Of a stretch of DNA of 64,000 bases, positions 1-64,000 are shown piece after piece (the first letter of the stretch is position 1; every line of letters starts with the position of its first letter). The position numbers and the translations under genes are program-made. The notes under the pieces were generated by a model that saw only the letters and a list, made by a program, of their open reading frames with translations, was not told the origin of the DNA and did no database searches. Where the stretch lies: contig JAEUHE010000236.1 in assembly GCA_016793885.1 (NCBI GenBank), positions 15,876 to 79,875 on the forward strand. Reading direction: 5' to 3'. The stretch is from Verrucomicrobiales bacterium. GTDB taxonomy: Bacteria > Verrucomicrobiota > Verrucomicrobiia > Limisphaerales > UBA11320.

Positions 1-477
1 CGCCCGACGGCGTGGAGCAAGGTTCTGGCCGTTCAGCGAGTGCTGGAGGAACGACACATGGCGGTGATGTGGGTGGATGCCGACACCCTCCCCATGAACC
101 AGCGTGTGCGGGTGGACCACCTTATTCCGGCGGCTTGTGATGTGGCGTTCGCCAGCGATTTCAACGGGCTGAACACGGGGGTCTTCTTAATCCGCAGCAC
201 GTCTTGGAGCCTGGAGTTCCTCAAGGCTGTCTATTTTCTGGGGGATGTACGTCGGAATCCCGATGGGTTTGGGGACAAGTGGGAACAGAACACTGTTAAG
301 GCCGTATTACAACACTTCAAGGGTGACTGGTCAAAGGTGGCCATCCTGCCCCAGTCGGTCATGAACTCTTCGCTGGAAACCTTTGTGCCGGGGGAGTTTC
401 TGGTGCACTTGGGCGCTCTGTCCAACCGAGATCGTCTTCGCTATGTGAGGGAACTGGAGCGTCAGGTCATCGATTAA
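1..477 (+). CDS. glycosyltransferase-like protein, C-terminal fragment (5' end lies upstream of the window)
   Basis: Frame 1 is open from nt 1 into track ORF 40..477. The translation has a DxD-type motif (WVDADT) followed by FNGLNTGVFLIRS. I recall this pattern from GT34 / GMA12-MNN10-like nucleotide-sugar transferases; the assignment is motif recall only. Confidence 0.5.
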   Translation, partial: RPTAWSKVLAVQRVLEERHMAVMWVDADTLPMNQRVRVDHLIPAACDVAFASDFNGLNTGVFLIRSTSWSLEFLKAVYFLGDVRRNPDGFGDKWEQNTVKAVLQHFKGDWSKVAILPQSVMNSSLETFVPGEFLVHLGALSNRDRLRYVRELERQVID

Positions 478-765
478 ACTCAGGTGGGAAGGGGCTGAAG
501 TCCTCCCGAATCAAGCCGATGAAGACCTGGGAGAAGAGGTTCTCCGATGCTTGGATGTACGTTTTTGAGGCGCAACTGTTTTGTCAAGCCGGCCCAGGTC
601 GCGGGTTGTGGGTGACATTTTTCGGACGGCCGCTTGCCCAAAGGCTCAAGATCGTCCACACTCACTTATCCATGTGGCTCCGGCTGTTATCTGTACGTCG
701 TACCCGCTGCTTTTGCGGTGTCGGTTGCCTGTCGGTTTTTCCCTCCCAACTCTCAACTCACTAAC

Positions 766-3700
766 ATGCGCACGTTTGTTTCTTGGTGGTCGCTGGTTTC
801 CAGGATGTCACTCATTTTAGGGGGAGCTCTGCTGGGGTCCAGTTCGGGGCTGGCTCAGCAAAACCTGACCAACCTCTTCGTCATTGAGGCGGAAGACTTC
901 AATTATGCCCGGGGCCAGACATTGGCGGTCGCGAACCAGATGCCGTATTTGGGCGGCGCGTTCGCCGGTTTGAACACGGCGGTAATCTCCGTCGATTACA
1001 ACCGGACGGCGGATGCGAGCAGCCCGCTGTACCGCAACGACTCACGCATCCCCATCCTAGCCAGCACGGATCGGGACCGCGAGGCGTGGACGATGACGAC
1101 CAATTTTCGGCTTGGGGCTTTGAAAGGAAACGAGTGGTTCAACTACACGCGCAACCTGCCAGTCGGGCGCTATTTGGTTTACGCCGCGATGTCGCACGGG
1201 GACACCGGGCCGGACCTCTGCCAGGGCGTGTTTTCGACCATTACTTCGATTGCTGCCACCAACACGAGCCAGACCACCTCTCGCAAGGGAACGTTTAAGG
1301 GGCCGGGCACGGGCAGTTACGAAACCAACCGATTGGTCATTCTGCGCGATACCGCCAACCGGGTAGTTATTTTAGACCTCGGCGGCAGCAACCAAACCTT
1401 TCGGTACACCGCCACGAGTGGGTTCCTGGACTATCTCAAGCTGGTGCGTGCTCGTCCGCCGGTGGTTGGAGTGCAGCCTGCGGATGTGACCGTGACTGAG
1501 AACCGGGCGGCGACCTTCTCGCTCGCGATCGGCTCCGATGATCCGGCCGCTATCCAGTGGCAGACCAACGGTGTTAATGTGTTGCGAGGCACCAACACCG
1601 TGCTCAGTTTCGTGCCCAGCTTGGGTATGGACGGCACCCGCGTGCGTTGCGTCCTTACCAACGTGATTGGCACGACTTTGAGCGCAGAGGTGACTTTGCA
1701 CGTAGTGCCCGACACCGGTAAACCCTCGGCCATCCGGGCGCTGAGCTTGGGATCTGACAAGGTTCGGCTGTTCTTTGATGAGGCGGTTTTTCCTCCCGTC
1801 GGCGCGGCGGCCGGGTTCTTTTCGCTCTCCGGGGGAATCGGCGTGACGGCCGCTGAAGCGGGAGCGGATCCGACAACCATCGATCTCACGCTGAGCAGCC
1901 CGTTGACCTTCGATCAGAGCTACACCGTGACGCTCTCGGGGGTTCGTGATATTGCGGCGACCCCGAACACGATTCTCGAGGGGACCCAGATCAGCTTCGT
2001 GGCGGTTCAGTTGGTTGCCACCGATATTGGACGGCCCACCGCGATCGGCACGTTGAACCGAATTCCGGGGGGCTTCGCCGTCTCGGGTGCGGGCAGCGAT
2101 ATCGGAGGCAGCAGCGACCAGTTTGGTTTTAGCTGGGAGCCGCGCTCCGGTGACTTTGACCTGCAGGGGCGCATCGCCAAGGCCACTATCACCGATGCGT
2201 TTCTTCATGTCGGCTTGATGGCGCGCGAGACCTTGGCGACGAATTCGGTCTTCGCCGCCGCGTTGGCCTCCTCCGCCCAGCTGGGTTGTTTCTTCGAGGT
2301 TCGGAAAACCACGGGGACCGCCACCACCGTCAGTTCCGCGGGCACTGGCATGCCGGTGAACTATCCCTACACCTGGCTTCGATTGCGCCGCTCGGGAAAT
2401 CTGTTCAGCGGGTATGCGAGTCTGGACGGCCAGTCTTGGGTGCTCTTGGGAACCAATAGTTTCACCACGATTTCGAATACAGTGCTGGTGGGGCTAGCCC
2501 TTTCGAGTCAATCGAGTTCGGCGGCCAGCGAGGCGGAGCTGCGCGACTACGGCAACACAGTGAGCACCAAGGTCGTCACGGAGTTGCCCAAAGTCGAACG
2601 TTTGGGACCGTCCAGCCGACGCACGGGGCTGGTGTTCTCGGAAATTATGTATCATCCGAGGTCTTCGGGAGCAGGGGCGCCTAATCTGGAGTTTATTGAG
2701 ATCTATAACGCGGGGTCCATTTTCGAGGAGCTCACAGGATTCGAAATCACGGGAGGTATTCAATATCAGTTTCCGGCCGGCTATCGGCTTGAGGCAGGTG
2801 CCTTCCTGGTGATCGCGGCCGATCCGAGCGCTGTTCAAAACGCTTATGGCTTGGCAAATGTGCTCGGACCGTGGACTGGTTCTCTCAACAACTCCGGCGA
2901 CTCCGTTCAACTCAAGGACGCTCGGGGCGCCCTGAAGCTGCAGGTAGATTATGCGACGGTGGCTCCCTGGCCGGTTGGTGCGGATGGTGCTGGTCCCTCG
3001 CTGGTTCTGCGTCGACCCAGCTATGGCGAGGCAGATCCCCGAGCCTGGGCCTCCAGCGAGATGAATGGAGGGACGCCGGGCCAGATGGAGGCAATCCTGC
3101 CCTCGGCTTTGACCTCGATCGTCATCAATGAATTCTTGGCGCACGAGTCGGTCGGACAAGTGGACTTTGTTGAACTTTACAACCACAGCACCGCAGCGGT
3201 GGACCTGTCTGGGTGCTACCTCTCGGACGATCCGACCACAAACAAGTTCAAGATTGCGGCCGGGACCTCGCTGGCCGCGCGCGGGTTGATGTCATTTGAC
3301 AGCGCGCAGTTGGGCTTCGGACTGAATTCGGTCGGGGAGTCTATTTATCTGATCGATTCGACGGGGACGCGGGTGATTGATGCCGTTCGCTTCGGTCCCC
3401 AGGAAAAAGGGGTGAGTCACGGGCGAGTTCCCGATGGCGCGACGGTCATCCGTCCCTTGGCAACGGCCACGCCGGGTGCTTCGAACTCGGGATGGAAACC
3501 CGAAGCGGTCGTGATCAACGAGATCATGTACAACCCGATTACCCAGGATAGCAACGACGAGTATGTCGAGCTGCACAATCGGGGCACCACGCCCGTCGAC
3601 TTGGCGGGCTGGAGTTTTACATCGGGCATTGAATACACCATCCCGACGGGCCGCATTCTGGCCCCCGGTGGGTATCTAGTGATTGCCAAAAATTCCGCCC

Positions 3701-6700
3701 GGTTGCTCTCGAAATATGGACACCTGTCCGCAGCCAACACCGCGGGCGACTATTCGGGCACGCTTGGGAACGGAGGAGACTCCGTGGTTTTGAGCAAGCC
3801 TCAGACCTTCGATGTGGGGACCCCACAAAACCCGGCGACGGTGACCCTGCCCGTGGTTGTGTCGGAAGTGACCTATGGGACGGGAGGCCGCTGGGGCAAG
3901 TGGGCTGATGGGGGCGGTTCCAGTTTGGAGCTGATCGACCCACGGGCCGACCTTCAGCAGGCTGCCAGCTGGGCTGACTCGGACGAGACCACGAAAGCGG
4001 ATTGGACCACGCTCGATTTCACGGGTGTTCTCGACAACGGCAACGGAACCTACACTCCCAACCGACTTTTGATCCTACTCCAGGGGGCAGGGGAGTGTCA
4101 GGTGGACGATGTGGAAGTAATCAAGGTGGGGAGCACCAATCTCCTGGTCAACGGTTCCTTCGAGGCGACGAACACGACGCAGCGGTGGGAGATGACCGGA
4201 ACGCACGGCCTCAGCACCATCGACACGAACAACGGCATCGGCGGGAGCCGGAGCCTGCACATTCGGGCGCAGGGCGATGGGGATACGGGCATCAACAGCG
4301 TTCGCCGCGCCTTGGCGAATGGTCTGGCCAGCGGAAACACGGGGCGCATCAAGGCCAAGGTTCGCTGGATGGCGGGCTGGCCGGAGATCTTACTAAGGCT
4401 CCAGGGCAACTGGCTCGAGCTGGCTGGTAAGATGGACGTCCCTCCCAACCTTGGCTCGCCGGGACAGTTGAACAGCCGTCGGGTGGACAACGCTGGGCCT
4501 GCCATCTACCACGTGAGCCATTCTCCCGCATTGCCGCGGGCGAGCGAGCCGGTGGTGGTGACTTGCCGGGTTTCCGATCCCGATGGAGTGGGCGCGGTGA
4601 CTGTGCGATACCGTTTCGACTCCACGCAGACTCTGACCAACGTCGTCATGCTGGACGACGGAACCGGGGGCGATGAAGTGGCTGGAGACGGGGTTTACTC
4701 GGGCACGGTCCCGGGTCGCGCTTCGGGCATCATGGCGTTCCGAGTGGAGGCTCTGGATGCAGCGGCCGTTCCGGCAGGGACAGTTTTCCCGGCTGGTGCC
4801 CCCGCCCAGGAATGCCTGGTCCGCTTCAATGACGGCATTCCCTTCGGAAGCTTCGGCCACTACCACCTGTGGAGCACGGCCGCGACCGAGAGCGCTCGGG
4901 GAGCTTCCACCGCGTTGAACAACTTTTATCGCGATGCGACGCTGGTTTATGGGAACGGACGCATCATCTACAACGTCGGTTTCCGGGACAAGGGCAGCCC
5001 TTACCACAGTGGGACTGGGGACTTCGCCATCACGGTTCCGGCCGATGATCTGTTGCTGGGTGTTCGCGATCGTGTTTTCGGAGCGACGGGCAATGGCGGA
5101 GCAGAAGCCAGTGGCCTGCGCGGCCGGGTCGCCAACTGGTTCAGTCGCGAGTTGGGCCTGTCCTACCTGCATGCGCATTACATTTTGTTCTACCGGAACG
5201 GGACCCTCCATCAGTCCATCTCCGAGGACGCCGAGCAGCCGAGCAATCCCTATGCGGAGGCTTGGTACCCCTCGGGCGAGGTGGGTGAGTTGTTCAAGAT
5301 TGCGGTGTGGTTTGAGGACAACAGCACCAGCGGGGCCACCGGGGCTACCATGGAGCAGTTCCGTACCACCGGTGGCGTCTTTGACCTCGCGCGGTACCGG
5401 TGGAACTGGCAGCTGCGGGCCAACGACAGCGCCAACAACTACACCAACTTCTTCAAGCTGGTAGAAGCGATCAACGCGTCGGGCGATCACGTGCCCGGAC
5501 TGATGAATATTGCCGACATGGAAGAGTGGATGCGCGTCTTCGCTTACCACCGCATGATGGGTAATTGGGATTCCTGGACCTTCAACGTTGGGCAGAACAT
5601 GTATCTCTACCGTCAGCCAGGCGCTAAATGGGTGCTGCTGCCGTGGGACATCGACTTTGTGCTCGGGTTGGGCAATGGGCCGACGGACGCGCTGTGGGGC
5701 GGACAAGACCCGGTTATGAACACCCGGGTCTATGACAATCCCACCTTCCGCCGCATGCTGTATCGGGCGTTCTTGGATGGGATCTCGGGCCCTATGCAGC
5801 CTTCGCGCTACGCGCCACAGATCGATTCTCGGCGAATCATTCTGAGCAAGAACAAGATCAGCGGCCTGGCCGGGACCGCGGATATTGGGCAGTACATCGA
5901 CCAACGTCGGGAGTATCTGCGAGCGCAGGTGGCCGCCGCGAACGTGATCGGGCTATCCATTACCAACAACGGAGGTAACAACTTTGTCTCGGCCAACTCC
6001 GTGGCGACGATTACCGGCCGCGCTCCTTTTGAAGTGGCCACGATCGAAGTCAACGGGATTCCCTATCCGGTCAAATGGACCGGCTTCACCAGTTACTCCA
6101 TCAGCGTTCCGCTGGCCAACGGGGCCAACGTGCTCACCTTGGTCGGCAAGGACCTTCGGGGGAATGTGGTATCCGGTGGCAGCGACGTCATCACCGTCAC
6201 CTACAACGGTGTTCCGCAGCAGCCCAGCGACTTTGTGGTGATTAATGAGATCCACTACAATCCAACCAGCCCTAGGGGTTCATTTGTCGAACTCTTCAAC
6301 CGCTCCACCACGACCCCCTTTGATCTTTCCGGGTATCGCCTGGATGGATTGAGCTACGTGTTCCCGGCGGGCAGCCTTATCTCCCCCTCGAGCTATATGA
6401 TTCTCGCGAAGAGCCGCGCTGACTTTGCTCTGGCTTACGGCTCCGGGATTACCGTCTGGGACGAGTTCGCTGGTTCGCTGGATTCCGGCGGGGAGCGTCT
6501 GAGCCTGGTCAAGCCGGGTGAGACTCCGGATAACGACCTGGTGATCAATGATGTTCGGTATGACAATGTGCTGCCTTGGCCCGTTCAGGCGGATGGGTTC
6601 GGACCTTCTCTGCAACTCGTCGATGCGACCAAGGACACCTACCGTGTCGCCAACTGGGCGGCGACCGCTACCAACGATCTGAATCGAGTCACCCCAGGGC

Positions 6701-8466
6701 GGACCAATCTCGTGCGTCAGACCCTCCCCGCGTTCCCGCTCGTGTGGATCAACGAGATTTTGCCGAACAACGTGAATGGGGCCACGGACAATGCCGGCGA
6801 TCGGGAGCCCTTCGTTGAACTCTACAACTCCGGCGATGTGGCGGTTGACTTGTCGAGTTTGTATCTCACCGACAGCACGACGAACTTGACGCGATGGCCG
6901 TTCCCGGCGGGAACGACGATTGCCCCCAAGCAGTTCCTGACTCTCTGGACGGATGGCGAGCCCAACGAGACCGCGGCGGGGGCGCTGCACACACCGTTCC
7001 GGATTTCGCCCACCAACGGGTTTGTGGCACTGGTGCGCCTCCAGGGTAATCCGTCGGCTCCGGCGGTCATCGACTACATTCACTATCCGGTCCTTCCTAA
7101 CGACCGGAGCTATGGAAGTTTTCCGGATGGGGAGCCGCGCAATCGGCGGTCCTTCTTCTACGTCACCCAGGGAGGAACCAACAACCCCGTCTATCCGGAT
7201 GTGAACATCACGCTCAACGAGGTGATGGCCTCGAATCAAAAGACCCTTGCAGATCCTGCTACGGGCAGGTTCAGCGACTGGTTTGAGATTTACAATGGTG
7301 GCACCTCGACCGTGGACTTGGCTGGGTATCGGCTGACGGACAACCTGACCAACTCCAACCCATTCACTATCCCGGCTGGCTACGCCATTCCCGCCGGGGG
7401 CTTCTTGCTGGTCTGGGCCGATGGGGATCCCAGCCTGAACCAGGCGGCGCGTCCCGATCTGCATGTGGACTTCCAGCTTTCGGCAGGAGGCGAGGAATTG
7501 GCGTTGATCGCTCCTGATGATCGATTGGTAGATGGCTTCCGATTTCCGGCCCAGGTTACCGACTACAGTATCGGTCGATTCCCAGACGGTGGTCCGTTGC
7601 CTATGGTCTACATGCCGGCTCCGACCCCGCGCAAGAAGAACGACGCGACGAATGCCAACTACCCACCGACCTTGGGTGCCGTTTCTTCGAAAGAAGTGGA
7701 CGAGCAGACTCTGCTGGCATTCACCGTGCAAGCGACGGATCCGAATGTCACCCAACAACTCAGCTACCGGTTGATCAACAACCCTCCGGCGGGTGCCGCC
7801 ATCGATGCCACGACGGGTCGATTCACCTGGACCCCCACTGAGGAGCAGGGCCCGGGCAACTTCTTGGTCACGATTGAGGCTGCTGACAACGGGACTCCTT
7901 CGTTGGCAGCGACCGTGGAGGTGGCTATCCAAGTTCTGGAGGTGAATACCATCCCTGGACTGGTTGCTATTCCTAGTCAGACCGTGGTGGCCGGATTGCC
8001 TCTTCGTTTCACGGCGGTGTCGACGGATTCCGATGTGCCGGAGCAGATCGTGACCTTCGCACTGGCCGGTGGTAGCCCGCTGGGGGCAGGTATCAATCCG
8101 GACACTGGCGACTTCAACTGGACGCCTTCGGCCGAACAGATTGGCGAATACACCATGACGATAGTGGTCACCGATCAGGGCGTGCCGCCTCTGTCTCGAA
8201 GCGTGAACGTGTCGATCACGGTCAAAGCCCCGGAAGTGGTAGTTCCGCCGCAGCTGAGTGTTGCAACCGCGGAGGATGGTTCGCTCACCCTGTCTTTTGG
8301 TGCGGAGAATGGAATTCGCTACCAAGTTCAGTACAGGGATCGACTCGACGAAGCCGCCTGGGCACCTTTTGCTGAGGTGCTGGGTGTCGGAGCCCAGGCT
8401 ACCTTGAGCGGGATCGATCCTCGTGATGAACCGGAGCGTTACTACCGGGTGGTCGTCCAACCATAA
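766..8466 (+). CDS. giant secreted surface protein: CBM-like N-terminus, Ig-like repeat, 3 LTD, CotH kinase-like core, 3 LTD, cadherin-like repeats
   Basis: Track ORF 634..8466. I prefer ATG 766 because it gives a signal-peptide-like start (MRTFVSWWSLVSRMSLILGGALLGSSSGLAQQ). Six lamin-tail-domain signatures (xVINE[IF][ML] ... [FY][VI]E[LI][YH]N ... DL[SA]G ... L[ST]D) start near 2630, 3115, 3505, 6235, 6740 and 7205. A CotH-like core lies at ~4790-5940 (YHLWSTAATE, NWDSWTFNVGQNMYLY, LLPWDIDFVLG). An Ig I-set-like repeat lies at ~1470-1710 and cadherin/dystroglycan-like repeats at ~7650-8230. The tail ends ERYYRVVVQP. Confidence 0.85.
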   Translation: MRTFVSWWSLVSRMSLILGGALLGSSSGLAQQNLTNLFVIEAEDFNYARGQTLAVANQMPYLGGAFAGLNTAVISVDYNRTADASSPLYRNDSRIPILASTDRDREAWTMTTNFRLGALKGNEWFNYTRNLPVGRYLVYAAMSHGDTGPDLCQGVFSTITSIAATNTSQTTSRKGTFKGPGTGSYETNRLVILRDTANRVVILDLGGSNQTFRYTATSGFLDYLKLVRARPPVVGVQPADVTVTENRAATFSLAIGSDDPAAIQWQTNGVNVLRGTNTVLSFVPSLGMDGTRVRCVLTNVIGTTLSAEVTLHVVPDTGKPSAIRALSLGSDKVRLFFDEAVFPPVGAAAGFFSLSGGIGVTAAEAGADPTTIDLTLSSPLTFDQSYTVTLSGVRDIAATPNTILEGTQISFVAVQLVATDIGRPTAIGTLNRIPGGFAVSGAGSDIGGSSDQFGFSWEPRSGDFDLQGRIAKATITDAFLHVGLMARETLATNSVFAAALASSAQLGCFFEVRKTTGTATTVSSAGTGMPVNYPYTWLRLRRSGNLFSGYASLDGQSWVLLGTNSFTTISNTVLVGLALSSQSSSAASEAELRDYGNTVSTKVVTELPKVERLGPSSRRTGLVFSEIMYHPRSSGAGAPNLEFIEIYNAGSIFEELTGFEITGGIQYQFPAGYRLEAGAFLVIAADPSAVQNAYGLANVLGPWTGSLNNSGDSVQLKDARGALKLQVDYATVAPWPVGADGAGPSLVLRRPSYGEADPRAWASSEMNGGTPGQMEAILPSALTSIVINEFLAHESVGQVDFVELYNHSTAAVDLSGCYLSDDPTTNKFKIAAGTSLAARGLMSFDSAQLGFGLNSVGESIYLIDSTGTRVIDAVRFGPQEKGVSHGRVPDGATVIRPLATATPGASNSGWKPEAVVINEIMYNPITQDSNDEYVELHNRGTTPVDLAGWSFTSGIEYTIPTGRILAPGGYLVIAKNSARLLSKYGHLSAANTAGDYSGTLGNGGDSVVLSKPQTFDVGTPQNPATVTLPVVVSEVTYGTGGRWGKWADGGGSSLELIDPRADLQQAASWADSDETTKADWTTLDFTGVLDNGNGTYTPNRLLILLQGAGECQVDDVEVIKVGSTNLLVNGSFEATNTTQRWEMTGTHGLSTIDTNNGIGGSRSLHIRAQGDGDTGINSVRRALANGLASGNTGRIKAKVRWMAGWPEILLRLQGNWLELAGKMDVPPNLGSPGQLNSRRVDNAGPAIYHVSHSPALPRASEPVVVTCRVSDPDGVGAVTVRYRFDSTQTLTNVVMLDDGTGGDEVAGDGVYSGTVPGRASGIMAFRVEALDAAAVPAGTVFPAGAPAQECLVRFNDGIPFGSFGHYHLWSTAATESARGASTALNNFYRDATLVYGNGRIIYNVGFRDKGSPYHSGTGDFAITVPADDLLLGVRDRVFGATGNGGAEASGLRGRVANWFSRELGLSYLHAHYILFYRNGTLHQSISEDAEQPSNPYAEAWYPSGEVGELFKIAVWFEDNSTSGATGATMEQFRTTGGVFDLARYRWNWQLRANDSANNYTNFFKLVEAINASGDHVPGLMNIADMEEWMRVFAYHRMMGNWDSWTFNVGQNMYLYRQPGAKWVLLPWDIDFVLGLGNGPTDALWGGQDPVMNTRVYDNPTFRRMLYRAFLDGISGPMQPSRYAPQIDSRRIILSKNKISGLAGTADIGQYIDQRREYLRAQVAAANVIGLSITNNGGNNFVSANSVATITGRAPFEVATIEVNGIPYPVKWTGFTSYSISVPLANGANVLTLVGKDLRGNVVSGGSDVITVTYNGVPQQPSDFVVINEIHYNPTSPRGSFVELFNRSTTTPFDLSGYRLDGLSYVFPAGSLISPSSYMILAKSRADFALAYGSGITVWDEFAGSLDSGGERLSLVKPGETPDNDLVINDVRYDNVLPWPVQADGFGPSLQLVDATKDTYRVANWAATATNDLNRVTPGRTNLVRQTLPAFPLVWINEILPNNVNGATDNAGDREPFVELYNSGDVAVDLSSLYLTDSTTNLTRWPFPAGTTIAPKQFLTLWTDGEPNETAAGALHTPFRISPTNGFVALVRLQGNPSAPAVIDYIHYPVLPNDRSYGSFPDGEPRNRRSFFYVTQGGTNNPVYPDVNITLNEVMASNQKTLADPATGRFSDWFEIYNGGTSTVDLAGYRLTDNLTNSNPFTIPAGYAIPAGGFLLVWADGDPSLNQAARPDLHVDFQLSAGGEELALIAPDDRLVDGFRFPAQVTDYSIGRFPDGGPLPMVYMPAPTPRKKNDATNANYPPTLGAVSSKEVDEQTLLAFTVQATDPNVTQQLSYRLINNPPAGAAIDATTGRFTWTPTEEQGPGNFLVTIEAADNGTPSLAATVEVAIQVLEVNTIPGLVAIPSQTVVAGLPLRFTAVSTDSDVPEQIVTFALAGGSPLGAGINPDTGDFNWTPSAEQIGEYTMTIVVTDQGVPPLSRSVNVSITVKAPEVVVPPQLSVATAEDGSLTLSFGAENGIRYQVQYRDRLDEAAWAPFAEVLGVGAQATLSGIDPRDEPERYYRVVVQP

Positions 8467-8562
8467 AGAGGGGAAGTCTCTCTGACGAACGGGTGCTGGT
8501 CTTTAGCGAGCCGGCCGCTGGACTTAGACTAGTCGTTCTGCGGGTTGTCCACGTGGGGGCTA

Positions 8563-8801
8563 TTCCTCCCTACCTTGGTGACGATTCGGGGTAGGGAGAG
8601 ACTTGACCACGAAGCGGTCCGATGAGGTTTATAGTTCTGATTTCCGCTCGAGCCCTGATCGGCCCGAGGTGATCGAACCTGTTAGGAGCTGCGTCGGGGA
8701 GAGCCAGGGTGTTGACGATCGCCTCTCGGCCCTCGCTGGGTGGCCCCTTTTATTATCCTGAGCCTGGGGCAGGAGTGGGCTCGACAGAGTCTCGCCCTAC
8801 C
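8563..8801. repeat. family-A palindromic-end element (reverse orientation relative to 55445..55614), with junction hairpin
   Basis: It ends with GGGCTCGACAGAGTCTCGCCCTACC (8777-8801). The other end, GGTAGGGAGAGACT...CCGCTCGAGCCC (8589-8656), is split by a ~40-bp insertion. The internal sequence aligns by eye with the reverse complement of 55470-55590 (CCCCAGGCTCAGGATA...GGGCC.ATCAGGGCTCGA). A CTCCCTACC-N15-GGTAGGGAG hairpin sits at 8566-8598. Confidence 0.7.
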
Positions 8802-8811
8802 TGACTGACGA

Positions 8812-8853
8812 CTCACAACAGCCGTCCCATCGCGCCGGCGGTGGTTGCTGCTA
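8812..8853 (-). repeat. family-B element (half copy) starting at the TAG stop of the DUF1501 gene
   Basis: The reverse complement, TAGCAGCAACCACCGCCGGCGCGATGGGACGGCTGTTGTGAG, matches 18089..18130 at 39 of 42 positions (counted by hand). The leading TAG is the stop codon of CDS 8851..10314. Confidence 0.75.
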
Positions 8854-10314
8854 GGCGAGGATCCCTTTGACCAGCTCCCCGTGCACATCGGTTAGGCGGA
8901 AATGCCGGCCCTGGAACTTGAAGGTGAGTTTCTCGTGGTCGAGCCCGAGGCAGTGAAGCATCGTGGCGTTGAAATCGTGGATGTGGACCGGGTCTTGCAC
9001 GATGTTGTAGCAGAAGTCGTCGGTCTGTCCGTAGACCACACCTGACTTGATTCCGCCGCCAGCCATCCACAAGGTGAAGCATCTTCCATGATGGTCACGT
9101 CCGTGATTATCCTTGGTAAGCGACCCTTGGCTGTAAACCGTTCGGCCGAACTCCCCGCCCCAGATGACCAGCGTGTCCTCGAGTAGGCCGCGATCCTTAA
9201 GGTCCTTAACCAAGGCGGCGCTGGGCTGATCGACGTCGCGGCATTGGCCCCGAATTTGACGAGGCAGATCACCGTGCTGGTCCCACCCCCGATGCATGAG
9301 TTGCACAAAGCGGACTCCGCGTTCGACCATTCGACGCGCCAGCAAACAGTTGCGGGCGAACCCGCCATCGGTAGCGCCTTCCTTGATCCCATAGGATTCA
9401 AGCACGTGCTTGGGTTCCCCGGAAAGATCGGTCAGCTCGGGCACCGATGCCTGCATCCGGTAGGCCATCTCGTATTGGGCGATCCGGGCATTGATCTCGG
9501 GGTCCCCGAAGCTCTGGGCGGCCATGGCGTTGAGCTGACCAACGCTGTCGAGCATGCTGCGTCGGGACTCCTTGTTCAGTCCGGGTGGGTTGCTCAGATA
9601 GAGCACCGGGTCGGATCCTGAACGAAAACGGACACCTTGGTGTTGCCCCGGCAGGAACCCGTTGCCCCAGTAGCGCGTGGAGAGAGGCTGGTCTGTCTTG
9701 TTGCCGCTGCCTTGGGAGACCATCACGATGAAGGCTGGCATCTGCTGGTTCTCGCTGCCGATGCCGTAGCTGAGCCAGGCACCCAAACTCGGGCGTCCGG
9801 CTTGCTGATGGCCCGTCTGAATGTAGGTGACTGCCGGATCATGGTTGATCGCCTCGGTATGCATGGACTTGATCAGGCAGATGTCGTCCACGATTTTGCC
9901 AGTGTGAGGCAGCAACTCACTGACCCAGGTTCCGTTCTTGCCGTATTGCTGGAACGAGAACATGGGAGCCACGCAGGGGAAAGAGCTTTGACCGGAGGTC
10001 ATACCGGTCAGGCGCTGTCCCATCCGGATTGATCCGGGCAACTCTTTGCCATGATGAGCCTTCAGGCCCGGCTTGTAGTCGAAGAGATCGATATGCGATG
10101 GCCCACCCGACATGAACAAATAGATCACGCGCTTCGCCTTGGGAGCGAAATGCAGTCCTGGGAGCACTCCATGGCTGGCGGAGGGTTGTCCGGTGGCGGC
10201 GAAGACTTGGGGGTTCAGCAGAGAGGCGAGTCCGAGCGTTCCGATTCCTCCGCTCAAGCGCCCGAAAAAATGGCGGCGAGTCAGGAGCGATTGCAGTTCG
10301 TAGTGCGGATTCAT
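8851..10314 (-). CDS. DUF1501 domain protein (sulfatase/alkaline-phosphatase-like fold), Tat-type signal
   Basis: The 487-aa ORF has an N-terminal [22 protein letters not shown] twin-arginine-like motif. Conserved DUF1501 blocks are recalled: [33 protein letters not shown]. It starts 3 nt downstream of the PSCyt/PSD1 gene, the usual pairing. Confidence 0.9.
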
Positions 10315-10317
10315 AGG

Positions 10318-13300
10318 TCAGCCCTTGGTAATAGTTTCGTCCAGGTTGAGGATCGCGTTGGTGACCAGAGTCCAAGCGGCCAGCTCGGCCGGATCGAGCC
10401 CGGGTCGGGTGGGGGATTCACCCACGCCTAGCAATTCCTCAGCAGCCTTGCGGTTCGAACGGTAGCGCTGGAATTGCTCGTCAAACAATCTGCTCAGCAC
10501 CTTTTTCTCGGCGTCGGTCGGCAGGCGTGAGAGCGCGATTCGATAAGCGAGATTGATTCGCGCGTTTGGATCCGAAGCCTCCACCATCAGTCGTTCCGCG
10601 AATTTTCGGGATGCTTCCACGTAGGTGGGGTCGTTCATCAACAGCAACGCTTGCAGGGGGGTGTTGGTGCGTTGCCTACGAACAACGCAGGTTTGCCGAT
10701 CAGGAGCATCGAGGGTTCCGAGAGCGCTGGGCGGAGATGTGCGCTTCCAGAAGGTGTACATACTGCGGCGGTAGAGGTCTGGGCCCTTGCTCTGGACGTA
10801 TTTCTGAGCGGTGAACCGGTCGTTGTCCTCGCGCGCCATGAGTTCCTCCCAGAGCCCCGGAGGCTGGTAGGGAAACACGCTGGCTCCCCCAATTTGTGGA
10901 TTCAGCAAACCGCTGATCGCCAGCGCCTGGTCACGAATCGACTCGGCGGGCAGGCGGAGACGCGGCCCGCGGGTGATCCACTTATTTTCGGGATCCAGCT
11001 CCAGGGCCTCGGGGGAGACGGTGGAACGTTGGCGGTAGGCGGCACTGGTGACGATCAGGCGCTGCATCGATTTCACATTCCATCCGCTGGCGACAAACTC
11101 GGTGGCCAGCCAGTCCAATAGCTCGGGGTGCGTAGGCCAGTCTGCCTGGGACCCGAAGTTCTCCGAGCTCCGGACCAGCCCCATGCCAAAGTAGGCCTGC
11201 CAAAAGCGGTTCACGACCACTCGAGCCGTCAGGGGCTGCTCGGGCGCGACGAGCCACTTGGCCAAGCCCAGGCGGTTCGAAGGCAGACCCTCGGCCAGCG
11301 GTGGCAGGGCTCCGGGGGTTCCGGCCTCCACCTTCTCTCCCTTCTTGTCGTATTCACCGCGCATGAGCATGAAGGTCTCGCGTGGCTTCTCGAGTTCGCC
11401 CATGACCATGGTATCGGGAATCGACTTGTCGAATTTTTCCCGCTCCGCCTTGGCTGCCGCGACGGCGTCCTTGGCCTGTACCCAATGGGGGGCATGATAG
11501 AGCTTATAAAATGCGGCTAGATGCTGTTGTTGATGAGCCGAACGCTTGTCCGGTTCGAGCTGGGCGATCTGGCGAGTGACGCCGGAGGCAAGCTCGCCCG
11601 CCTCCTGCGTAGAGAGCTGGCGGTCGTAGATCCGGATATCGCTGATGGCTCCTCGATAGGGATGCTCTTCGGCACGCTTTCCGACCAAAAAGGGAGCACG
11701 ATTGGCGATGCTGCCAGTCAACGTGTCATGGGTCACCTCTACCGCAGTTTCCCGGCCATTGACGAACAGTTTGACTCCCGATGCCTTCCCGGACCCATCG
11801 TAGGTTGCCAACACATGTCCCCAGCTGTCCTTGGGCAGAGAGGTTTTGGCGACGACACGCAGCGCGTTGTCCGGCCACGAGTGGATTAAGTGGAGATGGA
11901 GGCGGTTGGCACTGAGGAGGAGATCAAATCCTCGGAGCCGGGGCCCGGAATCCATCTTCGAGAATAGGGTGCCGGTGTGCGCTGCCCCAGGCTTAACCCA
12001 GGCACCGAATGAAAAGGGTTGGTCTCGCTCCAAGTCCAGAGACTCGGTGGCGCGCAGGTTTCCGGTCTGCTTGCCATCGAATTCGAGGGCTTGTCCGAGC
12101 AAAGCGTCGGCCCACTTCGGGGTCCATCCAGTTTCGTCGCCGATCAGGGAGAACGGCTGATCATTCCGGGTTCCGGAGAGTGACGCGTCGAGAGGGAGGC
12201 GCAGCCGGGGTTGTGGAAGTGCGCGAGGGGAATCAACATCGCGCACCATCCGCTTCTCCCAAGCTAACTGCTCGGAGGGGAGCGAGGATTCGATGTCCTT
12301 CAGCTTGGCCTCGGCGGTCTGGATGGTCGCATCGAATTCCTGCAGCCGCGCCTTTTGCTCGGGACGCATGACCTTGATCACCGGTGCGGCGTTGCCCTGG
12401 CTTCCGTCGAGGCCTTTCTCAGCGATGTTGTTGAAGAAGGCATAGAAGCGGTAGTAATCCTTCATCGTGATGGGGTCATACTTGTGATCATGACACTGGG
12501 CACAGGCCATCGTAAGCCCCAACCAAACCGTGGACGTGGTGTTGACGCGATCCATGAGGTAGGCGGCGTGATACTCTTCCGGAATGGCTCCCCCCTCATA
12601 GTTGATCATGTGATTCCGGTTGAACCCGCTGGCGATTTGCTGATCGAGCGTCGGTTGAGGCAGTAGATCTCCGGCGAGCTGCTCGATGGTGAACTGGTCG
12701 AAAGGCTTATTGTCATTGTAGGCCTTGATGACCCAGTCGCGCCAATGGGTCATGTCGCGTCCGGAGTCGATGTGGTAGCCGTGGGTATCGGCATAGCGTG
12801 CGGCATCCAGCCACTCTACCGCCATCTTCTCCCCGTAATGAGGCGAGCTCAGCAACCGGTCGACGAGGTGTTCGTAGGCCCGATCAGAAGTGTCGGCTAG
12901 GAAGGCATCGACCTCCGCCGGAGTCGGGGGAAGTCCCGTCAGGTCCAGGCTGGCGCGTCGGATGAGCGTTTGTTTGTCGGCTTCCGGTGCGGGTTTAACC
13001 CGATGCTCCTCCAGTTTGCTCAGGATGAAGTGATCGATGCCATTCCGTGGCCAAGCGGGATCCGAAACCTGGGGAAGGGGAGTGCGTGATGGACGGATAA
13101 AGGCCCAATGCGATTGGTATTCAGCGCCTTCCGTGATCCACCGGGTGAGTAGCTCGACTTGAACGGGAGTCAATGGGTGACCGCTCTTCGGCGGCGGCAT
13201 TCGATCGTCCATGTCCTGGGTCACGATGCGCTTGATGACCTCGCTCTGGTCAGGTTTTCCGGGCACGATGGCGATGGCGCCGGACTTCAGCGGTTGGGTA

Positions 13301-13557
13301 CCGGAGCTGGGCAGATCCAGCCGTAGGCCGCTCTTGCGTTTGGCGTCGTCTGGGCCATGACAGGCGAAGCAGTGGTCGGACAGGATCGGACGGATGTCAC
13401 GATTGAAATCCAATCGCGAGGCCGTGGCGGGGACGGCTTGGATAGGCCGGCTCAAGGCACAGGCCAAGAGGCCTAGGACCAGCGCCAGTGCCCCAGAGAT
13501 CGATCCTGAGCTCTGGAACCGACTTTTCGGGTTATTACGCAGCATCGATTCTATCAT
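10318..13557 (-). CDS. PSCyt1-PSCyt2(DUF1549)-LamG-PSD1(DUF1553) protein (planctomycete cytochrome c family)
   Basis: The 1079-aa ORF has a haem-binding-type motif CFACHGPDDAKRKSGLRLD and a DUF1549 block (PTPAEVDAFL ... SPHYGEKMAVEWLDAARYADTHGY). A LamG/ConA-like insert is present (FSFGAWVKPG ... VKLFVNGRE ... IRIYDRQLS). A DUF1553 block follows (VNRFWQAYFGMGLV ... HPELLDWLATEF). The start could also be ATG 13545. Confidence 0.9.
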   Translation of the reverse strand: MIESMLRNNPKSRFQSSGSISGALALVLGLLACALSRPIQAVPATASRLDFNRDIRPILSDHCFACHGPDDAKRKSGLRLDLPSSGTQPLKSGAIAIVPGKPDQSEVIKRIVTQDMDDRMPPPKSGHPLTPVQVELLTRWITEGAEYQSHWAFIRPSRTPLPQVSDPAWPRNGIDHFILSKLEEHRVKPAPEADKQTLIRRASLDLTGLPPTPAEVDAFLADTSDRAYEHLVDRLLSSPHYGEKMAVEWLDAARYADTHGYHIDSGRDMTHWRDWVIKAYNDNKPFDQFTIEQLAGDLLPQPTLDQQIASGFNRNHMINYEGGAIPEEYHAAYLMDRVNTTSTVWLGLTMACAQCHDHKYDPITMKDYYRFYAFFNNIAEKGLDGSQGNAAPVIKVMRPEQKARLQEFDATIQTAEAKLKDIESSLPSEQLAWEKRMVRDVDSPRALPQPRLRLPLDASLSGTRNDQPFSLIGDETGWTPKWADALLGQALEFDGKQTGNLRATESLDLERDQPFSFGAWVKPGAAHTGTLFSKMDSGPRLRGFDLLLSANRLHLHLIHSWPDNALRVVAKTSLPKDSWGHVLATYDGSGKASGVKLFVNGRETAVEVTHDTLTGSIANRAPFLVGKRAEEHPYRGAISDIRIYDRQLSTQEAGELASGVTRQIAQLEPDKRSAHQQQHLAAFYKLYHAPHWVQAKDAVAAAKAEREKFDKSIPDTMVMGELEKPRETFMLMRGEYDKKGEKVEAGTPGALPPLAEGLPSNRLGLAKWLVAPEQPLTARVVVNRFWQAYFGMGLVRSSENFGSQADWPTHPELLDWLATEFVASGWNVKSMQRLIVTSAAYRQRSTVSPEALELDPENKWITRGPRLRLPAESIRDQALAISGLLNPQIGGASVFPYQPPGLWEELMAREDNDRFTAQKYVQSKGPDLYRRSMYTFWKRTSPPSALGTLDAPDRQTCVVRRQRTNTPLQALLLMNDPTYVEASRKFAERLMVEASDPNARINLAYRIALSRLPTDAEKKVLSRLFDEQFQRYRSNRKAAEELLGVGESPTRPGLDPAELAAWTLVTNAILNLDETITKG

Positions 13558-13828
13558 AGCGCTTGGGGCAATTTGTGCACGATCTGGACCCGCCAGCCGC
13601 GTGGATTATTCATTAATGTCATTTTGGGACTATCGGGGGCCTTCGCAAGTCTGGTTTTATGGCGGACGGCTACTAGAACTTTTTTGCCGCTTTATACCCC
13701 TATTCGCTTGCTTTTACCCCGGCTTTTTCATTAAATGAGAACTTAACCAGAATGTCACAGTAACCCACGCACTGTGTGTGGGCGTTCTGGGGTACACGAA
13801 GTGTGCCACTAGTACAGAAACAACAACC

Positions 13829-14473
13829 ATGAAACACAACCCTATCCTTTGTCTGGCTCTGGCAGCGGTGCTGAGCCCGGTCATTGTGTCTGCCGACTCC
13901 ATCGCCGTGGGTAACCACAGCTTTGAAGCTGAACAGCTGTCCTCCGGCGGCTGGAGCGACGCCACTCCCGCCAGCTGGCAGGAAACCAATCCGAATGGCG
14001 GAGAAAGCTTCTCCGAATACATCCCTGGTTTCGTCGCCGACGGCGTGAACCATCAAGGCATTCAGAACGGCGGAGCGGTCTGGCAGGACTTGTCCACCAG
14101 CCTCTCTCCGAACACCCAGTACACCTTGACGGTGGCGATCGGCAACCGGAACGCTGGCTTCACCCCTCCGGGAAACCAGACGGTTTTCTCGCTCCAGCTC
14201 TGGGACGGGACGACTGCGACCACCTTGGCTACCCAAACGTTTGATGCGTCCACCTTGCCGACGAGCACCTTCGCCGACCAATGGACCACCTATACCACGG
14301 GTGACACGGTTGCCGCTGGCAACCTCCGCATTCTGTTGACCCATGTCAACGGAACCGGTCGTGGTCACTTCGACAACATCCGCCTCGACTCGCTGACCGT
14401 GCCTGAGCCTGGTACGATCGCCTTGTTGGGTCTGGGTGCCGCTGGATTCTTCCTGCGCCGCCGCAAGGCCTGA
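13829..14473 (+). CDS. PEP-CTERM sorting-domain secreted protein
   Basis: Track ORF 13778..14473. Internal ATG 13829 gives the signal peptide MKHNPILCLALAAVLSPVIVSADS. The C-terminus VPEPGTIALLGLGAAGFFLRRRKA is a textbook PEP-CTERM motif: PEP, a TM helix and a basic tail. Confidence 0.85.
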   Translation: MKHNPILCLALAAVLSPVIVSADSIAVGNHSFEAEQLSSGGWSDATPASWQETNPNGGESFSEYIPGFVADGVNHQGIQNGGAVWQDLSTSLSPNTQYTLTVAIGNRNAGFTPPGNQTVFSLQLWDGTTATTLATQTFDASTLPTSTFADQWTTYTTGDTVAAGNLRILLTHVNGTGRGHFDNIRLDSLTVPEPGTIALLGLGAAGFFLRRRKA

Positions 14474-14512
14474 TTCGATTTTGAGGCCTTGAAAAAGGTT
14501 CTTCACAATCTG

Positions 14513-14550
14513 GGGATGGTCCATCGTGCACGATGGGCCATCCCTTTTTT
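14513..14550 (+). terminator. intrinsic terminator downstream of the PEP-CTERM gene
   Basis: GGGATGGTCCATCG-TGCA-CGATGGGCCATCCC forms a 14-bp stem (one G-U pair; positions 14513-14526 pair with 14531-14544, checked base by base). It is followed directly by TTTTTT (14545-14550), 40 nt after the stop codon at 14471-14473. Confidence 0.65.
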
Positions 14551-16312
14551 ACTGTCTGGATGGCGGCCGCATTCCTGGGCTGTTCCAGCGCTGGTCGGAC
14601 TTTTTTTGAGTTGGCACGCGTTTCCGGCCTCTGCCGCCAGCGCCTTAGTGCCGGACCCGCGTAAGGACGGATGGGAGAGCGAAGGGCTTACGGATGATGC
14701 GGGCAAGCGTCTCAAGCTTTTGGGGAAGATGTTTGAGCATCCTGAGACCGCAGATCAGGATCATTTGAAGGCCGTATTTGTTTCGGGCTTTCAGGCGGTA
14801 TTGCAGGAGGAGGCTGCTGCGGATCAGACTTACCAGGATGGCGTGTTCGGTGTGAGACGAACATCGAGCGCGACCCGTGAGTTCAAGGGCGAAGACGCGT
14901 CCACTCGGTTCGTGCGCGCTTTGGCGGAACCTTTCGCAGCTGCCAAGCCCGGGACCGTGCGCTCCAAGTTCAAGGTTTTTCAGATTTCGCTGGGGGCGAC
15001 CAACCATTTCGAGACGCGTCAGTACGTCGCCTTGATCGGGGAGTTGGCGAACGGGATGTTGGAGCAGAACAGTACCTGGCTCATCCGGTGGAGACTGGAT
15101 CCGACGGAGGGCAGTCCCCGGATCGTTTCGGTGCAGCTGCAGGATTTTGAACAGGTTCGAAAGCAAGGTTCGGCGGGTCCCTTACTTAGCGATTGCACCG
15201 AGGCGGTCTTTGCTCAAGTGCCATCCTACCGCGACCAGTTGTGCTACAGTGTGCCGCATTGGCGGCATCGCATTGAGGACTACTTCAAGATTTATCAGTT
15301 TGGTCACAACGGGCTGGCTTTGGGGGATGTGAACGGTGACGGGCTGGATGATCTTTACGTGTGTCAGAACGGCGGTCTTCCGAATCGACTCTACGTCCAA
15401 CAGAAGGACGGAACCTTGGCCGATGTCTCAGCTGACTCCGGTGCTGATTTCCTGGACCAAACGCAAAGCGCTTTGCTGGTCGACCTCGACAACGACGGGG
15501 ACCAGGATCTTCTGGTAGGGTTGACCTCGGGACTTTTGGTGATGTCCAACGATGGCTCGGGCCGGTTCACGAAGCGTCGTTTTCTGACGGGACTGCTCGA
15601 CGTGTACAGCTTGGCGGTGGCTGATTATGATGCGGACGGTCGGCTGGACATCTATGCCTGTGTTTATTTTGGAGTAGGAGGGGTTGCTTCCGAGTTGGCC
15701 ATCCCCGTGCCTTATTTCGATGCCAACAACGGCGGGGAGAATCATCTTTATCGGAACGAGGGTGATTGGAATTTCACTGATGTCACCCGTCAAGTGGGAC
15801 TCAACGAGAACAATCATCGGTTCAGCTTTGCGGCCGCCTGGGATGACTACGACAACGATGGGGATCTGGATCTCTATGTGGCGAACGACTTTGGAAAAAA
15901 CAATCTGTATCGCAACGAAGGGGGCCGCTTCCGCGATGTGGCTTCCGAGGCTGGGTTGGATCAGGGGGCATTTGGAATGTCCGCCTCCTTTGGAGATATC
16001 AACCGTGACGGACTCATGGACATCCACATGGGGGCGATGTTCTCGGGGGCAGGTAGTCGGGTTACTCGGCAGCCCACGTTTAAGCCGGGGGCGTCGGAGG
16101 AGGTCAAGGGGCGGTTCCAGCTTATGGCCCGAGGGAATGTGCTGTTCGAGAATTTGGGCAAGGCTGGGTTTCGTGACGTCAGTGTGGATGCGGGGATTAC
16201 GATGGGTCGTTGGGCTTGGGCCTCGGTTTTTGCCGACCTGAACAACGACGGATGGGAGGATCTGCTGGTTGCGAATGGGTTCGTAACCGGACCGGATCTG
16301 GATGATTTGTGA
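14516..16312 (+). CDS. FG-GAP/VCBS repeat (CRTAC1/ASPIC-family) protein, N-terminal part ending at an in-frame TGA
   Basis: Track ORF 14489(TTG)..16312. ATG 14516 gives a signal-like N-terminus (MVHRARWAIPFLLSG...FPASAAS), but it lies inside the upstream terminator hairpin, so the start is uncertain. FG-GAP/VCBS repeats are read directly: GDVNGDGLDDLYVCQNG, VDLDNDGDQDLLV, ADYDADGRLDIYA, WDDYDNDGDLDLYVAND, GDINRDGLMDIH, ADLNNDGWEDLLVANG. Confidence 0.75.
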   Translation: MVHRARWAIPFLLSGWRPHSWAVPALVGLFLSWHAFPASAASALVPDPRKDGWESEGLTDDAGKRLKLLGKMFEHPETADQDHLKAVFVSGFQAVLQEEAAADQTYQDGVFGVRRTSSATREFKGEDASTRFVRALAEPFAAAKPGTVRSKFKVFQISLGATNHFETRQYVALIGELANGMLEQNSTWLIRWRLDPTEGSPRIVSVQLQDFEQVRKQGSAGPLLSDCTEAVFAQVPSYRDQLCYSVPHWRHRIEDYFKIYQFGHNGLALGDVNGDGLDDLYVCQNGGLPNRLYVQQKDGTLADVSADSGADFLDQTQSALLVDLDNDGDQDLLVGLTSGLLVMSNDGSGRFTKRRFLTGLLDVYSLAVADYDADGRLDIYACVYFGVGGVASELAIPVPYFDANNGGENHLYRNEGDWNFTDVTRQVGLNENNHRFSFAAAWDDYDNDGDLDLYVANDFGKNNLYRNEGGRFRDVASEAGLDQGAFGMSASFGDINRDGLMDIHMGAMFSGAGSRVTRQPTFKPGASEEVKGRFQLMARGNVLFENLGKAGFRDVSVDAGITMGRWAWASVFADLNNDGWEDLLVANGFVTGPDLDDL

Positions 16313-16333
16313 AGTCTTCATTGGCGGCAGGTC

Positions 16334-18091
16334 GTGTCGCACTCTCCGGTTACCGGAACCGAAATCCGGTCCGCTGCTGTACCCGACTCTGAGTTTCGGG
16401 CTCATCTGGCGAAGGTAAACAAGCTGCTCCGGGATGGTTTGTCGATGAGCGGAGAGGAAAGGAACTGTGTCTTTCTCAACACACGTGGAAGACGCTTTGC
16501 GACGATCTCGGCGACCAGCGGGTTTGACTTTCCGGACGATGCTCGCGCGATTGCGATGACAGATTGGGACCTGGATGGTGACCTCGATGTTTGGGTCTCA
16601 AATCGGACCGCCCCACGAGTTCGCTTTCTGCGCAACGATTTGCCTCCGGCTGCTCAGCGCCGCTTTTTGGGGCTCCGGCTGGAGGGGCGCACGGTGAATC
16701 GCGACGCCATTGGTGCGCGCGTGGAATTGAAGTTCAAAGATCGTCCTGATGTCATCCGGACCCTGCGGGCCGGGGAGGGCTTTCTCGGGCAGTCCAGCAA
16801 GTGGCTTCATTTTGGAGTGGGAGAAGCGAATGAGTTGGATCGGGTCGTGGTTCGATGGCCTGGAGCGGAGGCGCAGACGTTTTCGGGTTTGGAACTGGAT
16901 CAATATCATGTATTGGTTCAGGGAGCAGAGCCCAGCAAATCGATGGCGGAATCCGACTCGCGGTCGCCCTTGAGCCGCGGAAAGCGGAAGCCCTTGGAGC
17001 CTTCGGTTCCCAAAGTTCCCAAGGCGACTGAGCAGGCCAGTCTCCTGCTGACGGATCGCTTGCCGGTTCCTCCCCTCAGCATTCGTTCCTTTGCGGGAGA
17101 AACCCTCTCGTTGAGCAACTCGCTTCGTCGGCCGGTTCTGCTGAATCTGTGGGCGAGTTGGTGTGCCCCTTGCCTGGCTGAGCTTAAGGAGATGACCGCC
17201 CATGCGGATGAACTTAAGGCGTTGGATCTCCAAGTCATCGCGGTGGCCTTGGACGGCCAGGATGAATCTCAGACGACCACTCCCGCGGATGCCCAGGCGT
17301 TGCTGAAGCAACTCAACTTTCCGTTCCAGGGTGGGATTCCCACCAATGATTTCATCGCGAGGCTCCAATCCCTTTACGATCTGCCGTTCGCTCAGCACCG
17401 CCCGATGCCTGTTCCGACCAGCTTCCTCATTGATAGCCAGGGAATGCTCGCTGCGGTTTACCGGGGTCCGGTGACCCTAGAGAAGTTGCGCAGCGACCTT
17501 CGTCTACTGGCTGGGTCCCCGAGAACACTGATCGATCAGGTGCTGCCCTTCCCGGGGAGCTGGCATCGCATCCCTCAACCCCGCCCGGATAAGGCGATCT
17601 TGATGGCACTTGAGCTGATGAAGGCGGGGGCGCTTGACGACGCGGTTTGGTATGTCCGTCAGCACGTGTCCTCGTTCAGCGGGCATCCGGAGTATCCGAA
17701 GTTAATCGCCTGGGCCGGCGGCGAATTGGCGCGGGCCAAACGGATGACGGAATCGGTCTCCATTTATCAAGCCGGGTTAAGTGTGAGCCCGACGAATCTA
17801 CTCCTGCTAAACAATCTGGCCTGGGACTTAGCGGCTCATCCCGATCCGGCGATGCGCGATGGAGCGAGCGCGGTTGTGTGGGCGGAGAAAGCCGCACAAT
17901 TGACGAATCGACGCGACGTCACGGTGCTCGACACATTGGGCGCCTCCTACGCTCAGGCGGGGCGCTTTGCAGATGCGGTGGCGGCATTGAAGGACGCGAT
18001 CGAGCTCGTTAAGATCTCTGGAGATGAGGGGCGACGGATCAAACTGCAGCGAAACCTCGAGTTGTACGAGAGTCGGAAAAGCTTTCGCTAG
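16334..18091 (+). CDS. ASPIC/UnbV domain + TlpA-like thioredoxin domain + TPR repeats; probably the continuation of 14516..16312
   Basis: It is in the same frame as the upstream ORF and separated from it only by TGA 16310-16312 plus 7 sense codons. The track start is GTG with no obvious RBS. One more FG-GAP blade is present (TDWDLDGDLDVWVSNR). An ASPIC/UnbV-like block follows (NRDAIGARVELKF...GEGFLGQSSKWLHFGVGEANELDRVVVRWPG). The thioredoxin motif WCAPC is at 17159-17173, and the C-terminus is TPR-like (NNLAWDLA...LDTLGASYAQAGRFADA). Confidence 0.7.
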   Translation: MSHSPVTGTEIRSAAVPDSEFRAHLAKVNKLLRDGLSMSGEERNCVFLNTRGRRFATISATSGFDFPDDARAIAMTDWDLDGDLDVWVSNRTAPRVRFLRNDLPPAAQRRFLGLRLEGRTVNRDAIGARVELKFKDRPDVIRTLRAGEGFLGQSSKWLHFGVGEANELDRVVVRWPGAEAQTFSGLELDQYHVLVQGAEPSKSMAESDSRSPLSRGKRKPLEPSVPKVPKATEQASLLLTDRLPVPPLSIRSFAGETLSLSNSLRRPVLLNLWASWCAPCLAELKEMTAHADELKALDLQVIAVALDGQDESQTTTPADAQALLKQLNFPFQGGIPTNDFIARLQSLYDLPFAQHRPMPVPTSFLIDSQGMLAAVYRGPVTLEKLRSDLRLLAGSPRTLIDQVLPFPGSWHRIPQPRPDKAILMALELMKAGALDDAVWYVRQHVSSFSGHPEYPKLIAWAGGELARAKRMTESVSIYQAGLSVSPTNLLLLNNLAWDLAAHPDPAMRDGASAVVWAEKAAQLTNRRDVTVLDTLGASYAQAGRFADAVAALKDAIELVKISGDEGRRIKLQRNLELYESRKSFR

Positions 18092-18174
18092 CAGCAAACA
18101 CCGCCGACGCGATGGCACGGCTGTTGTGAGATGCGGAAACCTGTTGGCTTCGCGTCGGCGCTGTTTGCTGCTAG
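18088..18174. repeat. family-B long hairpin between convergent genes; its 5' arm includes the TAG stop of CDS 16334..18091
   Basis: Arm CTAGCAGCAAACACCGCCGACGCGA (18088-18112) pairs with TCGCGTCGGCGCTGTTTGCTGCTAG (18150-18174). This is 25 nt with 1 mismatch (checked by hand) and a 37-nt loop. It could act as a bidirectional terminator, but there is no U-run. Confidence 0.7.
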
Positions 18175-18295
18175 GAGGCACTGCGTGCGGGGCGACAAAA
18201 CCTCGAGGTCTCTGAAGGCCGTGAACCTCCTGAGATCGCTGCCCGATCGAGAAGGGGTGAAAGCGGGCCCGCAGAAATTCGAGCGGGGACATATT

Positions 18296-18413
18296 GCCCA
18301 CGGACGACGCGGACCACACGGATCGGAAGAGGGACTTGCAAAGATCGGGCCGACTGACCCTACTGCTCTTCTGAAAGCCCTCCGAATCCGTGTGGTCCGC
18401 GTGTTCCGTGGGC
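18296..18413. repeat. family-C inverted-repeat element
   Basis: Arm GCCCACGGACGACGCGGACCACACGGATCGGA (18296-18327) faces TCCGAATCCGTGTGGTCCGCGTGTTCCGTGGGC (18381-18413). The same arm sequence recurs at 63690..63795. Confidence 0.7.
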
Positions 18414-18481
18414 CAAACTCTTGCTTTGAATGACTCCCGACTTTCCCTTCAAGCCCTCTACCACTCGCTTGTCACTGCCGG

Positions 18482-19924
18482 TCACCCCTGATCCAGCCGG
18501 GATCTGAGTTCTGAAGGGAGGGCAATCTCGCTTTGAACTTTGAGCCATCGCAGCGCGCCGGGATGGTCCTGGAACTCGCCCTCGAGTTGGGCTTCGAAGG
18601 CGGCGTGGAGGATTGCTCCCATTTCCTTTCCAGGCGACATGCCCAAGGCGAGCAAATGCCGACCGAGCAGGATTCCCTTGGGCGCCTGGTGCTGGAGGCA
18701 GAGCTGCCCGGCCTTGGCCCGCAGGTCCACCAGGGTTTGGGGAAGGACCGCCGGTCGCGGGGGGCGGCCGAGACAATCGGCCGCCATGACGACACAGAGG
18801 CCCTCGATCGTCTCCGGCTGGAGCCGATTGGCCAACCTTCGCACCGCGCGATCAGTCGAGGCTTGCAGGTGTGCCAGGTGGTTGATCACCAGGGGAAGCA
18901 CTCGGGCCACAATGTCATTGGGAGCTTTGAGGCGCTCAAGAAATGTCTGGGCCAGCGGACCGCCGGCTGCCTCGTGTTCCGGCGAGACAATTCGCATTTT
19001 TCCGTGGCGGAGTTCCTGCCGGGTCGTGCTGGGTTTTCCGAAGTCATGGGCGAGAATGGCCAGCATCCAGGTCACCCGCGATGCTTCGTCGGCCCGCTGC
19101 CATTCCGGCAGTGCGACCATGGCATCGCAGCAATGGCCCGTGTGAACGAACACATCGCCCTCCGGATGCCACTCTGGATCCTGGGGCACACTCCGCAGTT
19201 GGGCCACTTCGGGGAAGTGCTCAATCCATCCGGTATCACTTAGAAAACGGAGACCAGCTGAAGGTCGAGTGCTTCGACTGGCCCACTTAAACCATTCGTC
19301 GCGGATTCGTTCGGGCGCGAGTTCCGTACAGCTGGGGGCGATCTGTCGGCACAGTTCGATAGTTTCCGGCGCCGGGGAGAGATCGAATCGGGAGACGAAC
19401 TGCATGCCGCGCAGGACTCGCAGCGGATCCTCGAAGAACGCGTTGCTGGTATGGCGAAGAATGCGTTTTTCGAGATCGGCCAACCCGCCGTGGCAATCGA
19501 TGATCTGACGTTGGCGTGGATCAAACAGCAGGGCGTTGACGGTGAAGTCGCGTCGGGCGGTGGCTTCGGCGAGATCGAGGCTGGGATCGAAGCTGGTTTG
19601 GAATCCTTTGTGCCCGGTCCCGACCTTGGAGTCGCGGCGCGGGAGTGAAAAGTCGAAAGTCTGGCCGGGACGCGTGGTGAGCTTGATCACACCGAACGAC
19701 TTGCCGACCAGGTCGAGTTTCCCGAAAGGGGCCAGGAGGCGTCCGAGCGAATCGAAGCTGTGGCCGAAGACCTCGACATCGAAGTCCTTGCAGTCGCGAC
19801 CGATCAGCGCATCGCGAACGCCGCCGCCGACAACATAGGCTCGTTCGAGGCCGGGAGTGTTGCAGAGGATCTCGCGCAGGTCCGCGGGCAGCGAAATATC
19901 GATCGAATGCGTCAGGCACGGCAT
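18482..19924 (-). CDS. cca: CCA-adding tRNA nucleotidyltransferase / poly(A) polymerase family protein with HD domain
   Basis: The 480-aa ORF has the nucleotidyltransferase head motif YVVGGGVRDALIGRDCKDFDVEV, an RRDFTVNAL motif and the HD-domain motif ILAHDFGKP. ATG checked at 19922-19924. Confidence 0.8.
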   Translation of the reverse strand: MPCLTHSIDISLPADLREILCNTPGLERAYVVGGGVRDALIGRDCKDFDVEVFGHSFDSLGRLLAPFGKLDLVGKSFGVIKLTTRPGQTFDFSLPRRDSKVGTGHKGFQTSFDPSLDLAEATARRDFTVNALLFDPRQRQIIDCHGGLADLEKRILRHTSNAFFEDPLRVLRGMQFVSRFDLSPAPETIELCRQIAPSCTELAPERIRDEWFKWASRSTRPSAGLRFLSDTGWIEHFPEVAQLRSVPQDPEWHPEGDVFVHTGHCCDAMVALPEWQRADEASRVTWMLAILAHDFGKPSTTRQELRHGKMRIVSPEHEAAGGPLAQTFLERLKAPNDIVARVLPLVINHLAHLQASTDRAVRRLANRLQPETIEGLCVVMAADCLGRPPRPAVLPQTLVDLRAKAGQLCLQHQAPKGILLGRHLLALGMSPGKEMGAILHAAFEAQLEGEFQDHPGALRWLKVQSEIALPSELRSRLDQG

Positions 19925-20041
19925 TGGCGCCGATTAAACCCGGGCCGAGCCAGGGTAGCAAGCGTGTGCGAGGCTCACCTGCTAGGACGGAACTGATTTT
20001 TTCCGAGTGAGGGCAGCGGGTTTTCCCTCCGGGGAGCCGGG

Positions 20042-20352
20042 GCTCTGGTCTTCACCTCCCAAAATGGGTACTAAACAAGTTGTAGGGGATCTTCACGTGT
20101 TCGCGTGAGTTCCTGAACCCGAAACCGAGAACGCGCAGGGTTCAAAGAGATTACGGGGCGTGGAGCGCAGCGACACCCCCGGTCTTTCGGCTCCTAAATA
20201 AACAGCACCCTGAAAGGCGTGCCACCCGTCGGCCAATGGACTGACGAACTGAGGAGGTTCCTTAAAGCGGTTGACGCAAGTCTCAGAAGCCAGTGGCATC
20301 GCTGCGCGATGCTCCGTACTTTCAACAGTTCCGGGGGTGCGAGCACCCCCGG
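20042..20352. repeat. ~310-bp composite repeat, copy 1 (left flank of the RHS cassette); part of a ~390-bp element with imperfect terminal inverted repeats (20054..20444)
   Basis: It aligns by eye along its whole length with 23043..23353; most positions are identical, with a few 1-2 nt indels. Its ends, ACCTCCCAAAATGGGTACTAAACAAGTTGT (20054-20083) and the reverse complement of 20415-20444, match at 24 of 30 positions (hand count). Confidence 0.75.
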
Positions 20353-20557
20353 CTATTCTCTTTGAACCCTGCGGGTTCGAGCCCTTCCGACAAGTTGGGA
20401 AACACCGGTATCAGCCCACTTGTGTGGTCCCCATTTTTGGAGGTAAAGATCAGAGTCACACCCCGCTAGAACTAGGGTGTGACTCACGGTTAATCTGCCG
20501 TTAACCCCTAGTTTATGGGATTGTTTGATCCGGGTGAGCTGGCAGGCTCAGGAGAGA

Positions 20558-21934
20558 ATGTTCGATACCACTCCAGTGAACGATCGCAGGCGCGAGGCGG
20601 CCGAGAGCCTCCGCTTTGGCGGGTGTTCCTCGACGGCGTGGAGCCTTGGGTTCCTCTCCCTTCTCTTCATACTCTCCGGACTCATTCCAGCGGTTGCAGC
20701 CGAATCGTCTTCTGCGCACTCCCTGACGACGAGGGTTTTGTATGACGCCGATGGCCAGCGGGTGGGGAAACAGACGGTTCGATGGGATGAGGTTCAGCAG
20801 CGATGGCGAACGAACCTGACGCGATTCGTTATCGACCCGCAGCATCCGAGTGGCTATGCGCAGCGACTGGCTGAGCAGGGGGAGGGTGGGGAAGGGGACC
20901 GTGCCTACCTTCATGGCGTACATCCCATCACGGAAGTGGGGCGAGATGGAGCGCGTTACGCGGTGGTAGATGGACATCACTCCGTGCGAGGGCAAGTGGA
21001 GGAACGAGGAGAGCTCGCTGGACTACGTAATTACGATGCTTTTGGCGGTGAGTTGCCTGGCGGAATCGCGACGAAATGGGAGACGGATTGCGAAGCGGCC
21101 GGTTATGCCGGCGAGTTCTATGACTCGGCCAGCGGGTTACTGGATCTGCGCGCCCGGCACTATGAACCGCATCTCGGCCGATTCCGAACGATGGATTCCT
21201 ATGAGGGCCGACCGGAGCTTCCGGCGGGTCTCCACAAATACAGCTATTGCGAGAATGAGCCGGTGAATCATACCGATCCGAGCGGACATGAGTCCCTGGG
21301 AATGCAGTCTGTCACCTCGGGTGGTATCGGGACCGTGGCTCGGATGGCGCTTCCGACCGTCGGCCGAGCTTTCGTTCATTCACGGAATCTGATCGGTAGA
21401 TCCCTGGTGCAGGCGACGAGACTGCGGAGGGGCGATCCGATGGAGTATTTAACCGGCCGCGGAGTCGGTGCACTTGCTGGTCTCGCCACGGTAGCGACGG
21501 GGCTGGGGTTGGGACTTGCTTTTGAGGATGATGACGAGACTGAAGGAAGGATTCTTTATCGAGGGATGTCCGGCCAGTCCATGCCAGACTTACTGCCTGA
21601 TGGGGAAACCCAAGTTGGGTCGTATCTTGGGATTCGTCCGAAGGATATTGAAAATGTTCGCGATGGTATGGTGATGCCAACGGATCAGGGCCTCTCGGTT
21701 ACCCCGAATAACCCTTCACTCATGCACCCGTTCATTCTAGGAAAAATCGCCAACGGGAAAGCTCGAGTTTGGGGCATATACGAGGGCCTCGTAGATCCTC
21801 GTTTGACGGTCAGGCCTGACCCCAAAGACTTGGAAGGGCATGCTTTTATAGGAGTTTCTGCCCCGATGCCGGTCGCTGAGTTTAAGAGGCGGATCTATGA
21901 GACGCAGCCGCTGTGGTCACCATTAACACCGTGA
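20558..21934 (+). CDS. short secreted RHS-repeat-core protein with variable C-terminal toxin domain (polymorphic toxin)
   Basis: Track ORF 20525(TTG)..21934. ATG 20558 is preceded by AGGAGA. A hydrophobic signal/TM segment is present (WSLGFLSLLFILSGLIPAVAA). YD repeats: YDADGQRVGK, YDAFGGEL. RHS core end: YAGEFYDSASGLLDLRARHYEPHLGRFRTMD ... YSYCENEPVNHTDPSGH (DPSGH at 21275-21289). A ~214-aa C-terminal domain of unrecognised family follows. Confidence 0.8.
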   Translation: MFDTTPVNDRRREAAESLRFGGCSSTAWSLGFLSLLFILSGLIPAVAAESSSAHSLTTRVLYDADGQRVGKQTVRWDEVQQRWRTNLTRFVIDPQHPSGYAQRLAEQGEGGEGDRAYLHGVHPITEVGRDGARYAVVDGHHSVRGQVEERGELAGLRNYDAFGGELPGGIATKWETDCEAAGYAGEFYDSASGLLDLRARHYEPHLGRFRTMDSYEGRPELPAGLHKYSYCENEPVNHTDPSGHESLGMQSVTSGGIGTVARMALPTVGRAFVHSRNLIGRSLVQATRLRRGDPMEYLTGRGVGALAGLATVATGLGLGLAFEDDDETEGRILYRGMSGQSMPDLLPDGETQVGSYLGIRPKDIENVRDGMVMPTDQGLSVTPNNPSLMHPFILGKIANGKARVWGIYEGLVDPRLTVRPDPKDLEGHAFIGVSAPMPVAEFKRRIYETQPLWSPLTP

Positions 21935-21952
21935 AGTGAAGGAGGGGAGAGA

Positions 21953-22462
21953 ATGGCTATACTGTTTATGCTGGTTGCGGAATGTGGCTCCGACGAACCC
22001 AGTGCCCATCGGATCGTGGAGCACTTTCTTCAGGTGAGTTGGGTGCTTTCAGACGGTTCGCCCATGTTCTTCAAATCAGACTCGAACGACGTATGGTGCC
22101 GAGGCGGTGTGTTTTGGTGCAGTGTCTTTCCCGACGGAGTGAGCGCGAGTGGGGCAAGCCAACGCATCACAAGCGATGCCCTGAGAGTTGAAATTGTAAA
22201 GCGGGGCTATCAGGAATTGAGAAGGGTGGATCTCTTTCGTTTTGCGCTCATTGGTTGGGAGGCTGCAACACAGTGCGATTTGGATGAAATCCTGCAGGCT
22301 ATGGTTGATCCTGACTCGTTGCCGCGGGGTTTGGTGATCAACGATGATCTGTGGTCAAAACTTGGCTCCCCGCGCGCGTTTGAGCGGTTTGGTCAGCGCT
22401 CCTGGTGGAGACCATTGAGGGATCAGGATTACCTCAACTTGGTGAGCACTCGCAGGCGGTGA
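21953..22462 (+). CDS. putative cognate immunity protein (paralogue 1)
   Basis: The 169-aa ORF starts 18 nt after the toxin stop and is preceded by GAAGGAGG. It is clearly paralogous to the next ORF: MAILFMLVAECG / MAFLFMLAAECG, FPDGVSASG / IPDGVSAGG, FRFALIGWEAA / FRFALVGWEAA, SWWRP / TWWRP. I recognise no family. Confidence 0.6.
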   Translation: MAILFMLVAECGSDEPSAHRIVEHFLQVSWVLSDGSPMFFKSDSNDVWCRGGVFWCSVFPDGVSASGASQRITSDALRVEIVKRGYQELRRVDLFRFALIGWEAATQCDLDEILQAMVDPDSLPRGLVINDDLWSKLGSPRAFERFGQRSWWRPLRDQDYLNLVSTRRR

Positions 22463-22504
22463 AGGGTCTGTCGTGTGTTTCACGCTGAGAAGGAGAGAAT
22501 CACC

Positions 22505-23005
22505 ATGGCTTTCCTATTCATGCTGGCGGCGGAGTGCGGACAACATCGGAGGTCTGCCGAGCTCATTGTTCAACACTTCGAGAGCATCCGATTCGAGTTG
22601 TCGGATGGCAATAGTATTGGGTTTAGCCACGATCCAGGGGCTATCTGGACCCGGGGAGACGTGATCTGGTGCTGGGCGATTCCGGACGGAGTCAGCGCGG
22701 GTGGACTCCCACAACGGGTCTGCACGACAGCTGCAAGAGTAGAACTTACAAAACTTATCCATGCGGAGCTAAGATTGCTTAAGGGATTCCGGTTTGCGTT
22801 GGTGGGATGGGAAGCTGCTTTAGGCCCGGACTGGAACGAGATCGTGAAAGAGGTAGCGACTCCCGAGTTGCTACCGCCTGGGCTTATCATTGACGACGAT
22901 CTCTACAGGACTTTGGGTTGTCCTAACGGGTTCGAGCCCTTCGGGGAGGGAACTTGGTGGCGACCCGTGTCCGACGAGGTTTATACCCAGATCATCGCAT
23001 TCTAA
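22505..23005 (+). CDS. putative immunity protein (paralogue 2)
   Basis: Track ORF 22475..23005. ATG 22505 aligns with the start of paralogue 1 and is preceded by AAGGAGAG. Confidence 0.6.
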   Translation: MAFLFMLAAECGQHRRSAELIVQHFESIRFELSDGNSIGFSHDPGAIWTRGDVIWCWAIPDGVSAGGLPQRVCTTAARVELTKLIHAELRLLKGFRFALVGWEAALGPDWNEIVKEVATPELLPPGLIIDDDLYRTLGCPNGFEPFGEGTWWRPVSDEVYTQIIAF

Positions 23006-23042
23006 GGACTTCCCTCCGGGGGAGGCGGGAAAGCGGTAGAGG

Positions 23043-23353
23043 GCTCTCATCTTCGCTTCCAGAAATGGGGGCTACACAAGTTGTAGGGATCCTCACGTGT
23101 TCGCGTGAGTTCCTGATGCCGAAGCCGAGAACCCGTAGGGTTCACAGAGATTATACGGGGCGTGGAGCGTAGCGACACCCCCGGTCTGTCGGCTCCTGAG
23201 TAAATAGCACCCTGAAAGGCGTGCCAACCGTCGGCCAATGGACTGACGAACTGATAGATTCCTTGAAGCGGTTGACGCAAGTCTCCGAAGCCAGTGGCAT
23301 CGCTGCGCGATGCTCCGTACTTTTAACAGTTCCGGGGGTGCTGGCACCCCCGG
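23043..23353. repeat. ~310-bp composite repeat, copy 2 (right flank of the RHS cassette)
   Basis: It is a direct repeat of 20042..20352, offset by almost exactly 3.0 kb and carrying the same order of sub-blocks: CACGTGTTCGCGTGAGTTCCTGA, GGCGTGGAGCG.AGCGACACCCCCGGTCT, AGCACCCTGAAAGGCGTGCCA, GGCCAATGGACTGACGAACTGA, GCGGTTGACGCAAGTCTC, GCCAGTGGCATCGCTGCGCGATGCTCCGTAC, CCGGGGGTGC.AGCACCCCCGG. Confidence 0.75.
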
Positions 23354-23509
23354 AGGCGTCAAAAAACACGGAGCATCGCGCAGCGATGCCACCGGCTTCT
23401 GGAGCTTGTTTCACGGCTATTCAACAAACAAGAGCCTTTCGTCAACCTACGCGCCTGCGGGTGGCACGCCTTTCAGGGTGCTGTTCCATAGGGGGATGAC
23501 AGACCGGGG
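23179..23509. repeat. ~330-bp nested imperfect palindrome centred on CCGGGGGTGCTGGCACCCCCGG (23332-23353)
   Basis: Four arm blocks recur in inverted order on both sides of the centre: CCCCGGTCTGTC / GACAGACCGGGG, AGCACCCTGAAAGGCGTGCCA / GTGGCACGCCTTTCAGGGTGCT, GGCATCGCTGCGCGATGCTCCGT / ACGGAGCATCGCGCAGCGATGCC, and the central hairpin. Confidence 0.7.
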
Positions 23510-23681
23510 AGGCAGGTGCCAGAGGGACCCGAGTTATGAGTTGAAGTGAGTTATGAGTTGCCCAAGTGGGATCGTCCGGGCACGGACGATCAAAGCGGGG
23601 GCGAATACTCACGCTCCCAACTCGTCACTCATCATTCATGACTGCTTACGTCGTCTCCTACAGTTTCAACCCCCTCGTGGA

Positions 23682-24752
23682 TCACTCGGCGAAGCGGGCG
23701 TGGATGGCTTTCGCGATGGTGGCGAAGGCTTGGGCCGGGGCTTCCTTCGGAGCGGAAACCGTCACGGGCGTTCCTTGATCGCCACCGATCCGAATCGCGG
23801 TGTAGAGGGGGATCTCACCTAGGAACGGAAGATGAAGTCGCTCGGCCTCCGTTTTCCCGCCGCCATGACCGAAAATCTCCAGTCGCTCGTTGTTAGGGGT
23901 CACGAAATAGCTCATGTTCTCCACGAGCCCCAGAATGGGCACGTTCACTTTCTCGAACATCGCGATCCCTTTGCGGACCACTCCCAATGAAGCCTCCTGA
24001 GGCGTGGTGATCACCACCCCGCCATCCAACGGCACGGTCTGACACAAGGTCAGCTGGGCATCGCCCGTGCCGGGGGGGAGGTCGACGAGCAGGTAATCCA
24101 GGTCGCCCCAAGCTACCGAAAAAATGAACTGCTGGATCGTTTTGACGATCATGGGCCCACGCCATATGACAGGGGCGTCGCCGTCGAGCAGGAAGCCCAT
24201 GCTCATGAGCTTCACGCCGTGGTTGGAGACGGGCACGAGCTTCTCCTCGTCATTCACCGTCGGACGTTCTTTGACGCCCATCATGAGGGGAATGCTCGGG
24301 CCGTAGATGTCGCAATCCAGAAGTCCAACCTTGAGTCCCAGTTGGCTCAGCGCACAGGCGAGGTTGACGGAGCAGGTGGACTTGCCCACGCCGCCCTTGC
24401 CGCTCGCCACCGCGATGATGCGCTTGATGCCCGCCACCCGGCTCTGATTCGACCAGGGGTTTGGACCGGCAGCAGCTTGGGCTGTTCCCGCGGCAGGCGA
24501 TGGGCCGGCGGGCAGTTTGACTTCGATGTGGGTATGGGAAATGCCGGGAATCGACTTCAGCACGCGTTCGCATTCCGCTTTCAGCTGGGCCGCAATCTCG
24601 GCGTTCGGAGTCGTGAGCGCGAGCAGCAGACTGACGGCTCCCTGGTTGGCCGCTACGTTCTTGACCAGGCCAAAGGAAACGATGTCGCGGGAGTAACCAG
24701 GATATTTAACTGCTTTGAGCGCCTCGGTGATGGTGGAGGGATTCAAGTCCAT
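23682..24752 (-). CDS. apbC: Mrp/NBP35/ApbC-family Fe-S cluster carrier ATPase
   Basis: Track ORF 23682..24812. ATG 24752 (checked) gives MDLNPSTITEALKAVKYPGYSRDIVSFGLV, a DUF59/MIP18-like N-terminal domain. The deviant Walker A motif is VASGKGGVGKST. The start lies 25 nt downstream of the desulfurase stop. Confidence 0.85.
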   Translation of the reverse strand: MDLNPSTITEALKAVKYPGYSRDIVSFGLVKNVAANQGAVSLLLALTTPNAEIAAQLKAECERVLKSIPGISHTHIEVKLPAGPSPAAGTAQAAAGPNPWSNQSRVAGIKRIIAVASGKGGVGKSTCSVNLACALSQLGLKVGLLDCDIYGPSIPLMMGVKERPTVNDEEKLVPVSNHGVKLMSMGFLLDGDAPVIWRGPMIVKTIQQFIFSVAWGDLDYLLVDLPPGTGDAQLTLCQTVPLDGGVVITTPQEASLGVVRKGIAMFEKVNVPILGLVENMSYFVTPNNERLEIFGHGGGKTEAERLHLPFLGEIPLYTAIRIGGDQGTPVTVSAPKEAPAQAFATIAKAIHARFAE

Positions 24753-24777
24753 GGTGCGGTAGTCTAGTCTTAGGCGG

Positions 24778-26043
24778 TCAGTGGGCGGCTTTACCAGAGA
24801 CGGCGGCGGCATGCGCTGAAAACGACACCCCTCGGCCGGTTGGATTGATGACGGAATCGATCACTCCGCTCTCGAACTCCTCCCACATGGGCGACATGGC
24901 CCGCAGTTTGGTGACGATCTTGGAGAAGGATTCCACGACGTAGTCAACCTCCTCCTCCGTGTTGTCCTGGCCCAAAGTCATGATGATGTTTCCCTGCGCC
25001 AGGGCATGGTCGAGTCCAATGGCTGCCAACACATGCGAGATCTTCAGCGATTTGCTCACACAACTTGACCCGCTGGCCACGGCGATTCCAGCGACATCCA
25101 GGCTGAGCAGCTGTCCTTCGCCTTCAATAAACTCAGTGCTCAGGTTCAGGTTGGTGGAGATCCGCTCGGGCCCGGGCTCCGGCCCGTTGAGCTTGATGTA
25201 AGGAATCTTCTCTTTGAGCCCCTTCCATAGACGAGCTTGGAGGCGCGCCGTGTGGGCTGCGCGGGCAGGCATTTCGCGCACGGCAATCTCGGCGGCCAGG
25301 CCGCCACCAACGATTGCGGGCACATTTTCGGTTCCGGCGCGGCGTCCGCCTTCTTGGACGCCACCATGCAGGATGCTCACGAGTCGGGCTTTCCGATTCC
25401 GATACAGGATCCCGACGCCCTTGGGCCCGTAGAAACGATGCGGGGAAAAGGAGACCAGGTTGGCTCCCATGGCCTGAACATCGATGGGTAACCATCCGGC
25501 GCTGGCTTCGCAATCGACGTAGAACGGGATCGACTTCTCATTCAACAGCCGGCCGATCTCGGCGATGGGCTGGATCGTGCCAATGTCGTGGTTCACGTGG
25601 TGAACCGCCACCAGCACGGTCTTGTCGGTGAGCGCGGCAGCGACATCCGCCGGTTTGATCCGGCCTTCGGCATCGACCGGCACGCGGGTGCAGGTCCAAC
25701 CCTGTTTCTCCAGAAACTCCACCGAATTGACGACGGAGGGATGTTCGGTTGCGGAAATCACCAGGTGCTTGCCGCGACGCTCGTTCGCATAGGCAACGCC
25801 TTTGATGGCCAAGTTCGCCGACTCGGTGCCATCCGAGGTGAAGAAAATCTCTTCCTCGCTTTCGGCGTTGATCATCGCCGCGATGCGCGCGCGCGCCTTC
25901 TTGAGTGCATCCCGAACCTGAAGTCCGTAGTGATGGAGCGAGCTGGGATTGCCGAAGGCCTCGGTGAAAAAGGGTTTCATCTCCTCGAAAACCTCGGGGA
26001 GGAGGGGCGTTGCCGACTGATGATCGAGAAACACGTGTTTCAT
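24778..26043 (-). CDS. iscS: group I cysteine desulfurase (NifS/IscS type, PLP-dependent)
   Basis: The 421-aa ORF reads MKHVFLDHQSATPLLPEV...FGNPSSLHHYG. A class-V aminotransferase pattern is present. The catalytic-loop Cys is in ASGSSCVS. The C-terminal MSPMWEEF resembles the IscS LSPLWEMY tail. Confidence 0.85.
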   Translation of the reverse strand: MKHVFLDHQSATPLLPEVFEEMKPFFTEAFGNPSSLHHYGLQVRDALKKARARIAAMINAESEEEIFFTSDGTESANLAIKGVAYANERRGKHLVISATEHPSVVNSVEFLEKQGWTCTRVPVDAEGRIKPADVAAALTDKTVLVAVHHVNHDIGTIQPIAEIGRLLNEKSIPFYVDCEASAGWLPIDVQAMGANLVSFSPHRFYGPKGVGILYRNRKARLVSILHGGVQEGGRRAGTENVPAIVGGGLAAEIAVREMPARAAHTARLQARLWKGLKEKIPYIKLNGPEPGPERISTNLNLSTEFIEGEGQLLSLDVAGIAVASGSSCVSKSLKISHVLAAIGLDHALAQGNIIMTLGQDNTEEEVDYVVESFSKIVTKLRAMSPMWEEFESGVIDSVINPTGRGVSFSAHAAAVSGKAAH

Positions 26044-26242
26044 AGCTGTGTAAGGCTCTACTGCGAAGTGCCAAGGGTGACGAGAAAGTTTTTTCTTTCC
26101 TGCGGGAAGGATTCACCTTTCGCAGGTCGCGAATTGTCCTATCGGACGCAAGAATGCTCCAGCAACGGCGCGTCGAAGGCTGAGACCCCTGGAACCATCA
26201 GGTTCTCCGGGGCGTACGAAGGAGGCGAGTGGAGCTCGCGAA

Positions 26243-26665
26243 TCAGACCGTGGCTGCGGTCTTGGCGGTCTCGGTGGATTCCGGATTCTTTTTGACGTAA
26301 TCCTCGAGAGCGGCCTTGAGGGCTTCCTCGGCGAGCACCGAGCAATGGATCTTTACCGGGGGGAGGCCTCCGAGGGCATCCACGACCTCTTGATTGGAGA
26401 AGCTCATGGCCTCCTCGATAGTGCGACCCTTGATGAGTTCGGTGGCCATGCTGGAACTGGCGATCGCGGAGCCGCAGCCGAAGGTCTTGAACCGCGCATC
26501 CTCGATGCGGCCGTTCTTGATCTTCAAACTGATTTTCATGATGTCTCCGCAGGCGGCAGCGCCGACTTCGCCGATACCATCGGCGTCCTTGATGTCCCCC
26601 ATGTTGCGGGGATTCAGGAAGTGATCCATCACGGTTTGATTATACAGAGTGTAGGTTTCGCTCAT
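26243..26665 (-). CDS. iscU: Fe-S cluster scaffold protein IscU/NifU N-terminal type
   Basis: Track ORF 26243..26854, but Met64 (ATG at 26663-26665, checked) gives the canonical start MSETYTLYNQTVMDHFLNPRNMG. The three scaffold cysteines are present (AACGD, FGCGSAIASSS, IHCSVLAE). The longer version would overlap the Rrf2 gene. Confidence 0.9.
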   Translation of the reverse strand: MSETYTLYNQTVMDHFLNPRNMGDIKDADGIGEVGAAACGDIMKISLKIKNGRIEDARFKTFGCGSAIASSSMATELIKGRTIEEAMSFSNQEVVDALGGLPPVKIHCSVLAEEALKAALEDYVKKNPESTETAKTAATV

Positions 26666-26691
26666 GTGGCTTGTCCTCGTTGAAATTGTTG

Positions 26692-27165
26692 TCAGTTCTT
26701 TATTGAAAGGGCTTCGGTCGCCTCGCGGGCTTTGGCGCGCGCACGGGCGGCGCCGGCGGGAAGGTGTTTCTTTTCCAGGTCCGCAATCGTGGTGCGGGCG
26801 AAGACATCCTTCACCTGGTCCTGGGCTTGCTCGAACACGCTGCACAAGGCGCAACCTTCCTGGCGCTCACAGCTGGAGGCACTTTGAAGGCAGCGTTGGA
26901 GAGCCATCTTGCCCTCGATGGCTTCGAAGACTTCGAGGAGAGTGATCTGTTCGGCGGACCGGGCGAGGGTAAACCCGCCGCCGGAGCCGCGAACCGACCG
27001 AACCAATCCCGCTCGTGCCAGGCTCTGGAAGATCTTGCTCATGAAACTTGGCGGAGCGTCTTCCTCCTGGCTAATCTCCTCCACCATGACCGTTTGCCCC
27101 GGCGCTCGGCGCGCCAGGCAAATGAGCCCCATGGCTCCGTATTCGACTGCTCGAGTAATTTGCAT
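26692..27165 (-). CDS. Rrf2-family transcriptional regulator (IscR-like)
   Basis: The 157-aa ORF starts MQITRAVEYGAMGLICLARR and has a wHTH block (ISQEEDAPPSFMSKIFQSLARAGLVRSVRGSGGGFTLA). A Cys cluster, CLQSASSCERQEGCALC, is suited to an Fe-S ligand set. It is the first gene of the Fe-S operon. Confidence 0.85.
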   Translation of the reverse strand: MQITRAVEYGAMGLICLARRAPGQTVMVEEISQEEDAPPSFMSKIFQSLARAGLVRSVRGSGGGFTLARSAEQITLLEVFEAIEGKMALQRCLQSASSCERQEGCALCSVFEQAQDQVKDVFARTTIADLEKKHLPAGAARARAKAREATEALSIKN

Positions 27166-27172
27166 AAACCCA

Positions 27173-27232
27173 ATACAGGACTAAATCGGTCCTATTGCTC
27201 CTCAATGTAGGAACGAAGTTGGAGAGAGTCAA
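27173..27232 (-). promoter_or_regulatory. candidate sigma70-type promoter and Rrf2 operator-like palindrome upstream of the Fe-S operon
   Basis: The minus strand reads TTGACT (27232-27227), 17 nt, TACATT (27209-27204). It then reads ATAGGAC-CGATTTA-GTCCTGTAT (27195-27173), ending 8 nt before the Rrf2 ATG. The palindrome loosely resembles the IscR type-1 site pattern (ATA..GAC......GTC..TAT). Confidence 0.4.
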
Positions 27233-27322
27233 TGGAGAGTTAAGATTTAGTTGAGGAGAGGGTGTAATTTGAAGTGGGGGAGATTCAGGTTGAATTGAGC
27301 GGGTAACTCCCTGCGATGGTGC

Positions 27323-27574
27323 GGGCTTTCAGCCCTTAGCGCGTGTCGGGTGAAGAATCCTGGGGTTGTCACCCCAGGCTGGGATGGTGCTGGGCCTGTG
27401 GCCCGCCGACTCCAACACGACTGATCCATTCCATTCGAACCTGGGCTCACTGGTCTAGGCTGGCTTTGGTATTGGGTCGAAGGCTCGTCGGGCTTGAGCA
27501 TCAACGGTGCGTCCTATCCCAGCCTGGGGTGACAACCCCAGGTTACGATCCACCTCCCATCCAGGGCTGAAAGC
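27323..27574. repeat. family-D inverted-repeat element (~250 bp)
   Basis: Left arm: GGGCTTTCAGCCC...CCTGGGGTTGTCACCCCAGGCTGGGA (27323-27384). Right arm: TCCCAGCCTGGGGTGACAACCCCAGG...GGGCTGAAAGC (27517-27574). Both blocks in each arm are reverse complements of the partner blocks. Confidence 0.65.
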
Positions 27575-27633
27575 TCGGCATCAGGCTGCCGAGTCCGTCC
27601 CGCCTTTACCACCTCTTTAACCCGGAATTGATC

Positions 27634-28431
27634 TTACCCCTTGGCAGCTGGCACAGCGCCCAGCCGCTCGTAGAGCTTGGCTAGCCGTCGAGCGTGTTCG
27701 TCGTAGGCCGCTTCGAACAGCTCCGTGGCTCGAGGCGTTCCGACCAAAGCGCTGGCGGTCAGGACTTTCGGAGGGTGTCCAGCTTGGGTGAGCCGTGCGG
27801 CTACCTCGGCTTTGACACTATTGATCAGGAGGCAGCCTCCGATAGTCGACCCCGGGGCTACGGGGGTGTCGAGATCGGGGACTCGCACCATGGCATCGCC
27901 CACGGGGGCTCCGGTGTCGAGAACCAGATCGGCGAAGTCCTGCAGCTTTTTCCCGCCGGGGTGACGAGTTTGGCTCGCGTCCGAGTGGCGTTGGCTGACG
28001 ACGGCCACAACCCGGATTCCTCGAGCCTTAAAGCCTTCGGCCATCTCGATGGGTACCAGATTGCATCCACTGGAGGAGGCGACCAGGGCGGTGTCGACTG
28101 GGGACAGGTCAAAGTTCCTCAGGATGCGAGCAGCGAGGCCAGGGACGTTCTCCAGGAACATGGCTTGGCGTTGCCCGTTGGCACCCACGACCAAGTTATG
28201 GAAGCTGAGGCTGAGTTCCACGATGGGGTTGAAACCTGGAAAGGATCCATAGCGTGGCCACATTTCCTCGACCAGGATGCGGCTATGGCCGGATCCGAAG
28301 AGATGAACCATTCGACCAGCCAGGATGGTGGCAGCGAACCAATCGGCGGCTTGGCGGATGGCCGACGACTGGGCTTCCACCCGGTCGACGATTTGTCGGC
28401 ATTGTGTTAAGTAGTCGAGGCTCGGAGTCAT
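27634..28431 (-). CDS. SIS (sugar isomerase/phosphosugar-binding) domain protein, UPF0309-like
   Basis: The 265-aa ORF shows the pattern AATILAGRMVHLFGSGHSRILVEEM ... SSSGCNLVPIEMA ... VVAVVS, recalled from SIS-domain proteins. The assignment is motif recall only. Confidence 0.55.
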   Translation of the reverse strand: MTPSLDYLTQCRQIVDRVEAQSSAIRQAADWFAATILAGRMVHLFGSGHSRILVEEMWPRYGSFPGFNPIVELSLSFHNLVVGANGQRQAMFLENVPGLAARILRNFDLSPVDTALVASSSGCNLVPIEMAEGFKARGIRVVAVVSQRHSDASQTRHPGGKKLQDFADLVLDTGAPVGDAMVRVPDLDTPVAPGSTIGGCLLINSVKAEVAARLTQAGHPPKVLTASALVGTPRATELFEAAYDEHARRLAKLYERLGAVPAAKG

Positions 28432-28654
28432 GTTAAGGGAAGGAGAGTAAGGAAGGCTGCCGCCTCACGAAAGTGCAAAGTGGGGGGGATCGCTGGAGTG
28501 CGAGGTGGTAGGTGGTAGATGGTAGGTGGTTCGGCAGTTGGTGAACCACACAAATGCTTTTCCATCCGAGTCATCCGAGAAATCCGTGGTTACAACTGCC
28601 ATTTTCAGGATAAACCTCGTCGGATCGATCTTCGATCAAAGCCCGCCTTACCGC

Positions 28655-29935
28655 TTATGATTTTGGGGCCCACTCGTTCAGGGCGCGTTCGGGCAGTGAC
28701 GGTCCTTCAGCGGGCTGGAGCAGCTCGAGCGCTTGGCCGACCAGGTACAGGGAGCCTGCAATCACTGAGAGCTCGGCATCCCGGGTTGACCGCAGCGCTG
28801 CAGCTACCGTGTCCGCCTTTTCGATGCGGAGTTGTGGGGCACGCGATCGACAGAAGGGCTCGAGTTCATCCGGTGTGGCGGTGCGGTTGCTGTCCACCCG
28901 CACCAAAACCAGTCGCTTCATGAGCGGGAGCAGGACCTCGATCATGGTTTCCCAAGCTTTATCCTTGAGCACTCCGAGGACGAAGACAGCCTGTTGACCT
29001 GGGTATTCTGATTCCAGTGTGTCCCGAAGCACTTGGGCTCCATCCGCGTTGTGTGCACCATCTAAAATATGGATGGTTCGGGGGGAGGCGACCCGCTGAA
29101 ACCGGCCCGGCCAGGTCGTCTGTTCGAGCCCTTGCTTTCGGGCCGCCAGCGAGACGGGCAGCTGATGGTTGAGCGTTTCGACGGTGGCCAGTGCGACGGA
29201 AGCGTTCTGCCGCTGGTGCGGGCCTGGCAACGGAAGCTGGACGCCATGGAGCCCCGGTGACTCGGCCGTTTCCGTGGTCAGCAGACGCAGTGGGGCGCTC
29301 TTCAACCGGCAAACCTCCCGCAAAACCAGTTCCACCTCCGGTTGCTGGGGGGCGCTGACACAGGGGATGGCTGGTTTGATGATCCCGGCTTTCTCGGCGG
29401 CGATCTTGGCCACCGTGTCTCCGAGCCATTGCTGGTGATCGAGGCCGATGCGCGTGATCACGCTCGCCAAAGGAGTGACAATGTTCGTGGCGTCCAACCG
29501 ACCTCCGAGGCCGGTTTCCCAGACCACCACATCGCAGCGCTCGTCTGCAAAGTGGAGCAGGGCCATGAGGGTTACCACCTCGAAGAACGTCGGATGATCC
29601 GGCTCGCTCAGTTTCGTCAAGGCTGGCCGTATTCGGTTCAACAGATCCACCACTGCTGCTTCCGGCAGAAGCCGACGGTTGATCTGGATGCGCTCGCCGA
29701 AGTGCACAAGGTGGGGTGAGGTGAAGAGGCCCACCTTGAGTCCACTCGCCCGATACATGCTCTCCAGGAAGGCACAGGTTGAGCCTTTGCCGTTGGTTCC
29801 TGCCACATGGATGAAACGCAGCCGTTCCTGCGGTGAACCCAGTTCGGCCGCGAGTTGGACGGTGCGTTCCAGTCCAAGTCGCATGCTGAACTGGCCCAAC
29901 CCGTGGAGGAATTGGATCGCTTCCTGATAGGTCAT
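28655..29935 (-). CDS. folC: folylpolyglutamate synthase / dihydrofolate synthase (Mur ligase family)
   Basis: The 426-aa ORF has a P-loop (HVAGTNGKGST), then FTSPHL and GLGGRLDATN motifs and a C-terminal Mur-ligase domain. ATG checked at 29933-29935, 43 nt downstream of the megasynthase stop. Confidence 0.8.
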   Translation of the reverse strand: MTYQEAIQFLHGLGQFSMRLGLERTVQLAAELGSPQERLRFIHVAGTNGKGSTCAFLESMYRASGLKVGLFTSPHLVHFGERIQINRRLLPEAAVVDLLNRIRPALTKLSEPDHPTFFEVVTLMALLHFADERCDVVVWETGLGGRLDATNIVTPLASVITRIGLDHQQWLGDTVAKIAAEKAGIIKPAIPCVSAPQQPEVELVLREVCRLKSAPLRLLTTETAESPGLHGVQLPLPGPHQRQNASVALATVETLNHQLPVSLAARKQGLEQTTWPGRFQRVASPRTIHILDGAHNADGAQVLRDTLESEYPGQQAVFVLGVLKDKAWETMIEVLLPLMKRLVLVRVDSNRTATPDELEPFCRSRAPQLRIEKADTVAAALRSTRDAELSVIAGSLYLVGQALELLQPAEGPSLPERALNEWAPKS

Positions 29936-29978
29936 CGCCCCGACGATGCCCCAGGCGGACGCGAAGGTCCATCCCCGG

Positions 29979-32900
29979 TTAGCCGAGCTTGTCGATGCGT
30001 GACTTGAGCTCGGTCGCCAGCAGCTGGACGTAGGGTTCGACCAACATGGCGTGGGGATTCACGGGTAGTTCGACCGGATCGATTCCACCCTTGGCTAGAT
30101 CCCCCCAGCCCATCTTGGGATCTGGGTAGTAGTCGTAATTAACCTTAGGTTTGAAGAGCGTGAGGGTGCCGGCATAGGGCTTCGGCTCGTAGCGATCGCA
30201 GGCAGCGTCGTTGCTCGCCTGGACGGAAGCCTCGCGAAGTTGTGTGGGTTCGTCGGAACCCGGGGATGCCGGCTCGGCCGGCCCTTTGCGACTCAGGAGG
30301 TTCGCCAGTTCCCCGTCCCGCGCGACCCGGGCCTTCTCCTTGATGTATTTGACCATTTCGCCCGGGCTGAGCTTCACGAAGTTTCCGACGTGGAACTTCA
30401 TTTTCTGCAAGAGGTGGCTGGTTGAATTCGTTTTGAGTGCGAGCCCGAAATTGTAGGTGTCGAGCATCGCCAATAGCCTGGTGGTCTCACCGGCCTTCAG
30501 AAGCATCTGGGCCATCTCGTAGGCGATGGTTCCGCCCATGCAATATCCGCCCAGCAAGTAGGGGCCCTTGGGCTGGATTTTCCGAACTTCTTTGAGATAG
30601 AGCGCCGCCATTTCTTCGAGGCTGTTAAGCGGGGGCGTTTTCGCGTCGAGTCCCTGCGACTGCAAGCCGTAGAGCGGGTAGTCCGGCGCTAGGTGTCGGG
30701 CCAGAGCCTGATAGAGCAGGACATTGCCGCCGGCTCCGTGGACTAGGAACAGCGGGCGCTTGTTGCCGCGAGGTTGAATGGGCACCAGCGGCGACCAGTT
30801 CTCGTCCGTTGACTCCTCCACCTCACCGGTCAGCGCTCGAGAGAGTTGTTCGATGGTTGGTGATTTGAACAGCGTGGCGAGCGGCAGTTTCTTGCCGAAT
30901 TCCTTTTCGATCCTCGCGAAGAGGGCGACGGCACGGAGCGACTGTCCGCCCAGGTCGAAGAAATTGCTCCGGATGCTGATTCGCTCCAGCTTGAGGATCT
31001 CGCTCCAGATCTGGGCTAGTTTCTTTTCGGTCGCGTTCCGCGGAGGTACGAAGTCGTCCGCGGTATGGTCCTGGCTCGGTCCGGGATGCGGCAAAGCCCG
31101 GCGGTCGATCTTCCCATTCGGCGTTTGGGGCAGCTTGGGCAGAACCACGAAATGACACGGAACCATGTATTCGGGCAGGCTGGCTCGGAGGAGAGCTTTG
31201 AATTCTGCGCGGGCGCTGGCCTCGTCGAGTGATCCTGGTCCCCCGTTGGGCACGATGTAGGCAACGAGGGCCGGGTGTCCGGGAGACTCATCGGTTAGAA
31301 TCACGGCGGCTTCCTTGAGTTTGGGGGAGGTCAGCAGCACGGTTTCGATTTCACCCAGTTCAATGCGATGTCCCCGAAGCTTGACCTGAAAATCGATGCG
31401 GCCGAGGCATTCAATTTCCCCGTTCGGGAGGAAACGAGCCAGGTCGCCGGTGCGATAGACTCGCGGGCTTGAAGCGGAGCTGAAGGGATTGGGAATGAAC
31501 TTCTCCTCGGTCAGCGCCGAACGGTTGCGATAGCCGCGCGCCAGGCCCAGACCTCCGATCAGCAACTCTCCGGCAACGCCGATGGGGACCGGCTGGAGTT
31601 GGCTGTCCACGATATAGGTCTGGGTATTGGCTATGGGCTTTCCTATGGAGATGGGCTGGTCCTTCTTCAGTTGGACGGCAGTGGACCAGATCGTGGTTTC
31701 CGTTGGACCGTAAACGTTCCAGAGGGATCCGCAGCGGCTCAGGAGTTTTTCTGCCAGATCGGCGGCCATCGGTTCTCCCCCGCAGAGCAACTTAAGCTTA
31801 GGACCGCCCCGCCAATTTGAGGCGGCCAGCATGCGCCAGGTTGTGGGTGTCGCCTGCGCCAGGGTGATTCCGGTGCGGCTGATCAGGTCACTGAGGATGG
31901 CCGGATCGAGGGCGGCAGTCCGCGGAGCGATCACGATCTTGGCCCCGCTGATTAACGGCAAGAACACCTCCAGGCCCGCGATATCGAAAGAGAGCGTGGT
32001 CAAGGCCAAGACCACATCTTCTGGAGTGATCCCCGGCTGCCGCCGCATGGAGATCAGGAAGTTGGCGAAGGCGCGATGGGTTATTTCTGCGGCCTTCGGG
32101 GTTCCTGTGCTTCCTGAGGTGTAAATGGCATAGGCAAGGTCATCTGGATGAATCGGGCGCGAAACGGGACCCTGGCTTTCCGCTAGCAGCGCATCGCGTT
32201 GGCCATCCATGGATATGACTCGGATCTTGGTGGAGCCCAGTCGAGCCTGGAGGGATTGTTGCGAGAGGACGATCTTGGCCCCGGAGTCGCTGAGCATCGA
32301 CGTGATGCGCGCGGTGGGCACCTCGGGATCGATCGGCACATAGGCGGCTCCTGCTTTGAGGATGCCAAGCAACCCGATCACCATATCCAAGGAGCGCTCG
32401 AGGCAAACCGCCACCACCGAGTTGGGAGCGGCCCCTACTTTCGCCAAGTGGTGAGCCACCTGATTCGACCGTGCATCCAGTTCGGCGTACGAGAGCCGCT
32501 GGCCCTCGAACTCCACCGCAACCCGCTTGGGCGTCTGTCGTGCTTGCACGGTGCAGAGTTCAACCACGCTCGCCTGCTCCGGCAATTCCAGCGTGGTTTG
32601 GTTCCATTCGACCAGGATCTGGTGCCGCTCGGCCTGATTCAACAGGGAGAGCTGGCCAATCGGAGTCGCCGGGTCTGCGACGATCGATTCCAAAAGAGTT
32701 TGGAAATGTCCGACCCAGCGGCGGATCGATTCCGCATCGAACATGTTGCGGTTGTAATCGCACTCCACCAGGAGGTGATCGCCCTCGTCGACCAGGTTAA
32801 AGCCGAGGTCGTATTGGAAGAAGAAGCGGGGCCCCGCCGTGATCTTCTGACTGAGTCCGGAGAACCTGACCTTGTTGAGCGGCGGGTCCAGGTTAAAGAG

Positions 32901-35900
32901 CACGGAAGCCAGTGGGATACGGCTGGGATCGCGCGGGATGTCCAGTTTTTGAGCGATGGATCCGAATGTGGTGTTCCAGTTTTCCTGGGTGTCGAGGACC
33001 AACCCCAGAGCGTTCTTCAGAAGTGTGTTGAAAGGTTCCGCTGGGTTTACCGCAGCCCGAAGCGGCAGCGTGTGCACGCATTGCCCCACCAGCGTTTCGC
33101 TGCCCATGGCGCTCTGGCCTGCATACGGCACACCAATCACGATGTCGTTCAGCCCGCTTAGGCGATGCAGCCAAACCTGATAAGCGCCCAGCAGCAGCGC
33201 GAAGGGGGTGTTGCGTTGCGACTGCGCAGTTTTCTTGATGGACTGGAAGAGACTGGCAGGCAGGCGCAAGCTGTGGCGCTCGCCTTCATAAGTGCGGTTC
33301 TTGGGGCGCGGGCGGTAAGAGGGCAGATCCAGCGGCGCGGGGACATCGGGAAATCTGGCCAGCCAGAAGGCCTCCGACTGAACGGCGATCTCCTGTTGTT
33401 CGGGGCGGCCGAGCCACTCCGCATAGTTGCGCATGGGGACGATCGGACGCAGGGAGGGGACACGATCCTCCACATAGGCCGAATACAGCTCACTGATCTC
33501 CTCTAGCACGACGTTGTAGCCCCATCCGTCGCAGACAATCATGTTCAGGCTGAACACCAGCATGTGCTCGGATTGGGACAACTTGATGATATGGAAGGTG
33601 ACCAACGGCCCTTCATTCAGATCATAGAGCCGCTGTCCCTCCTGTTGGAGAATCTGGGCCGTTTCCGATTCTCGTTCGACTTGAGGCAGGTCGCTGAAAT
33701 CATGGACCGGCACATCGATCGTGATCGACGGGTGGATCAGGATGCACATGCCGTCGGCACTGAAGGTGGATCGAAGCGCCTCATGGCGGTCGATGATCTG
33801 GTGGATGGCGCGGCGCAGGCACTCGATGTTGAGCGGCCCGCGCAACTGCACGACATTGCTGGCATTGAACGCGCCGGAGGCCTCCGGCTGAATCTGCGTC
33901 GAGAGCCACATCTCCTTCTGGGAATCGGTCAGGGAGCAGCTTCTGGTTCCGGGTGGCAGGCCGGGAATTTCCTGGGTGTCCGGGCGCGTGCGGGCAGAGA
34001 CCGTGGTCGGGGTGGCACCCGAGGGCGGAGGAGTGGGTGCTCCCGGGGGAAGCGTTGCCTGCGTGCTCGCGATCTGCGCGAATTCAGCATCGCTGGTGCC
34101 GGGCAGGAAGCCGCCCAATTGCATCTCGGCGACCGCCTCCTTAAACGCCCGCGAAACGTAACTCAGATCCGCCTCGGTGTGTGCCAGTGTGAAATAGCAG
34201 GGCCTCCCTTCCCAGACATGAACCCCCTTCAAGCGCATGAAGTACCAGAGCAGGCTGATGAACTCGAGGTCATGCGCGTGTTCGATGTTCGCGAATGCGC
34301 AGAAGTGCGGGAAACGGATGGGTACCTGGTTACGTTCGAAGTATTGGTTCAACTCCGTGCAGAATTTGGTCACTCGGTCCGTGATGCCTAACTGAAGCTG
34401 CGGGCCTTCTTGCTGGAGTTTCTTCAGGATGGTCCAAGCGGCACGGATCGCCAAGGGATGTCGGACGAACGTTCCTGCAAAGAACGTGACGCCCACTTCG
34501 GGGAAGGAATCATCACCGTAGTTCCAGGCGCCGCCATCGAGCGCGTCCATATATTGACGCTTGCCGGCCAGGACTCCGATTGGGATGCCTCCCCCAATGA
34601 CTTTGCCGTAGGTCGCCATATCCGCTTCCACACCAAAATACGCCTGCGCGCCGCCCGGGTGGCAGCGGAAACCGGTGACCACTTCGTCGAAGATGAGCGC
34701 GGCTTCGGCGTCGCGCGTGATCTGGCGCAGCGCCTTCATGAACTCCTTCGGCTGGAGCCCCGGGGAGCGGCTCTGAACAGGCTCGACCAAGACGGCGGCG
34801 ATCTCGTGGATGTGGGCTTTGATGACCTCGAGCGACTCAGGGACGCCGTACTCGAGGATCAGCATGTTCTCGACGAGGCTGGACGGGATTCCCGGGGCGA
34901 TGGCCTGGGCTCGGTATTCCCCGTTGACCCAGGCGCCGCGAACGAGCACCTCCTCGAACATCCCGTGGTAATCGCCCGTGAAGTAAACCACCCGTTTGCG
35001 ACCGGTGATGGTGCGCGCGAGCCGGATCGCGGCCATGACCGCTTCGGAGCCAGTGTTGCAGAAGGTGGCGCGGTCCATCCCGGTGAACTCGCAGATCATT
35101 TTCGCCACCTCACCGGCCAGGGCTGACTGTGGCCCGATTTCTATGCCGGTATCCAGCTGGTCGTGCAGCGGCTGGATGAGCCAGTCGGGCGAATGCCCGA
35201 AGAAGTAAGTGCCGAACCCCATCGTGATGTCGACATACTCGTTCCCATCGAGATCCCAGATTCGGGAGCCCTTGGAGCGCGTGGACACAATGGGGTAGAC
35301 CATCTCCTTCCAATTGCGCTTGAACCCGGCGACAGCCCGGGGGTCGGCGAAGTGCGGCCGGTGCTCGGCGGTGTACTTCTTGGAGCCGCCAGTTTTCGCC
35401 TGGTATCGGGCGAGTAGCTGATTGAGCGCTCCCTCCTGAACGGCGGTTAGACCACCTTTCTGTCCCTTCTCGATGGGCTTGTAGGGGCCGAAGCGTTTAA
35501 ATTCCTGCTGGGCCGTCGCCACGGCGTGGGCGGGAGGTTTCGCTCCCGGCCAGCGAATGGTTGGTAATGAGCTGGCTGGACTTCCGGACGTGCTCGTCCC
35601 TGCGGGGATGGCGGCCGGTGTGGGCGCAACCTGGCCCTTCTGCTGGGCCAGTAGCAGCTGCATGAGCTGGATCTGTTGAGCCATCAACTGCTCCATCATG
35701 TTGCCGCCGGCAGGCGCCGCAGCAATCGGAGTCGCGTTGAGCGGCGAGGAATTCATGCTCAGTGCTGTCGGCGGTGGCGTGGCCGCCGGGGCTGCTGAGG
35801 CACTGGCGGCCGGCGTGACCGGAGCGGGAGCGGGAAGCGCGTCGGCGGGCAGCTTGTTGTCAATGTAGCTGGCCAGGGCGTCGACGCTCGAGAGATCCCC

Positions 35901-38900
35901 CAGCATCTGTCGGAAAGTGAGCTTGAGGTTGAATTTTTGCTGAAACGCCTGGCTGGCTTGCGTCAGGAACAAGGAGTCGAAGCCCAGTTCCATGAAGGAG
36001 GCGCTATCGTTTGTGACATCGACTCCCGAGAGCTCTTTCACGATCGCGCGCAGTTGCACTGCAATTCGATTGCGGCGCGGCTCGGCGGGGGGAAGGGCGG
36101 GCACAGACATAACAACAGGGGGAGGAGACACGCTGGCGGGCGGAATCGCGATCGTTGGCGACGTCGCTGGCATCGGCGACGCCAGGGGGAGGGGGGCTGG
36201 CATCGCTGGGACGGAGACTGGGATGGAAACCGGGGCTGGGCCCGCTGAGGCTGCCGGGTTTACCGGTGCGACCCAGAACCGCTGACGTTCGAATGGGTAG
36301 GTGGGCAGGGCGACCCGTCGGCGGGACTCTTCGCGACTAAAGTCACTCCACCCGACACGAACCCCGCTCGCCCAGAGTCGGCCGAGCGCACTCAGCATCG
36401 AGTTGAGATCTCGGCCAGGGGCATCGGTCGGACCCAAACTGCCTGCGATGACGAGCCCAGAGGGCTTCGCCGGATGCTGCCGAGCCAGCTGGCTCAAGGT
36501 TTGTCCGGGACCGATCTCCAGAATAATGTTCTTCTCATCCCTGATCACCGTTTCCAGGGCCTCTACAAATCGAACTGATTGGCGAAGTTGTTTTGCCCAG
36601 TAGGTGCCATCCTGCAGGTCGCTTGGTGACAATGCCCGGCCGGTGCAGGTGGAGATCCAAGGCAATTGAGGAGCTTGATGGGGAGTCTTCGCTGCCAGTG
36701 CGGTGAACTCGGCCAGCATGGGATCCATCATGGACGAGTGGAAGGCATGCGAGGTGGGGAGGAAGCGAGAGGCGATCTTCTTCGCTTCGAGCGTTTTCTG
36801 GAATTCCTCGAGCGTGGGAGTTGGACCCGCCACGGTGCACAGCTTGGGACTGTTAAACGCCGCGATCGAGGCGTCACGAGGAAGGAGGGGTGCCGTTTCT
36901 TCGCCGCTTAGCCGAACCGCCAGCATGGATCCTGCGGGTAGGCTCTGCATGAGCTTGGCTCGCGAGGCAAGGAGGTCCAAAGCGGCTTCCAGAGTGAAGG
37001 TCTCAGCCAGAACGGCGGCGACGTACTCGCCGATGCTATGTCCGATGAGTAGGCTGGGCTTAATTCCCCACGAGAGCCAGAGCTGGGCAAGGGCATATTC
37101 CACCACAAAGATGGAAGGCTGGGTGATCCAGGTTTTATTGATCTCTGTCTCCGCCGCCGGGCGCTGGTCTGGCGAAGGATAGAGGACGCGCCTAATATCC
37201 AGTCCCAGGCGGTTCTGGAGAATGCTGGCGCATTGATCGATCGCTGCGCGAAAGGCGCTTTCGGTTTCGTAGAGTTCCCGCCCCATGTCGACGTATTGAG
37301 CCCCCTGTCCGGGAAACAGAAATACAACCGAGGGTTCGGCTGAGGATGCTTTCGATTGGTGATCCGTCTTGGCATCGGGTTGGCGGAGATGAGCTGATGC
37401 CTCCTGGTGGTTGGAGACCACGACGGATCTGCGGTAGGTAAAGCCTTTGCGGCCCTGCTGCAACGTGAAAGCGACATCGGGCAAGGGCACGGAGGGGGAG
37501 GCGTCCAGGAACGCCGCCAGCCTCTCAGACATGGCGCGAAGGGCTGTTTCGGTCTTGGCCGAAAGAACGAGCAGCTGTTGCCGGCGTGATGGGCCGCCGG
37601 GTGTTCGGAGGGGGGCTTCCTCTACGATCACATGGGCATTGGTGCCGCCGACACCGAAAGCGCTTACGCCGGCTCTTCGCGGCTGGGCCCCCCGCTTCCA
37701 TTCCAGCGGACGGGTGACTGGATAGAATGGGCTGTTGGCAAAGTCGATTTTTGGATTGGGTGCCTTGAAATGGAGCAGCGGCGGGATCAATTCGTGCTGC
37801 AGCTGCAGCACTGTCTTGATCAGCCCGGTGGCGCCTGCAGCCACGTCCAGATGTCCGATGTGAGTCTTTCCGGTGCCGATCGCGCAGAATCCCACTTTGG
37901 TGGATCCGCCCTCACGAAAGGCTTTGGTCAAAGCGGTGATCTCGATCGGATCGCCGAGGGGCGTTCCGGTTCCGTGGGCCTCGATGTAGGAAATCGATTC
38001 CGGATCCACGCCGGCGGCGGCCTGAGCCAACGCGATGACATCGGCCTGGGCGTTGATGCTGGGCGCGGCATATCCGATCTTGGCTGAACCATCATTGTTG
38101 ATGGCGGTTCCTTTGATGACCGCGAGCACCTGGTCTCCATCGGCCACCGCATCGGCGAGCCGTTTGAGCAGAACGACCGCCACTCCATGACCGAAAACGG
38201 TTCCGTGCGCGGAAGCGTCGAAGGTTCGGCAAGTGCCATCGCCGGAAACCATGCCTTCCTCCTGATAGAGGTAGTTGCGCTTTTGCGGGAAGCTGATCGA
38301 GGATCCACCGGCCAGCGCCATGTCGCACTGGTAGGTCAGCAAGCTGGTGCAAGCTTGGCTGATCGCCACCAAGGAGGTTGAGCACGCGGTTTGGATCGAC
38401 ATGCTTGGTCCGCGCAGGTTCAGCTTGTAGGACACCCGAGTGGGAAGGAAATCCTTGTCGTTCCCGAGCATCACCTGATAGGCACCCACCTGATAGTTGC
38501 CCGAGAAGTTGGCGGCGAACTCCCGGTCTCGGCACAGGTTGCTGAGCAAGTAGGTATTCAGGCTCAACCCACCGTACACGCCGATCATTCCGGGGTACGA
38601 CTCCGGATCGTAGCCAGCTCCCTCGATGGCTTCCCAGGAGCATTCGAGGAACAGGCGGTGCTGCGGATCCATGATCTCAGCCTCCTTGGGATAGATCCCG
38701 AAGAAAGCCGCGTCAAATTGGTCGACCCCTTCGAGTATGCCCCGGGCGGCGACAAATTTCTGGCCCTGCGCCTTGGCCTCCGGGCTCGCCACCGAAAATT
38801 CTAGTTCCTCCTCCGAGAACACGGAGATGGTCTCACGGCCCGCCATCAGATTGTCCCAGAACTCTTGGACTGACCGCGCCCCGGGGAAGCGGCCGGACAT

Positions 38901-38957
38901 GCCCACAATGGCGATGCCTTCGAGTTGGCTTGGATCGATTGAAGTATTACTGGACAT
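29979..38957 (-). CDS. hybrid PKS-NRPS megasynthase: KS-AT-ACP-aminotransferase(class III)-C-A-PCP-TE
   Basis: 2992 aa; residue numbers below come from hand counting. KS aa ~13-440 (TACSTSL with Cys192, EAHGTGT, GHLDVAAG). AT ~545-860 (GHSIGE, HAFH). ACP ~965-1035 (LGFDSL). Aminotransferase ~1195-1615 (NTGSEAVMAAIRLAR, DEVVTGFR, YGKVIGGG). C ~1675-2100 (RHEALRSTF; C3 reads NMIVCDG). A ~2130-2620 (YTSGSTGTPKA, NVYGPTETT, YRTGDLARF, PNGKIDRRAL). PCP ~2645-2710 (FFDLGGQSL). TE ~2730-2992 (LVHGAGGN, GGYCMGG). Confidence 0.9.
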   Translation of the reverse strand: MSSNTSIDPSQLEGIAIVGMSGRFPGARSVQEFWDNLMAGRETISVFSEEELEFSVASPEAKAQGQKFVAARGILEGVDQFDAAFFGIYPKEAEIMDPQHRLFLECSWEAIEGAGYDPESYPGMIGVYGGLSLNTYLLSNLCRDREFAANFSGNYQVGAYQVMLGNDKDFLPTRVSYKLNLRGPSMSIQTACSTSLVAISQACTSLLTYQCDMALAGGSSISFPQKRNYLYQEEGMVSGDGTCRTFDASAHGTVFGHGVAVVLLKRLADAVADGDQVLAVIKGTAINNDGSAKIGYAAPSINAQADVIALAQAAAGVDPESISYIEAHGTGTPLGDPIEITALTKAFREGGSTKVGFCAIGTGKTHIGHLDVAAGATGLIKTVLQLQHELIPPLLHFKAPNPKIDFANSPFYPVTRPLEWKRGAQPRRAGVSAFGVGGTNAHVIVEEAPLRTPGGPSRRQQLLVLSAKTETALRAMSERLAAFLDASPSVPLPDVAFTLQQGRKGFTYRRSVVVSNHQEASAHLRQPDAKTDHQSKASSAEPSVVFLFPGQGAQYVDMGRELYETESAFRAAIDQCASILQNRLGLDIRRVLYPSPDQRPAAETEINKTWITQPSIFVVEYALAQLWLSWGIKPSLLIGHSIGEYVAAVLAETFTLEAALDLLASRAKLMQSLPAGSMLAVRLSGEETAPLLPRDASIAAFNSPKLCTVAGPTPTLEEFQKTLEAKKIASRFLPTSHAFHSSMMDPMLAEFTALAAKTPHQAPQLPWISTCTGRALSPSDLQDGTYWAKQLRQSVRFVEALETVIRDEKNIILEIGPGQTLSQLARQHPAKPSGLVIAGSLGPTDAPGRDLNSMLSALGRLWASGVRVGWSDFSREESRRRVALPTYPFERQRFWVAPVNPAASAGPAPVSIPVSVPAMPAPLPLASPMPATSPTIAIPPASVSPPPVVMSVPALPPAEPRRNRIAVQLRAIVKELSGVDVTNDSASFMELGFDSLFLTQASQAFQQKFNLKLTFRQMLGDLSSVDALASYIDNKLPADALPAPAPVTPAASASAAPAATPPPTALSMNSSPLNATPIAAAPAGGNMMEQLMAQQIQLMQLLLAQQKGQVAPTPAAIPAGTSTSGSPASSLPTIRWPGAKPPAHAVATAQQEFKRFGPYKPIEKGQKGGLTAVQEGALNQLLARYQAKTGGSKKYTAEHRPHFADPRAVAGFKRNWKEMVYPIVSTRSKGSRIWDLDGNEYVDITMGFGTYFFGHSPDWLIQPLHDQLDTGIEIGPQSALAGEVAKMICEFTGMDRATFCNTGSEAVMAAIRLARTITGRKRVVYFTGDYHGMFEEVLVRGAWVNGEYRAQAIAPGIPSSLVENMLILEYGVPESLEVIKAHIHEIAAVLVEPVQSRSPGLQPKEFMKALRQITRDAEAALIFDEVVTGFRCHPGGAQAYFGVEADMATYGKVIGGGIPIGVLAGKRQYMDALDGGAWNYGDDSFPEVGVTFFAGTFVRHPLAIRAAWTILKKLQQEGPQLQLGITDRVTKFCTELNQYFERNQVPIRFPHFCAFANIEHAHDLEFISLLWYFMRLKGVHVWEGRPCYFTLAHTEADLSYVSRAFKEAVAEMQLGGFLPGTSDAEFAQIASTQATLPPGAPTPPPSGATPTTVSARTRPDTQEIPGLPPGTRSCSLTDSQKEMWLSTQIQPEASGAFNASNVVQLRGPLNIECLRRAIHQIIDRHEALRSTFSADGMCILIHPSITIDVPVHDFSDLPQVERESETAQILQQEGQRLYDLNEGPLVTFHIIKLSQSEHMLVFSLNMIVCDGWGYNVVLEEISELYSAYVEDRVPSLRPIVPMRNYAEWLGRPEQQEIAVQSEAFWLARFPDVPAPLDLPSYRPRPKNRTYEGERHSLRLPASLFQSIKKTAQSQRNTPFALLLGAYQVWLHRLSGLNDIVIGVPYAGQSAMGSETLVGQCVHTLPLRAAVNPAEPFNTLLKNALGLVLDTQENWNTTFGSIAQKLDIPRDPSRIPLASVLFNLDPPLNKVRFSGLSQKITAGPRFFFQYDLGFNLVDEGDHLLVECDYNRNMFDAESIRRWVGHFQTLLESIVADPATPIGQLSLLNQAERHQILVEWNQTTLELPEQASVVELCTVQARQTPKRVAVEFEGQRLSYAELDARSNQVAHHLAKVGAAPNSVVAVCLERSLDMVIGLLGILKAGAAYVPIDPEVPTARITSMLSDSGAKIVLSQQSLQARLGSTKIRVISMDGQRDALLAESQGPVSRPIHPDDLAYAIYTSGSTGTPKAAEITHRAFANFLISMRRQPGITPEDVVLALTTLSFDIAGLEVFLPLISGAKIVIAPRTAALDPAILSDLISRTGITLAQATPTTWRMLAASNWRGGPKLKLLCGGEPMAADLAEKLLSRCGSLWNVYGPTETTIWSTAVQLKKDQPISIGKPIANTQTYIVDSQLQPVPIGVAGELLIGGLGLARGYRNRSALTEEKFIPNPFSSASSPRVYRTGDLARFLPNGEIECLGRIDFQVKLRGHRIELGEIETVLLTSPKLKEAAVILTDESPGHPALVAYIVPNGGPGSLDEASARAEFKALLRASLPEYMVPCHFVVLPKLPQTPNGKIDRRALPHPGPSQDHTADDFVPPRNATEKKLAQIWSEILKLERISIRSNFFDLGGQSLRAVALFARIEKEFGKKLPLATLFKSPTIEQLSRALTGEVEESTDENWSPLVPIQPRGNKRPLFLVHGAGGNVLLYQALARHLAPDYPLYGLQSQGLDAKTPPLNSLEEMAALYLKEVRKIQPKGPYLLGGYCMGGTIAYEMAQMLLKAGETTRLLAMLDTYNFGLALKTNSTSHLLQKMKFHVGNFVKLSPGEMVKYIKEKARVARDGELANLLSRKGPAEPASPGSDEPTQLREASVQASNDAACDRYEPKPYAGTLTLFKPKVNYDYYPDPKMGWGDLAKGGIDPVELPVNPHAMLVEPYVQLLATELKSRIDKLG

Positions 38958-38966
38958 GCAATTCCT

Positions 38967-40892
38967 TTAGCGTCGCCCGCGTTTGTTAGCCGCCGCGAGC
39001 GCTTCGCGTTGACGACGAGCCCTATCTTGGAGCGTGGCATTTCCGGCCGCCGCTGCGTGGGGAAGACCTAGAAACTCTGCTTGAGTGCGGACCGTGGTAG
39101 CGGCGAAAAGCTGCGTCAATGGGAACTCGCGTCCGACCAGGGCCTGCAGGCGCGTATGGAGTTGCGCCAACCGGATCGAATCCCCATCGACGTCGAAAAA
39201 GCTGATGTCGTGCCTGACATCGGATCGCGACAGAATCTCCCTCCACAGCGCTGCGATCTGGCCCTCCAGGTTCCCTCCGTTGGGGACAGGGGCCGAAGGT
39301 GAAGCGTCCGGTGCGGCGCGCTCGGCCAAAGCCCGGCGATCCACCTTCCCGTTCGGGGAGAGGGGAAACGAGTCCAGCACGCTCAGGGTCGACGGGACCA
39401 TATAATCCGGTAGCCTGTCCCGTAGAAACTGTTTCAGGCTGGCCGAGTCGGCCGACGCGCCATCCTTGAGTGTCACGTAGGCGGCGAGGGACTGCGCGCC
39501 TTCGTTCTCTTGGCGCCGGCAGGCGACCACCACGGGTTCGCGCACGGAAGGATGAAGCTGGAGCGCGTTTTCGATTTCACGCAACTCGACGCGGTAGCCT
39601 CGAACCTTGACCTGATGGTCCAGGCGTCCCAGGAACTCGATCACCCCGTCGGGGAGCCAGCGCGCCTGATCCCCCGAGCGATAGATAAGACTTCCTTCGA
39701 TCTCGGGCAGGGGGTTGGCGATGAAGCGCTGCTGGGTGAGGGTGGTATCATTGACGTAGCCAGCGCCTATCCCGGTTCCGCCGATGCAGAGTTCCCCCGG
39801 CGTTCCAATGGGACAGGGCCGAAGCTCGGGATCCAAAATTGCGATCTGGGCATTGTAGATGGGGCGGCCCAGTGGAACAAAGTCGTAACGGTCCAGGTTG
39901 TCACGAGTAAGCCGGTAGAAGCCGCAGATGTCGGTGCACTCCGTGGGGCCGTAGGTGTTCGCGACTTCGGCTCGTGACTTGGGATGAGTGATCCAGGTGC
40001 GCAACCGGGGTATCGAGATCGGTTCCCCGCCCAGACATACCACGCGCAAGGAACTGAGTCGGTTGGCCGTTTCTTCGGTGAACGGCTCGATCAATGGGTA
40101 GAACGCGCTGGGCGTGCAGTTGATGTAGGTGATCCCGTGTCGGGCGATCAGGCGTCCAAGCAGGGAGATATCATAAGGGCCCGGTGGATAGAGATGCAGG
40201 GTGCCACCCCGGATCAGCGGCGCATAGAGATTCTTTTGAGTCAGGTCGAAGCTAAGGGAACTGACCAGCAGCACGTGGTCCCGACTGTCGAAGTTGAACT
40301 CGGAGACGAACCAATGGATGAGGTTCGTAAATCCACGATGATAGACAGCTGCCCCTTTGGGAGCTCCGGTGGAACCGGACGTGAAGATCACGTAGATGAG
40401 ATCATCTGGAGTGGAGCCGGGCGTGGGGTTGTCGCTGCACTCCGAAGCAAATGCCGCGTCGCTCTCGTTCAGAGTCATTAACTCCAGATCAGGTCGGGAG
40501 GAAAACCTTCCCGCCAAGGCAGGGGAAGTCAGCAGCAGACGCAGCCTTGAACCTGAGATCATCGCGTCCAGCCGTTCGGCGGGGTAGGTGGGATCCAACG
40601 GAACGTAGGCACCGCCCGCTTTCAGAATCGCGTAGATGCCGACCAGCACCTCAATCGACCGCTCGAGTGAAACTCCGACCAGAGAATTGGCCTGAACGCC
40701 TTTCCGACGGAGGGCATGGGCCAGTTGGTTCGCCCGTCGGTTGAGCTCGCTGTAGGTGAGCGTCTTACCCTCAAACTCGACCGCCACCGCCTGGGGTGTT
40801 CGAGCGACCTGCTCCTCGAAAAGCTGGTGTACGCAGGCATGCCGGGGCCAATCAACCCGGGTGGCGTTGCTCTGAATACGTGGGTCGCTCAT
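38967..40892 (-). CDS. stand-alone NRPS loading module: adenylation domain + peptidyl carrier protein (A-T)
   Basis: The 641-aa ORF has the A-domain core motifs LTYSELNRRANQLA, LKAGGAYVPLDP, FTSGSTGAPKG, NTYGPTECT, GELCIGGTGIGAGY, YRSGDQARW and SPNGKVDRRAL. The carrier motif is FFDVDGDSIRLAQL. Its stop lies 9 nt before the KS gene ATG, which is preceded by AAGGA. Confidence 0.9.
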   Translation of the reverse strand: MSDPRIQSNATRVDWPRHACVHQLFEEQVARTPQAVAVEFEGKTLTYSELNRRANQLAHALRRKGVQANSLVGVSLERSIEVLVGIYAILKAGGAYVPLDPTYPAERLDAMISGSRLRLLLTSPALAGRFSSRPDLELMTLNESDAAFASECSDNPTPGSTPDDLIYVIFTSGSTGAPKGAAVYHRGFTNLIHWFVSEFNFDSRDHVLLVSSLSFDLTQKNLYAPLIRGGTLHLYPPGPYDISLLGRLIARHGITYINCTPSAFYPLIEPFTEETANRLSSLRVVCLGGEPISIPRLRTWITHPKSRAEVANTYGPTECTDICGFYRLTRDNLDRYDFVPLGRPIYNAQIAILDPELRPCPIGTPGELCIGGTGIGAGYVNDTTLTQQRFIANPLPEIEGSLIYRSGDQARWLPDGVIEFLGRLDHQVKVRGYRVELREIENALQLHPSVREPVVVACRRQENEGAQSLAAYVTLKDGASADSASLKQFLRDRLPDYMVPSTLSVLDSFPLSPNGKVDRRALAERAAPDASPSAPVPNGGNLEGQIAALWREILSRSDVRHDISFFDVDGDSIRLAQLHTRLQALVGREFPLTQLFAATTVRTQAEFLGLPHAAAAGNATLQDRARRQREALAAANKRGRR

Positions 40893-41355
40893 GACACAAT
40901 CCTAGCCAAGGTGTTCTCTCATCCAAGGCGTGCCGTCGGATCCCCCTTCGGTTGTGAGTTTCCTCACGCGCTGCAGGCTCCTAGCTTCCAGCAACACCAC
41001 TTTGCTCCTCTTCAGGCCTCTTAGGCGATTCCATGCAGGCACATTCATTGAACTTAACGATAACCTTCTATCCATTATTCGGCTCGAAAACTCAAAGCTT
41101 TATGGTGACTCTTGGCAAGTCCCGGTGCGCAGGCGTTCGACGACTTCCATACCGAAGATTCGCGCTCCCAGTTCCACCCGCTCAACATCAGCTTTCTTAA
41201 AGAAATTAAAAGTAAAACGTTACGGACGTGGTGTGCTAGGAAATAATTTCCTAGCCTCGCGCGGCGGTGTTACTTGTGGGGAATTGGCTGGCCCGCACTA
41301 CGATTGTGGCGTCGTCCGTCCGCGGACGGTTCCCCAGCCCTGGAGCGCAGCGGGT

Positions 41356-41973
41356 CTAAAGTTCGCGGATCCACAGGTTGCGGAACTTGACCACGGCTTG
41401 GGCATCATGGTTTTGGAGGCCGATGTAGCCTTCGAGGTTCCGTTGGGAGTCATGCTGAACGATCATCGTTCCGTTGAGAGTCACGGTAACGTGGTTGGCT
41501 TGGCACCGGATCGTTAGTTGGTTCCATTCTCCGGCTGGGCGAGACATGTTCTTGGAGGGAGCGACGACATCGTAGAGCGAGCCGGAGGTGTATTTCTTGG
41601 GTTCCTTGCCGTGGTCATCCAAGATCTGGACTTCATGACCCGTGAACGCCGGGTTTTTGTCCAAGCCCGAGTGGAAGAAGACGCCGCTGTTGCCCTTGGC
41701 ATTGATGGAATACTCCAGCTCCAGTTCAAAATCGCGGTAACTCTTTTCGGTGCGCAGCCAGGATCCGCTCTTCTCGGGATTGGTCGTCCAATCGACGCCA
41801 TTGCGGCCGATGATGGAACGCTCGCTGACTGTCCATTCCCCGCCGTGCATGGCGACCCAACCGGTGAGGTCACGGCCATTGAAGAGGGAAGTCTTGCGGG
41901 AGGCCTTCGGAGGAGCGATGCAGCCCGCCATCAAGAATGAGATAACGACCAGACCGAGAGTCAGTTGCTTCAT
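41356..41973 (-). CDS. lipoprotein with DUF1080 (3-keto-disaccharide hydrolase / ConA-like) domain
   Basis: The 205-aa ORF has a lipobox-like signal (MKQLTLGLVVISFLMAGC). DUF1080 blocks are recalled: LFNGRDLTGW, NSGVFF, EVQILDD, SGSLYD, IGLQNHDAQAVVKFRNLWIREL. Confidence 0.8.
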   Translation of the reverse strand: MKQLTLGLVVISFLMAGCIAPPKASRKTSLFNGRDLTGWVAMHGGEWTVSERSIIGRNGVDWTTNPEKSGSWLRTEKSYRDFELELEYSINAKGNSGVFFHSGLDKNPAFTGHEVQILDDHGKEPKKYTSGSLYDVVAPSKNMSRPAGEWNQLTIRCQANHVTVTLNGTMIVQHDSQRNLEGYIGLQNHDAQAVVKFRNLWIREL

Positions 41974-42269
41974 GAGGTGTGGCTTTTAACGCGGGGGAAG
42001 CCATCCGGCAAGCCTGGATCGTGGGCTAGAATTGTAGCGACGTGCTCCCCTAGACGTTCTCCTGTGCCCCTTTTCCCCCCTCTGTAAACTCCGTGGACTC
42101 AGTGTGAAAAAGAGCCCCAACCCCGATGTCTCACACAGAGGCCGCCGAGTTCACAGAGGAGGAAGGGATTGCACATTGCGAATTGTTCATTGCTCATTTT
42201 CCATTGGGGACCAAAGAGGCCCGCTGCGCTCGGGCGAGGGGAACGTCCAGGGACGCACTTGGCTACAGT

Positions 42270-42570
42270 TGTAGCGTGGGCCGACAAGCGATCGTCTCCA
42301 TCTGGATTCTCCGCGAGGTGGCTCCCTCCCAGTTCGATCACCGTGGGCCCATCAGGGCTCGAATGGAATCTCGCCCTACCCCATATCGTCTTTAGCGAGG
42401 TAGGGCGAGACTCCGCTCGAGCCCACAATGGCTCCAGGCTCAGTCGCACAGGAGAGCACCCCCGACAAGGGCCTCTCAGAGTGAATTATCCCTCAGCGCT
42501 TCTCGCCGCGGCTCCTTGAAACACTTCAAACCGCCGGCATTCATGGGCTCGAGCGGAGTCTCTCCCTACC
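42270..42570. repeat. family-A elements: a partial copy ending 42380, a junction hairpin, and a second copy 42399..42570
   Basis: The sequence reads ...GGGCCCATCAGGGCTCGAATGGAATCTCGCCCTACC (to 42380), then an 18-nt spacer, then GGTAGGGCGAGACTCCGCTCGAGCCC (42399-42424) ... CATTCATGGGCTCGAGCGGAGTCTCTCCCTACC (42538-42570). Confidence 0.65.
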
Positions 42571-42725
42571 TCAATAAGCCCGCGCACCTCCCTCACCCCT
42601 TCCGCTGACCGGCCGCTTTTTCCACCCGAGCAACTCCCGCGATCCCTTCCTCGTTGCCTTGTCCGGCGGCTTTCCGAAACCACTCGAGAGCTTGAGCTAG
42701 GTCCTGAACGACGCCGCTGCCATGC

Positions 42726-44129
42726 TCAACTCAGCAGCGACGGCACGATGTGCGCGCTGGTGACGTCGAAGTCGGTCAGGCTGGCCGCCCGGCCTTCATG
42801 CGGAAAGCTGAGGGCCTTGTGATCCACCCCGAGGGTGTGGAGCAGGGTGGCGTGGAAATCGGGCACGCTGACGACATCCTCGACGGAACGGTAACCGAAC
42901 TCGTCCGTGGCTCCGTGCACATGTCCGCCCTTGAATCCTCCGCCCGCCACCCACAGCGAGAAGGCATGCCGATTGTGATCCCGGCCGTCCTTGCCCTGCG
43001 ACACCGGCAAGCGGCCGAACTCGCCGGTCCAGAGCACCACCGTGGAATCCAGCAGCCCCCGAGCCTTGAGGTCCTTCACGAGGGCTGCGCTGGGCTGATC
43101 GGTTTTGGCGCACAGCCCCTTCAATCGCTCGGCATTCTTATCGTGCGTGTCCCAGGGTTGGCCATTGAGGAACAGTTGCACAAAGCGCACCCCGCGCTCG
43201 ATCAGCCGACGAGCCAGCAGACAGCGCCGTCCATATTCCTCGGTGACCGGATTGTCTAATCCGTAGAGCTTCTTGGTGGCGTCCGATTCACTCGACAGAT
43301 CCAGCGCCTCCGGAACCGCGCTCTGCATGCGGGCGGCCGTTTCGAAGTTGGCGATGCGGGCGTTGAGTTCGGTGTTCTCCGGGTAATGGGACGCGTGCTG
43401 CTGGTTGAGGGCCTTCAACAGGTTGAGCTGATTCAGGCGTGCCTGTGGCGGAGTCTTGGAGGGCGTCTGCAGGTTAAACACCGGGGAGTTTCCACTGCGG
43501 AACGGCGTTCCTTGATAGATGGCCGGCAAGAATCCCGATGACCAATTCCGCTCGCCGTCGACCGGCAACCCGCCGGGATCCGACAACACCACGTAGGCCG
43601 GTAGGTTCTCATTCTCCGAGCCCAACCCGTAGAGCACCCAAGCGCCCAGAGTCGGCAGCCCGGCCAAAAACCGTCCGGTGTGAATGATTCGCAGCGCGGA
43701 TTCGTGGTCCACGGACCCCGTTGTCATGGATCGAACCAGGGTTATGTCGTCCGCGATCGATCCCGTGTGCGGCAGCAACTCCGATAGGTGCATTCCACAC
43801 TGCCCGTGGCGATGAAACTCATAGGGGGCTCCCAGGACATTCCCGGCCTGCTTGTCGAAATGAATCTCCAGGTTGCCGCCGGGGTAGGGCTTTCCGCTCC
43901 ATTTGTTCAGCGCGGGTTTGTAGTCGAACAAATCCATCTGGCTCGGTCCGCCGTGCTGGAAGAGACTGATGATGGCCTTGGCCTTCGGTTGGTAGTGTCC
44001 CGGCTTGGCGGGATTGGAAGCGCCGGCTCGCGATCCCGCCAGGAGTTGTGACAAGGCAATGGCACCCAGCCCGCCGGCGGATCGACCGAGGAAGGCGCGT
44101 CGTGAAAGTGCAGACTCGATGGCATTCAT
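42726..44129 (-). CDS. DUF1501 domain protein, Tat-type signal
   Basis: Track ORF 42726..44171. I prefer ATG 44129-44127, which gives MNAIESALSRRAFLGRSAGGLGAIALSQLLAG and overlaps the upstream TGA (44128-44126) as ATGA (checked). The DUF1501 blocks match 8851..10314: HGGPSQMDLFDYKP, TGEFGRLP, GRDHNRH. Confidence 0.9.
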   Translation of the reverse strand: MNAIESALSRRAFLGRSAGGLGAIALSQLLAGSRAGASNPAKPGHYQPKAKAIISLFQHGGPSQMDLFDYKPALNKWSGKPYPGGNLEIHFDKQAGNVLGAPYEFHRHGQCGMHLSELLPHTGSIADDITLVRSMTTGSVDHESALRIIHTGRFLAGLPTLGAWVLYGLGSENENLPAYVVLSDPGGLPVDGERNWSSGFLPAIYQGTPFRSGNSPVFNLQTPSKTPPQARLNQLNLLKALNQQHASHYPENTELNARIANFETAARMQSAVPEALDLSSESDATKKLYGLDNPVTEEYGRRCLLARRLIERGVRFVQLFLNGQPWDTHDKNAERLKGLCAKTDQPSAALVKDLKARGLLDSTVVLWTGEFGRLPVSQGKDGRDHNRHAFSLWVAGGGFKGGHVHGATDEFGYRSVEDVVSVPDFHATLLHTLGVDHKALSFPHEGRAASLTDFDVTSAHIVPSLLS

Positions 44130-47038
44130 TCGAGGTAAAGAAACGAGTTCAGGCTGAGCAGCGATTGGCACAGATCCGCCCAGGTTCGCTGTTCAGCATC
44201 GGGGCGATCGGAATAAACGCGTCGCTGCTCGGTGATGAATTGCGTCGCGTGCGCCAGCTCGGTGGCGTCGGGTTCGCGTCCGGCGCTGAGCAGAAAAGCC
44301 TGTCGGATCCGCTGGCGAGCATCACTGTCAGTGCCCGCTTCGCGCAGTAAGCGCTCAGCGAAATCCTCTGCTCGCTTCACCGAGAACTCGGAGTTGAGCA
44401 AGCTCAACGACTGCAGTGGCATGGTCGTGCTGGCTCGACGGGTGCAATTGAAAACCACCGAGGGGGCATCGAAGTTTCCGAGGAAGGTCGGCACCTGGGT
44501 CCGCCGATGCTGGAGGAATACCGAGCGCGAGAACGCTTCCGGTTTCGACTCATCCACCAGCACCTCACCGGATCCTTCCCGTGGGGTGGGGACGTAGGGT
44601 CCTCCGGCTTTGGGGCCCAATCTGCCCGCGACAGCGAGCGTGGCATCGCGAATGGACTCGGCGTCCAGGCGATGGATGGGATATCGCCACAGCAGCTGAT
44701 TGGCAGGATCGGCGGCGATGCCCTGATCATGGGGGCGGCTGGATTGCTGGAAGGTGGCAGAGTGCAGGATGAGCCGCACCACAGCTTTGGTGCTCCATCC
44801 CGATTCGATGAACTGTCGCGCCAGCCAATCCAGGAGCTCGGGGTGCGAGGGCTTGGCACCGCTGACTCCCAAGTTCTCCGGCGTGGCCACCAGCCCGATT
44901 TCGAAGCAGTGTTGCCAGATCCGATTGACCGTCACGCGAGCGAGTAGCGCCGCCTGAACCGAGTCGGGCTCGGTAAGCCACTGTGCCCACGCGGTGCGAC
45001 GTCCGGTCGTGGTCGCTGTTTTGTGGAATGCCCCCGCGCCGCGTGGAGCCTTTGCCGCCAGCATGGAGAAGAAGACGGGTTCCACCGGCTCGCCCGGGGT
45101 TTTATGGTTGCCGCGCTCGAGCAAGCGCACTTGGGGAGCCTCCGGACCGCTGTCGGTCATCCACGCGATCATCCCGGGCTTGGGAGTTCGCTGTGCCGCG
45201 ATCGCCTTGGTCGCTGTCTCCAGAGTCTTTTTGCGTTCCTTGAGCAGCTTCGCAAACGCCGCGTTTGTCGCGGCCCAACCTGGCAGCGATTCGTTGGATC
45301 GTTCGATGGCCACATTGTCGACGATGAAGCTGCGTCCGCAGCAATATTCAAAGGCGAACCCTCCGCGAGGCAGATCCTCGGCGGACAGCTTCAAGCTCTC
45401 GCCATCGACCGCGCCATCATAGAGATGCTCCAACAAGAACTCATTGGTGCTCTTGCGAGTGATGCGGATGCCGTAGTTGTGTCCGGGTTTGTATCCGGAG
45501 GCTCCGAGGTTGCCCTTGCTCTTGGCATCGCTCCCCGGGTAGTCCGTGTGCACTGCGGTTGCTCCGCCTGGGTTTCCATCGATCAGAATATTCCCGCCGT
45601 TCACCTCCGAATTGTCGTTGAAGTCGTGAGCGGCAATGACATAGCCGATTCGCTCCGCCCCGCCGCCCTGGCTGTCCAGAGCCAGTGAGGTGGACACGAG
45701 ATCGAAGCTGGCTTGGATCCATTGACCATCAGCGGCGGGCCGCCAATCGAAGGCAGCCTTCGTGCTGAGCCAGCGGTCTCCGGAACCGCCGCCTTCGCGA
45801 ATCCAGAGCCTGCCGTCCCGAACTTCGGCTCCCGGGCTGTCGGAAGAGTCCAGCTGCACAGCCGGCGAACCGCTTGGGATGTCGTCGCCCGGCGCTGTAT
45901 TCGACCATCGCTCGCGCAGGGGGCGGCCCGGGTCGAACGAGTCCTGGAAGACCAGTTCACCGCGCGGTCGATGCGCCGCCGACCAGGCGCTGAATTCGGC
46001 TTGGAGTAACTCCTTCTGTTGATCGAGACGTTTTTCTTCGGCCTGCCAGGCCTCTGCTTGGCCGGGGAGGGCGGCCTGCACCACTCGGTCATTGGGCTTG
46101 GTCCATTTTTCGATGTGGAAGGCGGGATACAGGAATGCCTGGAACGAATAGTAGTCCTTTTGGCTGATCGGCTCAAACTTATGGTCGTGGCACTTGGCGC
46201 ATTGCAGTGTGACGCCCAGCAGGCTGGAGCCCATGATCTGCATCGCGGACTCCAGCGCGTAATAGCGGTCGGTCCGAACCTCATCCGGATTACCGTCGCT
46301 CTCGCCCGAGCCATCCTGGCCATTGCGGAGGTAATGGGTCGCCTCCAGTAGCCGAACGATCTCGGCGGTGGCGGGGTGGCCGGGTTTCCAGCCGGATAAC
46401 TCGTCGCCGGCGATTTGCTCGCGGACGAACTGGTCGAAGGGAAGATCTTGGTTGAAGGACCGAATCACGTAGTCCCGATACCGATAGGCATACGGCCGGT
46501 CGGTATCGGCATTGAAATAGCCGTTGGAGTCCGCGTAACCGGCCACATCCAGCCAGTGTTTCCCCCACCTTTCCCCGTAGCGCGGGGACGCGAGATATCG
46601 TTCCACCATCCGTTCGAAAGCCCCGGGCAGACGGTCTGCGACAAAGGTGTCGATCTCGGCGGGCGAGGGCGGCAGCCCAGTGAGAATAAAGGCCACCCGC
46701 CGGATGAGCGTGTGAGCGTTGGCGCTTGGGTTCAGCGCGAGCGACGCGCCCTGCAATTTCTGGCTGACGAATCGGTCGATGGGGGAAGATGCGCCCACCG
46801 TAAGGGGGGATGGTGTCGATGAGGGGGGCGGTTGAGGACGCAGAGGTTGGAACGCCCAATGGGAAACCGCGGCCGCGCTGCGGTCGACCTGGGCCGAAAC
46901 AGCGATCCGAGGACCGAGAGCGGAGCAGAGCAACACCAGGCCGAGGAAGGTTGCTGAAAGGCATAGGTGCGCCCTGCGAGTTTGGCGCTCGCCAGACTGT
47001 GGCCTCCCGGCCGGGGGTGTGAGTCGGTCACGGTTCAT
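44126..47038 (-). CDS. DUF1549(PSCyt2)-ConA-like insert-DUF1553(PSD1) protein, without the cytochrome c motif
   Basis: The 970-aa ORF has a DUF1549 block (LPPSPAEIDTFVAD ... SPRYGERWGKHWLDVAGYADSNGY). A CAKCHDHKFEPISQKDYY motif is present. A ConA/DUF1080-like insert lies at ~aa 370-600. A DUF1553 block follows (VNRIWQHCFEIGLV ... HPELLDWLARQF). Confidence 0.9.
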   Translation of the reverse strand: MNRDRLTPPAGRPQSGERQTRRAHLCLSATFLGLVLLCSALGPRIAVSAQVDRSAAAVSHWAFQPLRPQPPPSSTPSPLTVGASSPIDRFVSQKLQGASLALNPSANAHTLIRRVAFILTGLPPSPAEIDTFVADRLPGAFERMVERYLASPRYGERWGKHWLDVAGYADSNGYFNADTDRPYAYRYRDYVIRSFNQDLPFDQFVREQIAGDELSGWKPGHPATAEIVRLLEATHYLRNGQDGSGESDGNPDEVRTDRYYALESAMQIMGSSLLGVTLQCAKCHDHKFEPISQKDYYSFQAFLYPAFHIEKWTKPNDRVVQAALPGQAEAWQAEEKRLDQQKELLQAEFSAWSAAHRPRGELVFQDSFDPGRPLRERWSNTAPGDDIPSGSPAVQLDSSDSPGAEVRDGRLWIREGGGSGDRWLSTKAAFDWRPAADGQWIQASFDLVSTSLALDSQGGGAERIGYVIAAHDFNDNSEVNGGNILIDGNPGGATAVHTDYPGSDAKSKGNLGASGYKPGHNYGIRITRKSTNEFLLEHLYDGAVDGESLKLSAEDLPRGGFAFEYCCGRSFIVDNVAIERSNESLPGWAATNAAFAKLLKERKKTLETATKAIAAQRTPKPGMIAWMTDSGPEAPQVRLLERGNHKTPGEPVEPVFFSMLAAKAPRGAGAFHKTATTTGRRTAWAQWLTEPDSVQAALLARVTVNRIWQHCFEIGLVATPENLGVSGAKPSHPELLDWLARQFIESGWSTKAVVRLILHSATFQQSSRPHDQGIAADPANQLLWRYPIHRLDAESIRDATLAVAGRLGPKAGGPYVPTPREGSGEVLVDESKPEAFSRSVFLQHRRTQVPTFLGNFDAPSVVFNCTRRASTTMPLQSLSLLNSEFSVKRAEDFAERLLREAGTDSDARQRIRQAFLLSAGREPDATELAHATQFITEQRRVYSDRPDAEQRTWADLCQSLLSLNSFLYLE

Positions 47039-47140
47039 CTGGAACGATGGCTAACTGTGCCTTCGGCGCTGCGGGGGGACAATGCAAAAGTAGTTTCTCA
47101 TCTCGGCGGTAGGGGAGGCCGAACCCGCAGGCTTCATAGA

Positions 47141-47975
47141 GATTGGCCGGGACTTCCGGTTTAGCCGCAAAGAACGAAAGAAGACGAAAGAGGCGGACGA
47201 AAGCAGGGGAGTGATTCTGCCGGTTGGGAACTTCTTTCGTCATTTTTCGTTTCTTGCGGCTAAAGGATCGGTCGGGTTTTGAAACTCCGCCTGCTTCACG
47301 TCCGCGTCTCCCCTGAACGGGACGAAAAGGCTCTCCGTGGCGTGAAGGAAAAGCGGTGGCATGCCACGCGCGGTCCATAACGCCGAGTCGTGTTCCTTTG
47401 ACTTCGTGATTGTCCCGTCCAGGTCATTGCGAAGGAGGCTATGTTTGCCGGGAGGAGGACAGGCCTGGTACCCGAATCGGCTGAGGTTGGTCGGCCGGGA
47501 CTTCCGTATTAGCCGCAAAGAACGAAAGAAGACGAAAGAAGCGGACGGATTCAGGGGGGAGTGATTCTGCCGGTTGGGAACTTCTTTCGTCATTTTTCGT
47601 TTCTTGCGGCTAAAGGATCGGTCGGGGTTTGAAACTCCGCCTGCTTCAGGTCGGCGTCTCCCCTGACCGGCACGAAAAGGCTCTCCGTGGCGTGAAGGAA
47701 AAGCGGTGGCATGCCACGCGCGGTCCATAGCGCCGAGTCGTGTTCCTTTGACTTCGTGATTGTCCTGTCCATGTCATCGCGAAGGAGGCTATGGTTGAAG
47801 GGAAGGGAAGAGACCTGTGACCCGAATCGGCTGAGGTTGGTCGGCCGGGACTTCCGGTTTAACCGCAAAGAACGAAAGAAGACGAAAGAAGCGGACGGAT
47901 TCAGGGGGGAGTGATTCTGTCGGTTGGGAACTTCTTTCGTCATTTTTCGTTTCTTGCGGCTAAAGGATCGGGGAC
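47141..47975. repeat. tandem array, ~2.4 copies of a ~349-bp unit, each with an internal long imperfect hairpin
   Basis: The anchor motif [GA]CCGCAAAGAACGAAAGAAGACGAAAG occurs at 47164, 47512 and 47862, giving spacings of 348 and 350 nt. Each is followed ~45 nt later by its imperfect reverse complement CTTTCGTCATTTTTCGTTTCTTGCGGC (ending 47260, 47610, 47960). Units align by eye along their full length. Confidence 0.85.
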
Positions 47976-47984
47976 CTGGCCTCG

Positions 47985-50369
47985 TTACCGTGCCCGACGA
48001 AGGACGTCTTGGTAGAAGGCGAGCGACTTCCGGTATTCTTCAATCAGCTCAGCAGGTGCGATACCCTCGCTCCGCTTGATCTCCTCTTGCACCCGTTGTA
48101 CGAGCCACTCGGCTTCCACTCCACGTGGAACCACGGGAGCATTGGGAACATCCAGATGCCAAGGAGCGGTATGGGCAAAACGAATTCGGCCTCCGTCTCG
48201 CGCTTCAACGCAGCGCCAGGCGAGCCAAGCACTACCGGATGGATTGAATGCATGAGTTGCCTCGGATCGAAAGGCTCTTTTTGACGTCGGTTGGTTCTGT
48301 GGCTTGAACGTCTTGGCCACTTCGCCATTGACGATCAGCTCGAGGCTTTCGAGGGGCTGTTCGCTCAGCACCTCGCAGGTGAGATCGTGGGGTCGGTCGG
48401 CCGGGCGGTTTGCCAACGAGGCTCCGGGCCATCGGCCATCGGCTTGGGCGAGGAGCATGGGGCCGGTCGTGACGAAGCTCCGGCCGGCACCGAGTCCTTT
48501 GATCCACGCTTCATAGCTGAACGGCTCGTCGAGGTGGACATAGACGCGACTGAACCCCAGCGGCACCGGGTGCACTCCGTTGGCGGTTCCGGCGGTTGGA
48601 TGGATCCGAAGGCCGCAGTTTAAAAGCGCGTAATAGGTCTGGAAGCCATAAAGCGTCCAGCCGCGTTCCGTGTCGGTGCCGGTGCCCTCGAGCCCCATGT
48701 AGGCCGGTGCCGGAACCGCCCAGTTCCGCACTGCATATTCCGTGGCCCAATGATGGTTGTTCGCCAACTCAAAGAGGTCGATCTTGGCGATCGGGACCAA
48801 GGCGATGGACCAGGGCCAATTGTGCTTCTCGAGATCGAGCAGCGCCCCTTGCGCATGGGCTTTTTCCGCGATGCGACTGAGCGGGAGTACCGGATCCGTA
48901 AAGCGGGTCTGATGGTTCAGGATAACCAGGGCGCCCAGGGTGTGATTGGCTTTGCCCGTCTGGAAAATCTCATACTCGGTGTTGCGGGGATACCAGACAT
49001 GGTTGCTGTCCACGCGGATGGGTGCGTTGGTCCAGACTCCCTTGAACCCGCGGCCGCTGTCGGTAGGGGCGACGGTGGAGACGGTGGTCCAATCGACCAT
49101 GGGCAGCGCCACGTTCACATCGTCCGCCAACTGGTTGATGGCTAACTCGGCGGGATCGCGATGATTGTGAGTGTCGCCGGAGAACCATCCCTGGGCGCTC
49201 ATGTTGACCCATCGGACCAGGGGCAGCGACACTTTGCCGAGACCCGATGCCACCACGACTCTCTGCTCGGTGGGAAAGTATTCTTTGCCATGCTCGGCGC
49301 GGAACACATAGGTCCCCGGGATCAATTCTACCCGAAATGGGTGGGCAGACAGGGCGGTGTGCATCTCTACCGCGTTGGTGTTGGATCCGTTCCGACGCTC
49401 ATAGCGCACGGCGGATCCGGAGGAGGAGGCAGACCGGGGAAAGTGCCAGCGTCCATCCGGTCCGCGAATCGAGAGCCGGGCGGGCAGGGGAGCCTGGTTG
49501 GCGGCATCTACGATGACCCCTTCCACCAAGATCTCCCGACGTTCCGAGCGTCGCTGCTCCACAATGGCCAACGGATCGGTGGGAAGTTGGGTCGGATCCA
49601 CGAACCGTTCCAGATCTCGCATCGCGAGGACGCGACACTTCTGGTCATGAAGATACTTCAGGTATTCCTCGAAGCGTTCGGGGAAGGTGTTGACCCAGGG
49701 ATGCTCGCGATCCGGCACGCCGTGGAATTGCATCACCGCGATGCGTCCATCGCGCGCTTGATCCACGGCGCGTTTGAAGTCCGACAGCGTCCAGTCGGGG
49801 CGCGCATCGCCCGCGGAGGGGATGAGTAGGGGATGGTCCTTCCCGGGCTCGTAAGCAAACCCCTTTCCCCAATCGTAGGCATGCTCGGGTCCGCCACCCC
49901 GCCGCGCCCAGCGGATGCCGAGGTCTCTCAGAATCGGAAGCGCTCCGGGCGTCAGGGTGTTCCCCGGGTAACTGAAGCTGATCGGACGTGGTATCCCGTT
50001 CTCGGCGCAGCGCTGGTTGATGAACTCGATCTGACCGCGGAGTTGTCCCAGTGTGGATGGTGCCACGCCGAGGTGATCTCGGGTGTGGTTGCCGATTTCG
50101 AAGCCATCGTCGTGAAGTTCGCGGATTTGGCTCCAGGTCAGGTAGTCCTGTTTGTTCGTGCGGAACGAGAAACCCTCCGTGATGAAGAATGTGGCTCCGA
50201 ATCCATAGCGCTTCAGTAACGGGCGCACGATGGAGTGCTGAGAGGCCACCGAGTCGTCGAAGGTGAGCACCACCAGCTTGTCGGGGATCGGCTCCACCGC
50301 GGCGGCCTGAAATCCAAGGAGAAGCAGCCACGTCCGCGCCAAATGGGAGAGCCGTGTGGGAGTGTTCAT
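47985..50369 (-). CDS. secreted polysaccharide deacetylase (NodB/CE4) fused to a carboxypeptidase-regulatory-like fold and a PHP/CehA-McbA-like metallohydrolase domain
   Basis: Track ORF 47985..50669. ATG 50369-50367 (checked) gives the signal-like start MNTPTRLSHLARTWLLLLGFQAAAVEP. NodB motifs: LTFDDSVASQ, GNHTRDH. The mid region reads ILVEGVIVDAANQAPLPARLSIRGPDG. FSGDTHNHRD and later His/Asp-rich blocks are recalled from the CehA/McbA family. Confidence 0.75.
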   Translation of the reverse strand: MNTPTRLSHLARTWLLLLGFQAAAVEPIPDKLVVLTFDDSVASQHSIVRPLLKRYGFGATFFITEGFSFRTNKQDYLTWSQIRELHDDGFEIGNHTRDHLGVAPSTLGQLRGQIEFINQRCAENGIPRPISFSYPGNTLTPGALPILRDLGIRWARRGGGPEHAYDWGKGFAYEPGKDHPLLIPSAGDARPDWTLSDFKRAVDQARDGRIAVMQFHGVPDREHPWVNTFPERFEEYLKYLHDQKCRVLAMRDLERFVDPTQLPTDPLAIVEQRRSERREILVEGVIVDAANQAPLPARLSIRGPDGRWHFPRSASSSGSAVRYERRNGSNTNAVEMHTALSAHPFRVELIPGTYVFRAEHGKEYFPTEQRVVVASGLGKVSLPLVRWVNMSAQGWFSGDTHNHRDPAELAINQLADDVNVALPMVDWTTVSTVAPTDSGRGFKGVWTNAPIRVDSNHVWYPRNTEYEIFQTGKANHTLGALVILNHQTRFTDPVLPLSRIAEKAHAQGALLDLEKHNWPWSIALVPIAKIDLFELANNHHWATEYAVRNWAVPAPAYMGLEGTGTDTERGWTLYGFQTYYALLNCGLRIHPTAGTANGVHPVPLGFSRVYVHLDEPFSYEAWIKGLGAGRSFVTTGPMLLAQADGRWPGASLANRPADRPHDLTCEVLSEQPLESLELIVNGEVAKTFKPQNQPTSKRAFRSEATHAFNPSGSAWLAWRCVEARDGGRIRFAHTAPWHLDVPNAPVVPRGVEAEWLVQRVQEEIKRSEGIAPAELIEEYRKSLAFYQDVLRRAR

Positions 50370-50577
50370 TCTGAAGGAGCGTAGAAGAACCTTGGCGGGG
50401 AGAGCAATAGTGGAGGGGTGTTGACCTCCGATAAGGACATCGCAGCGGAGATGATCCCTCAGCGCTTCCCGCCGCGGCCTCTTCAACCCTTTCAAGCCTG
50501 GCGGAACGATATCCCGAGTCCGACGGCCTGCCAGCGCCTGGGGTTGACATTTTTGGAGGAAACGGTTTTTTGCACGT

Positions 50578-50934
50578 GTGCTCAAGTTGCTGAACACGCC
50601 AAAACTGACCCAGGGGCGAATTATCGCCGCCTTTGCGGTCGCGTTATTGGCCGATGGGATCCAGTTCATGCTGGGTCCGGTGGGGTGGATCGGTTTGGTT
50701 CAGGTCATCGATGTGGTGACCATGATCATTCAGAGCTTCCTCCTCGGCTTTCATCCGCTGTTCTTACCCACCTTCGTCGTGGAGTTTATTCCCGTCGTCG
50801 ACATGCTTCCCACCTGGACGGCTTGCGTTGCTCTGGTCGTTTCCATGCGCCGTCGAAGTCCCCCCGAGCCACCTCGACCAGCGAGTCCGCCCCCCGTGCC
50901 CCATTCAGAGAAGGGTGATGTGATCGACGTCTAG
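50578..50934 (+). CDS. hypothetical small membrane protein with Pro-rich tail
   Basis: The 118-aa ORF starts at GTG and is divergent from the deacetylase gene, with GGAGGA ~19 nt upstream. Three hydrophobic segments are present (IIAAFAVALLADGI, WIGLVQVIDVVTMIIQSFLLGF, LPTWTACVALVV). I recognise no family, and a competing ORF lies in another frame (50418..50918). Confidence 0.35.
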   Translation: MLKLLNTPKLTQGRIIAAFAVALLADGIQFMLGPVGWIGLVQVIDVVTMIIQSFLLGFHPLFLPTFVVEFIPVVDMLPTWTACVALVVSMRRRSPPEPPRPASPPPVPHSEKGDVIDV

Positions 50935-51088
50935 CCCGGACCAGCGCAGGTCGCTCCCGGTTGTAGCAATCCCTTTAGCCGGGCTTAACTCGGTGGTTAT
51001 TCCTTCTGTTCCTTCTTGATTCGACAAGTGGATTGGCGTTAGCTGCGAGCCTCAGTTCGTAAATCCCCTTACAACAACCCTAAACTCT

Positions 51089-54000
51089 ATGAACACTCCA
51101 TCCCGCCCAGGCTTGTTTTCGCGTGCGCCTGGAGCCGAGCGCTTCGCTCGGTTTTTAAACTCAACACTCCTCCTCAGCCTGCTCGCGGGCCCGGTTGAAA
51201 AATCCTTCGGATACTCCTCGCCCATCGTCCTTTCCACGGACGACCGGCTTGTTTGGGCGGTGAACCCGCACGACAATAGCGTCAGTGTCATCAGGCCTGA
51301 CTCCAACGAGATTCTCACGGAAATATCTGTGGGAAAGGAGCCACACTCCCTGGCCATTACCCCTGACAAGAGGTGGGTTTACGTCGCCAATGCGGCTGAT
51401 AACTCGGTCAGTGTCATCCGAATCGATTTCGGAGGGTGGGCTGGTTTCGCGGCCTCGGTGGACACCTCCGTGGGAGTAAATGGTCGTCTCCTTACGGGAG
51501 CCGAACCCTGCGCAGTCACGTGTTCCCCGGATGGTAAACGTGTGTTTGTGGCCAATGGGCAACAGGACACTGTGACCGTCATCAATGCTGAGACGCGCAC
51601 CGTGATTGGTCACGTGGACCTGCGCAACAGTGTAGCGAACGATCCAGACCGGCGTCGGCTCTTTCAGCCTGCCGGCTTGGCGGTGACCTCTGACAGCAAA
51701 AAGCTGTATGTCACGCGGTTCATCTCCTTCACCAAGCCGGGTGGACGGCAAGGCGATGATCAGGGTAAGGAGGGGCTGGTTGCCGTCCTCGACATCGACA
51801 CCTCGTCAACGTCGCTGTCCGGCTATCGGGTTTCGCGTGCCATTGCGCTGGCTCCGCAGTTGACGGGCTTTAGTGTCCCGGGAGTTACGAATGCGACGGA
51901 GGCCGCGACCTTCGCCTTTCCGAATCAACTCAACTCGATCGTGATTCGCGGCGACCACGCGTATCTGCCCAACGTGGCGGCTTCGCCCAGCGGTCCGCTT
52001 CGGTTTAACCTCGATACCCATGCCTTTGTAAACGTCATTGGCGGAGTCAATAGCGCCGCTCCGAGTGATCTTGGGGCTTTGAACCTCCATCTGGGAGCGC
52101 GGGACCCGGAAGCCGGCAAACGTCGACTGTTCTTCGCTAATCCCTGGGCCATGGCCTTCACCTCTCAGAGCGGAGCTGGATCGGCGTATGTCGTGAGCGC
52201 CGCCAGCGACCTGCTGGTGAAACTGAACGTGGCCGCGGATGGTAGCCTGAGCTTCACCCAGGATGGAAACACGACCCGGTATATCGATCTCAACGATCCC
52301 GACGATGCTCAGACGAGCGGGCGCAACGCCGGAAAGAACCCTCAAGGAATCGTCATCACCCGTGATGGCTCGCGAGCTTACGTGCACAATGCCATTTCGA
52401 AGAATGTTAGCGTCGTCGACCTCGCGACCGATCAGGTGATCAAAGTCATCCCGCTCAAGCCGCTTCCGCCTCCGGGAACGCTCGCCGAACAGGTTTTAGT
52501 GGGCGCTGAAATGTTTTTCTCCTCCCGCGGCAACTTTGATGCAGTGCCGGGCGCGACGGTGTCCTTGCGCGATCGGCTTTCCAGCGAAGGTTGGCAAGGC
52601 TGTGCCAGTTGCCATCCCCGTGGGTTGACCGACGGCGTGGTCTGGCAGTTCGGAGCGGGACCCCGCAAGAGCGTTCAGATGAATGCGACTTTCAATCCTC
52701 ATTTTCCCGACCGCCAGCGCGTGCTCAACTACTCGGGGATTTTTGATGAGGTGGAGGATTTCGAGATCAACATCCGGAACGTGTCCGGTCCCGGCAACCT
52801 GCCGAATACAACACCCCCCCAGTTGAATCCGAATCAAGGACTGCTCATCGGGGATGACGGCGACGTCAACAAGACGCCGGGAGCGCTCAACGGGTTCGCC
52901 AAAGCCAATGGGGAACGCCCCCAATTGACCGTCACGTTGCCGGGGAGCAACGTCAAGCAACCTGCGCTCACAGCGCTGCGGGAGTGGGTTCGCCATGCCA
53001 TTCGTACCCCGAACGCCCCGTTGCCCGGGTTTGGGGGTGCCGGAGTCGATGCCGCGGTTCTGAGCGAAGGACGGCGGCTCTTTGAATTGGTGGGCTGCGT
53101 GACTTGCCACGGAGGCAGCCATTGGACCACCTCCCTCAAGGATTTCAACTCACCGCCCGCCGCCTCAGAAATCTTTACCGAGCGCACGCCGGCACCAACG
53201 TCCGGTAATCCCATTGGAACCCAGTATCTCAATCGGTTCCTTCGCGACGTCGCCAGCTTCAATCTGGGCGTGCCCGGTGGAGGTAACGAGTTCGGTAAGA
53301 ATATCGGAGCCGTGGAGCAGGCAGCGCCGACGGTCGCCAATGGCGTCATTGCGCCCGGGCAGGACGCGTTGGGCAAGGACTACAACGGAGACGGAGCTGG
53401 CGTGGGGTATAACGTGCCCTCGTTGCTGGGGATTGTTGCGATGCAGCCCTACAATCACAACGGCGCCGCCGAGTCGATCGAGGAGATTCTTCTGGATCCC
53501 CGTCATTGGCAGCAGGGCGGAGGAGATCCCTCACTCCTTGCTAGCCCGAGGGCGCGCGCGGTGCTGGCCGCTTTCGTGGAATCGATCGATGCCAAAACTC
53601 CCGTGTTTCAGATTCCTGGGGAACCTTTGGTGATATCGGATGCAACCCGATCTGCGGAGGGCTTTAGGGTCGATTGGACGGGTGGTTTCGGGCCCTACGC
53701 ACTCGAGAAGAAGCAGGAAATCGAGGAGGCTGAGTTCACGACCGTCGCGGTCACCTCGGAACGCACCGCCAACGATCTCTTCAGCGGGCGTTCAGCGTTC
53801 TATCGGGTGTTCGACCTGGCCCATGCTCCGACGGTTTGGTTGAATGTCGCGATGAGCGGCGACGCGGAACAACCGAATTCCGTGGACACCGCCGGGGTGG
53901 GATATGGCTATCTGCGCGTGAAGGGGGATCGGCTCAGTTTCACGATTACGTATGCAGGATTGTCGTCGCCTGCTGTCGCGGCGCATATCCACGGTCCGGC

Positions 54001-55318
54001 GGCCGCGTCGGGGGTAGGTGGGGTGCTCATCGATCTCGGACCTTTCAAGGGAGACGGTTTCGGGACTTCGGGGCGGTTGTTGGGAGAAGTCACCCTCACG
54101 GCCGAGCAGAAGGCCTTTATCCTGGGCAATCGTACCTATGTGAACATTCACACGGTGAACCATCCGGCAGGCGAACTGCGCGGGCAGGCGATCAACGCCG
54201 CCCTGAAAGTATCGCTCACCGGAGCCGCGGAGCGCCCGAACCCCTTGTCGACCCCGGCCGGTGGTTTCGGATTGTTCACCCTCGTGGGCAAGACATTGGC
54301 GTTTAACATCAATTACCACGGGCTGTCAGGTAGCGCGGTTGCGGCGCACATCCATGGCCTGGCGACCGATGCGGCCACCGCGCCTCCGCTCATCGATCTT
54401 GGGCGTTACGCCCTCGGCGGTTTTGGGGACCATGGTGCCCTGGTGGGAACGGTGGAACTCGATTCCCGCCAGCTGGCGGCTCTCGCCGATGGATTGGCCT
54501 ATGTGAATATCCACACGCCGGCGCATCCAGGAGGGGAGATTCGGGGGCAGATCAGCGGCAACACCACCGCCATTCCGTTCAGCGCGGACCTGAGTGGAGC
54601 AGCGGAGCGTCCTGCTTCGGTGGATTCCTTGGCGACGGGATTTGTCAGCGCCGGGCTTACGGATCATCACTTCCGATTCCACATTTCCTACCGGGGGCTC
54701 TCCGGACCGGTCACGGCGGCTCATATTCATGGGCCTGCTTCGACCACTGGAACGGGCGATGTTCTGTTGAACCTGACGCCATTTGCAAAAGGGACTCTCG
54801 GTGCTCACGGTGAGTTTTCCGGAAGCATCGAGCTTTCCGCCGAGTGGCGCTCGCATCTGGTCAATGGCGATGTCTACGTCAACTTGCACACGGCGCAGAA
54901 TCCCGGCGGTGAAATCCGAGGGCAGATCGCGCCGGTGCTGCTCGACTGTGTCATGACGGGGGCGAACGAGCGTCCGAATCCGGTGGTGGGCGATGCTCTA
55001 GGTACGGCCCGCCTCTCGCTCTTGGGTCGAACGTTGACCTTCCAGATTGATTACGCGGGGCTGTCAGGTCCAGCTACCGCCGCTCACTTGCATGGTCCGG
55101 CGGGTGTGGAAGAGACAGCATCCCCGTTGATCGATCTCAAGCCCTACGCCTTAGGCGGACTGGGTGCTTCGGGATTTTTCCTCGGAGCGGTGGAAACTCA
55201 ACTCAGTGCCTGGGGGGCTGTGATTGATGGGCTCAGCTACCTGAACATCCACACTGCGGCTCATGCTCCAGGCGAGATTCGTGGCCAGGTGCGTCCCGTG
55301 ATCGATCCCTCGCGTTAA
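51089..55318 (+). CDS. secreted fusion protein: YVTN-type beta-propeller + di-haem cytochrome c peroxidase-like domain + 4 CHRD domains
   Basis: 1409 aa. Propeller repeats: NSVSVIRPDSNEILTEISVGKEPHSLAITPDKRWVYVANAADNSVSVI, DTVTVINAETRTVIGHV, KNVSVVDLATDQVIKVI. CxxCH motifs: CASCH at 52601-52615 and CVTCH at 53096-53110 (codons checked). Four CHRD units run from ~53800 to 55318, each with AAH[IL]HG[PL]A ... Y[VL]N[IL]HT...GE[IL]RGQ. Confidence 0.85.
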   Translation: MNTPSRPGLFSRAPGAERFARFLNSTLLLSLLAGPVEKSFGYSSPIVLSTDDRLVWAVNPHDNSVSVIRPDSNEILTEISVGKEPHSLAITPDKRWVYVANAADNSVSVIRIDFGGWAGFAASVDTSVGVNGRLLTGAEPCAVTCSPDGKRVFVANGQQDTVTVINAETRTVIGHVDLRNSVANDPDRRRLFQPAGLAVTSDSKKLYVTRFISFTKPGGRQGDDQGKEGLVAVLDIDTSSTSLSGYRVSRAIALAPQLTGFSVPGVTNATEAATFAFPNQLNSIVIRGDHAYLPNVAASPSGPLRFNLDTHAFVNVIGGVNSAAPSDLGALNLHLGARDPEAGKRRLFFANPWAMAFTSQSGAGSAYVVSAASDLLVKLNVAADGSLSFTQDGNTTRYIDLNDPDDAQTSGRNAGKNPQGIVITRDGSRAYVHNAISKNVSVVDLATDQVIKVIPLKPLPPPGTLAEQVLVGAEMFFSSRGNFDAVPGATVSLRDRLSSEGWQGCASCHPRGLTDGVVWQFGAGPRKSVQMNATFNPHFPDRQRVLNYSGIFDEVEDFEINIRNVSGPGNLPNTTPPQLNPNQGLLIGDDGDVNKTPGALNGFAKANGERPQLTVTLPGSNVKQPALTALREWVRHAIRTPNAPLPGFGGAGVDAAVLSEGRRLFELVGCVTCHGGSHWTTSLKDFNSPPAASEIFTERTPAPTSGNPIGTQYLNRFLRDVASFNLGVPGGGNEFGKNIGAVEQAAPTVANGVIAPGQDALGKDYNGDGAGVGYNVPSLLGIVAMQPYNHNGAAESIEEILLDPRHWQQGGGDPSLLASPRARAVLAAFVESIDAKTPVFQIPGEPLVISDATRSAEGFRVDWTGGFGPYALEKKQEIEEAEFTTVAVTSERTANDLFSGRSAFYRVFDLAHAPTVWLNVAMSGDAEQPNSVDTAGVGYGYLRVKGDRLSFTITYAGLSSPAVAAHIHGPAAASGVGGVLIDLGPFKGDGFGTSGRLLGEVTLTAEQKAFILGNRTYVNIHTVNHPAGELRGQAINAALKVSLTGAAERPNPLSTPAGGFGLFTLVGKTLAFNINYHGLSGSAVAAHIHGLATDAATAPPLIDLGRYALGGFGDHGALVGTVELDSRQLAALADGLAYVNIHTPAHPGGEIRGQISGNTTAIPFSADLSGAAERPASVDSLATGFVSAGLTDHHFRFHISYRGLSGPVTAAHIHGPASTTGTGDVLLNLTPFAKGTLGAHGEFSGSIELSAEWRSHLVNGDVYVNLHTAQNPGGEIRGQIAPVLLDCVMTGANERPNPVVGDALGTARLSLLGRTLTFQIDYAGLSGPATAAHLHGPAGVEETASPLIDLKPYALGGLGASGFFLGAVETQLSAWGAVIDGLSYLNIHTAAHAPGEIRGQVRPVIDPSR

Positions 55319-55444
55319 TCGGCGCGCTTCACCAGCGGGAAACACAGAGGCAGCCTGGCTCACGCCGGGCTGCCTTTCCTTTTGTGGGGTCTTCTAGTTT
55401 GCATTGCCGTGGCCTTCACGGGCTCGACGCCACCACGATTGGAA

Positions 55445-55786
55445 GGTAGGAAGAGACTCCGTCGAGCCCATGAATGCCCCAGGCTCAGGATAGCAAAGAA
55501 GGCAACTCGCCAAGGGCCACCGGTCGATCGTCACTACCTCGGTTCGCGAGAACGCAGCCCTTCCCCGTTCGAGGACCTGGGGCCCATCAGGGCTCGACGG
55601 AGTCTCTCCCTACCGCCGTGACGATAGGGGGTAGGGCGAGACTCCGCTCGAGCCCATGAATGCCTCGGGCTCAGGATAAGAAAGAAGGCAACTCCGCAAG
55701 GGCCACCGGGCGGTCGCCACTAGCTCGGTTCTCGACGACGCAGCCCTTCCCCGTTCGAGGACCTTGGGCCCATCAGGGCTCGACGG
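55445..55786. repeat. family-A element, two tandem copies (55445..55614 complete, 170 bp; 55630..55786 with a truncated right end)
   Basis: Copy 1 runs GGTAGGAAGAGACTCCGTCGAGCCC ... GGGCTCGACGGAGTCTCTCCCTACC, i.e. ~25-bp terminal inverted repeats. After a 15-nt spacer, copy 2 runs GGTAGGGCGAGACTCCGCTCGAGCCC ... GGGCTCGACGG. The interiors align by eye. Confidence 0.8.
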
Positions 55787-55947
55787 AAAACGGAACTATA
55801 AACTTATTCGGATCGATCCTCGATCTAGTCCCTCCCTATCTTTGCTCCGTGCCTCCTACAGAACCATAAGCCTCATCGTTCCCATGACTGTTGTGTGCTT
55901 GTCGTCTTGAGATTGTCACATTAGGGTGCTCCTTGTTGTATTGCATC

Positions 55948-58900
55948 ATGAAGATTTGCGTTCGTTTCTCCTGCTGGACTTGGTTTGCCCTCCTGTGCTT
56001 CTTGGCTCCTCATCCGGGAAATGCCGCCCTCCCCGAATACGACGCCACGATAGCAGCCGATTCTCAGTCCGGCATCAAGCCCTTGGCTACCCTGCTGGTT
56101 CCGGCTGTTTTCTACGATACCAACCGCCAAGCCTTCAACTTTGGGAACTCATCGGGAGATGTCACCATGGAGTTCATTGTGGAAGGTGATCCCATTGCGG
56201 GGGGAGGGAACGGATATCTCGCGGTCGGTTCCACCTCCGGCAGCAGCTTGCGCTATGAGCAGTGGAACAACACGGGGCAGGTGGGCTTTACCCAGAGCGG
56301 CGTGTCGGACTATGTTTTTTCGCCGGCGGTGCCGTCGCCGACGGAGCCTGCCCACCTGGCCTTCGTCTGGACCTCGACGAATCGCACGATGCGCCTCTTC
56401 GTTAACGGCACCCTGGCCGGGACACGGACCGGGGTTGCCACCACTTTTGCCATGCCTCGCGGGCTTGGGACCTTGGGGAACAGCGCTGCCGGCACAGAAG
56501 GGATGGTCGGTACCATTCATCGGGTGACGGTCTACGATGATGCTCTGCCGGCGGCCGCGATCCTACGGCATGCCGACGCGTTCACCGGGACCCGTCGACC
56601 CCCGCTCCTCCTCGAGTTTACCGCTGTCCCGTCCGTCCTGTTCTCCCCGGCGGGCACCTTGTTGAGCTGGCGAACCCAAGATGCGGATGGTGTTCGTCTC
56701 GACGGCTCCGACGTGACGGGATTGACCCAAATCACTCTCAACCCCGAGTCCACCCATCTCTACGAGTTGGTGGCGGAGAACCAGGGAGGGAGTGTCACGG
56801 GGAGGGTGCTGGTGACGGTGAATCCCGCGCCGTTGGTGCGACGTTTTGGACCGGACAAGGAGTTCGTTGGCCCCGGGGAGCCTTTTCGGCTGAGCTGGGA
56901 GACGGACTATGCCACCGAATTGGTCATCAGTCCTATGGTAGGCGATGTGACTTCCCGGACGATTGACGGGAAGGGGTCGGTCGAACTCTCGGTTTTGGCG
57001 AACTCGACCTTCACGTTCACGGCTCGCAATGCATTCGGCCAGAGCCAGGCGGAAGCGACCGTCAGCCTGCTGAATCCGGCCAGTCATCTCGTGATTTCTG
57101 AGTTTCTCGCCGACAACCAAACTACCCTCGCCGACGAGGAGGGGCAGTTCTCGGATTGGATTGAAATCTACAACCCGACCCCGTCGCCCATTCGCCTGCT
57201 CGGATACTCCCTCACCGACGATCCGAAGGATTTGACCCAATGGAAGTTCCCCGACATCACCCTGGCTCCTCGGGAGTTCCTGTTGATTTTCGCCTCAGGA
57301 AAAAACCGCGTGGCCGCTGGAGCACCCCTTCATACCGGGTTTCAGCTCAGCCAAGGTGGTGACTATCTGGCATTGGTTGGTCCCGGGCCGATTGTGCTGC
57401 AGGAGTTTTCTCCGGGCTATCCCGTTCAGTCGACGGACATTTCCTATGGCCTTTTGGCCGGTGATCTTTCGACCCTGCGTTTTTTGGGCGAGCCTACGCC
57501 TGGGCTACCCAATCGCAACATTCAGCCGCCACCGGGCTCCGTGGTGTTTTCCCGCAGCAGCGGAACGATTACGAACGCTTTCGATCTGAGTCTTTCCAGC
57601 GCCACTCCGGGAGCGGAGATCCGATACACCTTCGACGGTTCCACCCCGGGACCTACGAACGGCCTGATCTACACCACCCCATTGCGAATCGAGCAAACGC
57701 GACGTATTCGCGCCGTGGCTCTGGCGAGCGGAAAAGCGAGCCCGGTTACCGGTGGTAGCTACATCAAGCTCGCTGCCGATCTGCTCAACTACCGTTCCAC
57801 CCTCCCCATTCTGTTGATCGAGAATTTCGGAGCCGGGGTCATTCCTCAGAAGGGCTGGAGCGGCAATGGGTCGGGAATCAAGCAAGTGCCACGTCAAGCG
57901 GCTGTGTGGGCCACCTTCGATCGTCAAGGCCAGCAGCAGACCAGTTCTCTGACCCAGGAGGCAGACATGTTTAGTCGCATTGGAATTCGGGGACGCGGGG
58001 CGTTCTCCTCGACCTGGCGGCAGAAGCCTTACAGTGTTGAAGCGGAGAGTGAGACGGGCGAGGAGGCCGACGTCTCCCCGCTGGGAATGCCGGAACACTC
58101 CGAGTGGATCCTTTACTATCCGGACGCCGAGGACTCCAAGGATCCCACCATGCTTTTCAACACCTTCGCGTATGAGCTGAGCCGCCGTACCGGACGTTAC
58201 TCCGTGCGCTTTCGCTGGGTGGAAGCGTTTGTGAACGAGGATGGCGGGGATCTTAAGCTGGCCGATCGGCGGGGGGTGTATGCGATTCTGGAAAAAGTTT
58301 CCCGCGGCCAGGATCGGCTGGATTTCGATCGTCTGGCTCCCGATGGGTCAACCGGGGGATGGCTGCTCAATATCAATCGCATGGATCCCGAGCCTGACAC
58401 CGGGTGGCCGGCGCCTAACGGGGCGCGGCAGCCTTATTTCTTCCATACGGCCGGACCGAATCGCCGAGCCGAGTCCCGCCCCAACGACCAGGTCGCGGGC
58501 GATGACCTGCCGCAGCAAAGCAATGGCTATCTCAACTTCGATAATCCCAACGGCTACGTCATCAATCCCCAGCAGCGGGCCGCGATCGAGGGTTGGTTTA
58601 AGCGGTTTGAGGACGTGTTCTACAACAGTGCCCTGTGGCGCGACCCGACGAATGGATATCGGCGCCATCTGGATACCTTGGACTTCGCCGATTATTTCAT
58701 CCTAAACACTCTGACTCACAATGGAGATGGCCTCCTGATCAGCATGTTTCCCTGGAAAGGGCGGGACGAGAAGCTGCGGATGGGGCCGGCGTGGGATTAC
58801 AACTGGAGCCCCTACTATATTGGATCGCCCTCCCCGACGGGAGATCTGCTCTGGCGCTCTGAGCAGATTTGGTACGCCCGGCTGTTCACGGACCCTGATT

Positions 58901-61900
58901 TCGTGCAGGAGTATATGGACCGTTGGTGGAACCTGCGACGTGGGCCGCTCAGCGATGCGGGAATGGATGCGGTCATCGATGAACAGGCCGCCGAGATTTC
59001 CCCGGCTAAAGCCCTGCTGAATGGCGTCCCCAGTGCGACGGAGTGGACCACCCGGCTCAACACCATGAAGAATTGGTTGAAAGCCAGGGCGGCTTGGATC
59101 GACGGCAGCTACGTGCGGCCACCCTTCTACAACCAGCCCGGCGGCGAGATTCCCAATGGATTTCAGCTCGTGATGGGCGGAACCAACGGAACCGTTTACT
59201 TTACCTTGGACGGATCTGACCCTCGGCTGCTCGGCGGCGCGGTGAACCCTTCGGCCCAGGCCTTTCTGACACCGGTCGTTCTCAATGCCGAGACCGAGGT
59301 GAAAGCTCGACTGAAGCGTGGCAATGTCTGGAGCGGCCTGACCACGGCGGTCTTTACACCGGCGCAGGATTTCTCGGGTCTGTTCTTCAGCGAGATCATG
59401 TACAACCCGCTGAACTTCGGCGCGATTTCCGGGGATGATCTGGAGTTTGTTGAATTGCAGAATGGCGGGCTCCGATCCCTTCGACTGGGAACTCTAACCT
59501 TTACGGAAGGCATTCAGTTCACCTTTGCTCCGGGGACCGAGCTGGCTCCCGGGGCTCGGCTCCTGCTGGCCCGCAATCGGACGGCCTTGCAGACTCGGTA
59601 TCCGGGCATTGTCGTCCAGGGAGAATACACCGGCCGGCTGGACAACAACGGAGAACGTCTGACCTTGTCCACGGCCCTGGGAGGACAGGTGCTAAGCATT
59701 GAGTACAATGATCGCGCACCCTGGCCTATCAGCCCGGACGGCTACGGCTTTTCCCTGGTTCCGATCGCGGAGGTTCGGATTTCGGAGTTAACTCAAGGCA
59801 CCCGATGGCGTGCCAGCTCGGCTCGAGGTGGTTCACCCGGTCAGCCCGATCCCGAACCCGTGGGTTCGGGGCGAGGCGTGGTCGTCAACGAGGTCGTGTC
59901 GCACACGCTCAGGCCCGATGTCGACCAAATCGAAATCTACAATCCCGGAGCCACCGCGGTCGACTTGGTCGGATGGTATTTAAGCGACGACGGCGCTCTG
60001 CCGCGGAAGTATCGGTTTCCGGTCGGCTCGGTGATTCCCGCTCAGGGTTACCTGGTGTTGGACGAGTCCGACTTTAACTCGCTCCCGGGGGGCGCAGGTT
60101 CGTTCGCTCTTTCGGCTGAGGGGGACGATCTTTATCTGACGGCGGCCGACGCCCAGGGTAATTTTACCGGCTATGGGCACGGCGTTTCCTTTGGCCCGTC
60201 AGAGACAAAAACCAGTCTGGGTCGTTACGTCAACAGTATCGGTCAGGAATCCATGGTCCGGTTGACGTCCCTCACTCTCGGAAGCACGAACTCGCCTCCC
60301 GCAGTGGGGCCGGTGGTGATTCAAGAGATCCACTACCATCCGGAAGGCGACCAGCCGGCTTTCGTGGAGCTGAAAAGCATCGCGAATACCGAGGTTCCTT
60401 TTTTTGACGCAGCTTCACCAACCAACACCTGGCGCCTGGCCGGATTCGGGTTCCAGTTTCCCACGGGCTTCACTTTAGGGGCAGGGCGTTTGGTCGTGGT
60501 GGTTGCCACGAACGCGGAGGGATTTCGAATTCGCCATGGAATTCCTTCGGACGTAGCCGTTTTGGCAGGAGCAACGGGCAGCCTGCAGAACAGCGGAGAG
60601 CGGCTTGAACTGCAGCGTCCTGGTTACACGGATGGGACCAATGGCACCGTGTTCGTCTCGGTCGATGCGGTGAGGTATGACGACCGGGCTCCATGGCCCT
60701 CGGCGGCCGATGGGGGGGGAGCCTCGCTCCAACGTCGCGTCGCGTCGCAGTTTGCCGACGATCCCTCCAACTGGCTCGCAGCGCTTCCAACACCGGGTCA
60801 AGACCTAGGCCTCGGGGAAGCCCCGAGCCTCGTCCGTCAGCCGGTGAGTCAATCCGTGGTCGCCTACTTGGATGTGAGTTTTTCGGTCGAGGCCACCGGC
60901 ACTGGCCCCTTGTTCTACCAGTGGACCTTCAATGGGGCACCGTTGTTGGGGGAAACCAACTCCAGCTTGCAGCTGAAGGAAGTGCCTCCGGAGGCGGCTG
61001 GATACTACCATGCCATCGTCTACAGCGCCTTGGGCTCGGTAGTCAGCGAGGCCGCCCAGCTGATCACGATTAGGCCCGCTTCCATCGTGCAGCAGCCGCT
61101 GAGTCGGGCGACCAATGTGGGCAGTCGCGTGTCGTTCTCCGTAACAGCGATTGGCATTGGTACCCTACGTTACCAATGGTCTTTCAACGGGGGAGCGATC
61201 AACCAGGCAACCAATTCGATCTTGTCCCTAACCAATGTTCAGCCGGCGGATGCCGGACCATACCAGGTCACAGTTACCGACGACATTGGATCCATGCGCA
61301 GCCAGTCGGCTTTCTTGGTGGTCAATGTTCGGCCGACGATTGTTCAGTCGCCCCTCCCGGTGACGGCGGTAGCTGGGGAGCCGGTGAGCTTCCGGGTGGT
61401 TTTGAGCGGGACTGCTCCATTCACCGTGCGATGGCGTCGCGGGACAACCACACTGACCAATGTCATCGTGAACGGCTTCGAATCGACCTTCTTGATTCCA
61501 TCGGTGCAGACGGCTCAGGCCGGAAGCTACAACGCGCTGGTCGGGAATGCGGCCGCGGCCAATGTGGCTTCCGCGGGCGCGTTGCTCACCGTGTTGGCGG
61601 ACGCCGACCGCGATGGCCTCCCGGATGTCTATGAAGGTCAAACGCCGGGATTCTCGTCCAGCGTTCCCGAAGATGCGGGGAAAGATTTCGATGGGGATGG
61701 CTTCAACAACTTGAACGAATATCGGGCGGGAACCGATCCCAACGATCCGGCTAGCTTGCTCAAGATCACGGACGTCGTTCCTCAGGAGTCGGGGTTGGCT
61801 CTTCGGTTTGCGGTGGTGGCGGGGCGGACTTACTCCGTGGACACTATCGATCAGCTGGTGGGTGGATCCTGGCTGACGCTGACGAACTTGCCGGCCTCGG

Positions 61901-61977
61901 CGAGTGCCGGGGTCATCGAGGTCCTGGATACGGCGGCCCGGCCTGGGGAGCGATTCTACCGGGTTCGGACGCCATAG
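55948..61977 (+). CDS. giant secreted surface protein: LamG-like domain, LTD, CHB_HEX_C-like domain, CotH kinase-like core, 3 LTD, 4 Ig I-set repeats, TSP3-like Ca-binding repeats
   Basis: Track ORF 55891..61977. ATG 55948 (checked) gives MKICVRFSCWTWFALLCFLAPHPGNAA. A LamG-like block is present (AHLAFVWTSTNRTMRLFVNGTLAG). LTD signatures lie near 57090, 59385, 59880 and 60315. The CotH-like core is at ~57800-59100 (KPYSVEAE ..., GPAWDYNWSPY). Four Ig-like repeats lie at ~60830-61590 (e.g. LRYQWSFNGGAI...ADAGPYQVTV). DADRDGLPDVYE...DFDGDGFNNLNEYRAGTDPNDP follows. The tail ends ERFYRVRTP. Confidence 0.85.
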   Translation: MKICVRFSCWTWFALLCFLAPHPGNAALPEYDATIAADSQSGIKPLATLLVPAVFYDTNRQAFNFGNSSGDVTMEFIVEGDPIAGGGNGYLAVGSTSGSSLRYEQWNNTGQVGFTQSGVSDYVFSPAVPSPTEPAHLAFVWTSTNRTMRLFVNGTLAGTRTGVATTFAMPRGLGTLGNSAAGTEGMVGTIHRVTVYDDALPAAAILRHADAFTGTRRPPLLLEFTAVPSVLFSPAGTLLSWRTQDADGVRLDGSDVTGLTQITLNPESTHLYELVAENQGGSVTGRVLVTVNPAPLVRRFGPDKEFVGPGEPFRLSWETDYATELVISPMVGDVTSRTIDGKGSVELSVLANSTFTFTARNAFGQSQAEATVSLLNPASHLVISEFLADNQTTLADEEGQFSDWIEIYNPTPSPIRLLGYSLTDDPKDLTQWKFPDITLAPREFLLIFASGKNRVAAGAPLHTGFQLSQGGDYLALVGPGPIVLQEFSPGYPVQSTDISYGLLAGDLSTLRFLGEPTPGLPNRNIQPPPGSVVFSRSSGTITNAFDLSLSSATPGAEIRYTFDGSTPGPTNGLIYTTPLRIEQTRRIRAVALASGKASPVTGGSYIKLAADLLNYRSTLPILLIENFGAGVIPQKGWSGNGSGIKQVPRQAAVWATFDRQGQQQTSSLTQEADMFSRIGIRGRGAFSSTWRQKPYSVEAESETGEEADVSPLGMPEHSEWILYYPDAEDSKDPTMLFNTFAYELSRRTGRYSVRFRWVEAFVNEDGGDLKLADRRGVYAILEKVSRGQDRLDFDRLAPDGSTGGWLLNINRMDPEPDTGWPAPNGARQPYFFHTAGPNRRAESRPNDQVAGDDLPQQSNGYLNFDNPNGYVINPQQRAAIEGWFKRFEDVFYNSALWRDPTNGYRRHLDTLDFADYFILNTLTHNGDGLLISMFPWKGRDEKLRMGPAWDYNWSPYYIGSPSPTGDLLWRSEQIWYARLFTDPDFVQEYMDRWWNLRRGPLSDAGMDAVIDEQAAEISPAKALLNGVPSATEWTTRLNTMKNWLKARAAWIDGSYVRPPFYNQPGGEIPNGFQLVMGGTNGTVYFTLDGSDPRLLGGAVNPSAQAFLTPVVLNAETEVKARLKRGNVWSGLTTAVFTPAQDFSGLFFSEIMYNPLNFGAISGDDLEFVELQNGGLRSLRLGTLTFTEGIQFTFAPGTELAPGARLLLARNRTALQTRYPGIVVQGEYTGRLDNNGERLTLSTALGGQVLSIEYNDRAPWPISPDGYGFSLVPIAEVRISELTQGTRWRASSARGGSPGQPDPEPVGSGRGVVVNEVVSHTLRPDVDQIEIYNPGATAVDLVGWYLSDDGALPRKYRFPVGSVIPAQGYLVLDESDFNSLPGGAGSFALSAEGDDLYLTAADAQGNFTGYGHGVSFGPSETKTSLGRYVNSIGQESMVRLTSLTLGSTNSPPAVGPVVIQEIHYHPEGDQPAFVELKSIANTEVPFFDAASPTNTWRLAGFGFQFPTGFTLGAGRLVVVVATNAEGFRIRHGIPSDVAVLAGATGSLQNSGERLELQRPGYTDGTNGTVFVSVDAVRYDDRAPWPSAADGGGASLQRRVASQFADDPSNWLAALPTPGQDLGLGEAPSLVRQPVSQSVVAYLDVSFSVEATGTGPLFYQWTFNGAPLLGETNSSLQLKEVPPEAAGYYHAIVYSALGSVVSEAAQLITIRPASIVQQPLSRATNVGSRVSFSVTAIGIGTLRYQWSFNGGAINQATNSILSLTNVQPADAGPYQVTVTDDIGSMRSQSAFLVVNVRPTIVQSPLPVTAVAGEPVSFRVVLSGTAPFTVRWRRGTTTLTNVIVNGFESTFLIPSVQTAQAGSYNALVGNAAAANVASAGALLTVLADADRDGLPDVYEGQTPGFSSSVPEDAGKDFDGDGFNNLNEYRAGTDPNDPASLLKITDVVPQESGLALRFAVVAGRTYSVDTIDQLVGGSWLTLTNLPASASAGVIEVLDTAARPGERFYRVRTP

Positions 61978-62025
61978 AGGTGCATCGAGGGCTATGCGCT
62001 CTCGATGCGGGGGATCCCCCCTCCG

Positions 62026-62124
62026 GGGGGCGGAAAAGCTGTAGAGGGCTACAGCACTCCATAACGTCAAGCGCCTCGCGAAGCGTCTTGGAGTGCTGTA
62101 GCCCTCTACAGCTTTTCCGCCCCC
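62026..62124. repeat. perfect 36-bp inverted repeat with a 27-nt loop
   Basis: GGGGGCGGAAAAGCTGTAGAGGGCTACAGCACTCCA (62026-62061) is the exact reverse complement of 62089-62124 (checked base by base for the inner 34 nt, plus 2 extra G-C pairs). A smaller 8-bp hairpin, GCATCGAG-N11-CTCGATGC, lies at 61982-62008, just after the stop of the upstream gene. Confidence 0.85.
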
Positions 62125-62247
62125 GACGGAGTCGGGAATTTCTGCGGGTGTGGAAACACCTTCACTCCGAATCAATCACGCCCCCAAAAGCGTCACCAAC
62201 ACTTCTCCCTTGAGTTCCCGCCTGAAGGTGCTTGCATCGGGTTCGCA

Positions 62248-63660
62248 ATGAAACCCCGAGCTTTCCTGTCGCGTCGACGCTTTATCCAGCAATCTGCTGT
62301 TTGCGGTGGGCTCGCCTTGATGCCCCCTTTGAAGTTCGGGCGGGCGGCGGACGAGAAATCCCAGTCCGACGCTGTCTTGGATTTGGGATCGCGGCGTGAA
62401 CTCTTCGTCGATCGTTATCTCATCGAGAGCCTTCAGGGACTCGAACAACGATTGCAGACTCCGTTGCTGGCTCCTCCGATGGAGAACCCCGCCGACCCTT
62501 TGGAATACGGCACGGTCATCAAAGACGGCGATCTGTTCCGCCTGTACACTCGTGATGGACGAGGCGCCCGGTTTGATGGGGACAGTCCCGAGGTCACCCG
62601 TTACTGCGAAAGTCGCGACGGCATTCACTGGACTCGACCCAAGCTGGGGTTGCATGAAGTGGACGGAAATCGTGAGAACAACGTGATCCTCCACGAGTCT
62701 CCCTTCTGCCATAATTTTTCGCCCTTCCTGGATGTCCGCCCGGGGAACCCGGCCCAGTCCCGATTCAAGGCGCTCGCCGGCACGGTGAAGTCTGGGCTGG
62801 TGGGCTTTCAGTCGGCCGACGGAATCCACTGGGCAAAGATGCGGCCTGAACCCCTGATCCGGTACACCAAGGAGTATGCCTTCGATTCTCAGAATGTTTC
62901 GTTCTGGTCCGAAAGCGAAGGGCGGTACGTGTGTTACTTTCGTCATTTCCTCGACAAGAAACTGCGCTCGGTTTGTCGAACGACGTCATCAAACTTTATC
63001 GATTGGACCGAGCCGGTGCCGTTGCGTCCGAACTTTCCCGGCGAGCACATCTATACCACGCTGACACATCCGTACTTTCGGGCGCCGCATCTCTACGTGG
63101 CCTTGCCCACCCGGTTTCATCCGGATCGAGGCGAAAGCACGGACGTCCTGTTCATGAGCACGCGCGGGGATCGGCCTTATGACCGCACGTTTCGGGATGC
63201 ATTCATCCGACCCGGGCTCGATCCAGCTCGATGGGGCAACCGTTCCAATTATGCGGCGTTGAATGTGGTGCCGACCGGTCCGACGGAGATGTCGATCTAC
63301 GCGACGCCGTTTCGTCGGTTTACGCTGCGAACCGATGGGTTTGCCTCCGTTCATGCCGGAGCGGATGTCGGGGAATTTGTGACTCCTCGGGTTCGGTTCG
63401 CGGGTGGCCGGTTGTTTGTGAATGCGAGCACCAGTGCGGGAGGCAGGATCCGAGTGGAACTACTGGATGCCGGCGGGCAGGTTCTACATGGCTATGAGCT
63501 GGCGGATTGTCGTCCCTTCGTCGGGGATGCCATAGAACACGAGGTTCAATGGAAGCAGGGCGCCGATCTGACCGCACTGTCGTCCCGTCCTGTGAGGCTC
63601 CGCTTCGAGTTGTTGGAAGCGGACTTGTTTGCGATCCGATTTGGAGCTGCCGCCCTCTAG
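62248..63660 (+). CDS. Tat-signal secreted protein, glycoside-hydrolase-like beta-propeller with C-terminal beta-sandwich (family not assigned)
   Basis: The 470-aa ORF has an N-terminal SRRRFIQQSAVCGGLALM twin-arginine motif. RELFVDRYLIESL, DGIHW (twice) and the C-terminal pattern LRTDGFASV ... GGRIRVELLDAGGQVLHGY ... VRLRFELLEADLFAIRF resemble uncharacterised GH32/43-clan-like proteins I recall. This is a weak assignment. Confidence 0.55.
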   Translation: MKPRAFLSRRRFIQQSAVCGGLALMPPLKFGRAADEKSQSDAVLDLGSRRELFVDRYLIESLQGLEQRLQTPLLAPPMENPADPLEYGTVIKDGDLFRLYTRDGRGARFDGDSPEVTRYCESRDGIHWTRPKLGLHEVDGNRENNVILHESPFCHNFSPFLDVRPGNPAQSRFKALAGTVKSGLVGFQSADGIHWAKMRPEPLIRYTKEYAFDSQNVSFWSESEGRYVCYFRHFLDKKLRSVCRTTSSNFIDWTEPVPLRPNFPGEHIYTTLTHPYFRAPHLYVALPTRFHPDRGESTDVLFMSTRGDRPYDRTFRDAFIRPGLDPARWGNRSNYAALNVVPTGPTEMSIYATPFRRFTLRTDGFASVHAGADVGEFVTPRVRFAGGRLFVNASTSAGGRIRVELLDAGGQVLHGYELADCRPFVGDAIEHEVQWKQGADLTALSSRPVRLRFELLEADLFAIRFGAAAL

Positions 63661-63689
63661 CTCTGCCCTCAAAGGCAGAGCGCTTGGTG

Positions 63690-63795
63690 GCCCACGGAAC
63701 ACGCGGATCACACGGAGAAAATCCGAATGAGGAGAATGTTCTTTTTCAGTTCTTGGTTTCGATCCTGATCCGTGTGGTTTGCGTGTTCCGTGGGC
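63690..63795. repeat. family-C inverted-repeat element
   Basis: GCCCACGGAACACGCGGATCACACGGA (63690-63716) faces TCCGTGTGGTTTGCGTGTTCCGTGGGC (63769-63795). The arm sequence is the same as at 18296..18413. A 7-bp hairpin, CTCTGCC-CTCAAA-GGCAGAG, lies at 63661-63680, right after the stop codon. Confidence 0.7.
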
Positions 63796-64000
63796 AATAC
63801 TTCGGGTCTTGGGAACATCGGCTCGGCCCGGATTTGGAATGGGTTTTGCAGTCAATGTATTAGAAAACGGCATCATCAGAACCGATGCTTTTTCTGATCC
63901 GCACACTTTACATTCGCTGCAGTTCAGCAATTCTAAGCTGCCTGCCAGCTTTTGTGGGCAAGTAACTCAGAATCAGAAGTGTCGTTGTTGAATCAATCGC

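Follow-up and report, generated by a model that had tools for sequence, protein, structure and literature searches.

The assembly line encoded on the minus strand of the window (the whole stretch of 64,000 nucleotides analyzed here) ends in a thioesterase (TE) with a cysteine in the place of the catalytic serine. This raises the question of whether the cysteine works as the nucleophile, and of which release reaction it serves. Only a handful of Cys-dependent TEs have been characterized, all of which owe to their cysteine a release chemistry that serine cannot do. Cys2806 very probably acts as the nucleophile in a functional type I TE, which belongs to a conserved Cys clade and is not ObiF- or SulM-like.

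A two-gene assembly line

The TE closes a hybrid PKS-NRPS of 2992 amino acids (29979..38957; this and all other features lie on the minus strand), whose domain order, KS-AT-ACP-aminotransferase-C-A-PCP-TE, was established from the translation, Pfam and motif coordinates. Pfam and motif analysis identified a KS (37767..38921) with the active-site motifs TACSTS and HGTGT, an AT (36474..37325) with GHSIGE and HAFH, the latter being the motif of the malonyl type, and the PKS ACP with GFDSL (35970..35984) as its site of phosphopantetheine attachment. The class III aminotransferase (34272..35297; PF00202, E 7e-45) has its PLP lysine in YGKVIGGG and should replace the beta-keto group by a beta-amino group, in line with the beta-amino-forming module that the initial annotation had placed upstream of the TE. 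Its homologues occur in PKS/NRPS settings, one of them being named iturin-family synthetase A.

The second core gene (38967..40892) encodes a loading module of 641 amino acids, composed of an amino-acid A domain and a carrier protein (Pfam AMP-binding, AMP-binding_C and PP-binding). The interpretation of this upstream gene as a fatty-acyl-AMP ligase was rejected based on NCBIfam, which identifies an amino acid adenylation domain (TIGR01733, 419 bits versus a cut-off of 317). The specificity code is DLKNCGTDIK, and orthologous loaders have Thr and Pro-like codes. A downstream “Mur ligase”, considered as a tailoring enzyme, was also rejected, as NCBIfam assigns it to the housekeeping FolC. None of the neighbors of the two core genes recurs beside the orthologous clusters. 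An exact-sequence database look-up of the 2992-aa protein gave no record, and a literature search for such clusters in Planctomycetes and Verrucomicrobia returned nothing specific. In the 90%-clustered protein database, the megasynthase matches only fragments below 1000 aa; the 50% representative library and genome contigs supplied the full-length architectures.

The single NRPS module combines an unusual C domain with a glycine-specific A domain. The C domain (32613..33938; PF00668, E 5.8e-78) shows NMIVCDG (33525-33545) instead of HHxxxDG as its C3 motif, the counterpart in LgrA being shhilldg. At this position, (Q/N)MxxCDG is found in all orthologues, and the HH catalytic motif is absent throughout. 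The 84% identity to the closest relative indicates a conserved domain. The A domain (A2, 31110..32549; Pfam and code extraction) has all core motifs intact and the glycine code DILQLGVIWK, the same extraction returning DAWTIAAICK for the GrsA control. In the PDB, it matches module 2 of LgrA, a Gly module, best, and its code is identical in 10/10 positions to that of the closest relative, in A domains that are only 64% identical overall. A2 is also the fastest-evolving domain of the megasynthase and is decayed or missing in about half of the orthologues, which makes the addition of glycine and the substrate of the TE uncertain. The PCP (30831..31022, residues 2646-2709; Pfam and motifs) carries its attachment serine in LGGQSL (30936-30953).

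A conserved cysteine at the nucleophile elbow

The type I TE domain (29982..30794, residues 2722-2992) was identified by Pfam PF00975 (E 4.9e-29, above the cut-off), an AlphaFold2 model and Foldseek, and lies at the C-terminus, directly following the PP-binding domain. The codons at 30548-30534, GGA TAT TGC ATG GGC, read G-Y-C-M-G, which verifies on the minus strand the motif of the initial annotation and its TGC at 30542-30540. This codon (30540..30542) encodes Cys2806 in GGYCMGG, the nucleophile as judged from codons, translation, alignment, structural model and orthologue comparison; its context, KGPYLLGGYCMGGTIAYEMA, lies within the last 271 residues of the ORF. In a HMMER alignment, Cys2806 shares a column with the catalytic serine of Skyxy-TE, EntF, Pks13, FAS and NocB, and with the cysteine of AB3403 (GGWCFGG). 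In the model (pLDDT 91, pTM 0.89), the same residue (Cys85 in TE numbering) sits between strand 79-84 and helix 86-100 and thus on the nucleophile elbow, and all top Foldseek matches of the model are type I TEs. The alignment to solved TEs and the model agree with the elbow position proposed earlier, neither of them placing the cysteine elsewhere.

The cysteine is strictly conserved. It occupies the elbow column in 119/119 close database homologues, in 118 of 118 representatives of the clade (≥40% identity, 50% clustering) and in 22 of 22 independent orthologous loci from at least five phyla, encoded by TGC (16) or TGT (6). Orthologues alternating between Ser and Cys, a pattern raised in the initial annotation as evidence against its proposal, were absent from these 22 loci. 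This exceptionless occurrence across phyla, with both codons, argues for selection on the cysteine itself. Serine appears at the elbow only in relatives below ~45% identity, and the mixture of both residues is confined to more distant TEs. A rough neighbor-joining tree of TE domains, with long branches, contains about eight Ser/Cys switches. It was used only to establish that the wider family has switched more than once, and that no switch falls in the clade of the window TE.

The window TE is a member of a large all-Cys clade, whose usual partner is a glycine-loading module: a Gly-specific A domain (code DILQLG[LMV][IV]WK) adjoins the TE in 40 of the 49 members with an adjacent A domain. The clade is characterized by the signature GYC[M/L]GG, an acid at position 112, the lid FH (His135), Lys154, Trp230, Pro247 and Pro254, and the window TE carries every one of these markers. 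The window thus reveals a whole clade of Cys-TEs, which occurs widely among Verrucomicrobia, Planctomycetes, Acidobacteria, Ignavibacteria and Bacteroidota. The architecture of the megasynthase together with a Cys-TE is found in Verrucomicrobia, Planctomycetes, Ignavibacteria, Bacteroidota and Myxococcales. The nearest relatives with a second NRPS module (L005, L006, L026 and L029) end in a Ser-TE instead. To our knowledge, no member of the GYC[M/L]GG clade has been characterized and none has a known product.

Asp2833 (GAC, 30459..30461; Asp112 in TE numbering) is the triad acid at the canonical position according to the alignment and the model, 27 residues past Cys2806 and immediately after strand beta6 (position I). 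All 120 sequences have an acid at position 112. Past beta7, position 221 varies, and Asp225 reaches a conservation of only 73%. Glu112 co-varies with Arg248 in 20/20 cases, which indicates that positions 112 and 248 touch each other in the manner of a canonical Asp-His pair.

For the histidine, the initial annotation had pointed to NPHAML, near the C-terminus. This residue, His2969 (His248; 30051..30053), is located by the alignment and the model in the loop after the last core strand, but it lies one residue past the column of the canonical GDH histidine, which is Pro247 in the window TE. It is kept in 41/120 clade members. In contrast, His2856 (His135 in KFHVG; 30390..30392), placed in the first lid helix by the model and the clade alignment, is kept in 115/120 and is a candidate second or alternative catalytic histidine. 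Of the proposed Cys-His-Asp triad, the elbow cysteine and the canonical aspartate thus stand, and the histidine is ambiguous between the loop His2969 and the lid His2856.

Release of the chain

The best overall explanation is a Cys2806 acyl-enzyme followed by aminolytic release, in which our confidence is evenly balanced; for the release step itself, by aminolysis or lactam formation, it falls slightly short of even. It is favored by the glycine code and by the Cys-dependent N-acylation of BulbE-TE and MacB-TE, treated below; the C domain without HH, the frequent decay of A2 and the ambiguous histidine count against it. The following account of the chain, of its aminolytic release and of the size of the ring is inferred. 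The A-PCP protein would load an amino acid, which KS-AT-ACP would extend with malonate, and the aminotransferase would turn the beta-keto group into an amine, resulting in a 3,4-diaminoacyl chain to which the C-A(Gly)-PCP module would add glycine. By transthioesterification, the chain would move from the PCP thiol to Cys2806, assisted by Asp2833 and one histidine, either His2969 of the loop or His2856 of the lid. An amine, and not water, would then resolve the thioester acyl-enzyme. In the simplest case, the chain's own 3-amino or 4-amino group would attack and form a 7- or 8-membered lactam, for example a 1,4-diazepane-2,5-dione; alternatively, the attack of an external amine would give an amide.

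Plain hydrolysis is a possible, though less probable, outcome. It would free the linear (3,4-diaminoacyl)-glycine acid, with the cysteine as a clade legacy that is chemically inconsequential here. The cysteine may indeed be mere clade inheritance without a special role in this pathway. The same clade also terminates varied short lines, including some without an aminotransferase (C-A-PCP-TE, C-PCP-TE and PCP-TE), and the roughly eight Ser/Cys switches of the wider family, as counted on the rough tree, fit such a legacy. Oxoesters and thioesters are moreover hydrolyzed at similar rates (rationale cited in PMC11536411). However, the apparent selection on the cysteine speaks against this outcome, as does the fact that Cys-to-Ser replacement altered the outcome in every Cys-TE so far tested (PMC6668435, PMC11536411, PMC13288461).

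Formation of a carbon-carbon bond, or another non-canonical release on the glycyl thioester, is improbable. It could take the form of a Claisen/Dieckmann-type reaction or of an oxazolone leading to an electrophile. Thiolases and ketosynthases use Cys thioesters in Claisen chemistry, and the Cys-TE is tightly coupled to glycine both in the clade and in AB3403. The product Ac-505, which depends on AB3403, is reported to have its acyl chain bonded to a Gly-derived unit by neither an N- nor an O-linkage, and to have the appearance of a glutathione adduct of an electrophile (PMC5376624). This line of thought would proceed purely by analogy, however, and the structure of Ac-505 comes from MS alone. 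In addition, a Dieckmann reaction needs the beta-keto group, which is lost to the aminotransferase in this line.

A strained four-membered ring is highly improbable. The initial annotation had related the TE to those of obafluorin (ObiF, beta-lactone) and sulfazecin (SulM, beta-lactam), and a beta-lactam closed by the beta-amino group, or a beta-lactone, would follow this model. All of these TEs carry a short chain and have their cysteine in a GxCxG elbow, and in the window a Cys nucleophile is combined with an upstream beta-amino-forming domain. If C and A2 were bypassed, to which the orthologues whose A2 is dead or missing might point, a beta,gamma-diaminoacyl thioester could reach the TE, and its beta-amine could in principle close an azetidinone. 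The gamma-amine of such a chain would close a five-membered ring far more readily, however. In ObiF and SulM, the aspartate is relocated to position II, with a glycine at position I in a RifR-like arrangement, and SulM-TE has a Gln-Cys-Asn motif and an arginine-rich pocket (PMC6668435, PMC11298585). The window TE has its aspartate at position I, no glycine there, and Tyr-Cys-Met as its motif. The C-terminal residue in ObiF and SulM bears a beta-nucleophile (a beta-hydroxy amino acid or 2,3-diaminopropionate), whereas the intact A2 of the window has a glycine code, so that the C-terminal residue lacks such a nucleophile and the beta-lactone or beta-lactam logic of ObiF and SulM is unavailable. 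A sequence search with only the TE matches neither protein, and both are absent from the top 50 fold matches. The window TE is therefore unrelated to the ObiF/SulM type, and the affinity first proposed does not hold.

An artefact or a dead domain is effectively refuted: although TGC is one substitution from the Ser codons TCC and AGC, and other domains of this megasynthase family do decay, the cysteine is kept in every independent assembly with both codons, which excludes a sequencing error or chance, the ORF is intact, and the TE, 86% identical to its closest relative, is conserved as well as the KS and aminotransferase domains.

The GYC[M/L]GG TEs may even form a distinct mechanistic class, a reading that we consider rather unlikely. 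Such enzymes would use the cysteine and the lid His2856 to convert Gly-terminated short chains into small or medium lactams or amides. The loop histidine would be dispensable, since its column is a proline and two thirds of the clade have Ala, Arg, Lys or Gly next to it. In the family of the window TE, the partner C domain has moreover lost its HH motif, so that under this reading the TE might cyclize the beta,gamma-diaminoacyl chain directly, to a gamma- or beta-lactam.

Comparison with known systems

McyE and MycA (ItuA) share with the megasynthase of the window the order KS-AT-ACP-aminotransferase-C-A-PCP. In the microcystin and iturin pathways, the class III aminotransferase makes a beta-amino acyl chain, which is passed to an NRPS module. 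Those systems start from a fatty or phenylalkyl acid, whereas the line in the window starts from an amino acid. It has one NRPS module before it terminates in a Cys-TE, and its C domain lacks HHxxxDG.

Among the characterized Cys-TEs, BulbE-TE (bulbiferamide; C961/D988) and MacB-TE/PmxB-TE (macolacin/polymyxin; C89/D116) have the same spacing of 27 residues from Cys to Asp as the window TE. BulbE-TE and MacB-TE use Cys/Asp/His, and their cysteine is needed for N-acylating cyclization, the Ser mutant only hydrolyzing (PMC11536411, PMC13288461). The rationale cited for this is that amines react much faster with thioesters than with oxoesters, an advantage that does not extend to water. The products are ordinary macrolactams (PMC11536411, PMC13288461), and the association of Cys-TEs with strained rings made in the initial annotation is thus incomplete. 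Its view of Cys-TEs as rare is correct among characterized TEs, of which they represent ~2% (PMC13288461), but not in view of the large multi-phylum clade described here. As compared via the papers, BulbE-TE and MacB-TE differ from the window TE in their long peptides, large rings and non-Gly C-terminal residue, and belong to other TE clades.

The nearest solved relative of the window TE is AB3403 of Acinetobacter baumannii (ABBFA_003403 / A1S_0115; PDB 4ZXH/4ZXI), which is its best PDB match (2.4e-25 for the single sequence, over nearly the full length; 1e-57 for the clade profile), at only ~27-30% identity. Both combine a Cys nucleophile with an aspartate 27 residues further on, at the canonical position (C1137/D1164 in AB3403; PMC11298585), and both have a C-A(Gly)-PCP-TE termination module, AB3403 having been found to activate glycine (PMC5376624). 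Unlike the window TE, AB3403 has the canonical GDH histidine but no histidine in the lid, and it takes its chain from a fatty acyl-ACP donor, without a PKS or an aminotransferase. The frequent pairing with a Gly module, the proline in the histidine column together with a near-invariant lid histidine, and the partner C domain devoid of HHxxxDG are new here. Solving one compact two-gene pathway of this kind would assign a chemistry to the GYC[M/L]GG clade, could yield a small cyclase for short peptide-polyketide lactams, and would probably also explain the product of the AB3403 system, which is linked to biofilm formation and virulence of A. baumannii.

The cysteine and the candidate catalytic residues

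The thioesterase (TE; PF00975, E 4.9e-29; 271 residues) closes a 2992-aa megasynthase encoded on the minus strand (29979-38957), in which Pfam identifies KS, AT, ACP, class III aminotransferase, condensation, adenylation, PCP and thioesterase domains. The beta-amino-forming step placed upstream of the TE in the initial annotation is located in the same protein. The codons at 30548-30534 (minus strand), GGA TAT TGC ATG GGC, read G-Y-C-M-G, and the TGC at 30542-30540 encodes Cys2806 (Cys85 of the TE domain). In a HMMER comparison with solved structures, this residue aligns with the catalytic Ser of Skyxy-TE (7CRN), EntF, Pks13, FAS and NocB. The top match, AB3403 of A. baumannii (4ZXH, E 2.4e-25), carries a Cys in the same column (GGWCFGG). 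In the AlphaFold2 model (35 homologues as input; pLDDT 91, pTM 0.89), Cys85 lies between strand 79-84 and helix 86-100, Asp112 immediately follows strand 105-111 and His248 is found on a loop past strand 238-243. The top Foldseek matches of this model are type I TEs only (Skyxy-TE, AB3403, GbnD6, NocB, Pks13, FAS, Vlm2 and EntF). Alignment columns and model both place the Cys at the nucleophile elbow.

The clade of GYC[M/L]GG thioesterases to which this TE belongs has an acid at column 112 in all 120 members. The canonical GDH histidine column is occupied by Pro247 in 116/120 sequences. The next residue is a His in 41/120, including the window and all its orthologues, and Ala, Arg, Lys or Gly in the others. 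Arg248 is present only together with Glu112 (20/20), indicating contact between positions 112 and 248. In the lid helix, a histidine (His135, i.e., His2856; 30390-30392, minus strand) is near-invariant, being retained in 115 of the 120, and either this residue or the His at 248 may serve the Cys. The Cys-His-Asp triad proposed initially is supported in the placement of Cys and Asp, but its His, from the NPHAML motif (His2969; 30051-30053, minus strand), stands one residue past the canonical column and is shared by only those 41 sequences.

A Bryobacterales MAG (GCA_026954325.1; loci L002/L003 of the genome scan, 10001-14203) encodes a stand-alone Cys PCP-TE without the loop His (YPASML) and, two genes away, a second PCP-TE with Ser (GYSLGG). 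The surrounding cluster, with free-standing A domains, FemAB-like proteins, ATP-grasp enzymes and aminotransferases, constitutes a separate orphan pathway that draws on this TE clade too. Two Cys-TE domains occur in a single protein or locus among more distant relatives (L033 of Coleofasciculaceae; L041 and L059 of Verrucomicrobiia; library representatives P0251, P0253, P0257, P0271, P0328 and P0336), some in mid-line position, as in C-A-TE-C-A-C-PCP-TE. Some cyanobacterial ones (GHCFGG) are devoid of any loop His.

Conservation of the cysteine

All 119 close database homologues covering the motif read GYC[MLGV]GG or GFC[ML]GG. Scanning one genome for each species gave 80 loci. The free alternation of Ser and Cys among orthologues, named at the outset as evidence against a special role, was not found: the Cys is present in every scanned locus with a TE identity of 52% or more. 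These loci belong to Verrucomicrobia, Pirellula and other Planctomycetes, Ignavibacteria, Bacteroidota and Myxococcales, and share the megasynthase architecture wherever the contig is long enough. Across the loci, the Cys codon is TGC in 16 and TGT in 6, and the neighbouring codons show synonymous changes. A search of a 1.84-billion-protein representative library gave 3,674 matches at E<=1e-30; among the matches listed, at least 40% identical, the Cys is found in 118/118 clade members. Alternation with Ser occurs only below ~45% identity, with about eight switches on a rough NJ tree. Among the aminotransferase relatives, the nearest ones with a second NRPS module (L005, L006, L026 and L029) terminate in a Ser-TE. 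Chance or sequencing error is ruled out as the source of the Cys, which is under strong selection. Cys-TEs are reported to represent ~2% of known TEs (PMC11536411, PMC13288461), in agreement with the rarity first attributed to them, but judged by its sequences this clade has Cys as the rule, not the exception.

The two-gene cluster and its predicted chain

Upstream of the megasynthase, a 641-aa loading protein (38967-40892, minus strand) contains an adenylation domain and a PCP. Its assignment as a fatty-acyl ligase was rejected on the basis of TIGR01733 (amino-acid adenylation, 419 bits). Directly downstream, the gene at 28655-29935 (minus strand), a Mur ligase by Pfam, is the housekeeping FolC (TIGR01499, 387 bits) and was discarded as a cluster member. 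Among the loci compared, none of the genes neighbouring the two core genes is kept beside orthologous clusters, so the cluster essentially consists of two genes. In other members, an unknown 326-aa protein, a TylF-like methyltransferase or a PPTase is added.

The best hits (Luteolibacter, Verrucomicrobiales) and the surrounding genes, such as the PSCyt/PSD1/DUF1501 pairs and LTD/CotH giants described below, indicate a verrucomicrobial genome. The window also encodes an iron-sulfur assembly set (23682-26854, minus strand: Mrp/NBP35-type ATPase, cysteine desulfurase-like class V aminotransferase and NifU-like scaffold) and a 1409-aa protein with four CHRD domains (51089-55318). Two giant predicted surface proteins of 2610 and 2028 aa (634-8466 and 55891-61977, plus strand) have multiple lamin-tail (LTD), CotH kinase-like, cadherin/Ig and Laminin_G_3 domains. 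Two PSCyt/PSD1 (DUF1549/DUF1553) and DUF1501 gene pairs (8851-13557 and 42726-47038, minus strand) are typical for Planctomycetes-Verrucomicrobia genomes.

To read the specificity codes, an alignment was used in which the GrsA control gave DAWTIAAICK. The loading code, DLKNCGTDIK, gave no substrate assignment. It becomes DLKNFGTDIK in Pirellula loci (L019, L020) and DLKNVGSDIK in L005, and Pro-like and Thr codes occur in Opitutaceae and Ignavibacteria orthologues; the starter amino acid thus varies across the family. The adenylation domain adjoining PCP-TE (A2; 31110-32549, minus strand) is intact, with a glycine code (DILQLGVIWK) identical in 10/10 positions to that of the closest relative. 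The motifs of KS, AT (HAFH, malonyl type) and ACP are intact, as is the aminotransferase lysine. By established PKS/NRPS logic, the loaded amino acid is expected to be extended with malonate and beta-transaminated to a 3,4-diaminoacyl unit, to which Gly would be added.

The Gly code (DILQLG[LMV][IV]WK) is found in 40 of the 49 clade representatives having an adjacent A domain, and Ser-type relatives have other codes. The condensation domain reads NMIVCDG (33525-33545, minus strand) in place of the catalytic HHxxxDG. This (Q/N)MxxCDG replacement is common to all orthologues of the megasynthase, while the next relatives retain HH; the domain is still well conserved (84% identity to the closest relative). 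In the window lineage, A2 evolves fastest of all the domains, with 64% identity in this comparison where KS, aminotransferase, C, PCP and TE have 84-90%. Roughly half of the orthologues have an A2 that is decayed or unrecognisable, with PCP and Cys-TE retained: the P-loop is destroyed and Asp235 or Lys517 lost in L001, L009, L011, L013-L015, L017, L018 and L020, and A2 is absent from some representatives (P0246-P0248). Given the HH-less C domain and labile A2, Gly may not always be added. Without it, the TE would receive the beta,gamma-diaminoacyl chain itself, which would make a gamma-lactam possible and, with lower likelihood, a beta-lactam.

Proposed release chemistry and comparison with known Cys-TEs

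Transthioesterification of the chain from the PCP to Cys2806, followed by amine-driven release, is the best reading, with about an even chance overall of being correct. The simplest amine would be the 3- or 4-amino group of the chain itself, and the product a 7- or 8-membered lactam. Such release is plausible, since a thioester favours attack by amines over attack by water, and a glycyl oxoester, being unhindered, would be readily hydrolysed. Plain hydrolysis, with the Cys as a legacy, is a less probable but serious alternative. Carbon-carbon or other non-canonical release chemistry, hinted at by the odd Ac-505 linkage of the AB3403 system, is improbable.

The comparison with ObiF (beta-lactone) and SulM (beta-lactam) drawn initially does not stand, and a four-membered ring of their type is very unlikely. 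In both, the Cys is accompanied by a Gly at position I and an Asp displaced to position II, and their beta-nucleophile is supplied by the C-terminal residue; the SulM motif is Gln-Cys-Asn (PMC6668435, PMC11298585). The window TE instead has Tyr-Cys-Met, an Asp 27 residues downstream of the Cys, in position I, and Gly as the predicted C-terminal residue. ObiF and SulM do not reach E<=0.01 in HMMER against solved structures with the TE alone as query, nor do they appear in the best 50 Foldseek matches of its model; a PCP-TE profile finds ObiF1 at 2e-17 and AB3403 at 1e-57. The TE is not of the ObiF/SulM type. An artefact, given the conserved Cys, can practically be dismissed.

The initial observation is correct and its interpretation only partly right. 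The main significance lies at the clade level, in the coupling to Gly, the non-canonical histidines and a partner C domain lacking HH. AB3403 likewise activates Gly (PMC5376624) and has its acid at position I, 27 residues past the Cys. BulbE-TE and MacB-TE also have the canonical Asp and yield macrolactams; their Cys is essential, and Ser mutants only hydrolyse (PMC11536411, PMC13288461). The association of Cys-TEs with strained rings is therefore too narrow. What they share is a thioester acyl-enzyme attacked by a nucleophile that is poor or demanding and in most cases nitrogen. The window TE represents a new variant of the known Cys-TE kind within an orphan two-gene pathway.

Follow-up and report, generated by a model that had tools for sequence, protein, structure and literature searches.

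A condensation domain subfamily with methionine in place of the second histidine of HHxxxDG in small PKS-NRPS assembly lines of uncultured bacteria

We analyzed a stretch of 64,000 nucleotides from the Verrucomicrobiales contig JAEUHE010000236.1 (hereafter, the window), which harbors a hybrid PKS-NRPS cluster of two genes, flanked by folC and a gene for a 3-keto-disaccharide hydrolase. One gene encodes a loading protein and the other a 2992-aa protein with the domain order KS-AT-ACP-AMT-C-A(Gly)-T-TE, whose condensation domain is called C* in the following. The features are, from the loading protein to the thioesterase:

38967-40892, minus strand: loading A-T protein of 641 aa; amino-acid adenylation, D235 and K517, code DLKNCGTDIK
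29979-38957, minus strand: reading frame of the 2992-aa protein
36474-38921, minus strand: KS (TACSTS) and AT (GHSIGE, HAFH)
35970-35987, minus strand: phosphopantetheine site LGFDSL of the ACP, the donor carrier for C*
34272-35297, minus strand: class-III aminotransferase (AMT) with an intact PLP-Lys motif, TYGKVIGGG
32613-33938, minus strand: condensation domain C* (residues 1674-2115) with a canonical C fold
33906-33920, minus strand: C1 motif QKEMW with the clade-specific M1683; E1682 at the presumed equivalent of the gating Arg
33762-33788, minus strand: C2 motif RHEALRSTF, normal
33525-33545, minus strand: C3 motif position, where N1805-M1806-I-V-C-D1810-G1811 replaces HHxxxDG
33057-33089, minus strand: C5 region VGQCVHTLPLR, a GQC variant common to the HH sister group
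32796-32813, minus strand: YDLGFN strand with the clade-defining G2052 (Phe in the sister group)
31110-32549, minus strand: adenylation domain with the Gly-type code DILQLGVIWK; A2-A8 and A10 intact in the alignment
30831-31022, minus strand: terminal T domain with an unusual LGGQSL core (30936-30953)
29988-30758, minus strand: thioesterase with a Cys nucleophile in GYCMGG (30531-30548)

All other catalytic motifs checked in the window are intact, and the AT with its GHSIGE and HAFH motifs is presumably of the malonyl type. The specificity codes were extracted against a GrsA segment, a procedure that returned the known GrsA code DAWTIAAICK when checked; where A domains are divergent or dead, single code positions may be out of register. 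A fatty acyl-AMP ligase, known from iturin-type lipopeptides, was considered for the loading enzyme and rejected, as the protein satisfies the model for amino-acid adenylation and carries D235 and K517. The Mur-ligase-like gene after the TE exceeds the curated cutoff for FolC and has no conserved counterpart in related loci; a role in tailoring the product was therefore rejected. The cluster contains no P450 or comparable enzyme.

On the minus strand, positions 33545-33525 read AAC ATG ATT GTC TGC GAC GGA, i.e. N-M-I-V-C-D-G, in frame as residues 1805-1811 of the intact protein. The Asp and Gly of the HHxxxDG motif of canonical LCL and hybrid domains are retained and both His are gone, as the initial annotation had stated. 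It had also placed the motif at the expected C3 position about 75 aa after a normal C2, in a domain lying between the aminotransferase and a Gly module, and this description holds. C2 (residues 1724-1732) ends 73 aa before NMIVCDG, and a phmmer comparison with solved C domains pairs NM exactly with the HH of Txo2 ('LLLTMHHIVSDGWS' against 'MLVFSLNMIVCDGWG'); the AMT motif and the Gly-type code of the A domain are listed above. The same annotation had asked whether the true C3 might lie elsewhere with HH intact, but no HH was found anywhere within the C domain. In addition, a search for a relocated catalytic His returned H1725 (in C2) and H1798 as the only clade-conserved His, and both are also conserved in canonical C domains.

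Assembly error, likewise raised in the initial annotation, or a decaying pseudogene would account for the motif with nothing in its favor except the unusual residues. The reading frame of 2992 aa and the remaining checked catalytic motifs are intact. Besides that, the independent ortholog P0222, which is 83% identical and comes from another assembly, has the same NM and reads SLNMIVCDGWGY, and NM recurs in a further independent assembly (L003). Together with the conservation of the Met described below, this leaves an artifact or decay with a negligible probability and effectively refutes it.

The fold of C* is that of a canonical C domain. Residues 1674-2115 align with the Pfam Condensation model PF00668 along its full length (model positions 5-456 of 456) at 263 bits, compared to a cutoff of 30.6, and the AF2 model (pLDDT 95.1, pTM 0.92) shows the two-lobed CAT-like architecture. 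Foldseek returned Txo2 (6p1j) as the best match with a TMq of 0.85, and the solved C domains listed, among them Txo2, DhbF and LgrA, gave TMq values from 0.72 to 0.85. Compared with the canonical core motifs C1 (SxAQxR(LM)W), C2 (RHExLRT), C5 and C7 (RDxSRNPL), C* retains C2 and C7, carries E instead of R in C1, and reads GQCVHT in C5. C* also has the canonical location, with a carrier before it and an A-T pair after it (ACP-AMT-C-A-T-TE). E1682 is the probable counterpart of R2577, the Arg that gates the acceptor channel in canonical LCL domains. This equivalence was taken from motif spacing through the Txo2 alignment and not from a direct alignment; the gating role of this Arg in canonical C domains has been described previously (PMC8097023).

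Two other classes with a C fold were considered for C* and rejected. Cy domains (DxxxxD) form amide bonds from a C fold without an HH pair, but C* has no DxxxxD, no Cys, Ser or Thr acceptor and only weak similarity to them (5t3e, E = 5e-12); its first C3 position is N, Q or H and never D. An epimerization domain does not fit, as there is no HH, the domain follows an AMT and precedes an A domain, and its best structure and sequence matches are C and not E domains.

Related loci from MAGs and metagenomes (n = 68) all read [Q/H/N]-M-I-x-C-D-G-W. The initial annotation had suggested checking whether orthologous clusters conserve NM; the Met is indeed kept in 68/68 loci, whereas the first position varies (Q > H > N). 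The sources of the clade are Verrucomicrobiota, Planctomycetota, Acidobacteriota, Ignavibacteria/Bacteroidota, 'Deltaproteobacteria' MAGs and metagenomes; altogether, ~70 related clusters, spread over at least six bacterial phyla, keep the Met. All matches in the species-representative genome set came from MAGs; the exhaustive search of this kind was dominated by giant multi-C NRPSs, whose scores sum up, and its useful ortholog yield was P0222. As a background count, 149 giant NRPS matches contained 633 HHxxxDG and 0 xMxxxDGW motifs, which, set against the invariant Met of the clade, places the NM variant far from chance.

In the tree, C* is monophyletic and nested within HH-type C domains that follow an AMT, a position presumably shared in hybrid PKS-NRPS by the C domains of MycA/ItuA (iturin family) and McyE (microcystin). 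The closest sister group has HH at C3. HH-type metagenomic relatives (P0004-P0020, L029, L072-L078) have the same ACP-AMT-C-A-T position and the same fold as C* and share its C2 and C7, the Glu at the Arg position of C1 and the 'GQC' variant of C5; A(Gly)-T-TE(Cys) follows in the sister group as well. In contrast to these relatives, which keep HH together with GGHS in T, the window clade combines xM, GGQS and seven clade-defining substitutions. The replacement of His by Met evidently occurred once. Since 45/446 columns of C* are invariant among 53 non-redundant sequences and only 7 substitutions define the clade, its active site can be read as remodeled and not decayed. Judged by motif position, three of these seven changes would fall in the C1 helix (M1683), the C3 loop (M1806) and the YDLGFN strand (F to G2052). 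The assignment of M1806, G2052 and E1682 as tunnel-lining residues likewise comes from motif positions and published structures and not from model coordinates.

We conclude that NMIVCDG represents the true active-site loop in a distinct PKS-to-NRPS condensation subfamily that is maintained by selection. It is apparently a functional variant without an earlier description: a full-text literature search for QMxxxDG, HMxxxDG and NMxxxDG matched no paper, and a second one, on HHxxxDG together with condensation and aminotransferase domains, returned nothing on the C* family.

The initial annotation had called the second His the generally accepted catalytic residue of C domains, which is too strong, as its role is debated (PMC11546977). 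Some His mutants of C domains retain activity, Cy domains use DxxxxD, and streptothricin ORF18 (HQxxxDM) is active in amide formation within a C fold that lacks the second His (PMC11546977). ORF18 resembles C* in this respect and accepts beta-amino-acid-containing donors (PMC11546977); compared by description and not by sequence, it differs in having HQ...DM instead of xM...DG and in being a T-C protein with a free aminosugar amine as acceptor, not an in-line AMT-C-A-T-TE arrangement. However, loss of the His can cripple a C domain, because the H2697Q variant of fuscachelin C3, which also has a Gly acceptor, keeps ~1% activity (PMC8097023). In this long-running argument in the NRPS field, in which mutation kills some C domains and not others, the C* family represents a natural experiment: His was apparently replaced by Met once, and the change was kept across at least six phyla while the Gly module was retained or dropped by lineage.

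In the most likely reading, C* works as an acyl-transfer domain that does not depend on a His. We infer its catalytic competence, its chemistry and the product as follows, based on what was observed: a conserved motif, the fold, the domain order and neighboring domains that are intact. The A-T protein would supply an amino-acid starter, KS-AT-ACP would add one malonyl extension, and the AMT would convert the beta-keto group to a beta-amine on the ACP-bound chain. Because all other checked catalytic motifs are intact, the ACP is expected to carry a beta-amino chain, probably 3,4-diaminoacyl, and T to carry Gly loaded by the A domain. C* would then transfer the chain from the ACP to the Gly amine by positioning both pantetheine-bound substrates without a His base, possibly assisted by one of the substrate's own amines, and the Cys-TE would release the product as the last step. 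This complete scheme, in which a working C* joins the ACP chain to Gly on T before Cys-TE release, has in our judgment about an even chance of being correct. It draws support from ~15 loci in which the Gly A domain is intact with its Gly code and C* is the sole candidate amide-forming domain; as this A domain is intact and conserved, Gly is presumably used there. T and TE are the best-conserved parts of the family, and therefore the chain must reach both. Strong purifying selection, the remodeled site and the kept Gly A domain of the window together favor working His-independent condensation. The initial annotation had left three readings side by side (non-canonical condensation, unusual chemistry on the beta-amine, a structural role), and these are narrowed here, though not settled. 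As the two-gene system of the window is small, its reconstitution appears feasible.

Across the related loci, the Gly A domain is intact in ~15 (including the window), dead in ~14 and deleted in ~27, with at least 2-3 independent events of loss or inactivation. The intact domains have a conserved Gly code and ~50% pairwise identity, the same as C*. In ~41 loci the cis A domain is either dead, with A3, A4, A5, A8 and A10 eroded, or deleted, leaving a C-to-T gap of 82-109 nt; dead A domains are retained as ~490-aa spacers. C*, T and TE are conserved throughout, and C* is as conserved in loci without a working A domain as elsewhere. The terminal T reads LGGQSL/GGQS across the family with its Ser retained, and the change from GGHS to GGQS co-occurs with the H-to-M change in C. 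A search for residues separating the C* of Gly-type from that of A-less loci gave only one poorly conserved column (1852), and no trans A domain was found in the flanks of four dead-A or A-less loci (~4-9 kb downstream, 3 kb upstream). If its sole task were condensation with Gly loaded in cis, C* should not have been retained in so many loci without a functional cis A, and the repeated loss keeps an acceptor-independent or a scaffold role alive.

One possible explanation could be that C* takes the chain off the ACP thioester and delivers it to any group at the tip of the terminal T arm, even an unloaded pantetheine thiol (transthioesterification). Gly would then be optional, and the Cys-TE would free the diamino acid or its Gly amide. 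The independent losses of A(Gly) next to conserved C*, T and TE, the indistinguishable C* of Gly-type and A-less loci, the lack of a trans A domain in the searched flanks and the accompanying GGHS-to-GGQS change would be consistent with such a transfer. The Arg that bars unloaded pantetheine from the acceptor channel (PMC8097023) appears as Glu (E1682) under the equivalence given above, but E1682 is also found in the HH sister group and is not clade-specific. Moreover, the Gly A domain is intact in the window. T could also be charged in trans by the loading A or an unlinked A domain, which is known for other A-less modules, and to our knowledge carrier-to-carrier thioester exchange has not been found for any C domain. 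We consider this transfer unlikely, though not negligibly so. The same holds for its extended form, in which C* would be a natural 'C0' domain, a His-less C fold turned acceptor-independent ACP-to-T chain translocase feeding the Cys-thioesterase; a vicinal-diamino acid would be released, perhaps by lactamization, and Gly would be an ancestral option that was discarded repeatedly. If true, a translocase would extend the catalytic roles of the C fold by a new one, in widespread minimal PKS-NRPS lines so far seen only in uncultured bacteria.

The loss of the catalytic His and the persistence of C* where the cis acceptor substrate is absent could also point to a non-catalytic scaffold or docking domain, which holds AMT, ACP and T-TE or recruits a partner while the chain reaches the TE otherwise. 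The X domain of glycopeptide NRPS (HRxxxDD) offers a parallel, having a C fold with a disabled His motif in front of a TE (Foldseek match 4tx3); it differs in recruiting a P450 and in following a complete final module, whereas C* sits where condensation is required. An assignment of C* as an X domain proper was rejected, as the motif is NMIVCDG and not HRxxxDD and the two-gene cluster has no P450 (Oxy) genes. A conserved 359-aa protein of unknown function, found after the TE in 12 loci, might be a recruited partner, and the dead A domains show that structural retention occurs in the family. However, this protein is absent from the window, as is any P450 or similar enzyme in the cluster next to folC, and a scaffold leaves the maintenance of an intact Gly A and T, in the window and in ~15 loci overall, unexplained. 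In addition, the clade-defining changes cluster in presumed tunnel and active-site motifs with no apparent relaxed drift there. A scaffold role is hence doubtful, and we rate it slightly below the chain transfer.

Finally, C* might perform other chemistry on the new amine, either with reversed polarity, the beta- or gamma-amine attacking Gly-S-T, or by intramolecular lactamization. While the sister locus L029 has an N-terminal starter C, the window clade is without a working one, and hence the chain should bear free amines; a His placed for the acceptor alpha-amine would then be superfluous. The only solved Cys-TEs of known function, SulM and ObiF1, form strained lactam or lactone rings (PMC11298585). 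Yet the order with the ACP upstream and T-TE downstream fits normal polarity, and lactamization at C* would free the chain before it reaches the best-conserved domains of the family. The TE Cys nucleophile (GYCMGG) is a family feature, and the Cys-TE is older than the H-to-M change, because the sister group combines HH with a Cys-TE; the TE is also closest to AB3403 and not to SulM or ObiF1. Overall, such chemistry seems quite improbable.

Among solved thioesterases, that of AB3403 from Acinetobacter baumannii, also a Cys-TE, is the best match to the window TE (PMC11298585). This C-A(Gly)-T-TE termination module (PDB 4zxh/4zxi; TE match E = 2.9e-25) has the same rare Cys nucleophile, in GWCFGG versus GYCMGG in the window, and its acceptor channel is also without the gating Arg (G21). 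Its A domain presumably binds Gly as well. It differs in its distant C domain (E = 3.4e-20), in taking an acyl-ACP donor in trans and in having no PKS or AMT. GYCMGG aligns with the GWCFGG nucleophile and with Ser-type TEs, so that the window TE shares the catalytic Cys of the SulM/ObiF1-type enzymes. Their Gln-Cys-Asn motif and relocated triad Asp at position II (PMC11298585) are not found; the window reads Y-C-M, and the Asp in AMLDTY is probably at the usual position I. Judged by position and not by alignment, this Asp and the His in VNPHAML are candidate triad partners of the Cys. Since C* occurs in this family together with a rare Cys-thioesterase and a beta-amine derived from an amino acid, a new small diamino compound is the probable product. 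The Cys-TE, the GGQS in T and the optional A domain, which the initial annotation did not mention, covary with the C3 change.

The motif found in place of HHxxxDG in C*, the condensation domain of the 2992-aa megasynthase, is NMIVCDG. It is encoded by AAC ATG ATT GTC TGC GAC GGA (33545-33525, minus strand) and forms residues 1805-1811 of an uninterrupted ORF, 29979..38957(-). Re-reading the minus strand in frame reproduced the codons reported in the initial annotation, and the proposed C3 position, about 75 aa past C2, holds as well: 73 residues separate the motif from the end of the upstream C2 motif RHEALRSTF, and in phmmer alignments to solved C domains the HH of the NRPS proteins Txo2 and Txo1 pairs exactly with NM. 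The Pfam order likewise places C* between the aminotransferase domain (AMT) and an A domain with a Gly code, as had been described.

Domains (Pfam) and motifs of the window megasynthase
Residues 13-397 (-), KS
Residues 545-828 (-), AT
Between AT and AMT (-), ACP
Residues 1221-1562 (-), AMT
Residues 1674-2115 (-), C (C*)
Residues 2137-2616 (-), A
Residues 2646-2709 (-), T
30936-30953 (-), residues 2669-2674, terminal T core LGGQSL
Residues 2734 to about 2990 (-), TE
30531-30548 (-), residues 2804-2809, TE nucleophile motif GYCMGG, with Cys, not Ser

The Pfam Condensation model covers C* end to end (263 bits). A true C3 motif with intact HH elsewhere in the domain can be set aside, as no HH was found across the whole of C*. 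H1725 (in C2) and H1798 are the only histidines kept among its relatives; since both are also kept in ordinary C domains, the catalytic His has not been relocated. By fold and profile C* belongs to the C superfamily, but it lacks the HH that defines canonical amide-forming C domains and differs from X, Cy and E domains in motif, context and best matches; it is most closely related to ordinary C domains that follow an AMT. A full-text literature search turned up no account of an xMxxxDG C domain. Judged by sequence, C* is a C-domain variant with Met for the second His.

This substitution is widely conserved. A word-indexed search of proteins, queried with the C domain, returned 194 matches, with QMI[IV]CDGW in the four closest full-coverage matches (45-49% identity) and HHIVCDGWS in the next tier (36-41%). 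Scans of species-representative genomes and metagenome contigs yielded 78 loci, and 80 were examined once four loci encoding protein matches were included; these counts contain a few duplicate contigs (L002 and L024; L023 and L066). The xM clade, at 42% identity or more, comprises 68 of the 80. The first two C3 residues are QM in 60/68, HM in 7/68 and NM in 1/68, so that the question of whether orthologs conserve NM has a divided answer: Met is never replaced, while the first position varies among Q, H and N. NM itself recurs in P0222, an 83%-identical ortholog of 3004 aa from an independent assembly. With the same codons' product in P0222 and Met in 68/68 loci, an assembly error can in practice be dismissed. 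The relatives all come from MAGs or metagenomes, and some of these are frameshifted long-read assemblies. As background, 149 large NRPSs from an exhaustive search contain HHxxxDG 633 times and xMxxxDGW not once. In a simple neighbour-joining tree, the clade forms a single branch within HH-type, likewise AMT-following C domains. Its MAGs are labelled Verrucomicrobiota/Opitutae, Pirellula/Planctomycetota, Acidobacteriota/Terriglobia, Ignavibacteria/Bacteroidetes and 'Deltaproteobacteria', and the matches in the species-representative set included no isolate genome. The closest C* relatives are Verrucomicrobiota MAGs.

The AF2 model of C* is confident (pLDDT 95.1, pTM 0.92) and superposes on solved C domains (Txo2, TMq 0.85). 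Across 53 non-redundant clade sequences, 45/446 columns are invariant, and only seven substitutions define the clade against its nearest HH-type relatives, the HH sister group (L029, L072-L077): M1683, M1806, E1819, W1848, W1929, G2052 and D2067. Position 2052 is Gly in the clade and Phe in the sister group. Of these, M1683 belongs to the C1 helix, M1806 to the C3 loop and G2052 to the YDLGFN strand, elements that presumably line the substrate tunnels. From model and conservation, C* looks functional with a remodelled centre; that it serves as a scaffold is rather unlikely. In the fuscachelin C3 domain, R2577 keeps unloaded pantetheine out of the acceptor channel; AB3403 has Gly and ObiF1 has Ala in its place (PMC8097023). 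E1682 probably occupies this C1-motif Arg position, as placed by motif spacing via the Txo2 alignment and not by direct alignment of the fuscachelin protein. Since the HH sister group shares this Glu, it is older than the His loss.

Three co-varying features had escaped the initial annotation: the Cys TE, the LGGQSL T domain and an optional module A domain. The TE Cys (GYC[LM]GG) is present in 56/56 clade loci with a TE and is shared by the HH sister group. Of the solved TEs, that of AB3403 comes closest (E = 2.9e-25), its GWCFGG aligning with GYCMGG, and the likeness to AB3403 extends over the A(Gly)-T-TE(Cys) half of the window protein. A Cys nucleophile is found in just three solved NRPS TEs, those of SulM, ObiF1 and AB3403 (PMC11298585). 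LGGQSL occurs in the terminal T of 51/55 clade loci, and GGHS in that of the HH sister group; His-to-Gln in T thus coincides with His-to-Met in C, which suggests a co-adapted C-T pair.

According to tblastn with the window domains, the order A-T-KS-AT-ACP-AMT-C*-A-T-TE is near-universal in the loci. The window is one of about 15 loci whose module A domain is intact, with Gly code DIL[QA]LG[LMV][VI]WK; in about 14 it survives as an alignable relic in which A3, A4, A5, A8 and A10 are destroyed, and in about 27 it is cleanly absent, leaving a C-to-T gap of 82-109 nt. The lesions in the relic vary with lineage (Pirellula, 'delta', Ignavibacteria). MAGs without the A domain carry the label Acidobacteriota/Terriglobia; the remaining A-less loci sit on unlabelled metagenome contigs and show the same GWGF[KR] motif variant, and because L037, L039 and L041 carry this variant and keep an active Gly A, the deletion is derived. 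The Gly A domain was deleted, or decayed to a ~490-aa relic, several independent times, with C*, T and TE kept. In dead-A genomes, C* and T each average 58% pairwise identity, against only 34% for the relic; in Gly-type genomes the mean is about 50% for C* and A each. The sole C* column separating Gly-type from A-less/dead-A loci, 1852, is poorly conserved. No additional A domain was found in the flanks of four A-less/dead-A loci. Loci listed as lacking A are L006, L007, L011, L012 and L040-L064, and those with a dead A are L009, L010, L013, L014, L016, L017, L019, L020, L022, L051, L052, L065 and L067.

In the window, the KS Cys, AT GHSIGE/HAFH, ACP Ser, AMT Lys, A-domain motifs and T Ser are present, as are the TE Cys and Asp and His at candidate triad positions. 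The separate loading A domain has D235 and K517 and the code DLKNCGTDIK, in which K239 with D330 is unusual; codes of this type also occur in Limisphaerales, Opitutae and Pirellula relatives. Relatives carry the window-type code, a Thr code (DFWNIGMVHK) or a Pro code (DVQYIAHV[TV]K), and where both domains are readable the Thr code never accompanies an active Gly A. Codes derive from alignment to a segment of GrsA, and as a check the extraction recovered the GrsA code DAWTIAAICK. We infer that one malonyl unit is added to an amino-acid starter and that transamination then yields a beta-amino chain, which would be a 3,4-diamino chain if the starter amine stays free, as there is no starter C domain. 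It is improbable that C* performs altered chemistry on the amine.

In the window the Gly A domain has been kept, T is intact and the TE is conserved, which implies loading of Gly and arrival of the chain at T-TE. As C* alone is placed to join chain and Gly, we favour a working condensation without a His base, to which we give about an even chance. Catalysis would stem from the two thioesters positioned by C*, possibly assisted by one of the amines of the donor, and the Cys-TE would then free the product. There are precedents: the C domain of streptothricin ORF18 (HQxxxDM) works although it lacks the second His, some C domains stay active when the His is mutated, and condensation by Cy domains runs with DxxxxD (PMC11546977). 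However, H2697Q in the Gly-accepting fuscachelin C3 keeps only about 1% activity (PMC8097023). Moreover, C* stays conserved in loci that load no acceptor in cis, which speaks against His-independent condensation and supports another, fairly unlikely reading: that C* passes the chain to the end of the T arm, whatever group it bears, free thiol included. Such a transfer is consistent with the absence of the Arg gate and with the co-variation of the T domain, but we know of no C domain that hands its chain to a free carrier thiol.

Genes around the window megasynthase
634-8466 (+), ORF of 2610 aa at the window's left end
8851-13557 (-) and 42726-47038 (-), two PSCyt/PSD1 (DUF1549/DUF1553) + DUF1501 gene pairs flanking the cluster
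28655-29935 (-), Mur-ligase-like gene, 44 nt past the megasynthase stop (FolC 387 bits, cutoff 163)
38967-40892 (-), separate loading A-T protein, 641 aa, passing an amino-acid adenylation model

The Mur-ligase-like gene was rejected as a tailoring enzyme, its FolC score marking it as housekeeping. Since this folC follows the TE and the flanks hold PVC-type housekeeping and PSCyt/DUF1501 genes, the cluster consists of two genes. Such PSCyt/PSD1 + DUF1501 pairs are typical of Planctomycetota and Verrucomicrobiota genomes. The window cluster adjoins no homolog of a Cys-rich ~359-aa protein with two internal repeats and no Pfam match, which directly follows the TE gene in 12 loci (L022:14107-15183 (+), with homologs in L005-L008, L011-L014, L016, L017 and L019). 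Related clusters are often adjoined by genes for glycosyltransferases, Wzz/GNVR, UDP-glucose dehydrogenase, TylF-like methyltransferases, PPTase and RND/HlyD export (L002, L033, L006, L020), suggesting a possible connection with glycoconjugates that are exported or sit on the cell surface; none of these genes lies next to the window cluster. L010 has an extra N-terminal C-like domain (2069-3349) with PPIIADE at the motif position in a 22%-identity alignment, which may be a second degenerate C domain.
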